Assembly (NCBI GenBank): GCA_026134085.1
Contig: JAOQIN010000002.1
Span: 4,859-68,858, forward strand
Length of the DNA: 64,000 bases
Reading direction: 5' to 3'
Origin: Candidatus Methanoxibalbensis ujae
GTDB taxonomy: Archaea; Halobacteriota; Syntropharchaeia; Alkanophagales; Methanospirareceae
Part shown: positions 1-64,000 of the stretch, one piece after another
How positions within the stretch are numbered: position 1 is the first letter of the stretch
Layout: each line of letters begins with the position of its first letter
Translations under genes and position numbers: made by a program
Notes under the pieces: generated by a model
Seen by the model: only the letters and a program-made list of their open reading frames with translations
Told to the model about the DNA's origin: nothing
Database searches by the model: none

Positions 1-1200
1 CCTCCCGCCTCGCATATACACGATCACAGCGGCAAATGAAATCATCACAATCCAAAATTCAAATCCCGGCACAGGGGTCGCAGTGGGAGTTGCGGTTGTT
101 GTCGTGGGTGTCGCAGGCGCAGTTGTAGGCGCAGGCGTGGTTGGTGTCGCAGGTGTCACATTGAATTCAGCAATAACCTCATCATACAGCGATGTGTCAA
201 ATATGTCGTCTGCCTGCAGCAGATGTATGCCACGAGCTTCATATCGCTTCCTGTTGAGATCGTAAATAACCTTCGCATACTCAACACCCGAGTCTATCAG
301 AACATGAGGGTCGTGAATCCACTGCATATCAGATATATTCAGCGATCTCAGGATGACAGAAACATTTTCATGCTGCCATTTTGCGAATATTTCTGCTGCT
401 TCTTCCGGATGTTTCTTCACATATTCGGTTGCGTTTATATGAGTTCGTATTATCTGCTTTACAAGCTCGGGATTCTCTCTTATAAGCTCTCCTCTCACCA
501 CGAGGCAGCAGCATGCATGATTCTTCCATATGTCGCCCGACCACTCAACGATGACTCCGCTCCCCTCGGATTCTATCTTGGCAGGCCACGGACTCGGCAG
601 GAAAACAGCATCAACGCTCCCGCTGCCAATTGCTGATGCCGCTTCTGAAGGTGACGCCTGAGATATTATCTGAACATCCTTCTCGGGGTCCATGCCGTTA
701 TCGGCGAGATATTTTGAAAGTATGGTGTGCTGGATAGAACCCGCTGGATATGTCCCTATTTTGCAACCTTTTAACGCCGCAATCCCTTTCTCACGGTATT
801 CATCCGCCAAATCACGACGCACAACAATGGCGGAGCCCTGAACCTGCACACCTGCAACAATCTTCGCATCCAACCCCTCATACATCGCTGCGATGGGAGG
901 TGCTGTCCCGACATACGCGACATCAATATCGCCTATGAGCATGGCATCCATCTCAGGCGGCCCCGTTGCAAATTCATTCAGCTTGACATCTTCAACGCCA
1001 AATCTCCTCAGATCCTGAAGCCACCACCCCTTCTCAGCTGCAACCATCGCAGCAACCTGATGCGTGCTCGGCTGGTAACCAATCACTATCACACCCGGAT
1101 CCCCATCGTCTTCAGCAGCAGCAGAAACAACGGAAAAACTCAGAAAAAAAACAAAAACAAAAACAACAGCAACAGCCGCAATCACAGATGTAATCCTCAT
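1..1200 (-). CDS. ABC-transporter-type substrate-binding protein (NMT1/SsuA-like) with PGF-CTERM-like anchor; 3' end runs off the window
   Basis: Absent from the ORF track because there is no stop in the window. The reverse strand is open from the ATG at 1198-1200 to base 1. It has an MRITSVIAAVAVVFVF signal, a periplasmic-binding-like body, a TP-rich linker, then PVPGFEFWIVMISFAAVIVYMRGG. The + strand ORFs here are shadows. Confidence 0.7.
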   Translation of the reverse strand, partial: MRITSVIAAVAVVFVFVFFLSFSVVSAAAEDDGDPGVIVIGYQPSTHQVAAMVAAEKGWWLQDLRRFGVEDVKLNEFATGPPEMDAMLIGDIDVAYVGTAPPIAAMYEGLDAKIVAGVQVQGSAIVVRRDLADEYREKGIAALKGCKIGTYPAGSIQHTILSKYLADNGMDPEKDVQIISQASPSEAASAIGSGSVDAVFLPSPWPAKIESEGSGVIVEWSGDIWKNHACCCLVVRGELIRENPELVKQIIRTHINATEYVKKHPEEAAEIFAKWQHENVSVILRSLNISDMQWIHDPHVLIDSGVEYAKVIYDLNRKRYEARGIHLLQADDIFDTSLYDEVIAEFNVTPATPTTPAPTTAPATPTTTTATPTATPVPGFEFWIVMISFAAVIVYMRGGR

Positions 1201-1777
1201 TTTCCATCCCCACATGACTCCCTGCATTCTTCTGAGAATTCACCACTTTTAAATTTTACTGTTTTGTGCATTAAATTGCCTAAAAAGGAAAATTTCTGAA
1301 CATCAGACACGCTTAAATCGCGAGGCTGCATTCATATTGTCTTGAGAGGCAATATATTTATCACAGATGAGTGGGCACAGAGAGCACAGCGCAGAGCACA
1401 CAGCGCTGCCACTGAGACAAAACAATGAAGCAATGAGACAGTAAACTACTCCCAGCTTTCGGAGGGAGCTTTATGCCTTCATCACGGCTCCGGCAATGGC
1501 TTGTTTACACAATAGCCCTCCTCAGAGCTATCCAGCCTCAAATCATCGCCAGAAACCTTCTCAACATTCCATTGGCAAAAGTTAAATACCTTTCCTCAAT
1601 ACCTTTCCACTCAACGCTCTCGCATGCTCCTTGGGGCGTTTGAGATGTAACAACCGAGACAGCGGAGATGAATCTTATGAAAAGATGAAAGAATTATTAG
1701 GAAATCGTGTAAAATTCCGAAATGTGGATATTCATCAAACGGAAAGAGAATGAGATGGACAGGAGGGCAAGGAGGAT

Positions 1778-2308
1778 ATGGGAGTTGCAGACGACATAAT
1801 CAGAGAGGTTCTGCTGAATGAAAAGGAGTTATCTGCTGTTTTTACGAGAAGGCTTATAAAACACAGGCTCGGTATGACGATAGAGGAATTCAGCAAGCGC
1901 TCGGGGATACCTGCAAGCACTCTTTATAAAATACTTTCGGGCAGAAGAGATCCAAATCTGAGGACATTCAGGAGGATAATAAACACGATAAGGCATATAG
2001 AGGGAGAAAACGAGAGGAAGAAGTTCATCGCTGTCATATCAGCGAGAGGGATCCTTGATGAAATTGACAGGCGTCGTGTGTATGTTGATGGGGATTTCAT
2101 GGAGATACGCGAGTATGCTGTGACGACAATGGAGGAGGCGATAATAAAAGCGATAAAAGCGGAGAAGGACGGTGCTTCAGCACTCGTCTGCGCACCCATC
2201 CTCAGTCCGACGGTGGAGAAAGTTGTGAGCATCCCTGTTGTGACGATAAAGCCGAGAACAAGTGTGTTGAGAGCAATAGATATCGCAGTCAAGAAAGTCA
2301 GGGATTGA
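1778..2308 (+). CDS. HTH (XRE-like) transcriptional regulator with C-terminal domain
   Basis: GMTIEEFSKRSGIPASTLYKILSGRRDPNLRTF is a classic HTH_3-type motif. The ORF is 176 aa with a GGAGG upstream. Confidence 0.6.
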   Translation: MGVADDIIREVLLNEKELSAVFTRRLIKHRLGMTIEEFSKRSGIPASTLYKILSGRRDPNLRTFRRIINTIRHIEGENERKKFIAVISARGILDEIDRRRVYVDGDFMEIREYAVTTMEEAIIKAIKAEKDGASALVCAPILSPTVEKVVSIPVVTIKPRTSVLRAIDIAVKKVRD

Positions 2309-2309
2309 T

Positions 2310-3662
2310 TTAATGGAGGCGACGGAGGTTGTCGCGGATATCACGCAATATCTCAGCATCTGATCTGAGAGGAAGAGGGCATTCCACAATTTTTTTCAGT
2401 TTCAGCGGGAGGCCGTCCATGCGATATGCGATGTCCTCCGCCTCAACACCTGTGATTGCTGATGGTATGAATACCGTTGCAAATTTTGATGTTATGCTCT
2501 CAAATGCATCTATCACGACAGTCGGTATTTTCAGCAGTGCGCTCGCGAAACGCCGGGGGAGTGATGAGAGAGGATCAGCACCAATGATGAGCGCGGCATC
2601 CACATCTCCTCGCTCAAGACTTCTCAACGCTGCTCCCGGTATGAAATCGGCGTCTGAATTATGAAAATCAACACTGAAGGGACGGCCTGTCTCACGCATG
2701 AGCAGCGTAACTGCGCCTACCACATTGAAGTGTCCCTTCATCGGAAATATGAAGAATCTCACACCATCTTCATTAAGCGTTTCAACGAGCGAGAGGAGTG
2801 CGTCCACGCATTTCAGCGCATCATCGCAACCGGCATCGTCGCAATTGCGGGGAGCTGATGAAAGCACGCCGAGACCTATGAATATGACGCCTGACGATGC
2901 GCTCTTCATCCTCTCCGCGATCGTGCTTATTGTTGCGAAGTCAAGTCCTTTCGCAAGCGTCTTCAATCCCTTAAAATCACCACTCACGATTTTACGCATG
3001 ATTTCGGCAACTCTCCAATCCTCACCGCATGGAACTCGCAGGAATATGCTCGCGATTTTCTTGAGAGGTGTCTCAACAGCGTCTATCACAATGAGCTCCC
3101 TGTCCTGAACTCCTTTCATCGCATAAAGACCAACTGGATAAAGTGAGAACTTGGAGAGATGGCGTGGATGTCCAGAAACGGGATTTGAGCCCCAGTATAT
3201 GATGAGATGCGCCTTGTCCCTTATCTGCTCAAGTGTCGCAAAATACAGCCGACCACCGGAGACGCCACACCTGCGCAGAATCGCCTGATAGAACAGATTA
3301 TGACATACAGATTCGGAATTCTCAATTATCCCGGATTTCATGCGTGCGATCTCCAGCGCGATGCGCTGTGCGTTATATCCAGTGTTGCTCAGCCCATACA
3401 CAAGAGGGTGATCCGCACATCTCAGAATTTCAACTGCTTCTCTCACCGCATCCTCATATTCAACTTCCTCACCTCGCAACCTCGGCTTCTCAGCTCTGTG
3501 CTCAGCACTTCCTTTCTTAAAGCGATTTGCACACATGAATTTCCTGACGCCGAGAACGCAGGCATTCCTCACCTCGGTTATCATGCCATCCCCGTTCACT
3601 GAGACAACAATGTCATCACACAGACATGCACAGAAAGGACACACAACATCCTCAATTATCAT
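2310..3662 (-). CDS. fwdB: formylmethanofuran dehydrogenase subunit B
   Basis: N-terminal CPFCACLCDDI Fe-S motif and a molybdopterin-oxidoreductase-like body. Its 450 aa is typical of FwdB/FmdB. Confidence 0.85.
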   Translation of the reverse strand: MIIEDVVCPFCACLCDDIVVSVNGDGMITEVRNACVLGVRKFMCANRFKKGSAEHRAEKPRLRGEEVEYEDAVREAVEILRCADHPLVYGLSNTGYNAQRIALEIARMKSGIIENSESVCHNLFYQAILRRCGVSGGRLYFATLEQIRDKAHLIIYWGSNPVSGHPRHLSKFSLYPVGLYAMKGVQDRELIVIDAVETPLKKIASIFLRVPCGEDWRVAEIMRKIVSGDFKGLKTLAKGLDFATISTIAERMKSASSGVIFIGLGVLSSAPRNCDDAGCDDALKCVDALLSLVETLNEDGVRFFIFPMKGHFNVVGAVTLLMRETGRPFSVDFHNSDADFIPGAALRSLERGDVDAALIIGADPLSSLPRRFASALLKIPTVVIDAFESITSKFATVFIPSAITGVEAEDIAYRMDGLPLKLKKIVECPLPLRSDAEILRDIRDNLRRLH

Positions 3663-4675
3663 GCGAAATCACCTTCGTCTCCTTCTCCCTCTATCATCCC
3701 TTCTCTTTTCAATCTGAAATCAATAACCACATGATATTTTCGCGGGCCAACTGAACGAACGACGCGCATCTCCTCCACACACACGCTCACGCTCATATCT
3801 TCCGCTCTTATTATGCTCATCGCTCTTTTATACGGCTCTCTGAACAGCTCATATCCTCCTTTTTTTCTTCTGTCCGCTCTCTCTTCTCCTCCAACCTTTC
3901 CCGCTGCTTCCATCAGGCCAGAAGCGCATTTCACAGCGTCCTGCACACGATCAGACACTCCGTCAGGGGCTCCTCTCCCCACCGAGGAAAAAGCAACATC
4001 ATAATAATGTATTGCATTAACATCGGGCAACTTCACAACATCTGCGAGGAATTCATGTGCTTTATCAGGTAGAGGCATAAGAACCCTTGATATTTCTCCG
4101 ATATCCTTCAAAACATCTCTCGCATCTCCCAATATTGGTACGACTCTGTCTTCAACATTGTTCAGGCGTATGTTCTCACACATATAGTGATATGCAACGG
4201 GATTGATATCAATTGAGTAAATTTTTCTGACATTTGGTTGAACTTTTGCAATGATTATGGAAAAACATCCGACGCCTGCGAACATGTTTACGACTGTTTC
4301 CCCCTCTCTCACTTTCCTTGCGACTCGCATTCGCTCGTAAGCCAGGCGTGGAGAGAAGAATGCATTGCGGATATCTACCTTGAACACACATCCGCTCTCT
4401 TTATGTATTGTTTCAGTGCGCTCCTCGCCGAATATGATATCCAAGTCTCTTGTTCTGAATGTGTCATGAGTTCTGCCGAACAGTGGAACGGCGGCAATCA
4501 CCCTCGCATGCGGAAATGCTTTCTTCAGTGCATGTCCTATCTCACTTTTCCTCTTTCTCAGATCAGGATGCAGCTTCACCAGAAGAACATCTCCTATCAT
4601 GTCGTAAGAGCGGACGAGCTTCTGCATCTCCTCATCAGTCAGCACTTCTCTCAACGCACGCTTGATGAGCGACAC
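3659..4675 (-). CDS. Trm5/Met-10+ family tRNA (m1G37) methyltransferase-like protein
   Basis: VVNMFAGVGCFSIIIAK SAM motif, a DINP motif and a Met-10+-like layout. It overlaps fwdB by 4 bp. Confidence 0.7.
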   Translation of the reverse strand: MSLIKRALREVLTDEEMQKLVRSYDMIGDVLLVKLHPDLRKRKSEIGHALKKAFPHARVIAAVPLFGRTHDTFRTRDLDIIFGEERTETIHKESGCVFKVDIRNAFFSPRLAYERMRVARKVREGETVVNMFAGVGCFSIIIAKVQPNVRKIYSIDINPVAYHYMCENIRLNNVEDRVVPILGDARDVLKDIGEISRVLMPLPDKAHEFLADVVKLPDVNAIHYYDVAFSSVGRGAPDGVSDRVQDAVKCASGLMEAAGKVGGEERADRRKKGGYELFREPYKRAMSIIRAEDMSVSVCVEEMRVVRSVGPRKYHVVIDFRLKREGMIEGEGDEGDFA

Positions 4676-6005
4676 TCATCTCACCTCCCTCTCAGTTATT
4701 TATCATGAGGAGAATTCTTTCATTGTGAGCGCACGAATAACAGATGTGAGGGGCAGGGAAATTCTTGACTCAAGAGGTAATCCGACGGTTGAGGCGGAAG
4801 TTCGCACTGAAGACGGTAATCTGGGCAGGGCATCTGTCCCCTCAGGCGCATCAACAGGTAAAAGAGAGGCGGTTGAGCTGCGAAATGGTGGAAAACGATA
4901 CATGGGCAAAGGGGTTTTAAAAGCAGTTGAAGCGATTAACACTGAAATAAGAGATGCAATCGTCGGAATGGACGCTGCAGAGCAGATTGAAATAGATAAA
5001 ACACTCATATCCCTCGACGGAACGGAAAACAAATCCAGACTCGGCGCAAACGCAATACTCGCAACCTCGCTCGCCGCATGCAGGGCTGCCTCTGATGCTC
5101 TGAATAAGCCGCTGCACAAACACATAGCGGACATCCTCACGCAAATCAGCGCGGCATATGATGTTGAGAGGAATGATGATAATGGCCTGCCGACGCCCAT
5201 GTTCAATGTGATCAACGGAGGAAAACACGCCGGTAACGATCTCAGCATACAGGAATTTCTCATAATACCTGCGGGATTAAAGCTTTTCAGCGATAAGCTG
5301 CGCGCTGGTGCCGAGATTTATCACACATTGAAGAAAATTCTTGAGCGCAAATATGGGAAATCAGCAACAAATGTCGGTGATGAAGGAGGTTATGCACCTC
5401 CAATGCGCACGACAGCAGATGCTATGGATGCATTGTCAGATGCCATTTCTGAATCTGGCTATGAGGATGAGGTGAAAATGGGAATAGACGCTGCTGCATC
5501 AACATTTTATGATGAGCACACAGGCAAGTATGCAGTTGATGGCAATATGCTTGATGGCGGTGAGATTATTGAGTTCTACAGGGAAATCACGCTGAAATAT
5601 CCCGTTATACTCATAGAAGACCCTTTTGAGGAGAATTCATTTGAATTGTTCGCGGAACTGACTGCGAAACTGGCGAATATTATAATCGTTGGAGATGATC
5701 TTTTTGTCACTTCCGTTAAGAGATTGCGAGAAGGTATTGAGAGAGGGGCGGCTAATGCCATTTTGCTCAAATTAAATCAGGTTGGAACGCTCACAGAAAC
5801 GATAAATGCGGCAATTCTCGCTGAGAAGCACGGATACAAGCGAGTTGTGAGTCATCGCTCAGGGGAGACGGAGGACACATTCATAGCCGATTTTTCCGTC
5901 GGAATTCACGCTGATCTCATAAAATCAGGAGCTCCCGCAAGAGGAGAGAGGACATGCAAATACAATCAGCTGCTGCGCATAGAAGAGCAGAAAATGGAGG
6001 TATAA
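4662..6005 (+). CDS. eno: enolase
   Basis: REILDSRGNPTVEAEV, SHRSGETED and LLKLNQVGTLTE signature blocks. The true start may lie downstream of 4662. Confidence 0.95.
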   Translation: MMSDTHLTSLSVIYHEENSFIVSARITDVRGREILDSRGNPTVEAEVRTEDGNLGRASVPSGASTGKREAVELRNGGKRYMGKGVLKAVEAINTEIRDAIVGMDAAEQIEIDKTLISLDGTENKSRLGANAILATSLAACRAASDALNKPLHKHIADILTQISAAYDVERNDDNGLPTPMFNVINGGKHAGNDLSIQEFLIIPAGLKLFSDKLRAGAEIYHTLKKILERKYGKSATNVGDEGGYAPPMRTTADAMDALSDAISESGYEDEVKMGIDAAASTFYDEHTGKYAVDGNMLDGGEIIEFYREITLKYPVILIEDPFEENSFELFAELTAKLANIIIVGDDLFVTSVKRLREGIERGAANAILLKLNQVGTLTETINAAILAEKHGYKRVVSHRSGETEDTFIADFSVGIHADLIKSGAPARGERTCKYNQLLRIEEQKMEV

Positions 6006-6116
6006 TGGTGATAAACAGATAACAGATAATAAAAACAGATAATAAAATAAGAGGGTAAAATAAGAATAAGAAGGAGGAACCTCGCTCCGCTGTTCTGAGT
6101 TGCGAGTTGCGTGTGA

Positions 6117-6770
6117 ATGCTGCATGCGCTGCGCAGAGGTGTTCAGATGATTGACTGTGTGAGCAAAATCGCAATCATATTTTCAGTTATTGGTGTAATA
6201 TGCATGTATTTCATTTCCATTTTATCCTTTCCGCCGCTCGTTCCTTTGGGGGAGGTGCATATTCATGAGGGTTCTGTTGTGAGAGTGCGAGGATTTGTTG
6301 ATGATATAGGCATAACACGCGCCGGAAATGCTATTTTGACACTTGTTAACTGCTCTGACAGCATCAAAATATTTGTTTATGATGCGAAGCGGAGTTTTGA
6401 CTTGAGGAGAGGGGATGAAGTTGAGGTTGAGGGCACTGTTGTTTTCCGCGGTGATTATGAGATATCAACCACAATTGAGCGCATCCGCAGGGTTGAGGAG
6501 AGCGCGTGCATCGTTTTTTCGGTATCGCAGATAGCATCAGAACCGCTGAAATTCATGGGCAGGAGGATACGCGTCTCTGGATTTGTCTGCAGGTTATACA
6601 AGCGTGTGCTCTATCTGTGTGATAACAGCAGTGGTGTCGGAATGCTCCGCGTAATTAAGCAGGAGGAAAAAGAAATCTCTGTGGGAGAGCGTGTTGATGT
6701 TGAGGGATATCTCACATATGATCCGGAGGGCATGCGTTACGAGTTCATAGCGACATCCTTCGTTCGCTGA
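6117..6770 (+). CDS. membrane-anchored hypothetical protein with two OB-fold-like repeats
   Basis: N-terminal TM segment followed by two similar V-R-V-x-G-F-V...E-V-E-G beta-rich modules. No function could be assigned. Confidence 0.45.
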   Translation: MLHALRRGVQMIDCVSKIAIIFSVIGVICMYFISILSFPPLVPLGEVHIHEGSVVRVRGFVDDIGITRAGNAILTLVNCSDSIKIFVYDAKRSFDLRRGDEVEVEGTVVFRGDYEISTTIERIRRVEESACIVFSVSQIASEPLKFMGRRIRVSGFVCRLYKRVLYLCDNSSGVGMLRVIKQEEKEISVGERVDVEGYLTYDPEGMRYEFIATSFVR

Positions 6771-6798
6771 GCGATTGTTGTGACTTATTGCCATGTCC

Positions 6799-8253
6799 TT
6801 ATTGCCATGTCTTGACATTTGATATGATTATTGCTCCTTCTCTCGTGCGTTTAACCGCGTTGTCAAGCGCTTCATCCAGGCTTTTCACAATAATCATTTT
6901 TTCCCGTTTACATGAGATGACATCACGAAATTTCTCACCCACAACAATTATCGAGCAAAAATCGTCATATTTGCGCTCTATCACACTCCTCAGCTCCTCA
7001 GCATCCACTCCCTCACACACATATTCAGATTCCTCGCCTATGATCAGCACACGCTCACTGTCGCCTGCGCCGCGGCACTGTTCTCCCTCTGCAACATGCA
7101 CAGCAGCGGTATCTGCAAGAGCCTCCGCATGATGCAGAAATTTCAGGTTTGTGCCCGAGTTTGAGTTGTCAATGAGTATCCTGCCTCTGAATTTTTTGAC
7201 GCTCATTCTGTGGTCAACTGCTCTCAATCTTCTGCTGAGATTTTCAGGTTGCACTCCCAAAGACAGTGCGGCAGTGATTGCAAGCTCAGCAGCATTGCGA
7301 TAAAAATCGTTCTTCATCTCGCATTTAAAAGTGAAATTCCCTTTTATTGTTCCTTTAAGCGTCCTCAAATTGAAAACTGCTTTTAAATCATCTTCAGCGT
7401 TATCGTTCGTTGCGTTTGTTGCATTTGTTGCGTTTGTTGCATCATCGAACAGGCGCAGGTGTTTTGATGCTATGTTGATCACGCCATCGTAGGCGTATTC
7501 GGGAAAAGATTCCGAAGTAACCAATATGCCTCTGAAATTTCTGAGGGATGAGAGTTTTGCATCTGATGCGTTTTTTGTGTTTCCCGCAATCTTGTAGTCT
7601 GGATGGAGTGTTGTGATGACGCCAACATCGCCAATGCCTGTGAGACCGAGAGAGACCTCAAAAATTGCGTTTTCAACTTCTAATCCCTCAGCCTCCGCAT
7701 ATCGCATCGCTTTCAGAATTGATGCCGGTGTTATGCTAAGTCGCAGAGGGAGTGTGCGGCGTTCATCGCACCAGTATCTGAAACCAGCACTCGTGAGTGA
7801 AAGCACTCGATTTGGAGAGAGGAGCTGGGATATCATCTCGCATACAGTTGTTTTTGCAGTGGTTCCTGTGACTTCAACAACAGCACTCACACACTCAAAC
7901 ACGGAAGTTGCTATGGCTATCTCGCGCACGGCGTCATGATGTGTTATGACAGCTACACCATCTTCCTCTGTGCCTCTGCTTCTCTCATCGCCCTCATCGC
8001 CCTTGTCCGCTGTGCGGGTGTCATGAATCCTCGTGCCACGAATCCTCATCAAGATCTTCTGAAGAAGTGAGGGATTCAGGTGCACGGGCGAGATGATGAG
8101 GTCAAATCTGCGAGGTGGTGGATACAATGTTCTGTAAGGATTCATTCCGACCGCTTCCTTACCGAGAGATCGCAACTCCTCCTCTATTATCCTGCCGCCG
8201 TGAATCGTATCCAACACCAAAATACTCTCAGCATCTTTTATCACACCGCGCAT
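6799..8253 (-). CDS. Mur-ligase-family protein, probable coenzyme F430 synthetase (CfbE-like)
   Basis: VVEVTGTTAKTTV matches the Mur ligase P-loop. The N-terminal VLDTIHGG block and the size resemble methanogen CfbE. It contains an NATNATNATN insert. Confidence 0.6.
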   Translation of the reverse strand: MRGVIKDAESILVLDTIHGGRIIEEELRSLGKEAVGMNPYRTLYPPPRRFDLIISPVHLNPSLLQKILMRIRGTRIHDTRTADKGDEGDERSRGTEEDGVAVITHHDAVREIAIATSVFECVSAVVEVTGTTAKTTVCEMISQLLSPNRVLSLTSAGFRYWCDERRTLPLRLSITPASILKAMRYAEAEGLEVENAIFEVSLGLTGIGDVGVITTLHPDYKIAGNTKNASDAKLSSLRNFRGILVTSESFPEYAYDGVINIASKHLRLFDDATNATNATNATNDNAEDDLKAVFNLRTLKGTIKGNFTFKCEMKNDFYRNAAELAITAALSLGVQPENLSRRLRAVDHRMSVKKFRGRILIDNSNSGTNLKFLHHAEALADTAAVHVAEGEQCRGAGDSERVLIIGEESEYVCEGVDAEELRSVIERKYDDFCSIIVVGEKFRDVISCKREKMIIVKSLDEALDNAVKRTREGAIIISNVKTWQ

Positions 8254-8432
8254 CTTTCTCTGTTCCTTCTCCTTCTATTTGAAGGTGAGTCGCTGTCTCT
8301 GCGTGAGAGGTTGGACTGACGGTAACCCCAGAAGAACAGGCATCAGATGATGAATGATGACCGTGATGATTATGATGATTGTGATGAGATGATGAGATGA
8401 TAAGATTATGATGTTGATGTGATAATACGAAA

Positions 8433-9035
8433 GTGAGTATGGAAAGGGCGATGAGCACGGACACATATAAGGATGAAGCGAAGCTGATGAGGGGCAGGCA
8501 CTCCACAGTATTTATCACAGGCGACACTGTCATAAAGATATTTCCACAATCGCTTTTCCAGAACTTCTGGAAGGAAGTGAAATATCTTTCAATGCTTCAA
8601 TCATTTGGGTTTGTTCCCAAATTATACGAATTTAACGCTCTGAATCTTGAGATAAAAATGGAGTATGTCAGGGGTGTCATCATAAAAAAGTGGATAAACA
8701 CAGCGGATTATGATGAGATTATTGATGTGCTCCGTTCTTGCATGGATATATGCAGGAAACTTGATGAAATGCGCATACAGAAGGAGGAGATGAACCACCC
8801 CGACAAGCATATTATCGTGCAGCCTGGCAGAATTGTGTTCATAGACTTTGAGCGTGCACATTCATCAGTGCATCCCAAAAATGTCACGCAGTTCCTCATG
8901 TATCTGAGCAAAATAGGAATTGTGCGCATATATCCTGATATAATTGAAAAGATGCGTGAATACAAGCGAAAGCTCGACAGCAGATCATATATGATGCTCA
9001 AAAAGAGCATATTCCCAAAAGCGGGAGAGGGGTGA
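8433..9035 (+). CDS. small Bud32/RIO-like kinase-fold protein (tentative)
   Basis: About 200 aa with a kinase-like layout (VIK lysine block, MEYV hinge, FIDFERA), but the catalytic loop is atypical. Confidence 0.4.
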   Translation: MSMERAMSTDTYKDEAKLMRGRHSTVFITGDTVIKIFPQSLFQNFWKEVKYLSMLQSFGFVPKLYEFNALNLEIKMEYVRGVIIKKWINTADYDEIIDVLRSCMDICRKLDEMRIQKEEMNHPDKHIIVQPGRIVFIDFERAHSSVHPKNVTQFLMYLSKIGIVRIYPDIIEKMREYKRKLDSRSYMMLKKSIFPKAGEG

Positions 9036-9056
9036 TATGTCATTCGCTGCATATTT

Positions 9057-9776
9057 GTGATGGATCTGAAGGATGGCATAGTCGTGCATGCACGCAGGGG
9101 CGAGCGTGTCAAATACGCACCAGTTCACAAATTCAGCTCAATAGTGTCATCCTCAGACCCTCTTCATGTGATAAGCGCAGTGAGACCTTCGGAAGTTTAT
9201 ATTGCCGATTTGGACAGGATCATGTATGAAAAAAGCAGTAATAGAAATGTGATCTCTGCTATCAGAGATGTAGTTGGCGAAATAATGATTGATTACGGCG
9301 TCAGAAGTGTTGAAGATGCGCTTGAAGCTGCTGAAATCGCGAATAATGTGGTCATAGGAACTGAAACAGCATCGCTGAAATTGATAGATGATGTCATTCG
9401 CGGAATTCCGGGCGGCGTTAATGTGAGTGTAAGTGTTGATATAAAAAACGGAAAAATTCTTACGAAAGATCCCGAAATTTCAAAATTTCATCCACTTTCA
9501 TTCATTAAATTGATGAATGAATACGCATTAAATGATATTATTGTGCTTGATATCGACAGGATAGGCACAAAAGAAGGTGTGAATATTGATTTTTTGAGAG
9601 ATGCAGTGCGGATATCATCACACAATGTTCTGTGTGGCGGTGGCGTGCGCGGCTGTGATGATTTGAAAATTTTGAAATCAGCAGGTGTTTCAGGAGTATT
9701 GGTTGCGACGGCTGTTCATGACGGCTCTGTTCCTCCCGAGCATCTGAGAGCTGAAGATGCCGCATCCGGATATTGA
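9057..9776 (+). CDS. HisA/HisF-family TIM-barrel protein
   Basis: MDLKDGIVVH...VYIADLDRI...GGGVR...GVLVATAVH pattern typical of the HisA/HisF superfamily. Confidence 0.65.
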   Translation: MMDLKDGIVVHARRGERVKYAPVHKFSSIVSSSDPLHVISAVRPSEVYIADLDRIMYEKSSNRNVISAIRDVVGEIMIDYGVRSVEDALEAAEIANNVVIGTETASLKLIDDVIRGIPGGVNVSVSVDIKNGKILTKDPEISKFHPLSFIKLMNEYALNDIIVLDIDRIGTKEGVNIDFLRDAVRISSHNVLCGGGVRGCDDLKILKSAGVSGVLVATAVHDGSVPPEHLRAEDAASGY

Positions 9777-9789
9777 GCATAATCAGATT

Positions 9790-10389
9790 TCAGAGTTCAT
9801 CTCCCGTCAGCCGGGATGGACGTGTGAGCGTTTGAGCCATAATAGCGTTTGAGCCATAAATTTCATTTATGAAGGGTATCAGCGCCATAATCACGCACAT
9901 TTCAGTTATTTCACTGCGGTTTGTGAGGTTTTTGCTCAAGAAGCCCACTGCACCTGTTTTCTCACCTATGTTTTTCACGCCTGTCAGCGCTTCATATGCG
10001 CGCTCTATTTCCTCACCTCTGCGGATGACTCGCTCAATCACTGTGTGAGGATGAGCAAATCCAGGTCCGCAGCCGAGTGAGGTCATGCCGTCACGAGACG
10101 TTATCGCGCACCACTGAAAATCAAAAAAAGAATCTGCCACACGGAACAACCCCGCTTCAATGCCGACGCCCATATCTGCGTTCTCGCAATTTCTGAGGGC
10201 TTCCCTTGCGCGATTCAGCGCGCCTTTTATCGTTTCGTCGTTTAAAGGCTGCGGAGGAACACCCGAATTGACTTTGACAGCATAAACACGAACATCACAG
10301 AACACACGGGAAAACACTGATTCAACTGCGGAAACCTTCACCCTGTTCTCACTGCCCACAGCGACACAGATTGCACTCAACACAGACAC
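9790..10389 (-). CDS. non-canonical purine NTP phosphatase (YjjX/DUF84 family)
   Basis: VAVGSENRVKVSAVESVF N-terminus and a size of about 180-200 aa. It overlaps the pheT stop. Confidence 0.7.
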   Translation of the reverse strand: MSVLSAICVAVGSENRVKVSAVESVFSRVFCDVRVYAVKVNSGVPPQPLNDETIKGALNRAREALRNCENADMGVGIEAGLFRVADSFFDFQWCAITSRDGMTSLGCGPGFAHPHTVIERVIRRGEEIERAYEALTGVKNIGEKTGAVGFLSKNLTNRSEITEMCVIMALIPFINEIYGSNAIMAQTLTRPSRLTGDEL

Positions 10390-12095
10390 CTCCTCCGTTG
10401 TGACGGAGGACGCGCATTTATTGCATCAACATCCATCTCAACACCGATTATCGGATGGTCAAGGCTGAAATTTCTGATGACCTCGGGATGTATCTCGCCA
10501 AATACGCCGATCTCGCGGTCGTTCAGCATGATGATTGCTCTTCGTCCCTTTATGAATGCATCATCGTCTGAGGGCTTTATGACGGTGATGTCGGCGATTC
10601 CGAACTCTCTCAGAATCGCATCAACAACAGAGCGAATCTCCGCGAAGTTTGCATGTGCATGCATTGACACTGCTGCGAGGTTCGTTCTCTCCTCTCCTCT
10701 GAACACTGTGCCGATCTCAAATATTCGCTGAGGCATCTCACGGTGCTTGTTCATTGAGAGCACATCAATGAGATTTGGCATTATCGCACATCTCAGCATC
10801 TCATACTCCTCGCTTATCGGATGCGCCACCCGCACCACCTCGCAACTGCGGCGACGCATAAGTGTGAACTGCTTCCTCTCGGATGAGAGTGTGAATGTCT
10901 GCACCTCCATGAATCCGAGACCTATCATCATCTCCCTTATCCTGCGATTCCTCCGCTCCTCAGCATGCTCCTCGCCCACAACATCAGTTTTGGGAAGCGT
11001 CGGAACGATGCGGTCATAGCCGTAGCCTATTGCGATGTCCTCTATGATGTCCCATGGATGCAGGATGTCACAGCGATATGCAGGAACCTTCACAATCAAA
11101 ACATCATCTCCTTCGCTTCCATCGCCTCGCACTACATCCGCATGCAGACCCATGCGTGCACAGCATTTCACACTCGTCTCGGCATCTATGTCCAACCCCG
11201 TCAGAGCTCTGACCTCGCTCAGCCTCAGCTCATGCGTTGAGGGATTCAGATCCGGGGTCTCAATCACAGCGCCGTCCTGAGGCGACCTAACTTTCACTGT
11301 TTGAACGCGTCCTCCACGCTCTGCAAGCGCACATACAACAATGTTCAATGCGACAAACACATTTTCATCTGTCCCCGTGACTTCTATGAAAAGATCCCTC
11401 GTCTCCTCAGTAACTCTCGTCAACTCCGCGTTTATTATGGGAGGGAACGACAGAACATTACCATCATAATCAACAATCAATGGATATCTGTCCGCATCTT
11501 TCAATATAAATCCATATTCAATACCTTTTGGATGTCTCTCCAGAATATCTTTCATGGTCATTTTCTCCTTGAAATCAAGAGGGACAAATGAGAAATCCGG
11601 ATCAACTGCTGTGTATCTGAAATCGGGTTTGACCTTGCTGAGGTCGTGCACGCCTATTGATACCTTTCGCCTGTTTCTGCCTATACCCCTGTGTATGTGC
11701 TCCTGAAGGTTCATCAGCGACTCTATCGCACGTTCATCAAATTCAAGATCTCTCACAACTCCGCACACGACATAAGGACGCACATCAATCACAGCATCAT
11801 CAACATTCATCTCAATGCCGGACGGTGATGTCTCATATGATGAGATGCCCGGTTGAATGTTGAGGAACGCTCTCAACGCGCGTGCAACTCCTTCAACGCT
11901 GAACAGGTCAGGACGATTCGGAAAGAACTCAACATCCGTGAAATCCTCTCCATCCCTCTCCAGATCAGCGCCGAGAAATGGCAGCTTCTCCCTCACTGTA
12001 TCAATATCAACGCCCGTCAGTCTCTCAATGTCCTCGTGAAACAGCCTTATCGTCGGCATCTCCCTCCACCTCTCCACTATCACCTCCTCTATCAC
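10377..12095 (-). CDS. pheT: phenylalanine--tRNA ligase beta subunit (archaeal type)
   Basis: 572 aa with B3/4 and B5 domain-like blocks and FPNRPDLFSVEGVARAL, characteristic of archaeal PheT. Confidence 0.9.
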   Translation of the reverse strand: MIEEVIVERWREMPTIRLFHEDIERLTGVDIDTVREKLPFLGADLERDGEDFTDVEFFPNRPDLFSVEGVARALRAFLNIQPGISSYETSPSGIEMNVDDAVIDVRPYVVCGVVRDLEFDERAIESLMNLQEHIHRGIGRNRRKVSIGVHDLSKVKPDFRYTAVDPDFSFVPLDFKEKMTMKDILERHPKGIEYGFILKDADRYPLIVDYDGNVLSFPPIINAELTRVTEETRDLFIEVTGTDENVFVALNIVVCALAERGGRVQTVKVRSPQDGAVIETPDLNPSTHELRLSEVRALTGLDIDAETSVKCCARMGLHADVVRGDGSEGDDVLIVKVPAYRCDILHPWDIIEDIAIGYGYDRIVPTLPKTDVVGEEHAEERRNRRIREMMIGLGFMEVQTFTLSSERKQFTLMRRRSCEVVRVAHPISEEYEMLRCAIMPNLIDVLSMNKHREMPQRIFEIGTVFRGEERTNLAAVSMHAHANFAEIRSVVDAILREFGIADITVIKPSDDDAFIKGRRAIIMLNDREIGVFGEIHPEVIRNFSLDHPIIGVEMDVDAINARPPSQRRRCLC

Positions 12096-12694
12096 ACAAT
12101 CGCTCTGCCCTTCGCATTGTTACCGGCGAGTATTTTTTCACATACAATCGCATCTTCACCATCTGCGTAATACCGCTTCTCCACATACAACCGTTTGAAG
12201 CCGAGTTTGGCATAAAAAATGCGTGCGGCGATGTTGCTCACCCGCACTTCAAGTGTCATGCGCCTGAATCCATCATTCTTGAACGCATTTCCAACAGTCT
12301 CAATCAGCGCTGTTCCGACACCCATCCTCCTGTATTCAGCGTTCACCGCGATCCCCGATATGTGTCCGACAGGTTCATCCAGATATTTCACGGAGCCAGC
12401 GACAAATCCTATGATCTCTCCAGCTTCACGTTCACGTTCATCATGTTGTTCATCATGTTCATCACATTCATCACAGAGCCCCGCGTCACCACTGCAATGA
12501 TTGTCATCAATCTCACATATGGCGACGAAAAAATATCGTTTGAAATGCGAATACAGCTCGGCGATATCCTCGGCTGTGTTTGCTGTTTTTATGTTGCGCT
12601 GCCACAGAAGTATAATTGACGGCAGATCATCATCCCTCGCAGCTCTTATGCTCAACAGCTTTCCTCCGCACTCGCCCGAAAGCACAGTGCTCAT
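12092..12694 (-). CDS. GNAT N-acetyltransferase (RimI-like)
   Basis: ISGIAVNAEYRRMGVGTALI acetyl-CoA-binding motif. It has an acidic DECDEHDEQHDERE insert and 4-bp overlaps with both neighbours. Confidence 0.7.
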   Translation of the reverse strand: MSTVLSGECGGKLLSIRAARDDDLPSIILLWQRNIKTANTAEDIAELYSHFKRYFFVAICEIDDNHCSGDAGLCDECDEHDEQHDEREREAGEIIGFVAGSVKYLDEPVGHISGIAVNAEYRRMGVGTALIETVGNAFKNDGFRRMTLEVRVSNIAARIFYAKLGFKRLYVEKRYYADGEDAIVCEKILAGNNAKGRAIV

Positions 12695-13665
12695 CTCAAT
12701 CTTCTCCTGATAGGCTCTAATATGCTATTTAAATATCTTGATGCATTCATTTTCAAATCCAGGGGATGCAGATTGCCATTGACATAATCATACTCAACAT
12801 CCTCATACCTCTTATATGTGAGATCGCCACCGTATTTTGCATCTCTCTCAATTGTTATTTCTTCAAAATGCTGAAAGATAACATCTTTATAAATCTGAAG
12901 GATGGGATTTTCATCTGCTGTGCTTCGTGGAGGGCAGAAGGCATTCCTTATTTTCCTTCTTATCTCATTCTCATCGTCGTCAAGTGCTATGAAATTTCCC
13001 TTTGAGGAGGACATCTTGGTGCCGTCCAAGCCGAGGATTATGGGCATATGCACGCATACAGGTGCTTTGAATCCGAGTTTCGGAAGATATTCACGGGATA
13101 GCATGTGAATCTTCCGCTGGTCTGTTCCTCCGACTGCGATGTCAACGCCGAGAAATGCAATATCAACTGCCTGCATAAGAGGATAGATCATCTGCGACAC
13201 CTTCGGATTCTCCCTGCTGCGTGAAATCTCATCCATGCTCCTTCTTGCTCGCTGAAGGGAGGTCATGGCAGCCAATTTCAGCACATTCAGCATGTATCCA
13301 CGCTCCAATTGAAATGATGAGCCCAGTATGAACTCCGCTTTATCAAGACCTGTCGCAATGAAACATCGCCTGTTGTATTCCGCAATTTTATTTATCTCAT
13401 CAAAATCCCCCTTCTCATTCAGATATGCATGCAGATCGGCAAGCAGGACAATCACCCTGAATCCAGCATCCTGCATCTCCTTCAACTTGTGCAGTGTCAG
13501 CAGATGACCGAGATGAACGCTGCCAGAAGGCTCGTAGCCCGCATACACACTCAATTCATCCCCCGTCGTCAGTGCATTCCTGAGGTCTTCCACCGTCACA
13601 ACCTCCTCAGCGCCCTTCATCACGATATCCATCAATGCATCCGCAGATGCTCTTTCAATCATCAT
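12691..13665 (-). CDS. tyrS: tyrosine--tRNA ligase
   Basis: HLGH (HIGH) and KMSSSKG (KMSKS) motifs. The 324 aa length fits archaeal TyrRS. Confidence 0.9.
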   Translation of the reverse strand: MMIERASADALMDIVMKGAEEVVTVEDLRNALTTGDELSVYAGYEPSGSVHLGHLLTLHKLKEMQDAGFRVIVLLADLHAYLNEKGDFDEINKIAEYNRRCFIATGLDKAEFILGSSFQLERGYMLNVLKLAAMTSLQRARRSMDEISRSRENPKVSQMIYPLMQAVDIAFLGVDIAVGGTDQRKIHMLSREYLPKLGFKAPVCVHMPIILGLDGTKMSSSKGNFIALDDDENEIRRKIRNAFCPPRSTADENPILQIYKDVIFQHFEEITIERDAKYGGDLTYKRYEDVEYDYVNGNLHPLDLKMNASRYLNSILEPIRRRLR

Positions 13666-13899
13666 CTTTCAATCATCATAATCCCATCATAATCATAATC
13701 CTTATTTCTAATGATTCTCAGGCGTTTTACAGCACGCACATCAGCTGCACACAAAATACAGCGCATAATGCATTGTTAATGCATTGTGTTATTGAAGTGC
13801 TATAATGCTATAATGATACATGCTATAATGATACTTCACGAAACATCATCTTTTTATTATAAAAGAAACTTTGCTGAACCTGAGGTGACTGAGGTGATA

Positions 13900-14871
13900 A
13901 TGAGAAGCGCAGCATGTGTTTGTGTGGCAGTGATTGTTATGTCTGTGGTGTTCACATTCTGCGCAGCTGCGAACAACAATTGCCAATTATGCACAGTAGA
14001 TAATGGCGCCAATGGCGCCATGATTGGAGGTGCCGGAGCAGGTGCCGTGGCTGCCGGAGCATCGTCTGTGGAGTGGGGTATATGTGGTCCGATTGATCTC
14101 GTCATTGTCCTTGACAATACAGGAAGCATGGCAGACGCGATAGACAACATAAAGGCAGAAATGCCGGATATAATCGCAACCGCATATAATGCGTCAGGCG
14201 GCGATCTCAGGTTGGGATACATCACATTCAATGACAGCGTGTATGTGCGCAGCAACCTCACGACGAACATAAGTGCGGTTATGCACGCAATAAACACAAC
14301 TTATGCATCCGGCGGTGCCTACGCTCCTGAGGCATCTGACGAGGCGAAGAACACATCCATTAACAATCTGCCTGAGGGCATGAGACCCGATGCCACCGGA
14401 TATATGGGATATCAGTATGGAAATTTCACCACACCATACCGTCCAAACGCGACGAAGATAGTTGTGCTGATCACTGATGCTCCTCCAGGCGGATTTAATG
14501 ATACAGAAGATACGGAGGATGTAACTGCAATGCACACACATGCACTTACAGCGAGGAGCAAGGGAATTCTGGTGTGTGATGTCTTCGTTCCAACATACGG
14601 CGATTACGCAGGACAGCTCGCTATACTCAGGGATGATGCGGAGACAACTGGCGGCGCGTTCACCGTCGTGGCTTCAGATGGCAGCGGCACGGGAGCGGCA
14701 ATAAAGGAAATCATAACGAGATGCGGCAGAGCTAAGGGACCTGCAGCAGTTCCTATAATGTCATCCATCGGGATATTCGCAGTTGCTGCGATGCTTCTCA
14801 CAGTCTCAATCATATCTATCGTCAGGAACAACGGAGGCAGTGGTGGTATGCTGCGAAAACGAAAACCGTGA
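13900..14871 (+). CDS. secreted von Willebrand factor A (vWA) domain protein with C-terminal TM anchor
   Basis: Start chosen at the ATG at 13900, after a GAGGTGA. It has a signal peptide, a DLVIVLDNTGSM MIDAS motif, and a C-terminal hydrophobic helix followed by basic residues. Confidence 0.7.
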   Translation: MRSAACVCVAVIVMSVVFTFCAAANNNCQLCTVDNGANGAMIGGAGAGAVAAGASSVEWGICGPIDLVIVLDNTGSMADAIDNIKAEMPDIIATAYNASGGDLRLGYITFNDSVYVRSNLTTNISAVMHAINTTYASGGAYAPEASDEAKNTSINNLPEGMRPDATGYMGYQYGNFTTPYRPNATKIVVLITDAPPGGFNDTEDTEDVTAMHTHALTARSKGILVCDVFVPTYGDYAGQLAILRDDAETTGGAFTVVASDGSGTGAAIKEIITRCGRAKGPAAVPIMSSIGIFAVAAMLLTVSIISIVRNNGGSGGMLRKRKP

Positions 14872-15139
14872 CAGTAATTTCATCTTTGTTTTTTTTATTT
14901 CTTACTTATTTTTTGAATTGATCTCCCGCGGGATATCTCGCACGGGAGCTCAGATGTGCTCGTGAAAGCTCGATTAAAAGAATTGTTTCTGAGTATCTCC
15001 ATTGAATGGAGAGGTTCAAGGTAATTGCAAATCAGGAAACCGACAAAATCAATATCCTTTGCAGAAAGTTGGAAGTTGGATTGAGAATTGGAAATAAGTT
15101 TAAAGTGTTATGCACCTAACTATAGATCGCTGGGAAGGC

Positions 15140-15160
15140 GCTGTTGAAATGCCCAGCCCG
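15140..15160 (+). repeat. R0: half-site (right-arm box only) of the island repeat family
   Basis: GCTGTTGAAATGCCCAGCCC matches the (A)ACGTTRAGTGAAATGCCC right box of R1-R8. No left arm or inner stem is visible upstream. Confidence 0.5.
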
Positions 15161-15227
15161 CAGAATTAAGAATATGTTGCTGCTGATTCCTACATTTTCA
15201 AAGGTAGAGCAGGGTGGGTGAGAATAT

Positions 15228-15424
15228 TTATATAATATCGTCGTATTCTTCACTGCTCGCTATGCGAGCCCGCTCGCTATGCGAGCCCGATGCGAGCCCG
15301 GGTGGGGTCCGCCGAAGCCCTTCTGAGCCCGTGCCCGGAAGGCTTAAAGCCGGGTGGATGAAACGGGAACCACCCTGAAGGATGCCAAAGTGAGGGGAGG
15401 AGGTCACAGATAAGGAGGAATATC
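15228..15424 (+). promoter_or_regulatory. TATA-like box plus a ~160-nt GC-rich structured leader upstream of the first island gene
   Basis: TTTATATAA at 15228-15236. It is followed by tandem hairpins (GCTCGC-TAT-GCGAGC, twice), duplicated CCGGGTGG segments competing for one CCACCC, and an AAGGAGGA SD before the ATG at 15425. Confidence 0.3.
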
Positions 15425-15919
15425 ATGCATAAGAAAAGTATTGATCACCTGATTGGTCACATAGCATATATTGCTTTATATGTGGTATTGATAATATCCA
15501 CCGTTTTCCTTTACAATTCTGCCGATTTAGCAAAATTACTTTATGCAGGATGGATAATCCTGGTATTTGGAATCGTCTTTTTGTTGTGGTCAAGCGGATC
15601 ACGGAAGAAAGGGCGTGAAGAGGGTATTGTTGAAAGTGGAATGTATGCTTTTGTTCGCCATCCTGAGTTCCTCGGTCATATCCTGATAATTTTTGCGCTG
15701 GTTATTATTTCACAGCACTGGATCAGCCTGATTGTTGGCGCAGTCTTAATTGTTCTGCTGTGTCTTGCCATGATAGAAGAAGAAAAGAGAAATATAGAAA
15801 AGTTTGGCGATGCATACGGGGATTATATGAAAAGAGTTCCGAGAATAAATTTAATAGCAGGAATTGTTAAGCATAGCAAAAGAGAAAACGAAGATAATGA
15901 TAAAGATAAAATAAAATGA
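15425..15919 (+). CDS. isoprenylcysteine carboxyl methyltransferase (ICMT/PEMT) family membrane protein
   Basis: Multi-TM protein with a FVRHPEFLGHIL motif (family pattern RHPxYxG). Confidence 0.7.
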   Translation: MHKKSIDHLIGHIAYIALYVVLIISTVFLYNSADLAKLLYAGWIILVFGIVFLLWSSGSRKKGREEGIVESGMYAFVRHPEFLGHILIIFALVIISQHWISLIVGAVLIVLLCLAMIEEEKRNIEKFGDAYGDYMKRVPRINLIAGIVKHSKRENEDNDKDKIK

Positions 15920-15920
15920 G

Positions 15921-16045
15921 CGGACACTCTGCGGTGCTTTGACTCAGTCCTTCGGGTCACTTAACAGAGGGTATGCGGTTCGCTCCGCTCACCCAAATTT
16001 GCCCTATCGGGTGTCTTCGCATACCCGCCAAACGTTATACACAAT
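15921..16045 (+). repeat. R1: attC-like structured island repeat
   Basis: Left TCACTTAAC box, perfect 9-bp inner stem GGGTATGCG (15969-77) / CGCATACCC (16018-26), CCCAAATTTGCC loop motif, right AAACGTTATAC box. Confidence 0.75.
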
Positions 16046-16066
16046 CGGCTTTGTGAGGTGAGAAAA

Positions 16067-16214
16067 ATGGCTCAGCCCGTTATAAATTATGCACCTGAAA
16101 CTTGTGCATTTTGTGAAGGAAGTGGGGGCTGTAAATATAATTTAGGATACTATTGAAAGATGCCCTGCTTGTGGCGGAACAGGTTGGGCACATGCATTAA
16201 GACATGAAGAATAA
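16067..16214 (+). pseudogene. mini zinc-finger gene (two CxxCxGxG motifs) interrupted by a frameshift
   Basis: MAQPVINYAPETCAFCEGSGGCKYNLGYY stops at 16156. The next frame continues IERCPACGGTGWAHALRHEE to 16214. Joined, this gives a ~48-aa DnaJ-type Zn-finger-like peptide. Confidence 0.4.
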
Positions 16215-16326
16215 CTGCCGACTGCGTATAACAGCGGACATCGGCTGCGGTGCTTCGCACCTACGCCAAAATTCGGCAGAGCCGAACTTCGTATGTCCGC
16301 AAAACGTTGAGTGAAATGCCCAAGCC
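16215..16326 (+). repeat. R2: attC-like structured island repeat
   Basis: GTATAAC left box, inner stem GCGGACAT (16234-41) / ATGTCCGC (16293-300), CGCCAAAATTCGGC loop, right AAAACGTTGAGTGAAATGCCC box. Confidence 0.75.
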
Positions 16327-16361
16327 CTTTCATAAAAAAATCGCAATAGGAGGTGATAAAT

Positions 16362-16697
16362 ATGGCATTTAAAGCACTGTTCCTCGCCCATGCTCCTGAT
16401 GCAGAGGCAGAGAAGCATAGATGTGTTATTGAAACGCCCAAGTACTATAAGCTCCTTGTAGTAGTGGTAAAAAATCGGGAGCAGGCAATTGAAGTATGCA
16501 AAAAGGTTGTCAAAGAGGAGGGCATTCAGTCAATCCTTCTCTGTCCGGGATTTACACATAGAGATATTGCGGAGATATCAGAAGCGGTTGGTGAGAATGT
16601 CGGAGTTTTCGTGGCCAGAGGAGATGGTCCGAGTAACAGGATTTCAATGGAAGTGATGAGAAGAGAGGGATGGTTCTCAGAAAAAGGGAGAGAATAA
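16362..16697 (+). CDS. hypothetical small cytoplasmic protein (cassette cargo)
   Basis: ATG at 16362 after a GGAGGTG. 111 aa with an alpha/beta-like sequence. No motif was recognised. Confidence 0.5.
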   Translation: MAFKALFLAHAPDAEAEKHRCVIETPKYYKLLVVVVKNREQAIEVCKKVVKEEGIQSILLCPGFTHRDIAEISEAVGENVGVFVARGDGPSNRISMEVMRREGWFSEKGRE

Positions 16698-16740
16698 AAT
16701 TCCCTGCTCTCTTGTTTACTTTCAAGATAGGGAATGAAAG

Positions 16741-16850
16741 AGGCTTGGGCACTCTGCGGTGTTCGCAACCTTGTCCCTCGGGTCACTCTTGGGCGTAATC
16801 GGGCTCCGCTCCTTAAGCGAAGAAGGTTCGTAGATGAAAGTGATAGATGA
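16741..16850 (+). repeat. R3: degenerate attC-like island repeat
   Basis: Carries the TCTGCGGTG-TTCGCAACC-TTGTCCCTCGGGTCAC hairpin module and a GGTTCGTAGATGAAAGTGA right end. TAGATGAAAGTGA is duplicated and the inner stem is eroded. Confidence 0.6.
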
Positions 16851-16862
16851 AAGTGATAAGTC

Positions 16863-17237
16863 ATGAAAAACAAAAGTTCTGATGGAGGAGACAGGATGCA
16901 AACGTTATTGATAGTATCAGTGGCTTTTGCATTGTTTATTGTGTGTCCAAGAATGGCGGGAATGACCAATGTTATAACCAATGCCACGCAAACAAATATA
17001 ATTCATGTGGCAATTATAGGGACGATAATATCGCTTCCATTGATCATAGCAATGGTTTTGATCTTCAAGCAATATGGCTTATTTGCTGCGCTTGGCTTCT
17101 GTGTAATAACTGATTTGGGTGCTGCGTTTGTAATGAGGCAAATCAGCTTTAAAGCGGGTTTAGAAACTTTCATAATTGCTTTATTTTTAATTATTGGCGT
17201 CAAAGTTGCGTCAATAATTTCAAGCTGGTTATCATGA
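16863..17237 (+). CDS. small integral membrane protein (3-4 TM), function unknown
   Basis: 124-aa hydrophobic ORF filling the unit between R3 and R4. Confidence 0.5.
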   Translation: MKNKSSDGGDRMQTLLIVSVAFALFIVCPRMAGMTNVITNATQTNIIHVAIIGTIISLPLIIAMVLIFKQYGLFAALGFCVITDLGAAFVMRQISFKAGLETFIIALFLIIGVKVASIISSWLS

Positions 17238-17250
17238 AGATGCAGAGATC

Positions 17251-17400
17251 GAAAATCCACCGCTCCGCTCGATTTCCGTTCGCTCACGCTTCGGGACTAT
17301 CGCTCACGCCTGACGGGAGGATATGTGGCTTCACCTTCGGCTACGCCCAAATTTCGCAAAGCAAACTTCACATATTCTCGGAATGTTAAGTGAAATTGAG
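17251..17400 (+). repeat. R4: attC-like structured island repeat
   Basis: CGCTCCGCTC motif, inner stem GAGGATATGTG (17317-27) / CACATATTCTC (17369-79, 10/11), ACGCCCAAATTTCGC loop, right GGAATGTTAAGTGAAATTGAG box. Confidence 0.75.
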
Positions 17401-17467
17401 AACTTCGTGCGTAAAAATGATAAAGTATAAAAAATGAAAGTGTATCTGAAAAAAGGAGGTAAAAGAT

Positions 17468-18109
17468 ATGGTGGTGATAGGAGAGAAATTTCCGGAAATA
17501 GAGGTAAACACAACCCATGGAAGAATGAAGCTGCCGGAACAGTTCAGTGGAAAGTGGTTTGTGTTGTTCAGCCATCCTGCGGACTTCACACCGGTGTGCA
17601 CCACAGAGTTCTATGCGATGCAGAAACGCCTTGAAAAGTTCAAAGAACTCGGCGTTGAGGTTATAGGGCTCAGCGTTGATCAGGTGTTCAGCCATCTCAA
17701 GTGGATGGAGTGGATAAAGGAGAATCTGGGTGCCGAAATAGAGTTTCCGGTTATAGCGGACGACAGAGGATCCGTTGCAGAGGCTCTGGGGATGATACCC
17801 CATGGTGCGACTATAACTGCAAGAGCAGTGTTCATGGTGGACCCCAGGGGAATCATAAGGGCTATAGTCTACTATCCGGCAGAGGTCGGAAGGGACTGGG
17901 ATGAGATACTGAGAGCCCTGAAAGCACTGCAGACCAGCGATGCAAACGGTGTGGCACTGCCGCACAAGTGGCCTGAAAATGAGCTCATAGGCGACAGGGT
18001 AATAGTTCCCCCCGCGGACACAACAGACGCCATAAAGCAGAGAGAAAAGGCCAAAGCTGAGGGTGAAATAGAATGCTACGACTGGTGGTTCTGCCACAAA
18101 AAACTTTAA
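17468..18109 (+). CDS. peroxiredoxin (Prx6/1-Cys-like, archaeal thermophile type)
   Basis: [19 protein letters not shown] peroxidatic-Cys motif. The 213 aa sequence is very similar in pattern to Thermococcales/Archaeoglobus Prx. Confidence 0.9.
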
Positions 18110-18289
18110 CTCTTTTTTAATCTTTTCCGGGAAATTCTCCACAGAGCATGCCGGTGATGAACTGCGACATGCTGAGATGCTTGCGGGGAGGACAATACAA
18201 TGACACACCAATACTCAAACCGGAATATGACAGATAGTTGAGGTTCTGCATCCTGATGCAGGACAACTCGTCTGTTGTGATCAGCCGAT

Positions 18290-18543
18290 GGAATTGCTTG
18301 CAGAAAAAATTGAAGATGAAGGAATGGAAAAGTTCCAGTAGTTGAAAAAAACAGAAACAGGCGCAAGGATCAAAGTTGGTTCAATTCCACTGGAAGATAA
18401 TCATAACATGAATGGATAGAAGTAATTGCTGATGGTGTAGTTTATAGAGTCTAAAACTTGGAGATAAACCTGAGGCTGAATTTGAAATTGGAGCAGAAAA
18501 TATTAAGGCAGGAGAATACTGCAATACCCATCTGTGGAAATCA
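18290..18543 (+). pseudogene. decayed superoxide reductase (neelaredoxin-like) gene
   Basis: SOR-like fragments appear in order across three frames: GKVPVVE, IKVGSIPLEDNH, HEWIEVI and EYCNTHLWKS. Compare EKHVPVIE, VGKEIPHPNTTEHH, HHIRYIEL and SYCNIHGLWE. Stops and frameshifts lie between them. Confidence 0.45.
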
Positions 18544-18544
18544 C

Positions 18545-18690
18545 GGAGCGCCCTTCGTCCACGACTCTTCGGTTGCTCTTCAGTTGCTTCGCAACCTTGC
18601 CTTTCGGGTCATATAACAGCGGATAAAATGCTTCGCCCAAATTGCCCTCGGCAGCTTCTTTTATCCGCAAACGTTAAGTGAAATGCCCGC
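18545..18690 (+). repeat. R5: attC-like structured island repeat (best preserved)
   Basis: Double mini-hairpin module, ATATAAC box, perfect 10-bp inner stem GCGGATAAAA (18619-28) / TTTTATCCGC (18659-68), CGCCCAAATTGCCC loop, right CAAACGTTAAGTGAAATGCCC box. Confidence 0.8.
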
Positions 18691-18752
18691 CGTCTCTTTG
18701 AAAAAGAAAACATTTAAATCTGGAAAGAATTTAAAGAAAGGAAGTGATAAAA

Positions 18753-20927
18753 ATGAGGGGAAAGGCTTCCAAGCCAGGGAAAAGATGGATAACCGATTAC
18801 TGGCCGAACAGGCTAAATTTAAAAATTTTGAGGCAAAAATGTCCGAGTTCCAATCCCTATGGGCCTTACTACGACTATTTGAAAGAGGTTCAAGAGCTTG
18901 ATGTTGATTCTGTTATAAAAGATTTAAAGGAGCTTATGAGAAAATCGCAGGACTGGTGGCCTGCCGACTTTGGGCATTATGGTCCTCTTTTCATAAGACT
19001 TGCCTGGCACAGCGCTGGCAGCTACAGGATTTTTGATGGAAGAGGGGGGGCGAGGGATGGAAGTATACGCTTTCCTCCCAGGATCAACTGGCCCGATAAC
19101 ATCGGCCTTGACAGAGCTATAAGGCTTCTTTGGCCGATAAAGAAGAAGTATGGAAGGAAGCTCTCATGGGCAGATCTGATAATTCTTGCCGGAACGGTTG
19201 CGCTGGAAGACATGGGCGTGAGGATTATCGGTTTCTCTCTGGGAAGGGAGGACATATATGAGCCAGATGAGAGCCCGGACTGGGGTCCAGAGGAGGAAAT
19301 GCTTACAGCCAAGGAGCGTTTTTCTGAGGAGGGAAAGCTTAGAGAGCCTTATTCCGCCACAGAGATGGGGCTCATCTATGTTAACCCCGCAGGACCTGGA
19401 GGAGTTCCCGACCCAAGGGCATCGGCTCGGGAGATAAGGGCTGTTTTCGGTAGTATGGGGATGAACGACGAGGATACCGTGGCTTTAATTGCTGGAGGGC
19501 ATTCCTTTGGGAAGTGTCACGGAGCAGCCCCGGAAAAATATCTTGGCCCCGATCCGACCTCTTCACCGTTGGAGTCTCAGGGGCTGGGCTGGAAGTTTGA
19601 ATACAAGACAGGAAAGGGGCCCGACACCTTTACTTCTGGCTTTGAACTTGCCTGGTCTCCCACCCCCACAAAGTTCGGAATGGGTTATCTCAAAATGCTC
19701 TTTGATTACGATTATGAGATAGAAACCAGCCCCGCAGGAAAACCCCAGTGGGTTGCCAAAGATGCACCGGAAATCATACCAGATGCCCACGATCCAGAGA
19801 AAAAGCACAAACCCAGAATGCTTACCGCTGATTTAGCTTTAAAGTATGATGAGAAATATGCTGAGATAGCCGGGAGATTCTTGGAGAGCCCGGAAGAATT
19901 TGAAAAGGCTTTTGCAAGGGCATGGTTCAAACTTACCCACAGAGATATGGGGCCCAAAGGGTGGCACATGGGTCATTATGTTCCAAAGGAAGACTTCATC
20001 TGGCTTGATCCACTGCCGGAAAGAGATTACGATCTTATTGACGATAGCGATATTGAAGAATTGAAAAAGAGGATCCTGGCTTCAGGATTGAGTGTTTCCC
20101 AGCTGGTATATACAGCATGGTCTTCTGCTGCAAGTTACAGGCATTCCGACAGAAGAGGAGGGGCAAACGGAGCCAGAATAAGACTTTATCCGATGAATGA
20201 ATGGGAGGTCAACCATCCGGAAGATTTGAAGAAAATAATCAGGGTTTACGAAAAAATCCAGAGGGAGTTCAAAGAAGAGCAGGAAAGAAAAGGGAGCAGA
20301 AAAAGGGCATCTATAGCTGATCTCATTGTTCTCGGAGGTTGCGCTGCAATAGAAAAAGCCGCCAGTGATGCTGGTATAAACGTAAAGGTTCCATTCGCTC
20401 CCGGAAGGGTGGATGCGTCGCAGGAGCAGGTTGAGGTTGAATTCCACAAAAAAATAGAGCCGTTTGCTGACGGATTCAGAAACTACTTCAGATATCCGGA
20501 AACTATTAACGAGGAGGACATTTACACCACTCCCGAGTATTTCCTCGTTGATAAAGCACAGTTATTACAGCTTGCTGTGCCTGAAATGGTGGTTCTCCTT
20601 GGCGGGCTGAGGGCACTTGGAGCGGTTTACAGTTATGAAAGATACGGCGTTCTTACAGATAAGCCTGAAACACTTACCAACGATTTCTTTGTAAACCTGC
20701 TTGATACAGAATGGAGGCAGGCTGATGATTATCGTTATATCTTTGAGGGCTATGACAGAAAAACTGGAGAGCTAAGATGGAAAGCAACACGAGTTGACCT
20801 GATTTTCGGGCATCATGATGAGCTGAGGGCCGTGGCAGAGGTTTATGCATCCGATGATGCAAAAGAGAAATTCGTTAAGGATTTCGTAGCAGCATGGGAC
20901 AGGGTTATGAATCTGGACAGGATTTGA
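18753..20927 (+). CDS. katG: catalase-peroxidase
   Basis: [11 protein letters not shown] and other KatG hallmark blocks, with a two-lobed ~725 aa architecture. ATG at 18753 after a GGAAGTGA. Confidence 0.95.
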
Positions 20928-20958
20928 TTATGGAGGGAGCAAAATGATGCAAATTTTT

Positions 20959-21088
20959 CGGCGACGGCGGACATTCTTTGGTGCTTCGCACCTTGCCCTT
21001 CGGGTCACAGAGGGTATACGGTTCTCTCACCCCAATGTTCGGCTCCACCTGGCACTTCGCATACTCTGCATTAGGCGAAACGGCGGGT
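20959..21088 (+). repeat. R6: attC-like island repeat (TTAAC box deleted)
   Basis: GGTGCTTCGCACC and GCCCTTCGGGT hairpins, inner stem GGGTATACG/CGCATAC, right end GCATTAGGCGAAAC. Confidence 0.7.
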
Positions 21089-21091
21089 AAA

Positions 21092-23049
21092 ATGGTAAAG
21101 TTGAGAGAATTTCAAGAAAATGCAAAAGATAACCTTGTAAAAGGAAACTCCACTGTTGTTATAGCTCCAACTGGATCAGGAAAAACTCTTGCAGCTATTA
21201 TGCCTTTTAAGGATTTCAGTAGCACAAAATTGAGTAGAGTTATATATGCTCTTCCAATAAGAGCACTTGCAAAAGGTGTCCAAGAGGAATTCAAGAGTTT
21301 TAATATAAAATGTTCATCATGGTGACGAGCCAGAGAGCAAATGGTTCACGGAAAGAGCAATAATTACCACCGTGGATCAATATTTCACGGCGTTTGCAGG
21401 AGCGCCACTCTCTTGGAGTTCTGCAACGGGTCATGCAGCAGCTGGAGCTGCTTTAGCGAGTTACACGGTTTTTGATGAAATACATCTGCTAAATCCCGAA
21501 AACGGACTACAGCTGTTGTTTGCCGTTCTGAAATTACGAAACAGATGGAACCTACCCACAACAGTTATGACTGCCACACTACCCAATTCTGTGATAAATT
21601 CTCTCGAAATTAAATGTGGACTGGTAAAAATTGAGGCATCAGAAAAAGAGGAGATAGAGACTGCTGGAGAGACGTCAGTTTAAAGTTGCATGATGCGGAA
21701 CTGAACATTGATGAATTGGTAACGTTTGTCAAATGGCGTTGGAAAAACTATGGAAAAGTTATCGTTTTTGTTAATACTGTGGAGAGAGCAATAAGTCTCT
21801 ATACAAAGCTAAAAGAGGATAGTGGATTAAGAGATAAAATTTTGCTTGCGCATTCGAGATTTTCCAAAAAGGACAGAAAAAGAAAGGAAGAAGAAATTCA
21901 TTTGAAGTTTGGAAGAAATTCGGATTTTGAAGGCATACTTATCACCACTCAAGTAGCTGAAGCTGGACTTAACATATCGGCGCCATTGGTAATAACCGAA
22001 CTTGCACCGATGGATTCACTCATACAGCGTGCAGGAAGGTGTGCAAGATTTAGAGAGATTAATAAAGTTAAGGGCGAAGTTATAGTTGTGAAGCCTAAAG
22101 TTGAAAATGGTAGGTGGTACGCTCCGTATTTCGATTACATCCGCCTGAGGAAAGGTGGGAGTGGAACTAATAAGAATGACGCATTTATCAAAAATAAAGA
22201 ACGGATTACACTTTCCGAATTAACGTGGGTGGTTCTTCTTGAGAAAGCAAAAACTGATATAACTTTAAATTGGAATACAGAAAAAGAGCTTCTTAATCTC
22301 TCTTTGGACTATGCATATTCTGCATTTATAAACGGCTCAGATATAATCTACTTCAAGGATCAGATTAAGGACGAGGAAATAGGAGAGATAGTTGAACAAT
22401 ACAAAGACGAATTAAGAGGTGGGTAAAAGTGCCATTAACTATAAGTGAAGCTATTGGCATATTTGAACGGGCATTCCGTGTAAGAGACCCGAATGAGATC
22501 GAGCGAGTGCTCAGAGAAAATCTAAATGTGCAAGTTGCAGTCATAGATTCAAAAGAGACTGCGGAGAACAGGATTAATGAAGGTTATTACCCTCTTACTG
22601 TTAGAGTTCCCTACTGGATTTTTGTATCAAAAGTAAAAGAAAAAGAGTTAAATGTGTATTCTCTGGAGCAGGAGAATATCATCTCAGAGGAAAGCAAAAA
22701 ATGGAAATTAGAGGAAATATATAATGAGATCCTGCCAAACAGAACATATTTTATTTTAAAAAATAAAGCAGGTTATCACCCACATTTGGGTCTGACTTTT
22801 GAGGGAGATGGTGAGGTTACAGGTTTTGAAAAAATAGGAGAAGGTGAAAAAGCTGAGAAGTTTGTAGCGGGAAGAGAACAAACATGGGAAAAGCATGCGG
22901 TGGGCACTTTAGGTAGAGCTAATAGGATATTAAAAATTTACAGGCCGTTTCTAACGGATTGGGCTAAGAATGTATTTTCCGCTCAAAATCTAAATTTGTT
23001 GATTCTGAAGAGGGATCAGGTACTGTTGGAGATAGAAAATGCAGAGTAA
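21092..23049 (+). pseudogene. Cas3-type SF2 (DExH) helicase without HD domain, broken into 3-4 ORF pieces
   Basis: Motif I APTGSGKT, Ia YALPIRA, II DEIH, III TATLP, V TTQVAEAGLNIS and VI QRAGRCAR. The reading frame shifts near 21305, near 21660 and at 22426/22429. Confidence 0.6.
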
Positions 23050-23195
23050 GAGAATAAGCAAATCCCATTCCTTCAGCAGAGTTGGACTCTATTCCCCCAT
23101 TCAGAAATAATAACAGCTTTTTAATGATCAGACTTCTATCGTTACTAAGCTGATTCACCGGAATACTCTCCTACCCATTGCAACTCAACACAAAA

Positions 23196-23774
23196 TTAAA
23201 AATTTACATCGGTCACGGTTACAGGAAACCCCGTCTTTCTTAACATATCTAATACCTCAGCGTATGCTGCATCCTCCGTAATATCTTTATAGCCTCCAGG
23301 AAGAACGATAAAGCGATAGCTTTTCCTCTCTGTATCAACTGTTACCTCGATGATATTGGCTTTTGCAATAATCATGTGCACCTCTCTCCTTTTAATCCCT
23401 AAACGAATTATATTTTTGTAGGATACAACCGTACAGTTTCTGGAAAACTTTCTCCCAAGCATTTCGGCCAACCTATCAAGATTTATGCTTGAATCTATAA
23501 TGGAATATATGTACTTTCTAAACTCCTCAGAGCTTTTGGGTAATTGCTTAAATAACTCTTTCAACTTTTTTCGCGATATTGGAAATACCTCCTCCAAACC
23601 TTTCAGCCCACAAACATCCTTCAAAATTAAAATGCCAGTATCGGTCACCAGAAGGAGATTTAGGTACTGTATTTCAAAAATTCCAAAACTCTTAACAGCC
23701 GAAAGAGGAATGACTCCCAAAATCTCAACTCGCATCTTCTTAACTCCTCCCGGCTTGGAATCCATCACCACCAA
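23196..23774 (-). CDS. hypothetical cytoplasmic protein (last unit of the minus sub-array)
   Basis: 192-aa ORF in AT-rich DNA with no recognisable motif. The start could be the internal MRVEILG. Confidence 0.45.
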   Translation of the reverse strand: MVVMDSKPGGVKKMRVEILGVIPLSAVKSFGIFEIQYLNLLLVTDTGILILKDVCGLKGLEEVFPISRKKLKELFKQLPKSSEEFRKYIYSIIDSSINLDRLAEMLGRKFSRNCTVVSYKNIIRLGIKRREVHMIIAKANIIEVTVDTERKSYRFIVLPGGYKDITEDAAYAEVLDMLRKTGFPVTVTDVNF

Positions 23775-23931
23775 GCATCTTTATCAGAAATTTTCTCCTT
23801 TCACAATCTATGCGATTTCAGATGCAGTGTAACGTACTGTCAGGTCGTTTATTTGTTTCGTGGTTTTCATCCCTTTTTCATATCGTGAATTTCCAGTATA
23901 AATATCTTTTCAAATCGCAAAGCGACAGGGC

Positions 23932-24070
23932 ATTTCACAGCGTTCTGGGGATATGAGAGGTTTGCGGAGCGAAGCGGAGCAAATTTGGGCGTAGCAAATC
24001 GAAGCCACATATCCGCCTGTTGTCCGAGTGCGACAGGCACCAAATTGCGTAGCAATTTGAGTTGCAAGCC
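23932..24070 (-). repeat. R7: attC-like structured island repeat (minus orientation)
   Basis: Read on the minus strand: GCAATTT-[GGTGCCTGTCGCACT]-CGGACAAC-AG-GCGGATATGTGG...ACGCCCAAATTTGC...CATATCCCC-AGAACGCTGTGAAATGCCC. Confidence 0.75.
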
Positions 24071-24071
24071 A

Positions 24072-24671
24072 TTAAAAAATATTGGTTTTAATGAGATTTG
24101 ACTCATACCAAACCTCATCTTTGTTCTCATGCTCCCATCTTAACAAAAGACCAGTTTGCCTGTCATACCATCCCGTCCACCTGTTATTTCCAAATTCGGC
24201 TTTTAAGACGTAAGCTTCACGTTCGTAGCCGCTGACTTTAACAGAGCTAATATTCACGATTCTATATTCCTCCTCATCTCCTTTACATTCGTAAAGTTTT
24301 ATCGTATCGCCTATTGAAAGATCGGTTGGTATCCAGAGATGGAAATAGTAGCTTTTAAATGGTGGTCTTATAAAAAGATTCGTGATATTTTGTCCATCTG
24401 TAATCGCTTTCAGTAGCTTTCGAGATTTGATGTCTACATAAAGCGTATCATTTCGGAGCCAGTTGTGTTTAATCACAACCTTATTATATGAGACAGAAAG
24501 GATTTTATACTTGTCCACATAACGATCTTGAACAAAAAAGACGTTGTAGACGTCGTATTTTGCATAGGTCCCGGGTTTCAGCCAAGAGATCTCTTGATGA
24601 GGAAGTATGTTAAATACAACAACTGCTGATAAGATTATTATTCCAATAGTTATTAAATTTTTCCAGTTCAT
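24072..24671 (-). CDS. hypothetical protein with N-terminal TM/signal anchor
   Basis: 199 aa with an MNWKNLITIGIIILSAVVVF anchor followed by a beta-rich extracytoplasmic-looking domain. Confidence 0.5.
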   Translation of the reverse strand: MNWKNLITIGIIILSAVVVFNILPHQEISWLKPGTYAKYDVYNVFFVQDRYVDKYKILSVSYNKVVIKHNWLRNDTLYVDIKSRKLLKAITDGQNITNLFIRPPFKSYYFHLWIPTDLSIGDTIKLYECKGDEEEYRIVNISSVKVSGYEREAYVLKAEFGNNRWTGWYDRQTGLLLRWEHENKDEVWYESNLIKTNIF

Positions 24672-24717
24672 TTTGTTCCCTCAAATTTGGCTTTTTTAAT
24701 ACCTTTCTTACGAGAAT

Positions 24718-24840
24718 GTTTGCAATTTCGGACAACTTTACGGAGATATGTGAAGTTTCGCTTTGCGAGATTTGGATAAGTGTAAGCGAGCTACATATCC
24801 TCCTGTTGTCCGAGTGCGTAAGCACCGAAGCAAACAGAAA
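24718..24840 (-). repeat. R8: attC-like structured island repeat (minus orientation)
   Basis: Read on the minus strand: GGTGCTTACGCACT-CGGACAAC-AG-GAGGATATGT...ACATATCTCC-GTAAAGTTGTCCGAAATTGC. The inner stem is nearly identical to that of R4. Confidence 0.75.
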
Positions 24841-25526
24841 GTTACCCAAAGTCCCATTTTATTTGCCTCTTTAAGCCTTTCTATTTCCTTTCTTATATCT
24901 TCAATCACTTCTGGATTATAAATTTCTTTTTTATTGTCTTTTTTGATTGAAAATACAATAAATACTTTCCCACCAAAATTTTCCTCAAATTTCTTATGTG
25001 TCCTGCCAAGCCATTCCTTCCATCTGTAAATCTCCGGAGTTTGTTCATAGGTTATAGGTTTTATTTGCAAACCAATATATTTATTTCCAATCTGAATATA
25101 AAAGTCAACATTGTAAACCCTATCCCATTCATCAGGAGCAGGTTTTACCTCAACACCCAGATCTCTCTGTAATTTCCCATATATTGTTTTTATTTCCGTT
25201 AGATAGCCATCATAGGTTCTGTTAATTATGAGGTTGTGAATATATTGGATACAATCTTCTTCCGTCACTTCCTCAATTTCTGCCTGAATAACTTCTGTAA
25301 TTTTTATATATAATTTTCTACCCAAATCTTCAATATACTCTTTGGGAGTCAAGGAAATACCTTTGCTTTTGAGAAAATCACCAAGCTTTTTGTAATAAAA
25401 GTCTTCCCAATCTTCAATTGTTTTAGGGCTACATTCTCGTATCCATTGAGATACTGGTCCAACACTGTCTTTCTTATTCAATCCCCATCTGTTCGTTGCC
25501 ATGTTTAATATCCATTCTTTTGCCAT
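24738..25526 (-). CDS. putative type II restriction endonuclease (possibly MjaI-like; tentative)
   Basis: Sits 4 bp downstream of the methyltransferase. It has a PD-(D/E)xK-like NVDFYIQIGNKYIGLQIKP. About the last 33 codons read through repeat R8. Confidence 0.5.
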   Translation of the reverse strand: MAKEWILNMATNRWGLNKKDSVGPVSQWIRECSPKTIEDWEDFYYKKLGDFLKSKGISLTPKEYIEDLGRKLYIKITEVIQAEIEEVTEEDCIQYIHNLIINRTYDGYLTEIKTIYGKLQRDLGVEVKPAPDEWDRVYNVDFYIQIGNKYIGLQIKPITYEQTPEIYRWKEWLGRTHKKFEENFGGKVFIVFSIKKDNKKEIYNPEVIEDIRKEIERLKEANKMGLWVTFCLLRCLRTRTTGGYVARLHLSKSRKAKLHISP

Positions 25527-25530
25527 TATT

Positions 25531-26769
25531 TCACCTTTTTTCTAATTCAATAAATTTTGCTTTGTATTTATAATCCTTTATTGTATCTGCCTCAGCCATT
25601 CCAGATTTTATTAAATAGGCATTCACAAAAATTTTATTTTTTAAATAAACATAGGCGCTCACTGTATTTTCATCCGAGACTGATCCATTATCAAACTTAA
25701 GATAAACCTCTTTTTTCAGAATACGATTATGCAAATATTCCGATGCTTTTTCTTTATCAATTATTTTAACGCCCAAAAACTTGACAAGTAGACCAGTATC
25801 CAATTTAATAGTTTGCTCATCTATAATATCAATAACCTTGTAAAGTCTATCCTTTTTAAAATTAAATTTTTTAGGATCTATTTTGGGTTTGGCATCTTTA
25901 ATCCTTGGAACATAGCTAATTTTATCAACTTTTATTGGTGTTTGACGTTTTATTATCTGAATGTTTTCACTGAATTGCGACAAGCTTTGTTTTAGTCCAA
26001 GTTTTTCTTTTATTATTTCTAAAAACTTTTCGTTTATTTCATAACCTATTGCATTTCTTCGCAGATTTAAAGCCTCCTTTACTGTTGTCCCGCTTCCAAG
26101 GAAGGGATCAAGAACTGTATCATCTACGAATGTATACATTTTTATCAGTCTTTTTGGTAGTTCTTCGGGGAACATAGCTTCATGTTCTATCTGCTTTGCT
26201 CCACCAAAATACCAGTGTCCGTAGAAGTATTCTTTCCACTCTTCCTTGGTCAATTTTGAGTTCTCTTTGATTTCCTTTGGGACTTTTTCACTTTTTCCCG
26301 GTTTTTTGAAGATAAGTATAAATTCATAGTCAATTTCAATCATTCCATTTGGAGGATAGGGATATGAGCCCATTACATTTGCTCCTCCAGTTGTGTTCAT
26401 CGTGGTTTTCTTCTGCCAGATTATTGAACCCATATAATCAAAACCAATGTCCTCGCATTGAGCTATAAACTCAGCATGCAGTGGTATAACTTTGTATCTG
26501 CCGTAAATTATAGAACGGGCGAATTGATCTCCTATGTTTATACATAACCTCCGCCCAGGTTTAAGGACACGGTAACATTCCTTCCAGACTCTGTATAAAT
26601 CTTTCAAATATTCATGTAAGCTTTGTCCATAACCAATCTGCCCAGGAACTCCGTAATCTTTAATGTGCCAGTAAGGGGGAGAGGTGACAACCAAGTCTAT
26701 ACTGTTGTTTTTGATTTCTGTCATTTTTCGGCTATCACCGATTATTATTTTCGCCCAGTTGTTCATCAT
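25531..26769 (-). CDS. beta-class DNA methyltransferase (SPPY: N4-cytosine or N6-adenine) with C-terminal SNase/OB-like extension
   Basis: Motif IV TSPPYW precedes motif I DPFLGSGTT, which is the beta-class order. The C-terminal ~140 aa follows the thermonuclease fold pattern. Confidence 0.85.
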   Translation of the reverse strand: MMNNWAKIIIGDSRKMTEIKNNSIDLVVTSPPYWHIKDYGVPGQIGYGQSLHEYLKDLYRVWKECYRVLKPGRRLCINIGDQFARSIIYGRYKVIPLHAEFIAQCEDIGFDYMGSIIWQKKTTMNTTGGANVMGSYPYPPNGMIEIDYEFILIFKKPGKSEKVPKEIKENSKLTKEEWKEYFYGHWYFGGAKQIEHEAMFPEELPKRLIKMYTFVDDTVLDPFLGSGTTVKEALNLRRNAIGYEINEKFLEIIKEKLGLKQSLSQFSENIQIIKRQTPIKVDKISYVPRIKDAKPKIDPKKFNFKKDRLYKVIDIIDEQTIKLDTGLLVKFLGVKIIDKEKASEYLHNRILKKEVYLKFDNGSVSDENTVSAYVYLKNKIFVNAYLIKSGMAEADTIKDYKYKAKFIELEKR

Positions 26770-26808
26770 TTCACTGTATTAATTTAATATAGATAACATT
26801 TTCCATAA

Positions 26809-26875
26809 GGGGCTTCGGGCGATTTCAGACAACGAAAGTTTTGCGCAGGGCGAGCATAGGAGAGCCGCATATGAA
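26809..26875 (-). repeat. R9: partial (right-arm) island repeat at the outer edge of the minus sub-array
   Basis: Read on the minus strand: GCGCAAAACTTTCGTTGTCTGAAATCGCCCGAAGCCCC. This matches the right box of R8/R2 but has no complete left arm. Confidence 0.55.
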
Positions 26876-26939
26876 ATGATTTTCTTTGAAAAAATTTTGA
26901 GAGGAAATATAAAAAGAAGAAATATAAAATTAATAAAAA

Positions 26940-26993
26940 AAAAGAAAAAATAATAATATAAAAACAAACAAAAAAGCACCTGTAGGCAGGTGC
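26940..26993 (-). terminator. hairpin plus oligo-T tract downstream of hef
   Basis: GCACCTG-TAGG-CAGGTGC hairpin at 26976-26993, followed on the minus strand by TTTTTTGTTTGTTTTT. Confidence 0.4.
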
Positions 26994-27174
26994 AACTGAC
27001 TTTCCCATGGTGGAAAGAGTATAGTATGTGTTGTGGGTGTTGTTGCGGGGATAGTAATACCTCTTACCCGGAAAAATGCAGATGATAGCGAGATGTTGGT
27101 TTCAACATTTTGTCGCTTTCAATTTAATCAAAATGTCGGACAGTTTCACCCTCACAGGCTGATGCAGTCAATCA

Positions 27175-29685
27175 TCATGAATCACTCGTCTGATATTCGG
27201 AGGAGAGTATAAGCCTTATCCGCTCAGCCTTGGCCTTTCCAATGCCTTCAACGCGCAGCAGTTCTTCAGCTGATGCGTTGAATATGCGCTCAACGGATTT
27301 GAAATGTTTCAGCAGTTTTCTTGCTGTCTGTATGCCGACATTGGGCAGTGATGTCACGATGAACTCCTGCTGTTCCCTCAATGAAGCGTCTGATGATGGC
27401 TTTTTCCGCAGTGCTCTCACTGCTTTCCTCCGTTCTTCCTGCTCACGCCTCGCGAGCATGTATATGAGAGATGCTGTGTCTATCTCATCTCTTGTCTGAA
27501 GAATGGGCACAGAAAAGTCGACAGCGATGGCTGCGAGCACGCCACGGATGACATTTGGAGACACATCACGCATCCCATAAAGCGGTTCATCACCTTCCAG
27601 CACGAGCAACGCCTTCTCATATGTTGAGCGCAATTGCTGAACCTGACGAAGCAAATCTCTTCTGTCACTCAGAAGTGAGTCAAAAAAATCACGCACAGTC
27701 TTTCTCTCCACGCACAGCCTTTCCGATATGACATAATCGCCAACTTCCAGCTGCTCAAACCGCACATTCACACCTGCTCTCCGCAGAAAACCTGCGACTG
27801 AAGAACGGCTTTCTCTGTGATCAACAATAACAGTCAGGCGAAAAAAATCGCTCAGCCTCCTCTGTCCCGCCCGCTCCCTCTCCTTTTCCTGCTCCTGCTC
27901 CTGCTCATCTTTCCCGTCTTTCGCATTCCCGACATGCACATATTCGGCGTTGAGAGTTGCAGATGATGCGGCAGCAGATGATGTCGTGCTGTTATCAGCG
28001 GTGCCATGGGTGTTGCGCAATATGCGCCCGATTTCCTTCAGCTCGCTTATCATGCGACGCATCTCACGCTCCTTCCGCATGCTTCGCCAGTAATATGCCT
28101 CATCTTTCGTGCCTTTTGCTATGAGCACAACGACCCTTCCAAATCTCATTCTCCCCGTGCGACCTTTCCGCTGTATGCTGCGTATCGCGGATGGAATTGG
28201 CTCATAAAAAATTACGAGATCGGTTGACGGTATATCAAGACCCTCCTCGGCAACAGAAGTCGCGACAAGCGTGTTATAGACGCCTTTCTTGAAAAGCTCA
28301 ATAATCTCAACCTGCTCACGCTGCTTCAGGCCCTTCTCATCCCCCCTCGCAGACTGTCCGATGAATTTAACTGCTTTTATGCCCTCTTTCTCAAGATTAA
28401 GAGATTTAAATGCGTCCATTATCATATCAACAGTGTCCCTGAACTCGGCAAATATGATTATTCTTGTGTCAGGATTTCTTCTGATTTCATCTTTTACTAC
28501 ATTTATCAGCGTTTTAAGCTTGGGATGCTCTCCCTTATAGTTAAGGATTGTGACTATTGCGCTCACGAACTTCTCATCTTTGAACAGCCTTCTTGCAGCT
28601 TTGCTCCCTTTTTTTGATGACGCCTCATTGTTGAGCCGCTCAATGTATTTTCGGAGAGCAAAAACTCCTTCCGAGCCGAGGAGGTCTATCGCATGTCTTA
28701 TTTTCAGTGCTTCCGCCTGCAGTGAGAGCGCATGATAGAGGTCCTGATCCCCGGATGCCAATCTCTCCTTCAGATCCTCACCGAGCTCAAGCAGCTCCAT
28801 TTTTGTGCTGCCGCATCTGAAGCCAAGTTTCGCGAGCTCGTTCACGCGTTCTGCGAGGAGTTCCTCAAGGATGTGCTTCTGCTTTTTTATCTCAGATGGC
28901 ACCTCTATCTCTATCCATTCCACACGCTTCTCATGCACATAAGGCGCGACATCTGCATCATTTTCCGTCCTGCTCTCTATGACCTCAATTCCCAGCGCAT
29001 CACATATCTCAATTATACGCTCCTTTTCACTTCCGGGAGATGCTGTAAGACCGAGTATAATAGGTTTCTTGCCTCGCTTTGTCCTCTGTTCTCTGTATTT
29101 CTCAGCGATGAAAACATATGAATAGTTGCCAACCGCACGATGACATTCATCAAATATCAGCAGTGAGACATCTTCAAGACTGATTCTCGCAGCTAGAATG
29201 TCGTTCTCAATCACCTGCGGCGTTGATATCACGATCCTCCCATTCCTCCACAGATCAACACGCTTTTTCGCTGGAATGGCACCGGTCATAACATAGATAT
29301 GTTCTATCTTCAGAACATTTCGTAAGAAAGAAGCGTGCTGCTCAACAAGCGGTCTTGTCGGTGCAAGAAACAAAATTTTATCAAAACGATCACGAGCATG
29401 ATCACATCCTCCACCGCTTCTGCCATCTGTCTCATCACGCTGCCCAAGATGCTGCTGCAGCATCTCCTCAGATTCACAATTTTCAAGCAGTTCAAGTATG
29501 ACAAGTAGTGCAACAGTTGTCTTGCCAAGCCCGGTGGGCAGAACAACCATTGTTGACGATTTTTTCGCAACTTCAGCAATTGAAATCTGATACTCCCTCC
29601 TCTCAATAACGCCTTCTTTAAGCAGAGGATGCGAAATATATCGCGACCTTCGCACGCACATCACTCTTCCTTCTCCCGTTCTCAT
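27175..29685 (-). CDS. hef: Hef/XPF-type helicase-nuclease (DEAH helicase + ERCC4 nuclease + HhH2)
   Basis: PTGLGKT, DECH and QRKGRTGR helicase motifs, a VDHRE...GDY...ERK ERCC4 nuclease motif, and a C-terminal HhH pair. Confidence 0.85.
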   Translation of the reverse strand: MRTGEGRVMCVRRSRYISHPLLKEGVIERREYQISIAEVAKKSSTMVVLPTGLGKTTVALLVILELLENCESEEMLQQHLGQRDETDGRSGGGCDHARDRFDKILFLAPTRPLVEQHASFLRNVLKIEHIYVMTGAIPAKKRVDLWRNGRIVISTPQVIENDILAARISLEDVSLLIFDECHRAVGNYSYVFIAEKYREQRTKRGKKPIILGLTASPGSEKERIIEICDALGIEVIESRTENDADVAPYVHEKRVEWIEIEVPSEIKKQKHILEELLAERVNELAKLGFRCGSTKMELLELGEDLKERLASGDQDLYHALSLQAEALKIRHAIDLLGSEGVFALRKYIERLNNEASSKKGSKAARRLFKDEKFVSAIVTILNYKGEHPKLKTLINVVKDEIRRNPDTRIIIFAEFRDTVDMIMDAFKSLNLEKEGIKAVKFIGQSARGDEKGLKQREQVEIIELFKKGVYNTLVATSVAEEGLDIPSTDLVIFYEPIPSAIRSIQRKGRTGRMRFGRVVVLIAKGTKDEAYYWRSMRKEREMRRMISELKEIGRILRNTHGTADNSTTSSAAASSATLNAEYVHVGNAKDGKDEQEQEQEKERERAGQRRLSDFFRLTVIVDHRESRSSVAGFLRRAGVNVRFEQLEVGDYVISERLCVERKTVRDFFDSLLSDRRDLLRQVQQLRSTYEKALLVLEGDEPLYGMRDVSPNVIRGVLAAIAVDFSVPILQTRDEIDTASLIYMLARREQEERRKAVRALRKKPSSDASLREQQEFIVTSLPNVGIQTARKLLKHFKSVERIFNASAEELLRVEGIGKAKAERIRLILSSEYQTSDS

Positions 29686-30667
29686 TCCGTTCTCATTCTA
29701 TTTATCAATGTGCAAGCGGCGTTTGTCTGTGCATTTCAGACTGCCTCCTAATAAAACCTGAGTGTATCTGAGCGAAAGAGCAACTCGCTCAATGGCAACT
29801 CTGTTTCTGCTTCTGGTGACCTCAATAGAGCCTCCAACGGACCTTCAAGGGATGTGCGAGGGGAGTGTGCATTGCTTCGCTCTCTGTCATCTGAGCATCT
29901 TCTCTCCACCCACACGAAAAATTTCCCTCCCCCTTCTATCCCGTATTTGGTATGCTGCAGTGCCTTATTGTACATTCAGTAATTTCCTTTTTCGCTTCGT
30001 TAGACATACTATCTTACGCCTGTCTTACTTTCATTCTGTATTGAGAAGACGGGGGTGCCCGCATTCCTGCTCTTTCACACTTTATCCTGCCTCATAAGGA
30101 AGGGAAAGGAAATGAGGATATATACCGCAAAGTCAGAGAGGAGACGAAGTTGCCGACGGTTTTAGCATAAAACGCAGCAGAGCGATATCTTTCGTAAGTA
30201 GGAAAGAGAAGGTATCTCTTCCAAGTTTCAAAGGGATGAGAAGTTTCAAAATCAAGCTTGCGATAATGTGTATCGCTTCTTGACACGAGAGAGCAGACAG
30301 GAATCATGCTTAGTTCTTCCGCAGATTCTTATAAAGCCAGAGAGCAACTTGTCCAAAGTGCGGAGCCGCACATCCTGCGGATACAAGCTTAACGATGATC
30401 TGATAGGAGTGAGCGCATGCAAGAAGTGGCGTCTAGTGGCGTCTGGCTGTATGCCTGATGATGGCTGTATGCCCGATGTCACGGGCTCACCGAGCCCCTG
30501 AGGGTGAGGTAGGCTCCATGCTGACAGAATCCCCCGGGATTCCCTTCTCAAGGGAGGTCACAGGGATGGAGAAACACTCTCTCTCGTGAGAACGAAGATA
30601 AGCTGTGAAGTTGCTTTTATTTTGAAAAACAAATTGTGCGAGGAAGAGGCTGATGGAGTGAGCTGAA

Positions 30668-31066
30668 ATGAAGGGGATAAGTGCGAAGGTCACGAGGGCT
30701 TTGCCAGTTGGAGCTACATTGGAATGTGCGGACAACACGGGTGCGAAGGTGCTGCAGATAATCGCGGTCATCGGCTACAGGGGCACACGCAGGAGATATC
30801 CCTCGGCGGGCGTCGGGGATATGGTTGTTGTGACTGTTAAAAAAGGGCGTCCTGAAGTCCGAAAGCAGGTGATGCGCGCTGTCATCATAAGACAGCGCAA
30901 GGAATACCGCAGACCCTCAGGCATGCGCATAAAGTTTGAAGACAATGCAGCAGTGATTGTTGACGACAAGGGAAACCCGAAAGGCTCTGAAATAAGAGGT
31001 CCGGTGGCAAGAGAAGCAGTTGAACGATTCTCAGAAATCGCATCTGCCGCCACAATCATCGTCTGA
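30668..31066 (+). CDS. rpl14: 50S ribosomal protein uL14
   Basis: 132 aa with CADNTGAK...VVIRQRK...FEDNAAVIV...ASAATIIV. It aligns end to end with archaeal L14. Confidence 0.95.
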
Positions 31067-31299
31067 TTCATATACGCCTCATGCCACGGTTCGATCTGCA
31101 TCACCTGAAGAACCTGAAGATTGACCCGGATCCTTTCTTTCCTTTCCATTTAACCTTTCAACCTGATTCACTCGTGACCTCCTCCTCACATGGCATCTCA
31201 GGGCACGGGGCACACCCTCCGTCCAACCATCCTCCCCTGCTCCTGTAACAGCAACAATAGAGGGGCGTAGGGAGTGGGATGCACGATTCAGGCGGTGGT

Positions 31300-31750
31300 G
31301 AGTGGAAATACTGCGGGGAGATAACCGTGAGGGAGAATTCTGGCGAACTTCAACTTTCAGATGCCTGTGGAACTGAACCAGTGACCTCTCAAAAGCGAAA
31401 TCTGACATATAGGAACCTCAACGGATGGTGAGGAGTTGAACTATTGGATTGAAGAAGGGGATGCCGGAGCGAAGAAGGCGAGAATATGGGTGAAAGTTCC
31501 CTCAACTCTGCGAATGGTGATGCTAAGTTTGGAAGTGTGGAGCGGAAAATGCAAACGCGATGTGCTGGAGAGCAAAAAGTTTTGTCCTTTATACAGGGCA
31601 ACAACCTTTATACGAGGCAACAAATATGACCACTGGGGCAATTATGCCGGTATTGGGCTCGGAAGGTATTCCTATTCTGTTACACTGGAAATTGATTATT
31701 TCTGTTATTAAGGGAGCTTTTGAAATTGAAAATGGGTTTTGAAATTGAAA
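31300..31750 (+). pseudogene. remnant of a DUF2341-like surface-protein gene
   Basis: PVELNQ*PLKSEI*HIGTSTDGEELNYWIEEGDAGAKKARIWVKVPS contains in-frame stops. Frameshifted ANGDAKF... follows. The YWIE..IWVKVP motif also recurs in the giant ORF. Confidence 0.4.
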
Positions 31751-32374
31751 ATGGAGATGGCGTAGATTGTTGTGCAGACTGAATAGTAAATGACGGGGAG
31801 AGAACAAAGTCTGGACAGATAAATTATTGTTTGAAAGGAGGAGTGCAGTACCATTCACCTCCTCTATACCTTCACAATCTATACCTGTTTAGGCGATAGT
31901 TATTTCAATAGTAACATTCAGTTGTATGTGGATTTATGTGGATTGGATTTTCATTCGCAAATACGCCTCTACCGAACCAACACTCGCACTATCCGCAGAA
32001 TATCTGACCCTCATTCCAATCCCACTCCACCTCCATCCACTCCAACCCCACTCTAACCCCACTCCAACACCCGCACCCACGAGGGCAAAATAAAAGCGGT
32101 CTGGCTCCCCTGACAGATACGACACCCGTTCAATGAACGGCCTGAAATCCGCAGGCATCCGTCTTCATAAGCACTTATGCATCAAACGCTCACACTCCAG
32201 GCGAATGCCTGTCTTTATTGATTGTTCACAACTTCTCAGATCGGGAATCGCTGCATGCGCAACACACTGTCGCTGCCCAGAAATGCATTATGTTCGGTCA
32301 CCGGAGCACAAGTATGGGAGGGAGATGGCACTTTCGAAAAAATTATAAAAGCAGCGCCAGAACAGAGAACGGAG

Positions 32375-33010
32375 ATGATGTCAGAGGAGGAAAGGAGGAA
32401 AAGGGAGCTGGAGAAGTTGAGAGAATGTGTGGAGCGATGCAAAAGATGTCCGCTGCATGCGATGCGAAAGAATGTTGTCGTCGGAGAGGGCTCTGCCGTT
32501 GCGGAGTTGATGATGATAGGGGAAGCGCCCGGATACAATGAGGATTTGCAGGGGCGTCCCTTCGTCGGAAAAGCGGGAAAGGTGCTTGACAGTCTGCTTC
32601 AGTCTATTGGTCTTGATCGTGCATCCGTTTATATATGCAATGTGCTGAAATGCAGACCTCCAAAAAACAGAGAACCATCAAAACATGAAATAGCTCAATG
32701 CACTCCTTTCCTCGATGAGCAGATCTCCATAATAAAACCGAGAATCATCGCAACACTCGGAAATTACTCAATGCAATACATATTTTCAAAATACAACATC
32801 CCAATATCCAAAATAAGCGAGATACACGGCAGCGTATATAAAGTGAGCACACTTGAAGGCTCAATTTTCATTGTGCCGCTTTATCATCCGGCAGTCGCTG
32901 TTTATAACATCAAAATGATGGATGTGCTTTTAGAGGATTTCAAAGTAATTCAGATGATAATGATGAACAATAAAAATAGATTAATCTCCGCTAAAAAAAG
33001 TATTAAATAA
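32375..33010 (+). CDS. udg: family 4 uracil-DNA glycosylase
   Basis: CKRCPLH...VVGEG...MMIGEAPG...GRPFVG...CRPP pattern. Start set at the MMSEE at 32375 rather than the upstream ORF start. Confidence 0.85.
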   Translation: MMSEEERRKRELEKLRECVERCKRCPLHAMRKNVVVGEGSAVAELMMIGEAPGYNEDLQGRPFVGKAGKVLDSLLQSIGLDRASVYICNVLKCRPPKNREPSKHEIAQCTPFLDEQISIIKPRIIATLGNYSMQYIFSKYNIPISKISEIHGSVYKVSTLEGSIFIVPLYHPAVAVYNIKMMDVLLEDFKVIQMIMMNNKNRLISAKKSIK

Positions 33011-33056
33011 AACAAATAAAAAAAGTTAAATAAAATAATATAACCAAAAAAAAACA

Positions 33057-34394
33057 CTACACAACATAAGAGAGCCATTTTCTTCCGAAATCATATTCTC
33101 TCAATCGCTCTTTTGCATTTTCTCTTTCCTCCTGATGTGTTTTCAGAAATTTAAGCATCAATTCTGCTGCGAGCTCTTTGCATGATCTGCATATTTTTCG
33201 TCCTGTTTTGCATTCTTCGTATATTTCGCGCATATAAGCGTCGTCTTCTATGAGATGAGTCATGAGAAGTTCATAGACTGCGCATTTTGCAGGCTCTCCG
33301 CCGTATTTTCGCTGTTCTTCTGCCGTTACTCTCCCTCCTGTCAGCGCTTTCTTCACCTTTCTCGCTGCTTCTTCCGGAGGTTCTGTCAGTGCGATCACGC
33401 TCTGCGGATTGCTTGATGACATTTTTCCACCTGTAAGACCTCTCATGAACTTATGATAGGTTGAAGAGGGCAGAAAAAATCCGTATCCCCCTCTCTCAAT
33501 CTCAACTTCCCTCACTATTCGCTCAATTTCTTTTATATCCCCATCCCCTGCCTCAAAATCAAAATCAATATGCCTCTCGTATTTTCTCGTCTCATAGGGC
33601 AGGCGAGATGCCAATTCATCCAGTGCGTCTTTCTCCGGTTTCTTCAGCCTGACACTTATGTAGTGACGCCCCTCAATAGTGCGTTTCTCAATGCTGAAAA
33701 TCCTCATTCTAGCAGCTACATCCCTGGTCAGACGAATATGAGGATCCTGATCCGCTCCCACAGGAACAACCGTCGGCTTCGGACCTCCAAAATCCGTGTG
33801 TTGCGGCTGCATTATGTCGGCGATCTGAACGAGAACGCTGAACATGTGTGCTATCTTCACATCAGAGCTGAATCCATATATCGCGCTCATCTCGCTCAGA
33901 CTCACCTCGGTGCCAGCCTCAATTGCGAGATCCTGCACCCTCCTGTTCTCAGACTGAAAATACAGAAAACCCCTGTCAAGATCAAAACCCAACGCCAAAA
34001 GGCTCAAAATATATTCGCCAACGCCTATTCGCTTGCATCTATCATATGGAATTCCTCTGACTGAATGAGATTCTATGTCGGCTATGCACGAAAATGCAGC
34101 CGCTCCTTTTCTCTGATGCCATATTATCTCGTCCATCACCATTTTATTGCCTATATGAACCTTTCCAGATGGCATAAATCCGCTTATAACTGCGAAATCT
34201 TCCTTTTTATTCATTGCAGAAAGCACAACATCGTAACCGCGATGACCGAAAATTATGCCTCTTCGCATGTATAAATGCGGGTCTTCTATCTTTGGCAGTA
34301 TCTCGGCGAACGGAGAGATGCCGAAATCCGTGAAAAGGCGCTCATAGTTCTCAATCTCACAGGAAACGCCCCATGGATCAATAAGATTCCTCAT
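33057..34394 (-). CDS. trpS: tryptophan--tRNA ligase (archaeal type)
   Basis: DPWG...NYERLFTDFG N-terminus, PSGKVHIGN (HIGH-like) and KMSSSNP (KMSKS). Confidence 0.85.
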   Translation of the reverse strand: MRNLIDPWGVSCEIENYERLFTDFGISPFAEILPKIEDPHLYMRRGIIFGHRGYDVVLSAMNKKEDFAVISGFMPSGKVHIGNKMVMDEIIWHQRKGAAAFSCIADIESHSVRGIPYDRCKRIGVGEYILSLLALGFDLDRGFLYFQSENRRVQDLAIEAGTEVSLSEMSAIYGFSSDVKIAHMFSVLVQIADIMQPQHTDFGGPKPTVVPVGADQDPHIRLTRDVAARMRIFSIEKRTIEGRHYISVRLKKPEKDALDELASRLPYETRKYERHIDFDFEAGDGDIKEIERIVREVEIERGGYGFFLPSSTYHKFMRGLTGGKMSSSNPQSVIALTEPPEEAARKVKKALTGGRVTAEEQRKYGGEPAKCAVYELLMTHLIEDDAYMREIYEECKTGRKICRSCKELAAELMLKFLKTHQEERENAKERLREYDFGRKWLSYVV

Positions 34395-34596
34395 TGCACG
34401 CTCCTCCTCGCGACTGCTCCTCTCCCCTCTCCTTCATCACCATACTCTCTTCTTTTTCCTCTCAATATTTTCCAAATCATCACTTTCACACTTTCATCCT
34501 TCCGGTTCCCCGCAGCTAAGAGCAAAGGCCCGCAGCCAAGAGCAAAGGTGATCATGCTTCCTCTGTTTCACTGGCACATTATGAGACTCTGATAAT

Positions 34597-34848
34597 CTAT
34601 CTCTCCCTCACTCTTATTTCATAATCATGAATAACGGGATTTGCAAGCAGTTTTTCGCACATCTCCTCCGCCTCTTTAAGCAGTATTCTACTGTCTTTAT
34701 TGCTTTCTATTTCAATGCTGAACACTTTCATCGTCCTCACGCGTCGCACATCATCAAATCCGAGCAGGTTAAGCGCTTTCCTCGTGTTTTCTCCTTCAGG
34801 GTCTGCGACGCCTTGCTTCAGTTTCACAATAACTTCAATAACAGGCAT
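34597..34848 (-). CDS. purS: phosphoribosylformylglycinamidine synthase subunit PurS
   Basis: An 83-aa product from MPVIEVIVKLKQGVADPEGENTRKAL matches the PurS length and pattern. The upstream part of the tracked 141-aa ORF is not needed. Confidence 0.85.
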   Translation of the reverse strand: MPVIEVIVKLKQGVADPEGENTRKALNLLGFDDVRRVRTMKVFSIEIESNKDSRILLKEAEEMCEKLLANPVIHDYEIRVRER

Positions 34849-34983
34849 TTCAGCCCTCCGATGCTTGATGTGGGACAGTGGCCGACGGCACTCTCTCTGC
34901 CCTGAGACAAGCAATGAGCGGGCCGTCTGCGCTGGAACAAAGAGCGAATGAAAGCGAATGAAGGCGAATGAAAGGAGAGGATG

Positions 34984-35250
34984 GAGTGAGGGTAGTAAGC
35001 CCCCTTCTGTTTCAGGTGGCATTTATCTATGCGCCACAAATGGCTTGCACCCACGGGGATGGTCGTTCCATCCGGAGCCATGCAACCTCATCCTTTCGGA
35101 ATCACCGTGCACGCATGGTCCGGTATCGTTTCTGCGCCAGAGCCAGGGCTCTCACCCTGTGCCTTTCGGCACCCGTGTTCATGCGGTGGGGGGACTTTCC
35201 TCAGCCCCTCTTCATCAATATCTGAGGGACCGGCAGCCACCCTCCCTCTC
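34984..35250 (-). ncRNA. rnpB: RNase P RNA (archaeal)
   Basis: The minus strand reads ...GGGUGGCUGCCGG-(P3 hairpin CCCUC..GAGGG)-CUGAGGAAAGUCCCCCC (CR-I) ... AUAGAUAAAUGCCACCUGAAACAGAAGGGGGCUUACUACCCUC (CR-IV/V). The ends are approximate. Confidence 0.8.
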
Positions 35251-35292
35251 TCCATCCTCTTTCTCTCTTCTTCTCTTATTTTCTTATTTTCT

Positions 35293-35410
35293 CTGATCTT
35301 ATTTGATTTTATCTGATTTTCTTTGATCTTATTTGATCCTATTTGATCCTCTTCGCTTTTCTTTGATCTTCTTTGATATGGATATGATAGATATGATTCG
35401 TTGATTCGTT
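35293..35410. repeat. about 11 tandem degenerate 10-bp units (YTGATYYTMT) with strict 10-bp phasing
   Basis: ctgatcttat ttgattttat ctgattttct ttgatcttat ttgatcctat ttgatcctct ... ttgatcttct ttgatatgga. The array lies between the ftsZ stop and the RNase P RNA 5' end. Confidence 0.7.
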
Positions 35411-35419
35411 ATATGATAA

Positions 35420-36523
35420 CTATCGGTATATGATGATGTCTGCGATGCCTCTCTCTGTATCACTGCGAGCGATTTTGTTGCGCTCGTGCTCCTCATAGAT
35501 CTTACTGCTGAACACCCACCTGGGCTCAACGCCCGTCATGATTGCAACCACTTTCACTCTGCCGTCATATTCCTTTTTTATGCGTGCGCCCCATATCACA
35601 TTTGCATCGCTGCTTAGTTCGTATGTCAGGAGTTCAACGATGTCATTTGTCTCCTTCATAGTCAGGTCTGAGCCGCCTGTGATGTGTATCAGTGCGCCTT
35701 TTGCGCCGCGGTAGTCAGCTTCAAGCAGTGGATGATTCAGTGCGTCTTCAACGACAGCTTCCGGCTTGTTCTCAGCTTTTGAAGTCTCGCCGACGAGCAT
35801 GACTGCGACGCCTCCCTCATCCATGACCGCTTTGAGATCGGCGAAGTCTATGTTCACGAGAGATGGCTGTGTGATTGTTTCGGAGATTCCCTGAATGGTT
35901 GTTGCGATGAGCATGTCCATAGCCTTGAACGCATCATTTACAGGCAGATTGCCGGCATATTTTATAAGCTTGTCGTTCTCAAGCACGATAACTGTGTCTG
36001 TGACGCGGCTGAGCTCCATTATGCCCTCTATCGCCTTTTTCCTGCGTATTCGCTCAGCTTCAAAGGGGAAAGAGACCATTGCAACGACGATTGCGCCCAT
36101 CTGCTTCGCCAGTTCTGCTATTACGGGAGATGCGCCAGTGCCTGTGCCGCCCCCCATTCCTGCTGTCAGAAACACGAAATGTTTTCCCCTGAATATCTCC
36201 TTCAGATTCTCTCTGTCAAGCTCGGCTGCCTTCCTCCCTATCTCAGGAGAGCCTCCAGTGCCGAGTCCGTGCGTCAGTGATTTTCCTATGAGGACCTTTT
36301 TCTCGCATCTGATGGAGTCAAGATGCAGCTTGTCTGTGTTTATTGCCACACGCTCTATATTCTGCAGACCACCAAGCCTCTCCAAACGGTCCATTGAATT
36401 GTTCCCCGCACCTCCAACGCCAACAACCGCTATCCTCGGAACACCAAACAGATCTCCCTCCTCCATCATCTCATCTGCAGGATATTCAACCGCCATTCTT
36501 CCCCCTCCTATGTGGATTTTCAA
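35420..36523 (-). CDS. ftsZ: cell division protein FtsZ
   Basis: GVGGAGNN and the GGGTGTG tubulin signature, 367 aa. Confidence 0.95.
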   Translation of the reverse strand: MKIHIGGGRMAVEYPADEMMEEGDLFGVPRIAVVGVGGAGNNSMDRLERLGGLQNIERVAINTDKLHLDSIRCEKKVLIGKSLTHGLGTGGSPEIGRKAAELDRENLKEIFRGKHFVFLTAGMGGGTGTGASPVIAELAKQMGAIVVAMVSFPFEAERIRRKKAIEGIMELSRVTDTVIVLENDKLIKYAGNLPVNDAFKAMDMLIATTIQGISETITQPSLVNIDFADLKAVMDEGGVAVMLVGETSKAENKPEAVVEDALNHPLLEADYRGAKGALIHITGGSDLTMKETNDIVELLTYELSSDANVIWGARIKKEYDGRVKVVAIMTGVEPRWVFSSKIYEEHERNKIARSDTERGIADIIIYR

Positions 36524-36732
36524 TCGCCCTTACGAGATGCAGCCTATATTAATGTTGCGAACATTTGCTTCTTTTTTGTATCTCCCGCGCTGCCATTGCA
36601 GCCAGCAACGGCGTGCGGATGCGCGGCATATGAGAGCGAGAGAAAGCGGGAAAAAAGGAAACAAGATAAATAGGTGCTCAGACGCAGAAGGTGATGAAAG
36701 GGTGAAAGAAAGTGATGAAAGGGTGAACCGGG

Positions 36733-37911
36733 ATGAAGTATTACTTTGGATGGGCCAAGGATGATGAGATTCGTGAAAGAGGAGCGAATGGAGGGTTTGT
36801 GACCGCCACACTAATGGGTGCGCTTGAAACTGGTCTGATAGATGCTGCGCTGGTTGTGAAGAAATATGGCATATATGAAGGTGTTCCCGTTCTGACCTCT
36901 GATACAGAGGTTGTGAAGGAATCAGCCGGTTCTCTGCATGCTGCGCCCTTGAATGTGGCGAAGATAATTGTGAAATATGCGAAGGACATGCGTTTGGGCG
37001 TTCCGGTGAAGCCGTGCGACGCACGCGGCATAATAGAACAGGCAAAGCGAAAGCAGTTGAACATTGAAAATGTGTTCATGATAGGCTTAAACTGCGGCGG
37101 CACATTGCATCCGCTTCTGATGCGAGAGATGGTCGCATCGCTGTTTGATGTGCAGCCTGATGTTGTTCTGAAGGAGGAGATAAGGGAGGGAAAAATCATA
37201 ATAATGACATCGGCAGAGGGCTTGGAAGAGCGTGCAATCAGGATAGATGAGGCTGAGGAGAGGGGATTTGGCAGGCGATATGCATGTAAGATCTGCACAA
37301 CAAAAATTCCGAGGATGGCGGACATGGCCTGTGGAAACTGGGGAGTTCCCAGGGAGGAGAGTCATCTGAAGACATTTGTTGAGGTGCTCACGGAAAAAGG
37401 AGAGGCTCTCCTGCGAAACGCGATTGATGGTGGCTATGTGATCGTTGAGGAGGCGCCTCAGGATGCACTTGATAAAAGAAACCGCACGGAATCATACATG
37501 CAGCGACGGGCATCATATTGGAAAGCGCGATTGGATGTCCTTGCAGATTCTGAAAGGAGAGAAAGATTTGAATATTACATAAAAATGCTGAAAAAATGCA
37601 TTCACTGCGGTGCCTGCAAGGAGGTCTGTCCCGTGTGCGCATGTGTTGAAGATGCAAAATGTCATGAGTTCTGCGATGAATCCGATGACCACATCGTATC
37701 CATATTCAACTTGATTCGCATACTTCATCTTATGGATTCGTGTATCCTCTGCGGTCAGTGTGAGGATGTGTGCCCTGTGGATATCCCCCTCACATACATC
37801 CACCGCAGATTCTCTGAGAGAATGCAGAAGAAACTCGGATACACGCCAGGAATGGACATCTCTCAAAAACCTCCACTTCACGAGACAAAACTGCTCTGGG
37901 AGGCTGAATAA
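36733..37911 (+). CDS. FrhB/FdhB-family F420-binding protein with C-terminal 2x[4Fe-4S] ferredoxin domain
   Basis: GANGGFVTA N-terminal block typical of FrhB/FdhB, with CIHCGACKEVCP and CILCGQCEDVCP clusters at the C-terminus. Confidence 0.7.
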   Translation: MKYYFGWAKDDEIRERGANGGFVTATLMGALETGLIDAALVVKKYGIYEGVPVLTSDTEVVKESAGSLHAAPLNVAKIIVKYAKDMRLGVPVKPCDARGIIEQAKRKQLNIENVFMIGLNCGGTLHPLLMREMVASLFDVQPDVVLKEEIREGKIIIMTSAEGLEERAIRIDEAEERGFGRRYACKICTTKIPRMADMACGNWGVPREESHLKTFVEVLTEKGEALLRNAIDGGYVIVEEAPQDALDKRNRTESYMQRRASYWKARLDVLADSERRERFEYYIKMLKKCIHCGACKEVCPVCACVEDAKCHEFCDESDDHIVSIFNLIRILHLMDSCILCGQCEDVCPVDIPLTYIHRRFSERMQKKLGYTPGMDISQKPPLHETKLLWEAE

Positions 37912-37954
37912 TGCTCCTGCTTGCCGAGCGTTGCGGATCGGAGGGTGAGGAGAG

Positions 37955-39298
37955 TTGCCCAGGCGCAAGCGGATAACTGAGCTGAGCGAAGCGGACAAAG
38001 AGGAGATGCGCGGAGAACTTGACATCGCTGCTGTTTTTCAGGTTGTTGAGAGTATAATGAAGGATGTCAGAGAGAGAGGTGATGCAGCGCTTATAGAATA
38101 CACGGAGCGCTTTGACGGTGTAAGTCTGAGCAAAGACGAGATAGAGGTTGGCGATGAGGAGATAAAAGCGGCAGAATCCGATATTGATGATGCGTTGAAA
38201 GACAGCATTTTGCTCGCAGCAGACGCGATCAGCGCATTTCACACGCGTCAAAAAAGCAAGTCGTGGTTTGAAGATTTCAGCTTTGCTGGGAGCCCGGGCG
38301 GCAGCCGCTCAGCTAATCGATCCTCCAGCAGCTTTGTAGCCCGCGGCAGCACAGGCAACATAATTCTCGGCGATGTCTTCGTGCCACTTGAGCGAGTTGG
38401 CGTTTATGTCCCCGCATCATACTTCAGCACCGCATTGATGTGTGTGATACCCGCCAAGGTCGCTGGTGTCCCCCATGTGATCATGTGCACTCCCCCCAGT
38501 CGTGGAGGAAGCATAGACTCCGCAACCCTTTTCGCAGCACACATCGCGGGTGCATCACGCATATTCCGCGTGGGAGGTGCGCAGGCAATCGCAGCACTTG
38601 CATTCGGCACCGAAACCATACCAAAAGTGCAGAAGATTGTTGGTCCCGGAAACATATATGTGACTGCTGCAAAAATCCTGCTGCGAAAATTAACCCGCAC
38701 TGAAATAGATTTCCCCGCAGGTCCTTCTGAGGTCATGATAATCGCGGATGACTCAGCACCTCCTGATCTGGTGGCAGCGGACATGATGGCTCAGGCGGAG
38801 CACGGAAAGCACTCAAAAGCACTCTTACTGACAGATTCAAATTATCTTGCTTCCGCCGTTGAACGGGAAATCATGACAGCCGTTGAGAGAGAGATCATGA
38901 ACAATTGCGAAGAGCAGTTCTGGATACTCACAGGAAGCATGGATGAGTGTGTTGAATTCGCAAACGAATATGCGCCTGAACATCTTGAGATAGTCGTGCG
39001 CTCGCCCTTTGATGTGCTTAAAAAAGTGAGAAACGCAGGATCTGTTTTCATAGGCGTTTTCTCGCCAGTTGCTGCAGGTGATTACGCGACAGGTGCAAAC
39101 CATGTCCTCCCGACCGCCGGATACGCAAGCGTCCTGTCAGGGCTTGATGTCTTCCATTTCATGCGCAGGATGACCGTTCAGATCATCAGCAGGGAAGGAC
39201 TGCGCATGCTGAAAGATGCAATAGTCAGAATGGCACGGGCTGAGGGCATGCCTCTCCACGCACACTCTGTTGAGGCGAGATTCACGCGATCAGAATGA
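37955..39298 (+). CDS. hisD: histidinol dehydrogenase
   Basis: RVGVYVP..., [23 protein letters not shown] and EHLE blocks. It carries a Ser-rich insert and a 7-aa tandem duplication. Confidence 0.9.
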
Positions 39299-39482
39299 GT
39301 GTGTTCTTAACCTATGAGAGGAGGCCCTCATGTTTTCGCTGCAGGATGACTGGATGAGGTTCGCTCTTCGCTCTTGCTCCTCGCTCTGAAGCAGTCAATA
39401 TCGGAGATATGCCACATGCCACATAATAGGCAGGGGATGCTTTCACTGACCCCTCAAACATTCATGCTGTTCGGATGGGAGA

Positions 39483-42400
39483 TCACTTCTTCCTGCTCTT
39501 CCTATAAGCTCTTCTCTCCCTGAGATAGCCCATAAGTATGAGCATAAGCATAATCGCAATAATAAGCAGCAATATCCAGTTTACTCCTCCTCCGCCTCCT
39601 CCTCCGCCTCCTCCCTTCTGCTCTCCGCTTTCTATGCTGAGAGGGAATCCCCTTATCAGTTTCTTCACACTCTCTCTCATCTCGCTCAGATTAATGGGGA
39701 TTCTCGCTCCTCCCTCTTTCTTTCCGGCAGCTCCAGCCCCCTCCCCCGGTCCGGAACCTGCACCAGACCCTTCTCCCATGCCCGCTCCTCTACCTCCTCC
39801 GAATCCTCCTCCCGAGCCTCCTCCACCTCCAGGACCTTCTCCGGGTTCAAACCCAAAAGGAGTGGGCGTCGGCTGCACAGGAAGCACTGTGATGTTCACA
39901 GATCTCATGTTGTTGCTCTCATCATATTCCTCTATAATATCCGCAGGGTCAGCAAATGCAAAAATCGTGTAATTACCCTCTCTATCAGGTGTCCACTCTT
40001 TTTCTATGGACCATATCTCATCTTTCCTCAGCAGCTGTCTGTGTTCATACCAGCTTTCACCATCACTTACATTTATCTTCAGTGTTACATTCTCTGAATC
40101 ACTTCCATTATTCACAACTTTTACGCTTATCTGCACTTCATCACCCACATACACCTGCGACGGTGCTTTAATGCTCACCCATATGTCGGGCATCATCGGA
40201 TAAACGGTCACATTCTCGGTGAGCATGTTGTTTGTCAGATCCGATTCGTATGCTTTTCTATCCGCATTTGCCTCCGCCTGCAGCATGCACTTCGTTTGTT
40301 GTGAGACTTCAGGAGGAATCCACAGGAATTCCACTGCTTTACGCTCTCCCGGCTCAAGCGGCGCATCCACTGTTTCTTCTCCTATTGTTCCTCCGCCGTA
40401 ACCTCCACCGCAGCTGTATGAGAGCGAAACACTGAAAGATTCATTCACAGGCGCTTCTCCTGTGTTCTTCACCCATACTTTAACGGGCGTTTCAATGCCT
40501 CCACATATTTTCTTCCCTTCCTCCTCAGCATCAATTTCATCAACAACAATATCCGGCTTCTTCAGTGAGCCAATTGCCCACACTTTACCCCCGCCTGTTG
40601 TGTAAATTACGCCTTCCACGATAGCCACTGTTGAGCCACCGTAATCAGTGCGCCATTTAAGCTCACCTGTCAATGCATCCAGACACCATAAGCCCGCATA
40701 ATCAAACACCATACCACTGACCGACTCCTCAACAACCGGCTCCCCAACAAACACTTTCTTATCTATTGATACGACGGGAGAGTTCGTCCAATGACCGATG
40801 CGATGCCACTTCCCTTCTTCATCCTTTATGTTGCCCTCTTTACCTTCCGATGGGAGGTCCCATTTTATCACTCCTCTTCCATAAGAACGGCTCTCTTCCA
40901 CATCAAAACATGTCACATAATTGTCCTCAAGATTATAGCCGGCACCTGCAATATAAACGAAAGAGCCTTCATCAAAAGACGCATATGCGGGTGTAGAATC
41001 CGTCGGTCTCCCATTATCTTGCCATTCTTTATTCCATATCAATGAACCTTTGTGAGCATCCACACAATATATGCCTGATGTGGATTCGTAGAAGCCGTAA
41101 GTTGTCAGGTAAACTTCGCCTCCCACAGTCGTGATTGACGAAAAGACCCCTGACGGAAATCCATGCTTCCATTTCACCTCGCCAGTCTCGGGATTCACAC
41201 AATACAGAGCTCCTCCTCCTGATGATCCCTTGTAATTGGCGGAGCCGAGATAGAGGTTGCCAAGTGCAGCTCCCGGTGTTGACATCGCAGCCCCCTCGCT
41301 CACCTTCAACGACCACGCATGTTCTCCCGATTTCCATGATGAAACTCCACCTGAATATTTCCAGCCAAGCACACTGTCAGGGTCCCCTACCGCCACAAAA
41401 TCAACATCTTCTTGAGATACATTTGCAACACTGCATGCATATTCACCCGTGAAATTGTATCTGTTCGTGCCGTCAACACGATAGCAGTAATAAGTGCCAT
41501 TACTGTATGTCCCGAAAAACACACTGTTGTAAGCGGCGAGAGCACCTCCGTTCACTCCTGATATATCCTCCTTTACGCTGCCAGCAAGGTAGTATTGCAC
41601 TTTTGATTCGCCAGAATCCGCATCTATCTCGTGCAGTGCAGCCGCGGGAACACTCCCTATCGGCTCTGCAGAAGCTCCTTCCGTCTTCATGAGGAAAACG
41701 GTGCCTCCCATCGGCACATATATTTTACCGCTGTAATATGCGGGTGTGAGCCATGAACTGTATTTCCACAGACCCCTCGGAGTGGATTTCCATATTGGTC
41801 TCCCCTCCTCTGCATCCAGGCATGTCACCCATCCGCTCGTGCCGTCTGTGCAGAACACATATATCCTGTTGTTCACGACAATAAGCGATGATGAGGGCAC
41901 CGCACCCACATCCGCACTGCACCACAGGAGCGTTGGAGCGTTAGGTGTTGTTGTCAATGCGAATCCTGCGTTCGTATGGAATCCAGACCACGATTTCTCA
42001 GCGCCTGAATTCAGTATCATGAATGTGTTGGACACTGCTTCTCCGTATGCATACTCCCCGTATGCTTCCACTTTTATCTTGTAGTCAAAACCATCAGCGA
42101 CATTCCGTGTGTCCCATGAATATTCGCCTCTGTTCTCAATTGCATGAGCAATCTCAAACCATCTCCTGCCCCTGTCAGGGCTATACCAGAGATTTATGTA
42201 AAGTGTTCTGTTGAAAGGAGCGCTCCACCTTATCTTCCTCACACCGCTCCACCGCTCTCCGCCCTTCGGCGCTATGATTTCTACAGGAACCCTCTCCACA
42301 ACATCCACTTTTACCGTCAGATTATTGTTTGTCTCGTTTGATTCATACATTGAATCGTTGCAATCAACGAAAAACGATATATTTAGCGTGCCTATTCGCC

Positions 42401-45400
42401 CGGGAATCCAGTTGAACTCAACAGTGGTGTTCCCGTAAAATGTGTCAACATGCTGCACAATCTCCTCGCTCTCGTTCTTGATACTTCCATTGATACTTCC
42501 ACTTCCATTAATTATCATAGAATTAATCATCATAGATACATTGAAATTGTCGCCCGCACCGCTTATGTTCAGTTTTATCCTGTTTGATTCGTTGAAGAAT
42601 ATGTGAGGTGGCAGCACTACATTCACAGGCTTGAGGTCCGGAAGCACAACATTTACAGACTCTGTTTCGTTGTTGTTCGTTTCATCTCTCTCTATCACCT
42701 CATCATCGGAATCAACAAACACTCTCACTTTGTATTCTCCCGTTCTGTTGGGTTTCCAGTGCAGCACGACATCAAAACGCTCATCAGCCCGCTCAGCTCG
42801 CAGATTCAGCTTGTCCACGAGATGCCATTCCTCATTGGTGCTGATGCCAGTGCCGTTTCCACCACTGATATTGCAGATGAGAAGCGAGACATTGAAGCAT
42901 CTCGCAACACCACCTATCTCAACATATATGGGGTTTGTGGCATTCGCATATATTGTGGGAACCCGCATCTCCCTGACATTGAGGTCCGGAGAGCTCACCC
43001 ACACCATCTTCGTGAGGTTGTTATTGTTCTCATTTGATTCCTGCACGGCGTCATTGCAGTCAACGAAGACGGTGAGATTGTGAACACCGACATGAGAAGG
43101 CGTCCAGTTAAGCGAGAATTCAACAATTTCTTCCCTGTTCTCGCTCCCTATCCCATTTATCTCCTTCATATCCTGCAGCTCTTTTTCATCGTACAGCGCA
43201 ACACTGAACCTTTCATCCGTTCTTCCTCTTATTTTCACGACAACCTCATTTGTGAGGTTCACGATGCTCGTCTCTGCATGCATCTCCAGAGGCATCAGGT
43301 CAGGATGTTTCACAAGAACGCTGATTGAGAATGCGTTGTTGCTCTCATCTCGCTCTTCCACCTCGTTAAAATAGTCAGCGAACACCGTTATGTTATGCGA
43401 ACCTGCGCTTTCAGGACGCCATTTGAACGACACCGTCTTCATGCCTTCCGCCCACACATCTCCTGTTTGCATCGTGCTCACAGCCTTTCCGTTGTCAATC
43501 AGCGTAACGGGGATTACGCCGCCGTTGTTCTTCACGAACGCTGATATTGTGCAGTTTGCCCCTTCTATCGCATATGCGGGCGCATCCACACGCTCAACGC
43601 TCAGATCCGGAAGCGGTCTCTCCCTCAGTATCTCTATTGCCACTGGATATGGCTCACCGTTCAACGCAGTTATCCGCATGTTGTATTCATCCACAGGCAG
43701 CTCCTCCCATCCGCTCAGAACTTCATATATGTATATTACACGACCAAACTCCTCCATTTCACCCGCACGGAACATGTAAATATGCTTGTTTTCCTCATCC
43801 TTCACTTTCCATGTGCTGCTCGCATTGATGACCTCCACGCTCACTTCAGAGCTGTTTTCCGTGAATTCCAGATGATAATCCTCAAATATACTGTGCAGCT
43901 CCGGCAATGTTTTGTTCAGTGTCCCATTATTCAGCTCTTCAACAAAAATTGAAGCATTCACAAAGAACAGATAACGCTCTATATTCTGCTTGCTGCTATT
44001 CAGATATTCAGCTGCATTGAGAGCGCTACTGTCATTGCCGTAGCCGGCAGCGATGAACGCCTGCAAAACTCTCGCAGTCGCAATCGCAGAAGGATCATCG
44101 CCGAATCTTGAGAAGATTCCATCTTCATTCTGCACCTCACGCAGATAACTCAAACCCTTCTCAATGCTCGCATCAACAGCCTCTCCCAGCGTTTCATTCA
44201 GTTCATTCAGGAATGAGCGGACTGCGCACAACGCCTGCACCGCTACCGCTGTATCGCTCGCCTTCCCTTCCATATACGCACCGACGAACTCCCAGTGTCC
44301 GTCCTCATGCTGCCTGCTTATGAGGTCTTTTGTGACATTCTCCACGAGCTCCCTTTTGAATGTTCTCGTGGATGCGAGCGCCATCAGCGTGTATGCATCG
44401 TTCCACGCAACATCGTATCCGCTCATGTTAGCTCCGTTGTAGAAGCGCTCCGTAGCACCGATGAAGTTTATGCCTGCGAAATCGTGAGGTCTTTCCCCTG
44501 AAGCCACCACAGACATCGTTCTCGCAGCCCATTCTCCAGCGCTTCGCAGCGATATCTGCGCTCCGTATTTGAGTGAATCTTTCACCCACTGCTCGCATCT
44601 GTCATCAAACCAGTCATAACTCTGAGGATCACTGCCACGAGCAAAAGCAGCCATCACCGCAATCGCAGGAGAAATTGCGTTCCTTCGTGGCCCCTTCACA
44701 TCAGGCGGATGCCACTGCTCCCTCAAGCTTCCGACAAATGAGGGTGCTTCATCCACTTCCACTTCCACTGCGAACTCGTTATTCGTCTCGTTTATGTCCT
44801 CAATATCAGATGTAATTATCGCTTTTATCTCGTATTCTCCAGCATCATCGGGCTTCCACTGGAATACCGAGCGCTTCTTCACATCAAATCCTTCAAATAT
44901 GCCTCCTATATGTAGTGTGGTGTTGCTTATTTTGTTCCATGCGCCATCCTTTCTTGCGAGCAGCGTTATGTTGAATTTGCTTTCATTGACCAAACCTATC
45001 CCGGCCTTTCGCCTTATAAGCACATATACCGAATTGTTCACTCCTCTGTATATTCTGTTGGGAACGACAAAACCCTCAATGCTCGCATCAAGTTCCGTGT
45101 TGAACGGTTCAATCGCAGGATAATGGTCAATCACAGGTTCCCCTTTCCACGGCTCAGGACTCGCATACCATTCATCGTATATGTCATCACTGTTGTTGTC
45201 AGTGCGGGGATAGCATCTCTCCCATGCATAGATGCCTTTTCCCCAGTCAACAATATGGAATCTGCCCCAGTAGTTGTGGTCCCATGAGTTGTCATATCCG
45301 CCATCTGAAGCTATTGGTGCAATCCTGTGGGCACCCATGTGGAACCCATAAGTATAATAGAGATTATTGTGGAATATTTTGTTGTGTTTTCCTTCAACAC

Positions 45401-48400
45401 GAATGCCCCCAAGCAACTTGCACAGTGTGTTATCCCTGATTATGTTCTCATGAGACCTTTCATCAATATAAATCGCAGGACTTAAAACTCTCGGTCCTAT
45501 TTCAAACATTTGTTTATCGGCCAGATATAGTATGGAATTTGAAATTATGCAATGTGATGAATTTATTATGTTTATATTGGGCTGGCCGTCACCATATATC
45601 CTGCAATTGTCTATCGTTATCCTCTCACTGTTGGTAATTGAAAGCAATTTGTCAACTTCATCACAGTTATAGCCGGGTGAAGTGAACCTGATTGTGAAAT
45701 TTTTTATTGTAATATCGCTTGAGTTTTTGATGTTTATACCCTTCAAAATATACCCTTCAATCTTATTAATATATACTTCTCCTACGAAAACATTCCATCC
45801 CTCACCTGTGATTGTGATGTTATGTTTGTTTTCAACAGTGAATCCTAAATAAGTGCCATCATGCACATATATAACGGTGCCGGGTGCGGCATCCTCTACC
45901 GCTTCCTCTATTGTTGAGAAATCACGGGGCACATCTATCACACGACCACGCACAACCTCCCGCACTTCACTCAAATTATTGTTTGTCTCATCAAGCTCAT
46001 CAACGAAATTTCCATCATCAACGGACACAAGTATCTCATACAATCCGTAATCTGCGGCGAGCCATTTGAGTGTCAGTGAGGCATTGCCGCCAGACGGCAC
46101 ATAAACAGTGCCGAAATCTTGAAGGCTGAAGTTTTCTCCCGCTTTTTCAGCGAATTGGCGAACATAAAGCGACACATTTGCATTGATTCCAACATATCCA
46201 CGATTCTCAATCGTCACATTGACGGGGATCTGCCTTCCAAGGTATAAAGTGCGAGGCATTTCCATGCGAGAAGGCACAAAATCCGGCTTCGGATATACAC
46301 CGAGCAAATTCAAATCCAGAGGAGACCAGCCGTATGTCTTTTGAGAGACAATAAGAGATGCATTCGCCTCCTCAGGTATCCATGTGCCATTCCGCTCGTC
46401 ATAAATCCACAACTTCGGTTCTGAAAAGCCCGCAACTTCCGTTATGATATTATCCTCGCACTTTGGCGCTTCAAGCCCGTGCTTCTCGCAGAACTTACAT
46501 GTTGCTTCAAATATCGTCGCATTCCTCACAACATACAAACTGTCATAGATGACTGCTCCTCCTCCAGTATACATAAGCATGTTTATTTTTGTCGCTTCTT
46601 TCACCTCCACACAGGTGGAATTGACATTATTGCTCTCATTTGTCTCCACAATATTATCTGAACTGTCAACTTTAACGCTCAGTGTGTAGTTGCCGGTTGC
46701 AGCAGGCGTCCAGTTGAATCTCAAAACCTTTCGCTCGCTTCTGTTTATCTCGCTCAGTGTTCCGTAATCTCTGTCTATGACGGAGCCATTTCTGAGCACT
46801 TCAAACATCACAGATACAGGAGCAAAATCATAACGCCACGAAATATCATAGTCGCCTATGTTCGCAATCGTCACATTTATGTCATTTGACACATTCACAA
46901 AAACATCGTTGAAGACATCACATGGCTCCACACGCTCAACTATGAGGTCTGCGGATGTGAAATAAAATTCAGCACAGCGCTCATTGTTCTCCTCATTCCT
47001 CTCTTTTATCGCGTCTGATGCATCCGCATGCACGCACACATGGAATTTCCCCGGATCATCGGACTTAAATTCAAATGAAATGTCTCTGCTCTCTCCGTAT
47101 TTCAGCCCGTTTATTGTTCTGTTGGTTATGTTAACAACGAACTCTTTGCCGAGGGCTGTTTCATTCTTCACAATGAACGAGACATTGAATGTGTCGTTGA
47201 AGCTCTTTCCCTGATTTGAAATCGTGACATTCACGGGGCATTTCTCCTTTACAAGAGTTTTCTTTCTCACTTTGAGCATTTCGAGAACAATATCTGGCAT
47301 ATCAAGCGGAAGAGTGATGTTGAAATTGAGATAACCCTGATTGACAGTGGAACGGTTCAGACATATTGACGATGTGTTTGTGCTACCTCCCTGGTCTGAT
47401 GCGGTCAGATCAAAACATAACACATCAAAACATAAGCTCGGAGGTGCAGGCATGAAAATCCAGTAAGACGAGTTCTCGCTCATGCTCCTGTAATAATTCG
47501 CACTCACGCTCACATTTGCGACTTCGCAAGCACTGCCATCCTCATAAGTTATGTTTCCGGAAAGCAGGAAAGGTGTCTCAGGCGGACTGAGCGGTGCTTC
47601 ACTCACATTTATTGAGAAGGAATATGTGTTATTGCTCTCATTCGCCTCCGGTATCTCATCATTCGCATCCACAAACACGGAAATATTATATGTGCCCGTA
47701 TATTCCGGGACGAATTTGAATTCCACCTTCCCCACTTCATCGGGAGAAATCTCCACCCGTTTCGTTATTGATGTGGAATTGTCAGCGGCGTCAGTGGCGT
47801 TGGTGGCGTTGGCAGCAGTGGCGATGAAAGTCACATTCAGCGGCACTTTGATGTCGCCACGATTCATGACAAATACCCACACTGGAACCGTGAAATTACG
47901 ATAAGGTATGCCATTTACATTCACTCTCTTCACGTATAAATCACTCCTGCCTATCACCTCCACACTCGTGTTATAAGTGTTGTTGCTCTCGTCTCTCTCA
48001 GCAATCTCATCAGAGGAGTCCAATATGAATGTGAGGTTATACTTTCCTTTGCTGCGGGGCGTCCAGTTGAGCTGCAATTTGCCTATATAATACGAAAAAA
48101 TTGCGATATCATTAGGTGGTCTATCTCCTGTGTAATATCTTTCCTTTATCTCTTCCATTTTTACACCGACACGCCTGGTTACAATATCCTCTGCATCTCC
48201 TTTGCGCGCTATAAGTGTTACATTGAAACTCTCGTTATCAAGTGGTGCAGGCAGAGGTTTGCTCCAGTCTATAACCCACTTTCCAAGGCTATCATGCCAT
48301 TTCAAAGCCGGCCCGTCATTTTTCACGGTTACCTCAATGGTGTTTGAGGCATTGACGAAGCAGTATTTAAGTTCGCTGCCGAGCATGCTCACATTTATGA

Positions 48401-51400
48401 TGAAAAGTTCAGGTGCGGTTATGCTGACATCAGCGATTGCTTTGTTATCGTTCTCATTCGCCTCCTCTATTTCATCTGCTGAGTCAACAACGGCAGTGAG
48501 CGTTGTGCCAGGAATATCATCACGAGAAGGCGTCCAGTTGAACTGAACTGTGAGATTAGACATGCTTTCAATGCCCGGAATGCGTTTTGTCATCGTGTAT
48601 CCGCTTTTTGAGGATGTGAGCGAGATGTTGAATGCGCTCGCATTTGAGCCAGGGTTTGTCACATCCAGAACAACTGGCACTGTGCGGTTCAGTCTCGCCT
48701 CTTCAGGTGCAGATACGAAATGAACTCTGAGATTTGGTCGCTCCATGCTGCCCACTACGATAGAATGGTGGGAGTTGAGAATCGCTATATCATCAAACAT
48801 AACCTCGCCTCTTATGTTGCCCTTACCATAAATGCTCAGACCTATGGATTCCACTTTTATCGCATCATCACCCACCACAACACCTCTTGATTCAAGGTCA
48901 TCTCGCAGATTTCTGTATATGTGATGCCATTTGCCGTCTGGAGGTGTGATGTTGAAATCATATTCTCCGCTTTCAACAGGAATATATCCATATCTGAGTG
49001 CATAAGGATGTCCTGAAACCTCAACACGAACCTCAAGATATGCATTCGTGATACTTGATGTGCTGTTCATCACTTTCATACGCGCTGATAAAATCGGAGC
49101 ATACGATGAAATGTCTGTCTCATGCGACATACAAACGGATTTAACCCTTGAACCTGACAGGTCGTAAGGACACGATCTGGTTATGTTCATGACCAATGAG
49201 CCGTTTCGCTCCCTGACGAACCCATCAGCCGAGCATAATCTCGGATTTGACCAGCCGTAAAAATGTATATGCTCTCCATATTCTATATAATTGCTCCAGT
49301 CCTCGTAGAATGATGCCACGGCAGATGCATTGCTCGGTGATAAGACATCAGCGCACGCAGGACACCCGTAAAAAATGCGGGGCGTGCATGGCACGGATAC
49401 ATTCGTGAATATTACACTCCCGTTTGGTGAGAACCACGCAACCCAGAAAGGCACTTCTTCCTCCCCTCTGAACACACGGATGTCTGAACCATCCTTCAAA
49501 GAGCGGTTGTAAACATCCGGCGACAGCTCTATCGGCACCGCAACATCGCTTAAATTGTCGCCTCTCACATTTATCTTGACGGTTGTGTTGTATCGCCACT
49601 CAAGGTCAGGATTCACACGAATGCGCTTACTGATGCGCTCACTCTCATTTTGAAGCTGGAAGAGGGAGACATTCAGCGAATAATTGCCTGCGTGTATCGG
49701 CGTCCATCTGAACGAGAATGTGCGAGACGACCTGTGAGGCACTTCTCCTCCCCGCACATCGTCAAATACAACAGAAGCATTTTCATCGCATATTGTCATG
49801 CGAACAGTCACATTTGCATCCGCCTCTCCCCTGTTTTCAACAAGCACACGCATATCAGAAGTCGCATTCGCATAAAAGGTGGCGTTCTCAACGCTGACAT
49901 TCAGCTCAGGCTCCCCTATGTTCGCACAAACAACCGAGTGATTCATGCCAAATATCGCAATATTGTCAAAATAGCCCGTTGATTTCTCCGAATATAGTGA
50001 TGATTTACACTCAACACGGAGAGCAATCCTCGTAATATTGAAGAATTCCGGGACTTCAATGCCCTTACTGCGCAAATCTTCTCGCAAATTGCGGTGTATA
50101 TGCCACACATGCCCCTCCGGCCTCGGGTAGAAAGCGAAATAGAGCGTGTCATCAGTGTCTTCAGGAAGTTGATTTGATAAACTATACCACAAATGATATA
50201 TTTTGCCTGAAATATTCACATCTATTATGTAAGATAATGATTCACCGAGCATGTATGATACTGATTCGTCGCGAGCATCAGCACAGAAGAATGCATTGCT
50301 CACATTCATGGAAAGTTCCCGATACAGTTCAGCATGCCCCACATTTGATGCCGACAATTTCAGCGAATAGTTGCCTTCTATCGGTTCATCCGTGCATCTG
50401 CTTCTGTGGAGTCTCAGGTCCTCCCACCAGTCCAACGGCGGATTGCCCAACCACTTGTCAAGACCTGGAGACTCCCAGTCCTCAAAGAATGAAGCGATAA
50501 TTGTCTCATTGCGACGATTGACGGTGCAATTTCCGTAGCACAGATGCACGACACTTGAATTTGAATCCGTTCTGAACCATATTCTGCTTATTCCTGATGT
50601 GTTCCACTCCTCTATCCAGTATGGCAGGTCCTCTCCTTTATCGTTTTTTATCCGCAAATCAGAGCCATCCGGATTAACTTTCGCATAGTCAAAGATTGAA
50701 GGGTCAAGAGTGAGAAGCACAGTCTCATTTTTTATTGCAGGCTTCAAACTCACATTTTTCATGAATGCGAAGCCCCAGTATTTCAGAGAATTCACACACA
50801 CATCCCAGCTCTTATTGTTGTTCGTTTCATTCAATTCATCCACAATGTTTCTTTCATCAGCCTTCACGATGAGCGTGTAATTCCCCTCCTCTGGGGGATT
50901 CCAGATGAATTCAACAATTTTTGAGCTTTTGTGAGGCACCGTTATCGTTTTATTTGCAATTTCTTGAGGCTCACTCACACCACTCACGTTATCATTATCA
51001 CGAACATAAAGTGCGACTGTGAAGTTGCGGGCGTCGGCAGTGCCTTCATCCGTGACATTCACAAGTATCTGATTGGGAAAATTTGCGTAACAGAAACGAT
51101 ATCTTGATGAGATATTTGAGATCGTGATGTCAGCGAGCCCGAAATCAACGAATGGTTCCCGTTCCGCACACTTCCTCAGCCGAACATTGTCCACGAGGAT
51201 GCTCACATTGTAGTTCCACCAGTTGTTCGCTGCGAAGAAGCCCAAATCTGTGTTCGTGCCCACGAACTCTGAAAGGTTTACTGAGACGAGATGCCAATCA
51301 GTCACATTCTCGGTCTCAGATACACACTCAAAATCACCTGCGGAGACATTGCCAACGATAGCGCCAGCCCTCAGCCTCTCGTTCCGTTCGCCTTCAGTTC

Positions 51401-52697
51401 GCATCCAGAACTCCAGGCGATTCTGAATGCTTAAATTTTTATAAAGGATTCCCATGCAGTTTGAGTAATTATAAGCGGTGATTTTTGCTGAATACAATGA
51501 ATTATCCGGCGTATCATCAGATAGTGAGAAGTTACATGGCATCTCCACGCTGTAACGCACACACTTTTTCTTCCAGTCAAAACAATTTTTGCATTCAAAA
51601 TCATCAAAATAAGGAAATACGAGTTCGCCTGTGCTCCTTGAAGGTATGTCTGAGGCGTTCCAATACATCTTCACAACCTGCTTTCCCGGCTGAATCTCAG
51701 GAAGGAGAAGCCATATCCTGCTCTCTCCGGAGGTGTTCCATAACTCAACCCAGTATGGTATTGGCTCGGACCCTTTGACCGACTTGAAGGAGATATCGGC
51801 ACCTTTGACCTCGGAATAGTTGAATATTGAAGGATCAAGTTTCAGCAACACCGCATAATCATGAAGCGTGAGGTTCAGCGCATTATATACTGTGATGTTC
51901 TCACTGCGATTCCACGATATCTCATCAGAGACATCAACACAAACTGAAGTTCTGTTCAGCTCCTGCGTTCCATTGAAAACGGAGAAAGTGAGATCGTGAC
52001 GACCTTTCTCAGGTATCCAGCCAAAACAAACCTCCGATACATTTTCCACAGATACATTCCTGACCTGACTGTCATTCCCAACCTCATGACTGTTGTATGA
52101 AAACCTGACACTGAAATTACCTCTGCCATGAACACGAACACAGACGGGATAATACTCGTTCGCATACACAGGCGACGGAATCAAAGGATAAATCTTCACT
52201 GAGGTGTTTATTCTGTTTTTGTTTTTCTCCACGAAAATGGATGTGTTGCCGTCACTTTGATTCAGCGTGATGTTATGCGAGTTCAGCGTGATGTTATGAA
52301 TGTGCTGCGTAATGTTCATAATTTGCTGCGAGCTTGAATTTTGGAGAGGGTTTGAAGAAGAATTTGAGTTGTCAGGCGAGCTCCTGTCCGGCACGTGAGA
52401 GAGAACATGAGAGAGAGATTGTGAGTTTATTTTCTGTGCTGCGCTTGCTGTTGAGGAGATCATGGATGGGAGTGGCTCTGACAATGGCTCTGACAATGGC
52501 GACGCCAAACCCATCAAAATGCAAAAGATGCAGAGTAGAGATGCTGTGCGCATTCCATCGCCATCGTGCGATCGCTTCTCTCCGGAGAGCGGCATTTTTA
52601 CCCTCACTGTTAATTCTCTTTCATTTATAGTTTTCTTCTGAATAATAATTGTTATGTGTATGGATATAATAATTGGGGTTGGAGGAGAACTGCTCAA
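39483..52697 (-). CDS. giant multidomain surface protein (4,404-codon ORF; probable start MRTASLL at 52553)
   Basis: Signal peptide and three DUF2341-like modules (PYWVELWN..IWLLLP). There are more than 15 CARDB-like Ig repeats ending in E-x-NE-x-NN. It also has a right-handed beta-helix, an alpha/alpha-toroid region, a PQQ-like beta-propeller, a poly-Gly linker and a C-terminal TM with a basic tail. Confidence 0.85.
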   Translation of the reverse strand: MSSSPPTPIIISIHITIIIQKKTINERELTVRVKMPLSGEKRSHDGDGMRTASLLCIFCILMGLASPLSEPLSEPLPSMISSTASAAQKINSQSLSHVLSHVPDRSSPDNSNSSSNPLQNSSSQQIMNITQHIHNITLNSHNITLNQSDGNTSIFVEKNKNRINTSVKIYPLIPSPVYANEYYPVCVRVHGRGNFSVRFSYNSHEVGNDSQVRNVSVENVSEVCFGWIPEKGRHDLTFSVFNGTQELNRTSVCVDVSDEISWNRSENITVYNALNLTLHDYAVLLKLDPSIFNYSEVKGADISFKSVKGSEPIPYWVELWNTSGESRIWLLLPEIQPGKQVVKMYWNASDIPSRSTGELVFPYFDDFECKNCFDWKKKCVRYSVEMPCNFSLSDDTPDNSLYSAKITAYNYSNCMGILYKNLSIQNRLEFWMRTEGERNERLRAGAIVGNVSAGDFECVSETENVTDWHLVSVNLSEFVGTNTDLGFFAANNWWNYNVSILVDNVRLRKCAEREPFVDFGLADITISNISSRYRFCYANFPNQILVNVTDEGTADARNFTVALYVRDNDNVSGVSEPQEIANKTITVPHKSSKIVEFIWNPPEEGNYTLIVKADERNIVDELNETNNNKSWDVCVNSLKYWGFAFMKNVSLKPAIKNETVLLTLDPSIFDYAKVNPDGSDLRIKNDKGEDLPYWIEEWNTSGISRIWFRTDSNSSVVHLCYGNCTVNRRNETIIASFFEDWESPGLDKWLGNPPLDWWEDLRLHRSRCTDEPIEGNYSLKLSASNVGHAELYRELSMNVSNAFFCADARDESVSYMLGESLSYIIDVNISGKIYHLWYSLSNQLPEDTDDTLYFAFYPRPEGHVWHIHRNLREDLRSKGIEVPEFFNITRIALRVECKSSLYSEKSTGYFDNIAIFGMNHSVVCANIGEPELNVSVENATFYANATSDMRVLVENRGEADANVTVRMTICDENASVVFDDVRGGEVPHRSSRTFSFRWTPIHAGNYSLNVSLFQLQNESERISKRIRVNPDLEWRYNTTVKINVRGDNLSDVAVPIELSPDVYNRSLKDGSDIRVFRGEEEVPFWVAWFSPNGSVIFTNVSVPCTPRIFYGCPACADVLSPSNASAVASFYEDWSNYIEYGEHIHFYGWSNPRLCSADGFVRERNGSLVMNITRSCPYDLSGSRVKSVCMSHETDISSYAPILSARMKVMNSTSSITNAYLEVRVEVSGHPYALRYGYIPVESGEYDFNITPPDGKWHHIYRNLRDDLESRGVVVGDDAIKVESIGLSIYGKGNIRGEVMFDDIAILNSHHSIVVGSMERPNLRVHFVSAPEEARLNRTVPVVLDVTNPGSNASAFNISLTSSKSGYTMTKRIPGIESMSNLTVQFNWTPSRDDIPGTTLTAVVDSADEIEEANENDNKAIADVSITAPELFIINVSMLGSELKYCFVNASNTIEVTVKNDGPALKWHDSLGKWVIDWSKPLPAPLDNESFNVTLIARKGDAEDIVTRRVGVKMEEIKERYYTGDRPPNDIAIFSYYIGKLQLNWTPRSKGKYNLTFILDSSDEIAERDESNNTYNTSVEVIGRSDLYVKRVNVNGIPYRNFTVPVWVFVMNRGDIKVPLNVTFIATAANATNATDAADNSTSITKRVEISPDEVGKVEFKFVPEYTGTYNISVFVDANDEIPEANESNNTYSFSINVSEAPLSPPETPFLLSGNITYEDGSACEVANVSVSANYYRSMSENSSYWIFMPAPPSLCFDVLCFDLTASDQGGSTNTSSICLNRSTVNQGYLNFNITLPLDMPDIVLEMLKVRKKTLVKEKCPVNVTISNQGKSFNDTFNVSFIVKNETALGKEFVVNITNRTINGLKYGESRDISFEFKSDDPGKFHVCVHADASDAIKERNEENNERCAEFYFTSADLIVERVEPCDVFNDVFVNVSNDINVTIANIGDYDISWRYDFAPVSVMFEVLRNGSVIDRDYGTLSEINRSERKVLRFNWTPAATGNYTLSVKVDSSDNIVETNESNNVNSTCVEVKEATKINMLMYTGGGAVIYDSLYVVRNATIFEATCKFCEKHGLEAPKCEDNIITEVAGFSEPKLWIYDERNGTWIPEEANASLIVSQKTYGWSPLDLNLLGVYPKPDFVPSRMEMPRTLYLGRQIPVNVTIENRGYVGINANVSLYVRQFAEKAGENFSLQDFGTVYVPSGGNASLTLKWLAADYGLYEILVSVDDGNFVDELDETNNNLSEVREVVRGRVIDVPRDFSTIEEAVEDAAPGTVIYVHDGTYLGFTVENKHNITITGEGWNVFVGEVYINKIEGYILKGINIKNSSDITIKNFTIRFTSPGYNCDEVDKLLSITNSERITIDNCRIYGDGQPNINIINSSHCIISNSILYLADKQMFEIGPRVLSPAIYIDERSHENIIRDNTLCKLLGGIRVEGKHNKIFHNNLYYTYGFHMGAHRIAPIASDGGYDNSWDHNYWGRFHIVDWGKGIYAWERCYPRTDNNSDDIYDEWYASPEPWKGEPVIDHYPAIEPFNTELDASIEGFVVPNRIYRGVNNSVYVLIRRKAGIGLVNESKFNITLLARKDGAWNKISNTTLHIGGIFEGFDVKKRSVFQWKPDDAGEYEIKAIITSDIEDINETNNEFAVEVEVDEAPSFVGSLREQWHPPDVKGPRRNAISPAIAVMAAFARGSDPQSYDWFDDRCEQWVKDSLKYGAQISLRSAGEWAARTMSVVASGERPHDFAGINFIGATERFYNGANMSGYDVAWNDAYTLMALASTRTFKRELVENVTKDLISRQHEDGHWEFVGAYMEGKASDTAVAVQALCAVRSFLNELNETLGEAVDASIEKGLSYLREVQNEDGIFSRFGDDPSAIATARVLQAFIAAGYGNDSSALNAAEYLNSSKQNIERYLFFVNASIFVEELNNGTLNKTLPELHSIFEDYHLEFTENSSEVSVEVINASSTWKVKDEENKHIYMFRAGEMEEFGRVIYIYEVLSGWEELPVDEYNMRITALNGEPYPVAIEILRERPLPDLSVERVDAPAYAIEGANCTISAFVKNNGGVIPVTLIDNGKAVSTMQTGDVWAEGMKTVSFKWRPESAGSHNITVFADYFNEVEERDESNNAFSISVLVKHPDLMPLEMHAETSIVNLTNEVVVKIRGRTDERFSVALYDEKELQDMKEINGIGSENREEIVEFSLNWTPSHVGVHNLTVFVDCNDAVQESNENNNNLTKMVWVSSPDLNVREMRVPTIYANATNPIYVEIGGVARCFNVSLLICNISGGNGTGISTNEEWHLVDKLNLRAERADERFDVVLHWKPNRTGEYKVRVFVDSDDEVIERDETNNNETESVNVVLPDLKPVNVVLPPHIFFNESNRIKLNISGAGDNFNVSMMINSMIINGSGSINGSIKNESEEIVQHVDTFYGNTTVEFNWIPGRIGTLNISFFVDCNDSMYESNETNNNLTVKVDVVERVPVEIIAPKGGERWSGVRKIRWSAPFNRTLYINLWYSPDRGRRWFEIAHAIENRGEYSWDTRNVADGFDYKIKVEAYGEYAYGEAVSNTFMILNSGAEKSWSGFHTNAGFALTTTPNAPTLLWCSADVGAVPSSSLIVVNNRIYVFCTDGTSGWVTCLDAEEGRPIWKSTPRGLWKYSSWLTPAYYSGKIYVPMGGTVFLMKTEGASAEPIGSVPAAALHEIDADSGESKVQYYLAGSVKEDISGVNGGALAAYNSVFFGTYSNGTYYCYRVDGTNRYNFTGEYACSVANVSQEDVDFVAVGDPDSVLGWKYSGGVSSWKSGEHAWSLKVSEGAAMSTPGAALGNLYLGSANYKGSSGGGALYCVNPETGEVKWKHGFPSGVFSSITTVGGEVYLTTYGFYESTSGIYCVDAHKGSLIWNKEWQDNGRPTDSTPAYASFDEGSFVYIAGAGYNLEDNYVTCFDVEESRSYGRGVIKWDLPSEGKEGNIKDEEGKWHRIGHWTNSPVVSIDKKVFVGEPVVEESVSGMVFDYAGLWCLDALTGELKWRTDYGGSTVAIVEGVIYTTGGGKVWAIGSLKKPDIVVDEIDAEEEGKKICGGIETPVKVWVKNTGEAPVNESFSVSLSYSCGGGYGGGTIGEETVDAPLEPGERKAVEFLWIPPEVSQQTKCMLQAEANADRKAYESDLTNNMLTENVTVYPMMPDIWVSIKAPSQVYVGDEVQISVKVVNNGSDSENVTLKINVSDGESWYEHRQLLRKDEIWSIEKEWTPDREGNYTIFAFADPADIIEEYDESNNMRSVNITVLPVQPTPTPFGFEPGEGPGGGGGSGGGFGGGRGAGMGEGSGAGSGPGEGAGAAGKKEGGARIPINLSEMRESVKKLIRGFPLSIESGEQKGGGGGGGGGGVNWILLLIIAIMLMLILMGYLRERRAYRKSRKK

Positions 52698-54201
52698 GCT
52701 GTATGTTGTCAGAGAGTGAGAGGAATGAAAGCCCGCTGACCGCGGGAAATGTGATGATGGGTGGTTGTTTTAATAATAAATAATCTGGCTGAATTATGGA
52801 TCCGGTGGATAAATGAAGAATGAAGAGATAAGCACGATAAGAATACCCATAGTTTGGGATTCTCGCACATCCACACTTCAGCGGAGTTATCCTTATGTTC
52901 ATATTATTGAAGATCTCAAACTTCTCCCAAAAATTCAACAAGCTGACCCAAAAAGAGAGAAGTAATAAGCGACATCACGGATGGGAAAAAGATCGAAGAA
53001 AAGACTGGAAGAAGCCGGCAGATAAGGGATGGATTTCGCAGGGGAAATTGAGAAGAGAGGGTCAGATTTGTCGCAGTGAAGAGGGAGAACATAACAGCGA
53101 TGAGGAAGCAGATAACTTCTGATTGAAGTTTAGTGAGCAGGAGAAGCTCAGCTGTTGAGATAATCCCTGGTGGCTTTCATATTCTATCAGCCAATGGGGT
53201 GATGGAGACTATAGTTAATATAATAATAATAATAAAGTTGAAATCGGAAGGTAAGAAGTTTGGAAAGAATTTATAGTTACATAGAGAAACTGGAAGACAC
53301 GCAGGCGGTATTTTTTTGTATTTCCGGTAATGTAAAAGAGTCATGGCCAAGAAAGATGTATATCTGTGATTCCGGTATTTCAACGATATTCCGATTCAGT
53401 GGGGATATAGGGAGAGGAAGATTGATGAGAACGCGGTCTTCTTAGGCTAAAGAGGAAGCAAAATGAAAGACCGTGGTTGGAAATTTATCACTACCGCGCC
53501 AGCAAAGGGAAGTGGGAGCTCAAAGGCTTCAGACGAGTTCAACTGTAAAAGATTGGATTATACCGGGATTATGAGGACGAATTAGCGGTAAAAAACAGGC
53601 TAATAAAATGCGTTCCTCTGTGGAAGTGGCTTATTGCTAACCTGTAATGAACCGCAAAGTAAGGGTGATATGGATATGTGGGGGGTCTTTGTCACAGTCT
53701 TCATCGTTCTGGCAGTTACTGCTACCAAGAGTAGCGAGGAGGTAGAAATGCAGAAGAAGGGTGCGAGGAGAGGGGAGGAAGAGCTGTAAATATAAATAGA
53801 AGTGATGTAAAGGGAATAACAATCCCTCTATTGTTTGTTTTTTCAGGTTTTTAGGGCCATATTGCTTATGACCTCTTCAGCTTCAGCCACTGCAATAATT
53901 ACAATAGGCGATAGCAATAGCGATATGTTCTCTGAAGCCAATGTTACTGTTACCGTTCCACTTAATATTGAAGACGTTGCTGCGGAGATAGAGGTGAAGG
54001 CAGTGGGGGGAGCAAACGAGAGTAGTGAGCTGGAGTTGGAAGCAAAAAAACTGGCGAGGGGGAAACGGAAAAAGCACTTTCAGCGGCGATATGGATATGA
54101 GGTTTGGGGTTGTGCCACTGCTGGTTTTGGTTATTACAGGTATGCGGCAGCGGCAGTATGGCATAAAATTAAAAAATAAAAAAGAGGGCAGTAGGAATAG
54201 T

Positions 54202-55308
54202 TTATTCTCTTTTCTTCCTTACAGTTGTTCTTATACTCACTGCAGCGATTACCGAAAGCAAGCCTACAAGTGCTGTTAGTCCGATTGGCGTTATTGTCGG
54301 GACGGGTGCTGGTGGCGCTGGAATAGCATACAAGTATTGTGTTACACTTACGGTTTCCCCGGGAGATAATTCTATTGCAGTTGTTTCATTATTTCCCCAG
54401 AGATACGTTATAGCACTATCATTACCCGGCCCTGCGATGATTCGTCCGGCAGGTGTGAAATCGAATGCAAAATCATACACACCAGGTGATGGCATGCTTC
54501 CCCAGGCTGCAAATTGCAAGAGGTCAGGTGGAGTTGGCGGTGGTGAGAGTGTCGCTGGTCCTGTCACTGTTCCAACAATAGTAAATATTGGATTAGCAGG
54601 GTCATTTGTTGTCTCATAACTCTCAAAGGTAGGCAGAGCCCATTCTTGTTCTGTATCGATCCAAGGTCCATTTGGGTTTCTTTCTGCAAACCACGAGCCA
54701 TCCGCCCCATCAATCATTATATCCCATTCATATCTTATGCCTATGCGCACAGATTCGTTGCCAATATTTGTCACATTGGTTGTTACTCTAACTCTCGAAT
54801 CAGCAACAGTTGTCCCTTCTATGGCGATAATTTGCGTGATATTAAGAGCATCTGGTCCTACAGCCCCTGTGAACCAGGATGTGGTTACTGAAGTGGCTGT
54901 GGGAACAATATTTACATTGGCAGGATCTAGATTGACTACTGTAAATCCAGGTGTTGTACTGGGAGATGACGTAGTTGTGACATAATCCGTGTTCGTTGTG
55001 TATGATCTCACCGTCAAATACGAACTCCACGCATCGTGATCAGCTCCACCGAAAAGTATATCCTGATTTGGCTGAGGGAATCCGGAACCTGTGCCAACAG
55101 TATAGGTACCAATTCCATCACTACCCAAAGTGTCTTCCACGGTTACATCGTATATATTATTGCTTACAACAATATCTGCACTACTGGCTTGGAAGGAGTC
55201 GCTTGGTTTTGGCTTTGGTGCTGCACTTGCCATCGGGCTCATCGCCGCAAACGCCGAAATCGCTAATATCGCTGCAATAATCCCTATTTTTCTCTTTTTG
55301 TTATCCAT
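54202..55308 (-). CDS. secreted protein with VPxxxP-type C-terminal sorting/anchor signal
   Basis: Signal peptide ending ASAAP, a T/S/N-rich beta-type body, and a C-terminal PAPVPTITPIGLTALVGLLSVIAAVSIRTTVRKKRE. Confidence 0.6.
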   Translation of the reverse strand: MDNKKRKIGIIAAILAISAFAAMSPMASAAPKPKPSDSFQASSADIVVSNNIYDVTVEDTLGSDGIGTYTVGTGSGFPQPNQDILFGGADHDAWSSYLTVRSYTTNTDYVTTTSSPSTTPGFTVVNLDPANVNIVPTATSVTTSWFTGAVGPDALNITQIIAIEGTTVADSRVRVTTNVTNIGNESVRIGIRYEWDIMIDGADGSWFAERNPNGPWIDTEQEWALPTFESYETTNDPANPIFTIVGTVTGPATLSPPPTPPDLLQFAAWGSMPSPGVYDFAFDFTPAGRIIAGPGNDSAITYLWGNNETTAIELSPGETVSVTQYLYAIPAPPAPVPTITPIGLTALVGLLSVIAAVSIRTTVRKKRE

Positions 55309-55334
55309 TTTTTTATTTGTTTTACCTTAAGAAG

Positions 55335-55350
55335 TTATATAAAACTTTCG
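55335..55350 (-). promoter_or_regulatory. BRE/TATA promoter for the 54202-55308 gene
   Basis: The minus strand reads CGAAAG-TTTTATATAA about 32 nt upstream of the ATG at 55308. This fits an archaeal BRE+TATA with a short or leaderless mRNA. Confidence 0.4.
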
Positions 55351-55488
55351 GTAAGTTCAGTAATTCCGAATGAGAAACTTCACACGAAAAACGAAATAAA
55401 AAAGGGAGGGAGAAGTGGCAGCTTGAGGGCAGGATACCTCTTCCTCACAGTCCACAGAGATTGCACAGAGGTCTCAACTATCACGATC

Positions 55489-56589
55489 CTATAAAACATT
55501 TCCATGCCTGTCTATTTCACCTCTTTTAATTCTTGTTGCTGAGATCACCATGCCATCTTCGGCGAGAAGATGAGGAACTTTCACTATTTTTATCTCCTTT
55601 TTGCCCTTTTCACGCCTCAATTTATTTATTTTGAGTGCGACATTGTAAGTTTCTGGGGAAATAACAATATAATCAAAATCCTCGTCAAGTGTCACGCCAT
55701 ATCTGTCATTCAATTCCACGATCCTGACATTCACATGGTATTTCCTGCGCATATATTGGCGGAGATTCTCTGCACGCGCTTTAAACGAAAGCACAGCGCG
55801 CTCCCTTTTTATCCGTGCGAATGTGTCGGATGTCAATCCTATTGTGATATATCCGCCCGCGCTCAGCTCATAAACAGTTTCAAGCAGCATCTTGTGTCCG
55901 TCATGAAGAGTGTCAAATGTGCCTCCGACAGCAATCCGCCTCCCTGGAGATGTCTCTTTTTTTATGGTTTCAAGCCTGCGCCTTATCGCACGCCAGTGAC
56001 TGCCCTCCCAATATATCCTGCCACAACCCTCACAAACCCAGAAATCAGTCCTGTGTATGAGCGCCTTGGGCACATATTCCCTGTTGATGAGCAGTTCCTC
56101 AACCTCATCCTCCCTGACCAGGCGGATGGGCGCATTGCACTCACTGCACCTCCTGGCAACAGGCTCAAGATTCAAATTCAAACAGGAGGCGAGCTCTCTC
56201 AACTGCTCGTTCAAATCATCACTGCGCAATAGTATGCACATCGCTCCACGCGCTCTCGCATGTGTCGCAAGCTGCTTGTCCCTGGTCAGCAATATTCGGC
56301 GCTCCTTTAGCGCAAGATTCAGTATGAGATTGTCCTCAATGTCGCCATGGGCCTCATCGCCATGGGTCTCATCGCCATGCGTCTCACCGTCATCATTCAG
56401 CCGCTGCAGAACCTGTCCCGCATATATCGTATCATATCCCAAAATGCGCAGCCACACACATAATTTGCCGAGCATCCTGTCAGCAATGAAAGACACATCA
56501 TCACAAGCACGATCATCATCTGCATCACATCCATATTCCGCATCAGCTCCTTCAGCATCAGCAGATACCCGCCCTCGCTTCCCCCTCAT
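55489..56589 (-). CDS. fusion protein: Mut7-C (DUF82) RNase-like domain + archaeal phosphopantetheine adenylyltransferase
   Basis: N-terminal FIADRMLGKLCVWLRILGYDT with CSECN...CEGCGRIYWEGSHW (Mut7-C plus Zn ribbon). C-terminal GGTFDTLHDGH cytidylyltransferase motif. Confidence 0.75.
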   Translation of the reverse strand: MRGKRGRVSADAEGADAEYGCDADDDRACDDVSFIADRMLGKLCVWLRILGYDTIYAGQVLQRLNDDGETHGDETHGDEAHGDIEDNLILNLALKERRILLTRDKQLATHARARGAMCILLRSDDLNEQLRELASCLNLNLEPVARRCSECNAPIRLVREDEVEELLINREYVPKALIHRTDFWVCEGCGRIYWEGSHWRAIRRRLETIKKETSPGRRIAVGGTFDTLHDGHKMLLETVYELSAGGYITIGLTSDTFARIKRERAVLSFKARAENLRQYMRRKYHVNVRIVELNDRYGVTLDEDFDYIVISPETYNVALKINKLRREKGKKEIKIVKVPHLLAEDGMVISATRIKRGEIDRHGNVL

Positions 56590-56740
56590 AATACATCAAA
56601 GTGATCAAAGCCACATTAAAACCTCCGCACCGTGCTCGGCTCGCTCAGCTGGAGACGATCTTCTCTCTCTTTTTCGCTTTTTTATTGATAATAACATCCC
56701 TACATTTTGTCTGTAAGAGTTCATCAATTCAACTATAAAT

Positions 56741-57583
56741 TCAACCCCGACAACGGCTTTCTACAATAATTTTCATGACATCTTCAACAGTGCTCTTTGG
56801 AGCGACAACTGCATTTAATCCATGAGATGCGATTGTTTCAGCAGTTGGACTGCCAATAGCAATTATTTTTGATGATTTCAGCACATCTTCAACATCCTTT
56901 CTCATGTCAAATGCATCTGCGAGTTCCATGAGCGATTTGAATGTGAGCGAGCTTGTGAACACGACGAAATCTGGCTTGAATGCGATGAGAGATTGAAGTT
57001 CCATTTTTTTTTCGGGCGTTTTCATCAGTATGGGCTCGTATACTGCGATATCACGGACATATGCGCCTTTCTCACGCAGGAAATTGCTGAGCTTCTGCGA
57101 ACCCGCTGAGCTACGAAGCAGAAGCACCCGCTTTCCCTCTGTGATCTCAGAGAGCATGCGCATAAGACCTCGAGAGCTGTAATCTCCGTCAGGCATGAGC
57201 ACGTGGTCAAATCCATGCCGCCTGAGCTCTCGCATTGTGGCGGGACCTATTGCGCAGATTTTAGCAGATGAAAGTGCGAGACGCAGGTCTATTCTGCCAG
57301 CACATGTTTTGAAGGCATGTTTCACTCCATTTTCACTCGTGAATATAACGAAATCCGGCGCTCCATCTCTCAGAAATTCCGCTATCTCATCACATGCTCC
57401 CTCGCATGTGCGCAGCTCAAAAACAGAAAAGCCAAAAAATTCACAGCAATACCTCTCCACAACCTCTTTTGTCCGCTTGAGAGCACCTTCAGGACGAAAA
57501 AAGACGACTTTCCTCATCATCCTCAGCTTTCCTCCTTCAACATCCGAATCTGCTCTGCTGTCACCACGCATGCAGCCAATCAC
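56741..57583 (-). CDS. hemD: uroporphyrinogen-III synthase
   Basis: HemD-like two-lobed pattern (VVFFRPE..., FTSENGV, IGPAT, VFTSSLT, IGSPTA). The true start is probably the internal MMRK. Confidence 0.75.
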   Translation of the reverse strand: MIGCMRGDSRADSDVEGGKLRMMRKVVFFRPEGALKRTKEVVERYCCEFFGFSVFELRTCEGACDEIAEFLRDGAPDFVIFTSENGVKHAFKTCAGRIDLRLALSSAKICAIGPATMRELRRHGFDHVLMPDGDYSSRGLMRMLSEITEGKRVLLLRSSAGSQKLSNFLREKGAYVRDIAVYEPILMKTPEKKMELQSLIAFKPDFVVFTSSLTFKSLMELADAFDMRKDVEDVLKSSKIIAIGSPTAETIASHGLNAVVAPKSTVEDVMKIIVESRCRG

Positions 57584-57597
57584 TCACACGCGTGATG

Positions 57598-58824
57598 TCA
57601 GAGCGTTTCACCTGCGAGTGCTTCAGCAGCTATGAATATGTCCTTATCTCCTCTTCCGGAGAGGTTGACGACTATGATATACTCCCTGCCTCTGTTCTTT
57701 TTTGCAAGTTTTATTGCGCAATGGATTGCGTGTGCGGATTCGAGAGCTGGTATGATTCCCTCCTTTTCAGCGAGTATTTTGAATGCTGTGAGTGTTTCAT
57801 TGTCTGTCGCGGCAGTCATTTTGACACGCCCCTGCTCAGCGAGGAACACGAGTTCAGGACCCACGCCCGGATAGTCAAGACCTGCGGCAATGCTGTATGA
57901 CTGATTTATCTGCCCGTATTCATCCTGAAGCAGCTTTGAGAACATGCCATGAAGGACGCCATCTTCGCCTGCGCATATTGAAGCTCCGTGCATACCTGTG
58001 TGGAGACCACGTCCGGCAGCCTCAACGCCTATGAGCTCCACATCATCCTCTATGAAGTCATAGAAAATACCCATAGCGTTGCTTCCGCCGCCGACACATG
58101 CTACAATAACATCGGGGAGCCTGCCTTCCGCCTCAATTATCTGCTTTCTCGTCTCAATACCTATGACACGCTGAAACTCACGGACGATGAGAGGATACGG
58201 ATGCGGTCCTACAACGCTTCCTATCAGATAATAAGTGTGCTCAACATTTGTCACCCAGTCTCTTAAAGCCTCATTTATCGCATCCTTCAGCGTTTTTGAG
58301 CCTTTATCAACAGGAATCACATTCGCACCGAGAAGCTTCATGCGGAAAACATTCAACCGCTGACGCTCAATGTCCTCAGTGCCCATGTATATATCGCATT
58401 TCAATCGCAACTTCACAGCTGCCATGGCAGTCGCGACGCCGTGCTGTCCGGCTCCTGTCTCGGCTATCACTCGCTCCTTTCCCATTTTTTTTGCGAGCAA
58501 TGCTTGACCGAGCGTGTTGTTCATCTTGTGTGCGCCACCATGCACCAAATCCTCCCTTTTCAGATATATCCTGACACGCCCTGATGGATCGCAGAATGAT
58601 GAGAGATTCTCCGCAAAATACAGAGGCGTCGGTCTTCCTGCATATGTCCGCAGTAGATTGTCAAGCTCCGCGTTGAACGATTTATCCTCATGAAACTTGA
58701 AGAACGCATGCTCCAGCTCGTCAAGCGCGGATATGAGAACCTCAGGCGCAAACCTCCCCCCATATCTGCCGAACTTTCCCGATTCGTCAGGTTGCAATTG
58801 CATTTTGCATCCTACCTCTTTCAT
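57598..58824 (-). CDS. trpB: tryptophan synthase beta chain
   Basis: [22 protein letters not shown] and GGGSNAMG motifs. Confidence 0.95.
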
Positions 58825-60095
58825 TCCACTCTTTCTTCCATCATCTTCTGCTTTATCCTCTTATGATCAATCATTTATCTGCTCTCTCATCCAGCACGAT
58901 GTTCCAAATTCAATGAGGAGTAAGGTAAGGGAAGGGCTCCTCTGCTTTTCCATCTGCCTGGATTCTGCTTGGGTTATGCATTTTGAGCCCCTCTCAAAAA
59001 TGCTTCGTGCGATTTCATGTTTTATCGCACTGTATATCGCACTGTAACCCCTCTCCCCCTATCCGTATCTGCAGGCTTCCGGGATCGCTTTCCTTATTAT
59101 GTTGCATGCAGCGTTTACATCCTTATCTCTTCCCGCCTATGAACAGCCCTCTTATCTTTCTCCCTATGTATTACTAAATTCACCTTTTGCTTCCATTCCC
59201 TGTTGTAACCTACAAACCTTCTGATGTCGTGCTTCGCACACCTCTCCGCAAAAAACTTACTTTCTTTGTGAACTTTCAGCTTCCCTCTTCACTGATAGTC
59301 TATTCATCCTCTTGCTCGTCTTGCCCCCTCGTGCTCCGCAATCTCGCTTTTTCCCTGCTGAAAACCTTCGCAACCCCTCCTTATGAGGTTGCGAACTCCT
59401 AAATTATCCTCGCTGCTCCTGTCCTTTTTCATCTCATCCCCTTCTTTCTCATAAGCTCACATAACTCACACTTGTTATCCTGACCTCCTTCATCCTCTCC
59501 TTATACTCGTATTGAGCATTAAGCCAGCAATCTTCGGGAAAATTAGTTGATCTCCATCAACTCTGATCTGTTGATTCGTGAAAATTCATCGCATTGAAAA
59601 AAGATTTCCGGTTTCTATCTGCTATCATCAAGATCTGCTGAGCAGTCTGAGCTGGAAGCGCTCTTCTCACTCCTCTTCAACAATTTATATGACTTGTATC
59701 TTATCCACATCCCCGCCACATCTCCGAAAAACACCTGCATGATGCCATAATCAGCTTCATTGTGTTCCTACATAGTTCTCATTTTATCATTTGATCATCT
59801 CTCATTCAACGACTACACCTCCAAAACAATCGCATGAACAGTGCTCCTCAATATAATCATCACTCCCTTATTTCATACAAATGATGTTATTGTTTGTTTA
59901 TAGATCTGCTGGTTATTTCTCACACTCCCTCAGTTTTCTCACACCTCCTCGGTGTCTGCATCCCGAACATCCCCCGAGCTCGCAGTCATGAGGAGCGGCG
60001 ATCCACAACAATCTCATCCTCTCACGCTGACCGCATGATAACAAATCCGCAAAATATAAATATATGCAGATGCATATGCACAAAAGGTGAGGAGG

Positions 60096-60326
60096 ATGGG
60101 AGTATTGAGGTATTTACGGAGCGATCCCCTGCTCGCTACGAAGATACTGCTCTATTTTGCAAGTTCAAGACTGCATCCTATGCGACGGCGTGATCTTGAG
60201 GAACTTCAAAGGATTCACGGATTTCACATGGGAAGGGCTGTGATGGGAAGCATCACTCTGCACATCCTCATGTTCCTCGCCTTCTACATTTTCCTCTCCC
60301 AGACATACGGAAGGTTCTGGTTCTGA
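60096..60326 (+). CDS. small hypothetical protein with C-terminal TM helix
   Basis: ATG at 60096 after a GGTGAGGAGG. 76 aa, first ORF of a three-ORF run ending in the antiporter-like gene. Confidence 0.35.
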   Translation: MGVLRYLRSDPLLATKILLYFASSRLHPMRRRDLEELQRIHGFHMGRAVMGSITLHILMFLAFYIFLSQTYGRFWF

Positions 60327-60361
60327 TTACGGCGAAGAGCTGCTGGATTGAGGTGATCAAC

Positions 60362-60619
60362 ATGAAAACGACGCTGTTTCGTATTTTTTATGTATGCCTT
60401 GTCATATGCGCAATTGCTGAACTGTCCGTAGAGATGCACGGTGGCGAGCATCATGCATTCTGGTTTCAGAAAATCCCTCTTTTCCATGCAATACTGGGAT
60501 TTGTATCGTCGGTAGTGCTTGTGCTCGTCGCAAAGGGACTTGGACACTGGCTCAAAAGAGATGAAGATCACTGGGAGAGGGAGTATGCGAAAGTGATGCG
60601 TTGGAAGGAGGAGGTGTGA
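60362..60619 (+). CDS. small two-TM membrane protein
   Basis: ATG at 60362 after a GAGGTGA. It ends 4 nt before the next gene starts. Confidence 0.4.
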   Translation: MKTTLFRIFYVCLVICAIAELSVEMHGGEHHAFWFQKIPLFHAILGFVSSVVLVLVAKGLGHWLKRDEDHWEREYAKVMRWKEEV

Positions 60620-60623
60620 GTAG

Positions 60624-62477
60624 ATGGAGATGGAGATGGAGTGGTTGCATCCCGGTTTCATATTTCTGATAGGTGTGCTCCTGATACCAGTGCTGAAAGG
60701 GAGGATGAGAGCCGCATATCTGATCACATTGCCGATAATCGCACTCATTGACCTCATATTGACGACAGAAGGAGTTTTTGGAGACATCCCATTCTCAGCG
60801 CTCCAAATAAAAGCAGACGACTTCACGCTTGTGTTCGGCAGGGTTGACAATTTAAGTCTCGTTTTCGGATATATATTCGTGATTGCAAGCTTATGTATGA
60901 TTATTTATGCACTTAATGAGCGCAGGGAAGGCATATTTATGTCTGCATTTATATATGTTGGCAGCGCTCTTGGTGTTGTTTTTGCAGGGGACCTCATATC
61001 CTTATACATATTTTGGGAGATAATGGCGTTTTCCTCCCTTTTTCTTATCTGGTATCGTGAGACGGAGGAGGCGCATAAGGCTGGATTCCGTTATATCCTG
61101 TGGCATCTTTTCGGCGGTTGCGTGCTGCTCGCCGGAATAATAATGTATGCGCAGACAACGGGTTCAATTGCGTTCAATGCGTTCACATGGGGTATCGGCT
61201 GGGATTATCTGCCATCATATCTCATCCTTCTCGGATTCTCATTGAATGCTGCCATTCCTCCCCTGCATGCGTGGCTTTCTGATGCGTATCCGGAGGCGAC
61301 AGTCGCAGGAGCGGTATTTCTCACGGCGTTCACAACGAAGAGTGCGATATATGTGCTGCTGCGAGGCTTTCCTGGCGTTGAAATCCTGATATGGTTGGGT
61401 GCGATAATGGCAATTTACGGTATAATCTTCGCTGTTCTTGAGAATGACATACGAAGATTGCTCGCTTATTCCATCATCAGTCAGGGAGGATACATGGTTG
61501 CAGGCGTCGGAATGGGCGTTTCAGGCGAAGTTGGAGAGATTGCGGTGAACGGTGCGATTGCTCATGCCTTCTGTTGCGTTCTTTACATGGCGTTGCTTTT
61601 CATGGCTGCTGGTGCGGTGCTTGAAGTCACGGGAAAGAGCAAACTCACCGAGCTCGGAGGTCTTTACAGATTCATGCCACGAACTTTCTGGCTTTACATG
61701 ATAGGAGCGTTCTCAATTTCAGGATTTCCACTATTCAGCGGATTCGTGAGCAAGACGATGGTCGTAGAAGCGGCGGCGGCGCATGGGCATGAAATCGTGT
61801 GGCTCCTGCTTGAGTGCGCTGCAATCGGAACATTTCTTGTTGTTGGCTTGAAGCTTCCTTACTTCACATTCTTTTCAGGCGTTCAGTGCGAAGCCAGAGA
61901 ACCGCCGAAGAACATGCTTTTTGCGATGGGCATCGTCGCATTTCTCTGCGTTTTCATCGGTATTTTCCCGCAATTCCTCTACGGGATGCTTCCTCACGCC
62001 GTTCATTACGAACCTTACGCTCCCGGACATGTGATTTCAACATGCGATATGCTCATTTTCACTTTCGTCGCTTTCTGGATTCTAAGAGAGAACCTGCGTC
62101 CAGAGCAGAAAATCACACTCGACACAGATTGGCTCTTCCGAATTCTCGGTCGCAGGTTCATATGGTTCTGCGAGCAGCCACTCATAACATTCGCCGAGAT
62201 CATTGATGGTGCACTGAAGAAAATCGCAGGTTTCTTCGCATTGTTCGCAAATAACCCCGCAGTTGCGTCAAGAATGCTCATTGCACTGACAGGTGCAGCA
62301 GTTCTCAGGCCTCTCAACATGAATGAGAAGTATGTGCGTGATCTGGAGCAATTGAGGCGCGACTATCCGGAGGAGATGGCACACATGACACGCGTGGGCT
62401 TCGGCGTCCTGCTCTCTCTCATGTTCTTAACGCTGTATCTTTTCATATACCTCTCATACGGTGTCCTGTGGCGTTGA
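60624..62477 (+). CDS. proton-conducting membrane transporter subunit (NuoL/M/N - MrpD/MnhD family)
   Basis: 617 aa with about 16 TM helices. It has the antiporter-like core WEIMAFSS...LNAAIPPLHAWLSDAYPEA... Confidence 0.8.
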   Translation: MEMEMEWLHPGFIFLIGVLLIPVLKGRMRAAYLITLPIIALIDLILTTEGVFGDIPFSALQIKADDFTLVFGRVDNLSLVFGYIFVIASLCMIIYALNERREGIFMSAFIYVGSALGVVFAGDLISLYIFWEIMAFSSLFLIWYRETEEAHKAGFRYILWHLFGGCVLLAGIIMYAQTTGSIAFNAFTWGIGWDYLPSYLILLGFSLNAAIPPLHAWLSDAYPEATVAGAVFLTAFTTKSAIYVLLRGFPGVEILIWLGAIMAIYGIIFAVLENDIRRLLAYSIISQGGYMVAGVGMGVSGEVGEIAVNGAIAHAFCCVLYMALLFMAAGAVLEVTGKSKLTELGGLYRFMPRTFWLYMIGAFSISGFPLFSGFVSKTMVVEAAAAHGHEIVWLLLECAAIGTFLVVGLKLPYFTFFSGVQCEAREPPKNMLFAMGIVAFLCVFIGIFPQFLYGMLPHAVHYEPYAPGHVISTCDMLIFTFVAFWILRENLRPEQKITLDTDWLFRILGRRFIWFCEQPLITFAEIIDGALKKIAGFFALFANNPAVASRMLIALTGAAVLRPLNMNEKYVRDLEQLRRDYPEEMAHMTRVGFGVLLSLMFLTLYLFIYLSYGVLWR

Positions 62478-62650
62478 GGCGTTGAGAGAGCCGCCAAGAG
62501 CCAAGAGCGCCAGTGCATGATCTGAGTGATGAGGATGGATGAGTGATGAGATAAGTGATGATTTTAGCGCCACTGTGGAGATGCTGAAGAGATGGGAAAC
62601 AAGAAAAGAAAAAACAGGAGAAGATAACAAAAAAGAACAAAGAAGTGAGT

Positions 62651-63442
62651 TCAGGAGCGTATGAGCAGAGTTCCTTTGGCCTTTTTCTCACCGATAGCGA
62701 AGTCGCCCCTGTATTTTTTATATTCTTCGCCGTCTATTGTGACGGTTTCCTCGTATTTGAAGGAAGGCATCATGTCTATCACTTTTCCCTTCACGATTAT
62801 TTCACCGCCGCTCATGTTCGCGCCGGGCATCACCGCATCTCCTTCTATCACGATTTTTCCGCCTTTCATGTCAAGACCTGCGAGCATGTCCGCGTTTCCT
62901 CTGACTGTGATCTCACCGCCAGCCATATATTGAGCGATGCATTCACCTGCATTTCCCTTCACCACGACTGTTCCCCCTGTCATTCCTGTTGTCTCACCGC
63001 GGTAGCATGCGCATAGATTGTCGCCTGCATCTCCCTCTATGATGAGGGTGCCTCCGTGCATCTCACATCCCGCCCAGCAGTCTGCCGAGCCATTCACGGT
63101 TATTCTGCCACCCCTCATCCTTGCGCCGCAGTGCATGCCAACAGAGCCTTCCGCAACGATCTCACCGGCGCTCATCTCATATCCTATGCGCTTCACCTTG
63201 CGAAGCTCCCCCTCAAAGACAACTTTCACCTCTTCCGCACCTGAAGCATCGCCCGAGACGCTCACCTCAAAGATGCGCTCAACATTCTCCTGACGATTGC
63301 CCCACCAGACCTTTGTTGATTTTATCTCATCCTCCCCCTCGCCGAACAGTTTATCAGGTGTGAGCGGGCTCACATCAACAGGAACCTCGGCAGCACCACT
63401 CCTCAACGCTCCATCACGAAGCTTGAACACTATCTGACGCAT
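62651..63442 (-). CDS. fwdC: formylmethanofuran dehydrogenase subunit C
   Basis: Repeated G-x-x-M-x-G-G-x-I-x-V-x-G beta-helix units characteristic of FwdC, 263 aa. Confidence 0.9.
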   Translation of the reverse strand: MRQIVFKLRDGALRSGAAEVPVDVSPLTPDKLFGEGEDEIKSTKVWWGNRQENVERIFEVSVSGDASGAEEVKVVFEGELRKVKRIGYEMSAGEIVAEGSVGMHCGARMRGGRITVNGSADCWAGCEMHGGTLIIEGDAGDNLCACYRGETTGMTGGTVVVKGNAGECIAQYMAGGEITVRGNADMLAGLDMKGGKIVIEGDAVMPGANMSGGEIIVKGKVIDMMPSFKYEETVTIDGEEYKKYRGDFAIGEKKAKGTLLIRS

Positions 63443-63454
63443 TTCAGCTCCCCC

Positions 63455-64000
63455 CTATCCGCTCATGGGCGCCTTTATCACATATGGATGCGGAGTGTAA
63501 ACATCCTGCACAGGATAGTTTGAGAGTGAGACCGTGTAATACTCTTTGAACAGGCGCTCAATGTCTTTCATGACCTCGTTCATAAGTGATTCTTCGCATT
63601 CGGGCTCAACATAAAATGTCCTGCCTTCGGGCGTTGCGACAATCTCACCGTCCTTCACGACAATTTCACCGCATTTTATTGTGTATTTTGCGTTCAAAAA
63701 TGCACGCTGAACAGCACCTGCGTCACTTTCTTCATGGGATATTCCATATATTGCGACATCTGCATCTGCTCCGACGCCGAGATGTCCCTTTCCATGATTG
63801 TGCAACCCCAGTATTTTAGCTGCTGAAGCTCTTGTTATGATTGCGATCTCGTGGAAATCAAGCTCTCTGTCAATTGAAGCGAGCGAAGATCTGTCAAACA
63901 CCGCAGGGTGAACCTCCTTCATCACCTCATCCCTGCGCTTCTTGCTCATAAGCATTGATATGAGTATGGGATATCCTATGAAAGGCCCTGCGTTTGGATG
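63455..64000 (-). CDS. fwdA: formylmethanofuran dehydrogenase subunit A (C-terminal part; gene continues beyond window)
   Basis: Amidohydrolase-type C-terminus (GHLGVGADADVAIY). The reading frame stays open upstream of the tracked Met to base 64000. Confidence 0.85.
   Translation of the reverse strand, partial: HPNAGPFIGYPILISMLMSKKRRDEVMKEVHPAVFDRSSLASIDRELDFHEIAIITRASAAKILGLHNHGKGHLGVGADADVAIYGISHEESDAGAVQRAFLNAKYTIKCGEIVVKDGEIVATPEGRTFYVEPECEESLMNEVMKDIERLFKEYYTVSLSNYPVQDVYTPHPYVIKAPMSG

Follow-up and report, generated by a model that had tools for sequence, protein, structure and literature searches.

The 64-kb stretch of archaeal DNA analysed here (the window) contains an island in which genes alternate with structured repeats, and the question is what these repeats are: recombination sites of gene cassettes, palindromes acting in RNA, or transposable elements. 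The first-pass annotation had read them as an integron-like cassette array. The island probably does consist of two convergent mobile-gene-cassette arrays of an integron-like site-specific recombination system. This integron-like reading is supported by the data below; membership in the canonical integrons is a separate claim.

The island and its repeats

Using a covariance model (R1, a handle it shares with one element) run over the whole window with filters off, all repeats were placed between 15.1 and 26.9 kb (Table 1), and neither the model nor sequence scans found further copies in the remaining 52 kb. A repeat family with the architecture and positions described in the first-pass annotation is present far beyond chance, although its count of at least eight resolves into six intact hairpin elements, one degenerate (R6) and one truncated (R3), with two half-sites (R0 and R9) in addition. 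The six intact copies belonged to the seed alignment of covariance model R1, which makes their scores partly circular; independent copies on other contigs score equally well.

Table 1. Hairpin elements and cassette genes of the island, in window coordinates.
Feature	Position	Strand	Basis
R0, right-hand half-site, GCTG then TTGAAATGCCCAGCCC; head of + array	15133..15160	+	read from sequence
ICMT/PEMT-like membrane methyltransferase, 164 aa	15425..15919	+	Pfam DUF1295, PEMT, ICMT
Element R1, intact hairpin	15959..16050	+	covariance model 54.5 bits, E 2.8e-11
Small cassette, two CxxCxGxG zinc-finger motifs; reading frame broken by a stop codon	16069..16215	+	translation
R2, intact hairpin	16226..16322	+	covariance model 82.8 bits; ssDNA fold z -2.5
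DUF6506 protein	16353..16697	+	Pfam DUF6506, E 6e-24
R3, truncated element	about 16745..16786	+	alignments
Predicted membrane protein, 124 aa	16863..17237	+	ORF list
R4, intact hairpin	17308..17401	+	covariance model 66.7 bits
1-Cys peroxiredoxin	17468..18109	+	Pfam AhpC-TSA, 1-cysPrx_C
R5, intact hairpin	18611..18689	+	covariance model 70.5 bits
Catalase-peroxidase (KatG)	18744..20927	+	Pfam peroxidase, two stretches
Last + array unit: Cas3-like helicase pseudogene and unknown 206-aa ORF	20978..23049	+	Pfam DEAD, Cas3-like_C_2
R6, degenerate hairpin	21005..21086	+	covariance model 15.4 bits, E 0.11; nhmmer 18 bits
Last - array cassette: 192-aa protein, no known family	23196..23774	-	ORF list
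R7, intact hairpin	23927..24025	-	covariance model 55.7 bits
199-aa protein, no known family	24072..24671	-	ORF list
R8, intact hairpin	24720..24811	-	covariance model 53.1 bits; ssDNA fold z -4.9
First - array cassette: type II restriction-modification pair	24738..26769	-	Pfam, PADLOC
MjaI-family endonuclease of the pair	24738-25526	-	Pfam RE_MjaI; PADLOC REase_II
N4/N6 methyltransferase of the pair	25531-26769	-	Pfam N6_N4_Mtase; PADLOC MTase_II
R9, right-hand half-site, CAAAACTTTCG then TTGTCTGAAATCGCCCGAAGCC; head of - array	about 26800..26870	-	sequence and alignment

The individual elements differ in their state of preservation. Element R1 has a GC-rich upstream module that begins at about 15921, a stem of GGGTATGCG/CGCATACCC and a right end that reads GTTATAC, not GTTAAGT; the stems quoted earlier for R1, R2, R4 and R5 are correct as read. 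R3 keeps just the GC-rich upstream module, ending in GGGTCAC, and gives no match to covariance model R1; the loss of its hairpin fuses the DUF6506 cassette with the one that follows. R6 has an imperfect stem and no longer has its right box, and R8 runs into the 3' end of the restriction-enzyme ORF. At R0 non-cassette DNA gives way to the + array's first cassette; this half-site gave a weak partial covariance match (15140-15155, 8.6 bits), and no attI-like site was found there. R9 matched neither covariance model R1 nor the attI-like site.

Each ORF is oriented toward its own downstream element and AT content rises in the island (GC 0.31-0.39 at 23-27 kb, compared with 0.45-0.51 in the flanks), both as first described. 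Beyond the peroxiredoxin gene lie some 450 nt of degenerate non-coding DNA (18110-18560) in which stops break all frames. The stand-alone Cas3-like helicase is split into four ORFs, and PADLOC finds Cas3 fragments. Neither the 124-aa membrane protein nor the 199-aa protein has a Pfam or PADLOC match. The cargo covers oxidative stress (peroxiredoxin, KatG) and type II restriction-modification (one pair); other cassettes encode membrane proteins or products of unknown function. Hef of the window is nearest (~55%) to proteins from ANME-1/Methanophagales-type MAGs.

No recombinase was found in the 64-kb window, six-frame search included, in line with the earlier remark that no integrase is visible, and no attI-like site was found there. 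Because the 64 kb hold neither, the arrays of the window are CALIN-like, a partly decayed convergent pair. Either they rely on a recombinase encoded outside the window, or they are fossilising, as the truncation of R3, the degeneracy of R6 and the disruption of the zinc-finger and Cas3-like genes would suggest.

Structure and spread of the element family

Motif scans placed the family in seven genomes, bacterial and archaeal, and in over 120 contigs from metagenomes, most of them hydrothermal. Complete elements were found in Thermodesulfatator autotrophicus as well as in genomes of Archaeoglobaceae, Methanosarcinales, Dehalococcoidia, Omnitrophota and WOR-3. Heat-loving archaea and bacteria are among the hosts. 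A total of 244 elements was collected from 131 loci and the window. As the loci were picked by one conserved 19-mer, the array statistics describe that sub-family only: in 118 of 119 adjacent pairs the two elements share a strand, the median spacing is 1040 bp, and the longest ORF between them, filling 83% of the interval, has their orientation in 107 of 118 intervals. The sole opposite-strand pair is the convergent junction of the window itself.

The elements are 52-118 nt long. In the outer box (Y)TAAC pairs with GTTA, an asymmetric internal loop sets 1-2 nt against 4-5 nt, and the variable hairpin loop usually carries CGCCCAAATT. R'' ends in AAC in 179/188 elements and R' matches GTTRRRY in 142/188, 26 of which have the classical GTTAGGC. 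The right side runs on as AAC followed by GTTAAGTGAAATGCCC, and about 13 nt past R' (AAGTGAAATGCCC) are conserved and form the 5' end of the next cassette.

The proposal that structure rather than sequence is conserved was borne out in a 43-sequence alignment. In the 12-bp stem 95.7% of cells are paired, compared with 22-44% in slid controls, and there are 118 double-change cells, compared with 40.8 in shuffles, none of 500 shuffles reaching 118. RNAalifold returned nine pairs, every one with compensatory changes. The non-Watson-Crick stem cells comprise 110 A.C/C.A and 81 G.T/T.G, and no conserved extrahelical bases were found in the stem of the alignment. Folding of each repeat as ssDNA, suggested earlier as a check, gave z values between +0.9 and -4.9, with R2 and R8 alone being conspicuous and the others mostly no better than shuffles. 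Because these folds beat shuffles only weakly, the evidence for structure is comparative, not thermodynamic.

The recombinase and its attI-like site

Recombinase genes or fragments of a single family were identified in 11 motif-selected loci. The gene lies upstream of the array and is co-oriented with the cassettes; truncated copies lie beside arrays in three loci (L016, L025 and L002). In a reciprocal test that started from recombinase homologues alone, co-oriented elements were present just downstream in 4/4 loci with downstream DNA, namely Desulfurobacterium atlanticum, a Methanoperedenaceae genome, a Methanotrichaceae MAG and an 81-kb bacterial contig. Genomic association points to this tyrosine recombinase as the probable partner enzyme of the arrays.

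The closest solved relative of the recombinase is the integron integrase VchIntIA. Its best PDB sequence match is 2a3v (IntI4) with 158.9 bits, against 142.6 for XerA and 98 for XerD, and 2a3v is also the top Foldseek match of the predicted AF2 model. The alignment with IntI4 breaks precisely where IntI4 residues 184-240 find no counterpart, and the 40-57-residue IntI insertion (I2 helix) is absent; an extra conserved N-terminal beta/alpha domain of ~70-90 residues is present. The protein scores 217 bits with NCBIfam TIGR02249 (integron integrase), under the cutoff of 265, and 237.6 with NF040815, over the cutoff of 220. The catalytic R-K-H-R-H-Y is kept across 45 homologues. No canonical IntI was found in the ~577 kb of array-bearing loci, where the only tyrosine recombinases found are I2-less.

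Arrays start at an attI-like site just downstream of the recombinase gene. It consists of two core-type palindromes, GTATATGCG-AACnnnGTT-CGCATATAC and GGATATCCG-AACAGTT-CGGATATG, then AAYGA followed by GTT. The site occurs in 24 loci, where 39 hairpins lie downstream of it, invariably on its own strand, and 3 lie upstream of it.

Cassette mobility and a possible mechanism

Several cassettes of the window recur elsewhere. For the DUF6506 cassette core, 16 loci gave 12 distinct upstream contexts; the ICMT-like core was likewise found in 16 loci, with distinct contexts in 12/16 upstream and 7/12 downstream. For the 192-aa cassette, contexts are distinct in 4/4 and 5/6 cases; four other contigs have it at 88-89% identity, each time in a different context. 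A related strain (L136; Hef 99% identical, ~95% nucleotide identity) begins to diverge from the window within the island and has a type I restriction-modification unit whose 5' end resembles that of a cassette. The comparison of related genomes, which the first-pass annotation had proposed, thus gave a difference within the island, but the only mappable strain-level breakpoint lies inside the restriction-enzyme gene and not at a hairpin, so the difference is not a clean cassette swap. With elements co-oriented 118 to 1, cassettes behind varied neighbours and differing island content in L136, the array first proposed stands, and every testable prediction of an integron-like cassette array agrees with the observations and supports it.

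Mechanistically, a cassette would be a single gene or small gene set followed by a recombination site, which would fold into a hairpin once one DNA strand is unpaired, the strand used being presumptive. Recombination of attI with a hairpin would insert circular cassettes, and recombination between two hairpins would excise them. Junction data and the analogy with integrons suggest an exchange point within the stretch AAC followed by GTTAAGTGAAATGCCC, between G and TT. The stem duplex, rich in GGATAT/GTATGCG-like sequence, may mimic one arm of the attI palindromes. In the literature, no paper was found that describes this recombinase and hairpin cassette system.

Alternative explanations

The island could instead be an ordinary integron CALIN, with bona fide attC sites used by a canonical IntI that has the IntI-specific additional domain, the I2-less recombinase being a bystander or of Xer type. 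Its boxes match the attC consensus at the frequencies given above, its element lengths are near the attC range, and canonical attCs such as that of blaVIM-2 likewise have short unequal spacers. Moreover, attC clusters have been reported with standard tools in Archaeoglobaceae and ANME-1 MAGs, including one ANME-1 MAG with 7 attCs and one IntI (Ghaly et al., 2022; PMC9668308). We nevertheless consider this unlikely, since the array loci hold I2-less recombinases and no canonical IntI, this family heads arrays in all four reciprocal tests with an attI-like site of its own, the stem is without conserved extrahelical bases, and class 1 attCs are not scored by covariance model R1.

The first-pass annotation had itself raised REP/BIME-like palindromes acting at the RNA level, which would stabilise, terminate or process transcripts and owe their spread to selection for that role. 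The elements do lie directly 3' of ORFs and co-oriented with them, and the stem-loops form, so that some could double as transcript ends. However, a T run after the hairpin is absent from the sequence, and the element is shared by bacteria and archaea, whose transcription termination differs. A.C mismatches are at least as frequent as G.T, which is unexpected in an RNA stem. The strict co-orientation of the elements, their conserved flanking boxes, their association with a recombinase and attI-like site, and the same genes behind varied neighbours with breaks at elements also disfavour this explanation, which is very improbable. Non-autonomous transposable elements (MITE or IS200/IS605-type PATE) favouring intergenic sites would fit short, structured elements of many copies in many taxa, but they are hardly credible here: co-orientation is strict, no transposase recurs among the 1240 ORFs of the loci, terminal inverted repeats and target duplications are lacking, each gene has one hairpin rather than paired ends, and the island holds every copy in the window.

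Comparison with known systems

What the integron-like cassette arrays have in common with integrons and CALINs is a platform in which a tyrosine recombinase gene sits beside a primary site, with mostly single-gene cassettes lined up in one orientation and each closed by an imperfect palindrome that folds into a hairpin. The outer boxes look like R'' (..YAAC) and R' (GTTRRRY), loops vary in length, cassettes are shuffled among hosts and between domains, toxin-antitoxin and defence genes are abundant in the cargo, and integrase-less arrays exist. In integrons, however, the I2-helix insertion defines IntI, contacts extrahelical bases and is thought necessary for hairpin recombination, whereas the recombinase here lacks it and has an extra N-terminal domain. 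Asymmetry comes from the internal loop instead of conserved extrahelical stem bases, conservation extends to the loop motif and the nucleotides beyond R', the recombinase gene points the same way as the cassettes, and the attI-like site is built of two core-type palindromes. The distinct variant suspected at first is thereby upheld.

With XerA and XerCD-dif the system shares a recombinase core of Xer-like size and domain order (SAM-like N domain, catalytic domain) that passes NF040815, and attI-like palindromes resembling dif-type core sites (9-bp arms, 7-9-bp centre). In the CTX phage, whose attP is folded ssDNA, Xer enzymes are able to use a folded hairpin. Unlike XerA and XerCD, the enzyme here does not serve housekeeping dimer resolution; its gene heads cassette arrays in accessory regions, and it has the added N-terminal domain. 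The sites are long hairpins in co-oriented tandem, whereas dif is a single 28-bp site and the pdif sites of Acinetobacter plasmids are alternately inverted. With REP/BIME the elements have in common that they are short structured repeats after genes, but they are strictly co-oriented, clustered in one island and associated with a recombinase and a primary site, and they bound units that move between genomes.

Hairpin elements of the island and their fold

A covariance model of the hairpin element (model R1, as distinct from the single element R1 at 15959-16050) was built from 37 outside copies and six window copies, and was run over the whole window with filters off. It returned six full-length matches (53-83 bits) and a weak one at R6 (15.4 bits), and no convincing match in the window beyond the island. 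The family was also confirmed by hand alignment of intergenic regions. Window elements lie five on the + strand and two on the - strand. Eight repeats had been counted in the first-pass annotation; six of them are intact, but R6 is degenerate and R3 is truncated to the upstream GC-rich module. R0 and R9 are right-hand half-sites, each heading one array. In an Rfam scan of the window the repeat matched no curated family, Rfam having no attC family. The sole Rfam family found there was an archaeal RNase P RNA (211 bits), which confirms that the host is archaeal.

The element begins with (R)YYTAAC-A(G) and a 12-bp stem, followed by a variable loop that usually contains CGCCCAAATT, and continues as ACTTC-stem'-NNAAC-GTTAAGTGAAATGCCC. 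From the R''-like to the R'-like box it measures 52-118 nt, with a median of 83. The proposed fit of the outer boxes to the integron R''/R' pattern holds across the family: of 188 elements, 142 have an R' that reads GTTRRRY, 179 an R'' with AAC at its end and 160 one with TAAC there, and TAAC pairs with GTTA in 97.6% of cells. Full 7-nt complementarity of R'' and R' is confined to the ACTTAAC subset. The 12-bp stem is continuous and paired in 95.1% of cells. In integrons conserved extrahelical bases determine which strand is used. The element alignment shows no conserved bulge in this stem; the asymmetry comes instead from an internal loop of 1-2 nt on one side versus 4-5 nt on the other.

Conservation of structure rather than sequence, suspected from the window copies, is borne out by covariation. 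RNAalifold gave nine stem pairs, all nine with compensatory changes. A 16-pair structure is paired in 95.7% of cells, compared with 22-44% in controls whose 3' partners were shifted 1-3 columns. Double-side changes occur in 118 cells versus 40.8 ± 5.3 in shuffles, none of 500 shuffles reaching 118. When the repeats were folded singly as ssDNA, most gave no significant result, only R2 and R8 beating their shuffles, and the case for structure therefore rests on covariation. An RNA stem on the coding strand would be expected to accept G.U and exclude A.C. Over the 188 distinct elements, 87% of stem cells are Watson-Crick, and the other cells include 110 A.C/C.A and 81 G.T/T.G, a pattern that speaks for a DNA rather than an RNA stem, though these counts do not decide which strand folds.

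Gene content and decay of the island

The island occupies the 12.3 kb between the vWA-domain gene and the Hef helicase-nuclease gene (table). The first-pass annotation called this region AT-richer and without a visible integrase. Both statements stand: GC falls to 0.31-0.39 at 23-27 kb versus 0.45-0.51 in the flanks, and a six-frame search of the window gave no recombinase trace. A profile search of the window found no attI-like site. The + and - gene sets meet at about 23.1 kb, where the + array ends in a stand-alone Cas3-like pseudogene with no CRISPR array or other cas genes nearby and no intact element after it. Because of R3, R6, the half-sites and the pseudogenes, the window arrays are regarded as CALIN-like and decaying. 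The nearest named Hef homologues in a homologue search, about 55% identical, come from Methanophagales/ANME-1 and other Halobacteriota MAGs, and the host is placed near these as an uncultured euryarchaeon.

Some smaller features accompany these genes. The stretch between the peroxiredoxin gene and R5 is non-coding and degenerate, with stops in all frames, and is perhaps what is left of a gene since lost; a piece of it resembles the C-terminus of superoxide reductase, with no Pfam match. In L039, a near-identical contig, about 76 nt of this stretch are absent (window 18317-18393). Inside the first cassette, upstream of the ICMT-like gene, GCTCGCTATGCGAGCCC is repeated in tandem, each unit being a small palindrome. 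The interval from the - array head to the Hef stop codon contains very AT-rich low-complexity DNA and then the GC hairpin GCACCTG-TAGG-CAGGTGC, which together may form the Hef terminator region.

Coordinates of features in the window and in external loci (L numbers)
Sequence	Feature	Position	Strand	Remark
Window	vWA-domain gene	13786-14871	+	left border of island
Window	GCTCGCTATGCGAGCCC tandem	15255-15299	+	2.6 units
Window	ICMT/PEMT-like membrane methyltransferase		+	gene 1
Window	right end of element R1	16050-16065		GTTATACACAATCGG
Window	small zinc-finger ORF		+	gene 2, interrupted
Window	DUF6506 protein		+	gene 3
Window	membrane protein, 124 aa		+	gene 4
Window	1-Cys peroxiredoxin		+	gene 5, then ~450 nt degenerate DNA
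Window	degenerate stretch	18110-18560	+	
Window	KatG		+	gene 6, after degenerate DNA
Window	Cas3-like helicase	20978-23049	+	last unit, four ORFs
Window	192-aa protein, family unassigned		-	last of - set
Window	199-aa protein, family unassigned		-	next after the pair adjoining Hef
Window	N4/N6 methyltransferase with MjaI-family endonuclease	24738-26769	-	adjoins Hef
Window	AT-rich low-complexity DNA	26890-26972		
Window	GC hairpin	26975-27005		
Window	Hef helicase-nuclease gene	27175-29685	-	right border of island
Window	archaeal RNase P RNA	34984-35252	-	
L027	duplicate pairs	2159-2198/4995-5034; 3638-3727/6474-6553		
L095	attI-like right half	1900-1915		compared with element R1
L132	restriction-modification cassette	11270-13413		
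L134	attI-like right half	11245-11260		compared with element R1
L135	restriction-modification cassettes	11554-14190; 15619-17823		
L136	restriction-modification cassette	14353-18115		
L146	restriction-modification cassette	11120-13824		

Distribution of the family

When one genome per species was scanned for exact matches to AAACGTTRAGTGAAATGCC, 11 loci were returned, of which four were chance matches lacking the hairpin and seven carried the full element: the isolate Thermodesulfatator autotrophicus, MAGs of Archaeoglobaceae, Methanosarcinales, Omnitrophota and WOR-3, a Dehalococcoidia genome and an unclassified bacterium. The same scan of metagenome contigs gave at least 120 loci. The element family together with its recombinase occurs in Aquificota, Thermodesulfobacteriota, Methanosarcinales-type, Archaeoglobaceae and ANME-related genomes. 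What the two domains share is this combination and not the DUF6506 cassette; the idea that the latter is common to archaea and Thermodesulfatator was dropped, the Thermodesulfatator locus (L002) carrying a nucleotidyltransferase cassette at that place. Full-text searching of the literature, which cannot prove absence, found no description of the hairpin family.

Array polarity and cassette exchange

A profile search over 131 loci and the window (about 641 kb) identified 244 elements. Adjacent elements lie on the same strand in 118 cases and on opposite strands in one, the convergent junction of the window, with a median spacing of 1040 bp. The orientation of ORFs towards their downstream site, first noticed in the window, extends across the loci: the longest ORF between two elements shares their orientation in 107 of 118 intervals and takes up 83% of the interval length. 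Among the cargo that recurs are ICMT-like proteins, nucleotidyltransferase and HEPN pairs, DUF6506 and retropepsin-like proteins.

Neighbourhoods were counted using the window cassette cores as probes. Upstream contexts were distinct in 12 of 16 cases for the DUF6506 core and again in 12 of 16 for the ICMT-like core, with 4 of 10 and 7 of 12 distinct downstream, respectively. The 192-aa core had 4 of 4 distinct contexts upstream and 5 of 6 downstream, the two directions being swapped because the probe was the window + strand, opposite to the cassette. Homology of window cassettes to other contigs starts and stops at elements. As it does so within the conserved AACGTTAAGTGAAATGCCC, the exchange point can be placed no finer than AACGTTAAGTGAAATGCCC.

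Two contigs are close to the window itself. L039 is 97% identical to and collinear with window 16160-21027, and therefore probably derives from the same population. L136 (GCA_053938205.1), with a 99% identical Hef, is about 95% identical to the window over the stretch that runs from 39825 back to 25408. Beyond 25408 it diverges: the MjaI endonuclease gene is shortened and is followed by GTTAGCAGAAATTCCGCACGCCGCC, which looks like a cassette 5' end, and by a type I restriction-modification unit. The difference from L136 is a polymorphism of content, although the breakpoint mapped there is not placed at a hairpin.

Two further observations concern the cassettes. Many of them (for example in L007, L017 and L052, and at window 18690-18745) open with GAAAGATTTAAAA-type sequence directly after GTTAAGTGAAATGCCCGCCGTCGCC; this sequence resembles an archaeal BRE/TATA promoter, and cassettes may carry their own promoters. 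The metagenome contig L027 contains a tandem duplication of a unit of two cassettes, about 2.8 kb long.

Recombinase and attI-like site

Searching the ORFs of all loci with IntI1 (the query being 100% identical to plasmid copies) identified one full gene, encoding 379 aa in L095, and fragments. With the L095 protein as tblastn query, pieces of the family were recovered from ten more loci, Thermodesulfatator included. The recombinase has a conserved N-terminal domain besides its SAM-like and catalytic domains. It passes NCBIfam NF040815, site-specific tyrosine recombinase/integron integrase (237.6 bits, cutoff 220), and falls below the cutoffs of TIGR02249, integron integrase (217 bits, cutoff 265), and NF011946 (170, cutoff 435). 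Its best solved relative is VchIntIA (2a3v; 158.9 bits), ahead of XerA (142.6 bits) and XerD (98 bits), and 2a3v is again the top match of an AlphaFold model (pLDDT 82.6). The VchIntIA alignment falls into two blocks, between which a mere 15 residues stand opposite the IntI-specific insertion, IntI4 residues 184-240. Homologues number in the thousands, carry the PGAP name 'site-specific tyrosine recombinase/integron integrase', and kept the catalytic R-K-H-R-H-Y in 45 cases. The N-terminal domain folds as a small beta/alpha unit, for which Foldseek on the domain alone gave no PDB match. About 600 representative proteins contain this domain, many of them as tandem copies. An assignment to HARP was tried and set aside as a weak lead only, scoring 22 bits in Pfam against a cutoff of 25.

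The link was also approached reciprocally, from five loci fetched through recombinase homologues and picked solely on the length of their contigs, four of them with downstream DNA. In all four, co-oriented elements detected by model R1 stand directly behind the first genes: a TaqI-type restriction-modification system in Desulfurobacterium atlanticum (L132); two genes in Methanoperedenaceae (L134); an AlwI system, a 304-aa gene and a Bpu10I system, each followed by an element, in a Methanotrichaceae MAG (L135); and an AccI system, a PDDEXK gene and a NucS-like gene, again each with its element, in a bacterial 81-kb contig (L146). In L144 and L145, which have the Alkanophagales-type recombinase, the contigs stop about 100-160 nt past the gene, at 11220 and 3676, as would be expected if variable or repeated cassette arrays cause assemblies to break.

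The recombinase gene is closely followed by a conserved attI-like site that reads, in order, GTATATGCG-AAC-n3-GTT-CGCATATAC, AAATTGGRAG, GATATCCG-AACAGTT-CGGATATG and AAYGA|GTTATACGC. A profile of this site found 24 loci, with 39 hairpins downstream, all on the same strand, and three upstream. In L132 the site spans 11123-11214 and the hairpin element 13487-13584. In three of the four complete platforms, a restriction-modification system forms the cassette closest to the recombinase, and such systems are also found at the head of the - array of the window and in L136. The pattern points to defence genes as the acquisitions made most recently or most often. As a separate observation, the right end of element R1 is closer to the attI-like right half (GTTATACGCNATGC) than to the usual GTTAAGTGAAATGCC, a resemblance suggesting that the start of the zinc-finger cassette once adjoined an attI-like site.

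Proposed mechanism and significance

Site architecture, covariation, array polarity, cassette shuffling and the physical linkage to a recombinase with an attI-like site are shown by the analysis. In the proposed mechanism, the recombinase would insert circular cassettes by attI x hairpin recombination, hairpin x hairpin recombination would excise them, and exchange would take place within AAC|GTT. The stem duplex, of GGATATG or GTATGCG type, would mimic an arm of the attI palindrome, the strand would be marked by the asymmetric internal loop instead of extrahelical bases, and the N-terminal domain might assist in holding the folded substrate.

According to Escudero et al. (2020; PMC7790495), it is acquisition of the I2 helix that is thought to have enabled IntI to recombine attC sites in their folded, single-stranded form. 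The present recombinase is a close IntI relative without I2, consistently linked to structure-conserved hairpins and shuffled cassettes. If this link is functional, either cassette capture at hairpin sites needs no I2 or an intermediate stage of integron evolution is still alive. The chances appear evenly balanced that the hairpins, the I2-less IntI-like recombinase with its N-terminal domain and the double-palindrome attI-like site constitute an undescribed integron-like system of thermophilic and anaerobic archaea and bacteria, perhaps a pre-I2 state or a parallel solution for folded single-stranded sites, which moves defence and stress genes across domains in hydrothermal habitats. Such a system would be a concrete means by which genes pass between archaea and bacteria at hydrothermal sites, and would account for KatG, peroxiredoxin and a restriction-modification pair as separate modules in an apparently anaerobic archaeon. 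Desulfurobacterium atlanticum, a cultured host with a one-cassette platform, makes the question testable.

Comparison with integrons, Xer systems and dispersed repeats

A REP/BIME-like or MITE-like repeat family would be dispersed and in both orientations, whereas all window copies lie in one 12-kb island of the 64 kb examined and adjacent copies across the loci are co-oriented 118:1; no scatter of the kind expected of such repeats is seen in these 64 kb. MITE and IS200/IS605 readings were ruled out, no recurrent transposase being present among the ORFs of the loci. Xer/dif chromosome dimer resolution (XerA) has an Xer-type recombinase that acts on a single dif site close to the replication terminus. 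The present recombinase passes NF040815, but it carries an extra N-terminal domain and heads accessory arrays in four of four loci.

Closest are integrons and CALINs, with which the family shares the cassette logic and the outer boxes. Archaeal integrons, mostly CALINs, were reported in 2022 (PMC9668308). The examples include an Archaeoglobaceae MAG with a cluster of two attCs and an ANME-1 MAG carrying seven attCs and a single IntI, and the IntIs of that report are said to have the additional domain. Model R1 gave no match on class 1 attCs, a result that says little; four plasmid regions with class 1 integrons supplied five distinct attCs, too few for a canonical attC model. As in integrons, two or more co-oriented sites lie less than 4 kb apart around mostly single ORFs, and the same cassette occurs in different arrays. 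Canonical IntI, however, has the I2-helix additional domain and canonical attC stems have conserved extrahelical bases, whereas the present recombinase lacks the IntI insertion and the 12-bp stem lacks such bases. On these two features the family is filed as an integron-like system rather than as a member of the canonical integrons.

What the first reader, a model, noticed from the sequence alone, without database searches (positions are those of the whole stretch)
16034..24736. The left arm of each repeat is complementary to the start of its own cassette, not to the box at its own right end
Four examples were read directly from the sequence. (a) GTTATACACAATCGGC (16034-16049, the first bases after R1) against GCCGACTGCGTATAAC (16217-16232, left arm of R2) is 14/16 complementary. 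R2's own right box, GTTGAGT, does not match that arm. (b) ATGCCCAAGCCCTTTC (16316-16331) against GAAAGAGGCTTGGGCAC (16736-16752, start of R3). (c) ATGCCCGCCGTC (18683-18694, start of the katG unit) against GACGGCGGACAT (20963-20974, start of R6) is 11/12. (d) On the minus array, GCAATTTCGGACAAC (24722-24736) pairs with GTTGTCCG (24029-36) plus AAATTGC (24052-58). Both halves match perfectly, split by a 15-nt hairpin insert. This is the behaviour expected if each unit was once a circle closed by site-specific recombination inside the GTT box. Classical integron cassettes show it: R'' matches the R' at the 5' end of the same cassette. Here the complementarity extends 12-16 bp beyond the 7-bp core.
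Basis: seen in the sequence. Interest (0 to 1): 0.8.

Follow-up and report, generated by a model that had tools for sequence, protein, structure and literature searches.

The report
Integron-like gene cassettes with long cognate stems
The repeats separate mobile gene cassettes of an integron-like system in an archaeal chromosome, and each cassette's first 16-26 bases pair with the left arm of the hairpin site at its own far end, showing each unit once closed into a circle.

Summary
In the window, the start of a cassette (from the G of the GTT box) pairs best with the left arm of the NEXT repeat for all 6 testable cassettes. That assignment is the single best of 20,160 (p=5e-5). The rule holds in 96 further cassettes from about 130 related loci. 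Cognate ends match at 12 or more of 15 extension positions in 25% of cases, against 0.9% for non-cognate ends and 0/94 for a site's own right end. Circularised sites fold 5-6 kcal/mol better.

The stem has a fixed architecture: GTT, six variable bases, A, a usually mismatched A.C at +11, T, then cassette-specific pairing. An optional 26-40 nt two-hairpin module sits in the left strand.

The window holds two convergent arrays (15.1-26.85 kb) and no recombinase. In related archaeal and bacterial loci the same sites follow a tyrosine recombinase and an attI-like site. The recombinase's best match among solved structures is the integron integrase VchIntIA (IntI4, 2A3V), but it lacks the IntI-specific domain. 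The sites lack canonical extrahelical bases.

Corrections: example d is 10 nt off and its second half is probably an internal hairpin. The sequences in examples b and c recur across the family. The R4-to-R5 cassette breaks the rule.

Verdict: new variant of a known kind.

The parts
15143..15163 (+). R0' box GTTGAAATGCCCAGCCCGCAG. Probable, degenerate 5' boundary of the first plus-strand cassette.
   Evidence: Found by an unbiased scan for relatives of the right boxes. It is the best partner of R1's left arm in its row, but only weakly (score 18).
15425..15919 (+). Cargo of cassette 1: a 164-aa membrane methyltransferase-like protein (ICMT/PEMT/DUF1295).
   Evidence: Pfam.
15920..16043 (+). Site R1. 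Left-arm extension GCGGACACT, two-hairpin module, R'' TCACTTAAC, L stem, loop with CCCAAATTT, spacer, R' GTTATAC (G at 16034).
   Evidence: Covariance model hit at 15953-16043, 59.2 bits; sequence read.
16034..16049 (+). Start of cassette 2 (GTTATACACAATCGGC). It pairs with 16217-16232 (example a).
   Evidence: 14/16, with the two mismatches at +8 and at the usually mismatched +11. The circularised fold pairs these arms: -25.5 kcal/mol top strand and -34.2 bottom strand, against -22.7 and -25.8 in array context.
16217..16315 (+). Site R2 (class I, no module in the left arm). GCCGACTGC-GTATAAC, L stem GCGGACAT/ATGTCCGC, R' GTTGAGT (G at 16306).
   Evidence: Covariance model hit at 16220-16315, 74.3 bits.
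16306..16333 (+). Start of cassette 3 (GTTGAGTGAAATGCCCAAGCCCTTTCAT). It pairs with 16734-16752 (example b).
   Evidence: Best same-strand hit in the whole window (score 30).
16353..16697 (+). Cargo of cassette 3: a DUF6506 protein.
   Evidence: Pfam PF20116, E=6e-24. The cassette is 90-98% identical behind at least 8 unrelated upstream sequences.
16734..16830 (+). Site R3, truncated. The left-arm extension ATGAAAGAGGCTTGGGCAC and the module are present; R'', the L stem and the GTT box are lost.
   Evidence: Read; not found by the covariance model. The sites that follow this cassette are degenerate in most other loci as well.
16863..17237 (+). Cargo of cassette 4: a 124-aa small membrane protein with no family match.
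17240..17394 (+). Site R4. R'' is degenerate (CCTGAC); R' is GTTAAGT (G at 17385).
   Evidence: Covariance model hit at 17302-17394, 71.2 bits.
17468..18109 (+). Cargo of cassette 5: a 1-Cys peroxiredoxin. It is followed by about 430 nt of non-coding DNA.
   Evidence: Pfam AhpC-TSA and 1-cysPrx_C. This cassette's start is NOT complementary to R5's left arm.
18540..18682 (+). Site R5. Module, R'' TCATATAAC, L stem GCGGATAAAA/TTTTATCCGC, R' GTTAAGT (G at 18673).
   Evidence: Covariance model hit at 18605-18682, 70.6 bits.
18673..18694 (+). Start of cassette 6 (GTTAAGTGAAATGCCCGCCGTC). It pairs with 20963-20974 (example c).
   Evidence: 11/12. Row maximum. Bottom-strand fold -25.5 kcal/mol, against -13.4 in array context.
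18744..20927 (+). Cargo of cassette 6: catalase-peroxidase KatG.
   Evidence: Pfam peroxidase, two stretches, E=5.5e-65.
20963..21079 (+). Site R6, degenerate. Left-arm extension GACGGCGGACAT and module are present; R'' has lost TTAAC; the right box is ATTAGGCGAA (A in place of G at 21070).
   Evidence: Covariance model hit at 20996-21079, 26.7 bits; right box seen.
21071..23049 (+). Last plus-strand unit: a frameshifted Cas3-like DEAD/DEAH helicase plus a 206-aa ORF. No terminal site was found.
   Evidence: Pfam DEAD and Cas3-like_C_2 hits on separate ORFs.
26809..26833 (-). M0' box GTTGTCTGAAATCGCCCGAAGCCCC. Head of the minus-strand array; only the right half of a site is present.
   Evidence: It pairs with M1's left arm GGGACTTTGGGTAACTTTC in the family register, and the mismatches are all transitions.
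24738..26769 (-). Cargo of minus cassette 1: an MjaI-type restriction-modification pair (N6_N4 methylase at 25531-26769; RE_MjaI at 24738-25526).
   Evidence: Pfam.
24727..24855 (-). Site M1. Left-arm extension at 24855-24837, one-hairpin module, R'' CGGACAAC, L stem, R' GTTGTCC (G at 24736).
   Evidence: Covariance model hit at 24727-24817, 63 bits; sequence read.
24718..24736 (-). Start of minus cassette 2 (GTTGTCCGAAATTGCAAAC) (example d).
   Evidence: It pairs with TCGGACAAC at 24019-24027 and, in the predicted fold, with TTGCAAC at 24061-24068.
24072..24671 (-). Cargo of minus cassette 2: a 199-aa protein with no family match.
23934..24070 (-). Site M2. Left-arm extension GGCTTGCAACT, then a 32-nt module of two hairpins (CAAATTGC-tac-GCAATTTG and GTGC-ctgtc-GCAC), R'' TCGGACAAC, L stem, right box GCTGTGAAATGCCC (G at 23941).
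   Evidence: Covariance model hit at 23934-24031, 61.7 bits. Circularised fold -28.2 (top) and -32.6 (bottom) kcal/mol, against -23.4 and -24.7 in array context.
23196..23774 (-). Cargo of the last minus-strand unit: a 192-aa protein with no family match. No terminal site was found.

Best explanation
The window carries two convergent arrays of mobile gene cassettes of an integron-like system, inside the chromosome of an ANME-1/Syntropharchaeia-related archaeon.

Each cassette runs from the TT of one GTT box to the G of the next. Its recombination site is an imperfect hairpin of about 80-130 nt at its 3' end. The site is complete only when the cassette is a circle. In that form the first 16-26 bases of the cassette fold back on the left arm of the site and extend the AAC/GTT ('R') stem.

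The stem reads GTT, six variable bases, A, then a usually mismatched position (+11). There it is A.C in the top strand and therefore a G.T wobble in the bottom strand. T follows, and then 5-14 cassette-specific pairs.

In many sites a 26-40 nt module of two small hairpins is inserted in the left strand between +9 and +10.

Inside the R stem lie an asymmetric spacer (about 1 nt against about 5 nt), a 10-14 bp bulge-free L stem, and a loop with the motif CGCCCAAATT.

In the array the right strand of the outer stem is supplied by the next cassette. This is why a site's left arm does not match the box at its own right end.

Shown: the anatomy, the cognate rule, the better folding of circularised sites, the occurrence of one cassette in many contexts, and the linkage elsewhere of such arrays to a tyrosine recombinase gene followed by an attI-like site.

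Inferred: the recombinase is IntI-related but lacks the IntI-specific domain. It excises and inserts cassettes by crossover at G|TT on a folded single strand, probably the bottom one. The long stem stabilises the hairpin in the excised circle, plausibly as an adaptation to hot habitats.

The window itself has no recombinase, so its arrays would depend on one encoded elsewhere, or they are fossil.
For: Window. All 6 cognate pairs are row maxima, and the assignment is unique among 20,160. Covariance-model hits define 6 strong sites and 1 weak site, all in the 15.9-24.8 kb island.

Family. 244 sites were found in 127 loci, giving 96 unique consecutive pairs.
- In-register identity of cassette start against the reverse complement of the next left arm is 0.69-0.80 at +5 to +7 (0.27-0.51 in controls). 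It is 0.07 at +11 and is raised at +13 to +16.
- After allowing the insertion, 24/96 cognates match at 12 or more of 15 positions, against 0.9% of non-cognates and 0/94 own right ends. Sixteen distinct extension sequences are involved. Wilcoxon p is about 1e-12.
- Mean folding energy of circularised sites is -25.7 (top) and -29.2 (bottom) kcal/mol. Array context gives -21.0 and -23.0; non-cognate joins give -21.0 and -23.4 (p<1e-11). The bottom strand is 3.5 kcal/mol more stable than the top (p=7e-17).
- Position +11 is A.C in 37 of 55 good pairs.
- The L stem covaries at 9 of 9 pairs.

Mobility. The DUF6506 cassette is 90-98% identical behind unrelated upstream DNA.

Platform. A recombinase gene on the same strand, followed by palindromes such as ATATCCGAAC..GTTCGGATAT and then gaacgaGTT, heads arrays in L001, L037, L062, L091, L128, L130, L134, L135 and L137. 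In L128, L134, L135 and L137 the first cassette after it obeys the cognate rule; in L130 only partly.

Crossover position. Bases from +5 onward covary with the downstream site, while the spacer and L' belong to the upstream site. The exchange therefore lies at or next to the GTT.
Against: There is no recombinase gene, remnant or attI-like palindrome in the 64-kb window.

No excised circle or circular contig was seen, and 0 of 192 sites have a cognate own right flank.

Not every cassette obeys the rule. R4'->R5 in the window fails, as does site 1 -> site 2 in L134, and about half of the 96 pairs show pairing only in the R box.

The exact cleaved bond and the recombined strand are inferred by analogy with integrons; they are not shown.

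The recombinase-to-site link rests on gene neighbourhood only.

The seed pattern used to fetch loci (AACGTTRAGTGAAATGCCC) biases the sample towards one right-box type.
Confidence: 0.8

Rival explanations
1. The matches are only shared, conserved repeat sequence. Left arms and right boxes belong to a few subfamilies, and 'cognate' pairs are subfamily coincidences with no circle behind them.
For: The right-hand sequences of examples b and c recur across unrelated genomes. GTTAAGTGAAATGCCC is followed by GCCGTCGC or by AAGCCCGCC in Thermodesulfatator, Archaeoglobaceae, Dehalococcoidia, Omnitrophota and many metagenome contigs. R1's left arm pairs better with R4' and R5' than with R0'.
Against: Non-cognate controls drawn from the same family, which share those subfamilies, reach 12 or more of 15 matches in 0.9% of cases, against 25% for cognates. 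Own right ends never reach it (0/94). There are 16 different extension sequences, each matched by its own left arm. Class I pairs such as GTTATACGCCAGAACTA and GTTATACGCCGGAACTA are unique to their cassettes.
Confidence: 0.04
2. The complementarity works at the RNA level. The 5' and 3' ends of each cassette transcript pair to stabilise or circularise the mRNA or to terminate transcription, and DNA recombination plays no part.
For: The two arms lie at the two ends of each gene unit. Hairpin-rich 3' regions could act as terminators. Long stems would help RNA stability in thermophiles (inference).
Against: BRE/TATA-like sequences (for example GAAAAGATTTAAA) lie downstream of the right-hand arm in many cassettes. 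A cassette's own transcript would therefore start after that arm (read by eye, not tested). The +11 position, mismatched in 37 of 55 good pairs, is A.C in the sense strand, which is unfavourable in RNA, and a G.T wobble in the antisense strand. The bottom DNA strand folds better. The same cassette sits in many arrays, and arrays are headed by a recombinase plus an attI-like site. The RNA model explains none of these points.
Confidence: 0.05
3. Each gene unit is a small transposon bounded by terminal inverted repeats and moved by a transposase (MITE-like, or IS200/IS605-like single-strand transposition), not by a tyrosine recombinase acting on circles.
For: Formally, each unit is flanked by 16-26 bp inverted repeats. 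The ends are hairpin-rich, as in IS200/IS605 and REP elements.
Against: No transposase of any kind lies in or next to the arrays in the window. Units abut exactly at a shared GTT with no target-site duplication. The large hairpin is at one end only. Arrays are unidirectional. In 9 independent loci they are headed by a tyrosine recombinase gene plus an attI-like site.
Confidence: 0.05
4. These are ordinary integron attC sites served by a canonical IntI encoded elsewhere in the genome. The domain-less recombinase found next to related arrays is a bystander, for example a Xer-type resolvase.
For: Archaeal CALINs, including in ANME-1 and Archaeoglobaceae MAGs, and archaeal IntIs that carry the additional domain have been reported (PMC9668308). 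AAC/GTT boxes, the R/L stem layout and array organisation fit attC. Archaeal attCs were recombined by bacterial IntI1 in that paper.
Against: The recombinase sits at the head of the array, followed by an attI-like site ending in GTT, in 9 independent loci from both domains. This includes every one of the contexts fetched by protein look-up that had downstream sequence. The sites lack the extrahelical bases that the IntI additional domain reads, which fits an enzyme lacking that domain.
Confidence: 0.12

Closest known systems
Integron gene cassettes and attC sites (classical bacterial integrons; archaeal integrons/CALINs of Ghaly et al. 2022, PMC9668308)
   Same: Both have unidirectional arrays of mostly single-gene units separated by imperfect-hairpin sites. 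Both have conserved AAC...GTT triplets at the base of the hairpin, and an outer (R) and inner (L) stem separated by an unpaired spacer. In both, the unit boundary lies at the GTT, so the bases after GTT belong to the next cassette and pair with the inverse core of that cassette's own site. The first cassette abuts an attI-like site next to a tyrosine recombinase gene. Recombinase-less clusters (CALIN) occur. The bottom strand folds better than the top strand.
   Different: The R stem is 16-26 bp instead of 7 bp, usually with an A.C/G.T position at +11. In two class 1 cassettes checked here, the core matched at 7/7 and 6/7 and the next 8 bases at only 2/8 and 5/8.

An optional two-hairpin module is inserted in the left strand.

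The L stem is bulge-free for 8-14 bp in 68% of sites, so there are no canonical extrahelical bases. The spacer is asymmetric (about 1 nt against 5 nt) rather than 5-6 nt on each arm (PMC5027507).

The loop carries a conserved motif, CGCCCAAATT.

The linked recombinase lacks the IntI-specific additional domain, has an extra N-terminal region of about 85-105 aa, and is transcribed towards the array.
Integron integrase IntI (e.g. VchIntIA, PDB 2A3V)
   Same: It is the best-scoring solved structure for the array-linked recombinases (E=2e-45 to 2e-47). The N-terminal SAM-like and catalytic domains align, and the HxLRHSFATHLL, GHxxxxTTxIYTHV and C-terminal SPL motifs are kept.
   Different: IntI4 residues of about 184-250 are replaced by 0-15 residues. 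These form the additional domain that contacts the extrahelical bases of attC. Scores against TIGR02249 are 212-233 bits, below the cut-off of 265.
Archaeal XerA / NCBIfam NF040815 'site-specific tyrosine recombinase/integron integrase'
   Same: Four of the five database homologues and the L091 recombinase reach this model's cut-off; P0051, at 216.8 bits, falls just below it (range 217-248 bits against 220). NCBI names them accordingly.
   Different: XerA resolves chromosome dimers at a short double-stranded dif site and is not followed by cassette arrays (established knowledge). The proteins here head cassette arrays with hairpin sites, also occur in bacteria (Desulfurobacterium, L137), and carry an N-terminal extension.
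Vibrio-type sedentary chromosomal integron repeats (VCR-like attC families)
   Same: Both are long sites (about 120 bp) with high sequence conservation within a family, forming chromosomal arrays of accessory genes.
   Different: VCR-type families are lineage-restricted (recalled from memory, not tested). This family spans archaea (ANME-1 relatives, Archaeoglobaceae, Methanoperedenaceae, Methanotrichaceae) and bacteria (Thermodesulfatator, Desulfurobacterium, Dehalococcoidia, Omnitrophota, WOR-3).

Membership tests
Integron (sensu IntegronFinder / Ghaly 2022) | An IntI gene: a tyrosine recombinase carrying the IntI-specific additional domain around patch III. | tested here: not met
   There is no tyrosine recombinase in the window (Pfam on all ORFs of 150 aa or more; tblastn). 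In related loci the array-linked recombinase lacks IntI4 residues of about 184-250 and scores below the TIGR02249 cut-off.
Integron (sensu IntegronFinder / Ghaly 2022) | attC: an imperfect hairpin with an R box (RYYYAAC / GTTRRRY, conserved AAC/GTT) and an L box. | tested here: met
   AAC and GTT are invariant or nearly so in 54 seed sites. The L stem is supported by compensatory changes at 9 of 9 pairs. The R-box bases covary between a cassette's start and its own site.
Integron (sensu IntegronFinder / Ghaly 2022) | attC extrahelical bases in the L arm (a G and a T about 6 bp apart) and an unpaired central spacer of 5-6 nt on each arm. | tested here: not met
   122 of 179 distinct sites have an uninterrupted L helix of 8 bp or more, and 96 have 10 bp or more. 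The commonest spacers are 1 nt (5') and 5 nt (3'), seen in about half of the 122 well-stemmed sites; 4 nt and 7 nt come next. The canonical features are taken from PMC5027507.
Integron (sensu IntegronFinder / Ghaly 2022) | Detection of the sites by the curated attC covariance model or HattCI. | not testable with these tools
   Those models are not available here. Rfam gave no hit in the arrays. Ghaly et al. list attCs in ANME-1 and Archaeoglobaceae MAGs, but their site sequences are not in the supplementary files held here.
Integron (sensu IntegronFinder / Ghaly 2022) | Crossover between G and TT of the R' box, so the last six bases of the core belong to the next cassette. | tested here: inconclusive
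   Covariation places the exchange between the 3' spacer and position +5, and in L128, L134, L135 and L137 (partly L130) the first cassette after the attI-like site obeys the rule. The exact bond cannot be resolved because GTT is invariant.
Integron (sensu IntegronFinder / Ghaly 2022) | Recombinase-dependent excision as circles and insertion at attI. | not testable with these tools
   This needs an experiment or read-level data. No circular contigs were found among 127 loci.
CALIN (cluster of attC sites lacking an integrase) | At least two sites less than 4 kb apart with no integrase nearby. | tested here: met
   There are five sites on the plus strand (four strong, plus weak R6) and two on the minus strand, with gaps of 0.2-2.4 kb, and no recombinase within the window. 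This holds only if the sites are accepted as attC-like.
Xer/dif modules (pdif-type) | 28-bp dif-like sites (two 11-bp arms and a 6-bp spacer) flanking modules in alternating orientation. | tested here: not met
   The sites here are 80-130 nt hairpins in direct orientation.
IS200/IS605 or REP/TnpA(REP) elements | An HUH (Y1) transposase and subterminal hairpins with a guide-tetranucleotide cleavage site. | tested here: not met
   No such gene lies in or near the arrays. The arrays are linked instead to a tyrosine recombinase.

The most novel reading that the evidence does not exclude
This is a sister lineage of integrons that has gone unrecognised because its integrase fails the IntI definition. 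It would be a cross-domain cassette-capture system of thermophilic and hydrothermal archaea and bacteria. An IntI-related recombinase without the extrahelical-base-reading domain would recognise a different hairpin grammar: a 16-26 bp cognate outer stem with an A.C/G.T discriminator at +11, an asymmetric spacer and an optional branch module. It would shuffle mainly restriction-modification, defence and stress genes. It could represent the ancestral, Xer-like state from which IntI and attC evolved. It would also give many archaeal 'CALINs' their missing integrase.
Probability: 0.45. Interest if true: 0.85.

Novelty: new variant of a known kind. Interest (0 to 1): 0.68.

Why it matters
Integrons are the textbook example of structure-specific, single-strand DNA recombination. 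Their definition hinges on the IntI additional domain reading extrahelical bases of attC.

A family of cassette arrays that keeps the integron logic, but uses a domain-less IntI relative and a different hairpin grammar, would do three things. First, it would show how much of the integron mechanism is dispensable or replaceable. Second, it would supply a candidate integrase for archaeal and thermophile arrays that are now filed as integrase-less. Third, it would document one site family shared by archaea and bacteria, which is a direct route for cross-domain transfer of restriction-modification, defence and oxidative-stress genes.

The cognate-stem rule is also a practical tool. It allows cassette boundaries, cassette fusions and cassette losses to be read directly from sequence. 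In the window, for example, it flags the R4-R5 unit as rearranged.

Tried and rejected
1. The generic direct-repeat finder on the whole window did not recover the sites because they are too divergent. Short motif searches were at chance level.
2. A home-made AAC...GTT hairpin regex was far too permissive, giving 316 hits. It was replaced by a covariance model.
3. Rfam found nothing in the arrays; the only hit in the window was archaeal RNase P. No tRNA genes were found.
4. The search for an integrase in the window was negative by Pfam on all large ORFs, by tblastn with the L091 recombinase, and by a search for attI-like palindromes.
5. Clustering of all large ORFs in the loci did not reveal the recombinase. 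A tyrosine-recombinase motif regex did.
6. No cognate partner was found for R4' or M2' anywhere in the window.
7. No strand bias was seen in mismatch types other than at +11: 42 top-strand G.T against 46 A.C.
8. There was no evidence of excised circles. No contig has terminal overlaps, and no site has a cognate own right flank.
9. Literature searches used the sequence motif, extended R-box pairing, thermophile integron-like systems and domain-less IntI. They found no description of this family in the held library.
10. Transposon, RNA-level and 'shared repeat only' readings were considered and rejected. See the rival explanations.

Full report
**1. What is in the window**

The window is archaeal chromosome. 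It carries an archaeal RNase P RNA at 34984-35252, aminoacyl-tRNA synthetases, FtsZ and F420-related genes. Its PheRS beta subunit is 60-64% identical to those of Methanophagales/ANME-1, Methanospirareceae and Alkanophagales.

Between a VWA-domain gene (13786-14871) and the Hef helicase-nuclease gene (27175-29685) lies an island of about 11.7 kb. Its G+C falls to 0.34-0.38 at 22-26 kb, against 0.45-0.50 in the flanks.

The island consists of two convergent arrays of single-gene or two-gene units separated by repeats of 80-150 nt.
- Plus strand: an ICMT-like methyltransferase, a tiny unit, DUF6506, a small membrane protein, a 1-Cys peroxiredoxin, KatG, and then a frameshifted Cas3-like helicase.
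- Minus strand: an MjaI-type restriction-modification pair and two proteins of unknown function.

**2. Checking the observation**

Examples a, b and c are at the stated coordinates and have the stated complementarity.

An unbiased scan of both strands of the whole window used the reverse complement of each cassette start. It found the cognate left arm as the best same-strand hit for R2'.

I then scored 8 starts against 8 left arms, allowing one long insertion. All six definable cognate pairs were row maxima. That assignment is the single best of 20,160 possible ones, p=5e-5.

R4'->R5 does not fit, R3 is truncated, and R0'->R1 is weak.

**3. Is it only conserved repeat sequence?**

A scan of one genome per species with AAACGTTRAGTGAAATGCCC found the same box behind similar hairpins in six quite different lineages: Thermodesulfatator, an Archaeoglobaceae MAG, a Methanosarcinales MAG, Dehalococcoidia, Omnitrophota and WOR-3. 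The bases that follow the box recur as well, either GCCGTCGC or AAGCCCGCC. These are the very sequences that pair in examples c and b.

To settle the matter I fetched 120 metagenome loci with the same box. I built a covariance model from 54 sites and located 244 sites in the loci and the window. This gave 96 non-redundant cassettes bounded by two sites on the same strand.

**4. The rule and its architecture**

I read each cassette from the G of the upstream GTT and compared it with the reverse complement of the left arm of the downstream site. The two agree in register.
- Positions 1-10 read GTTNNNNNNA. At +5 to +7, cognate identity is 0.69-0.80. The site's own right end and random partners give 0.27-0.51.
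- Position +11 is almost always a mismatch (identity 0.07). It is A in the cassette start and C in the left arm in 37 of 55 well-paired cases.
- Position +12 is T, and cassette-specific pairing follows.

There are two classes of site.
- Class I sites, such as R2, pair contiguously to about +16 or +17.
- Class II sites carry 26-40 nt inserted in the left strand between +9 and +10. It is typically ...CTGCGGTGCTTCGCACCTTGCCCTTCGGG..., which forms two small hairpins. In these sites pairing resumes after the insert and continues to about +24 to +26. For example, 14 of 15 positions match after the insert in L040, L052, L062, L070, L072 and L107.

I applied the same optimisation to the controls. At 12 or more of 15 matches the counts are 24/96 for cognates, 0.9% of 8,602 for non-cognate pairs from the same family, and 0/94 for own right ends. 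The 24 cognates use 16 different extension sequences. A Wilcoxon test of cognate against non-cognate gives p about 1e-12, and of cognate against own right end about 7e-11.

The matches are therefore not just shared repeat sequence.

**5.

I took 100 non-redundant cassettes and used DNA energy parameters. The results are mean folding energies in kcal/mol.

| Join | Top strand | Bottom strand |
|---|---|---|
| Circularised (cognate) | -25.7 | -29.2 |
| Array context | -21.0 | -23.0 |
| Mismatched partner | -21.0 | -23.4 |

All p values are below 1e-11. The bottom strand is 3.5 kcal/mol more stable than the top (p=7e-17).

In the window, the cognate join is better for R2, R6, M2 and, on the bottom strand, R1. 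It is not better for R5, and not for M1, because M1's own right box shares the same core.

The predicted fold of circularised M2 pairs the cassette start GTTGTCCGA...TTGCAA with TCGGACAAC and with TTGCAAC at 24061-24068. CAAATTGC-tac-GCAATTTG forms its own hairpin inside a 32-nt module.

**6. Evidence that the units move, and with what**

The DUF6506 cassette (window 16306 to about 16735) is 90-98% identical over about 430 nt in at least 8 loci. In those loci the upstream 160 nt are unrelated beyond family-level site similarity.

A motif search found tyrosine recombinase genes upstream of arrays, on the same strand, in L001 (frameshifted), L037/L120, L062 and L091.

The 379-aa L091 protein passes NCBIfam NF040815, 'site-specific tyrosine recombinase/integron integrase', with 237.6 bits against a cut-off of 220. 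It fails the integron-integrase model TIGR02249 with 217 bits against 265. Its best solved relative is the integron integrase VchIntIA (2A3V, E=2e-45). The alignment, however, skips IntI4 residues 184-240, for which the query has only 15 residues. A second member, P0051, skips residues 186-250 entirely. That segment is the IntI-specific additional domain.

Five homologues gave the same score pattern.

Directly after each recombinase gene comes an attI-like region. It contains one or two palindromes of the type ATATCCGAAC-N4-GTTCGGATAT, followed by gaacgaGTTAKRCG.

I fetched homologues from the protein database and examined their contigs. Every context with downstream sequence shows model-positive sites after the following genes:
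- Desulfurobacterium atlanticum (L128): a TaqI-like restriction-modification cassette.
- Methanoperedenaceae GB37 (L130).
- A Methanotrichaceae MAG (L134): three cassettes, two of them restriction-modification systems.
- L135.
- A bacterial contig, L137: AccI restriction-modification, PDDEXK and NucS-like cassettes.

The first cassette after the attI-like site obeys the cognate rule in L128, L134, L135 and L137. In L128, for example, the start GTTATATGACATTCCGCCCCGAAGCC pairs with the left arm GGCTTCGGGGCGGAACG[37 nt]TCATATAAC. In L130 the match is only partial. This places the exchange in the attI-like site at its GTT.

**7. Comparison with classical attC**

Shared features are the AAC/GTT triplets, R and L stems with a spacer between them, the boundary at the GTT, unidirectional arrays, an attI next to the recombinase gene, and a better-folding bottom strand. 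The L stem covaries at 9 of 9 pairs.

There are four differences.
- The outer stem is 16-26 bp rather than 7 bp. In a class 1 array used as a small control, dfrA1 matches 7/7 in the core and then 2/8, and aadA1 matches 6/7 and then 5/8.
- The L helix is uninterrupted for 8 bp or more in 122 of 179 distinct sites, and for 10 bp or more in 96. The commonest spacers are 1 nt on the 5' arm and 5 nt on the 3' arm, followed by 4 nt and 7 nt. Canonical attC sites have extrahelical bases about 6 bp apart and 5-6 nt spacers on both arms (PMC5027507).
- The loop carries the conserved motif CGCCCAAATT.
- The recombinase lacks the domain that reads extrahelical bases.

Sites without extrahelical bases and an enzyme without the domain that reads them fit each other. 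That is an inference, not a test.

**8. What is known**

Integrons and integrase-less attC clusters in Archaea were described by Ghaly et al. 2022. Their list includes an ANME-1 MAG (7 attCs, 1 IntI) and an Archaeoglobaceae MAG. They state that archaeal IntIs carry the additional domain (PMC9668308).

It is long established for integrons that the inverse core matches the core at the 5' end of the same cassette.

In the library searched, I found no description of three things: the long, regularly built cognate stem; the inserted module; and an array-heading IntI relative that lacks the additional domain. Absence from that library is not proof of novelty.

**9. Mechanism, and what is shown against what is inferred**

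Shown:
- the anatomy of the sites;
- cognate covariation;
- the energetic advantage of circular joins;
- cassette mobility across contexts;
- the neighbourhood linkage of recombinase, attI-like site and array.

Inferred:
- excision as circles and insertion at the attI-like site by that recombinase;
- cleavage at G|TT;
- use of the folded bottom strand, with +11 (A.C on top, G.T on the bottom) and the asymmetric spacer as strand discriminators;
- stabilisation of the hairpin by the long stem in hot habitats. Hosts include Thermodesulfatator, Desulfurobacterium, Archaeoglobaceae and Alkanophagales, and samples include hot springs. Their thermophily is from general knowledge.

The window's arrays have no recombinase within 64 kb. 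Several of their sites are decayed: R3 is truncated, R6 has lost TTAAC and has ATT in place of GTT, and R4-R5 is non-cognate. They may therefore be partly fossil.

**10. Verdict**

The object is best filed as a new variant of the integron kind. It works like an integron, but it fails two defining membership features: the IntI additional domain and the extrahelical bases.

Noticed in passing
window 21070-21079; also L011, L013, L014, L075, L104, L109: Some sites have ATT instead of GTT at the crossover box, including R6 (ATTAGGCGAA). Some left arms have AAT or GAC instead of AAC. These changes do not covary between cognate ends. That is the expected result if the G belongs to the upstream site and the TT to the cassette.
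   Followed up: partly
window 18700-18745; many loci (table): Directly after the stem's right arm, many cassettes carry a recurrent leader such as ...CCTTGGAAAGATTTAAA... or ...AAAATTAAAAATCAGG.... These resemble archaeal BRE/TATA elements, so cassettes may bring their own promoters. The same leaders occur in bacterial hosts.
   Followed up: no
L128, L134, L137; window 24738-26769: Cargo of recombinase-headed arrays is dominated by restriction-modification and defence genes: TaqI-, AlwI-, Bpu10I-, AccI- and MjaI-type systems, PDDEXK_4, a NucS-like protein, an OLD/AAA ATPase in L091, and a Cas3-like helicase in the window. The window's plus array adds oxidative-stress genes (peroxiredoxin, KatG).
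   Followed up: partly
window 24738-24855: The RE_MjaI ORF reads through the whole M1 site and stops at the TAA in the spacer just before the GTT. The Pfam match ends at residue 182 of 262, so the last 80 or so codons are probably a spurious extension over the site.
   Followed up: no
window 16734-16830; L012, L014, L022, L028, L031, L032, L095: The site that follows the DUF6506 cassette is degenerate in most contexts examined: the left-arm extension and first hairpin are kept, while R''/L'' are deleted or altered (most fully in L014, L022, L028, L095 and the window). Even so, the cassette is found in many arrays.
   Followed up: partly
window 16068-16157: The 272-nt cassette between R1 and R2 holds only a tiny ORF (about 29 aa, with CxxC...C motifs, read by eye). 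It could be a small zinc-ribbon peptide or an ORF-less cassette.
   Followed up: no
window 14872-15424: A 550-nt non-coding stretch lies upstream of the first cassette. It contains direct repeats (gctcgctatgcgagccc x2, plus a partial copy) and G+C-rich hairpins. It had no Rfam hit, and it is not attI-like.
   Followed up: no
window 18110-18540: About 430 nt of non-coding DNA follows the peroxiredoxin gene. It contains a GGACAAC...GTTGTGA motif near 18258-18285, possibly the remnant of a lost site. That would explain why R4'->R5 is non-cognate.
   Followed up: no
window 39483-52697 (minus strand): A giant ORF of 4,404 aa with internal 34-nt repeat families. It is probably a large repetitive surface protein.
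   Followed up: no
window 35279-35378: About ten tandem copies of a 10-nt unit (TTATTTGATC-like) lie between the RNase P RNA gene and ftsZ.
   Followed up: no
L035 (Ga0209410_1008120): This metagenome contig is 94-100% identical to window 16.1-18.7 kb, including R2, the DUF6506 cassette, R3, R4 and R5. The same or a sister strain is therefore present in a public metagenome.
   Followed up: partly
L128 versus L129 (Desulfurobacterium atlanticum and a Logan assembly): Two versions of the same recombinase-headed locus differ downstream of the site: a peroxiredoxin gene is present in one and an unrelated 205-aa ORF in the other.
   Followed up: no
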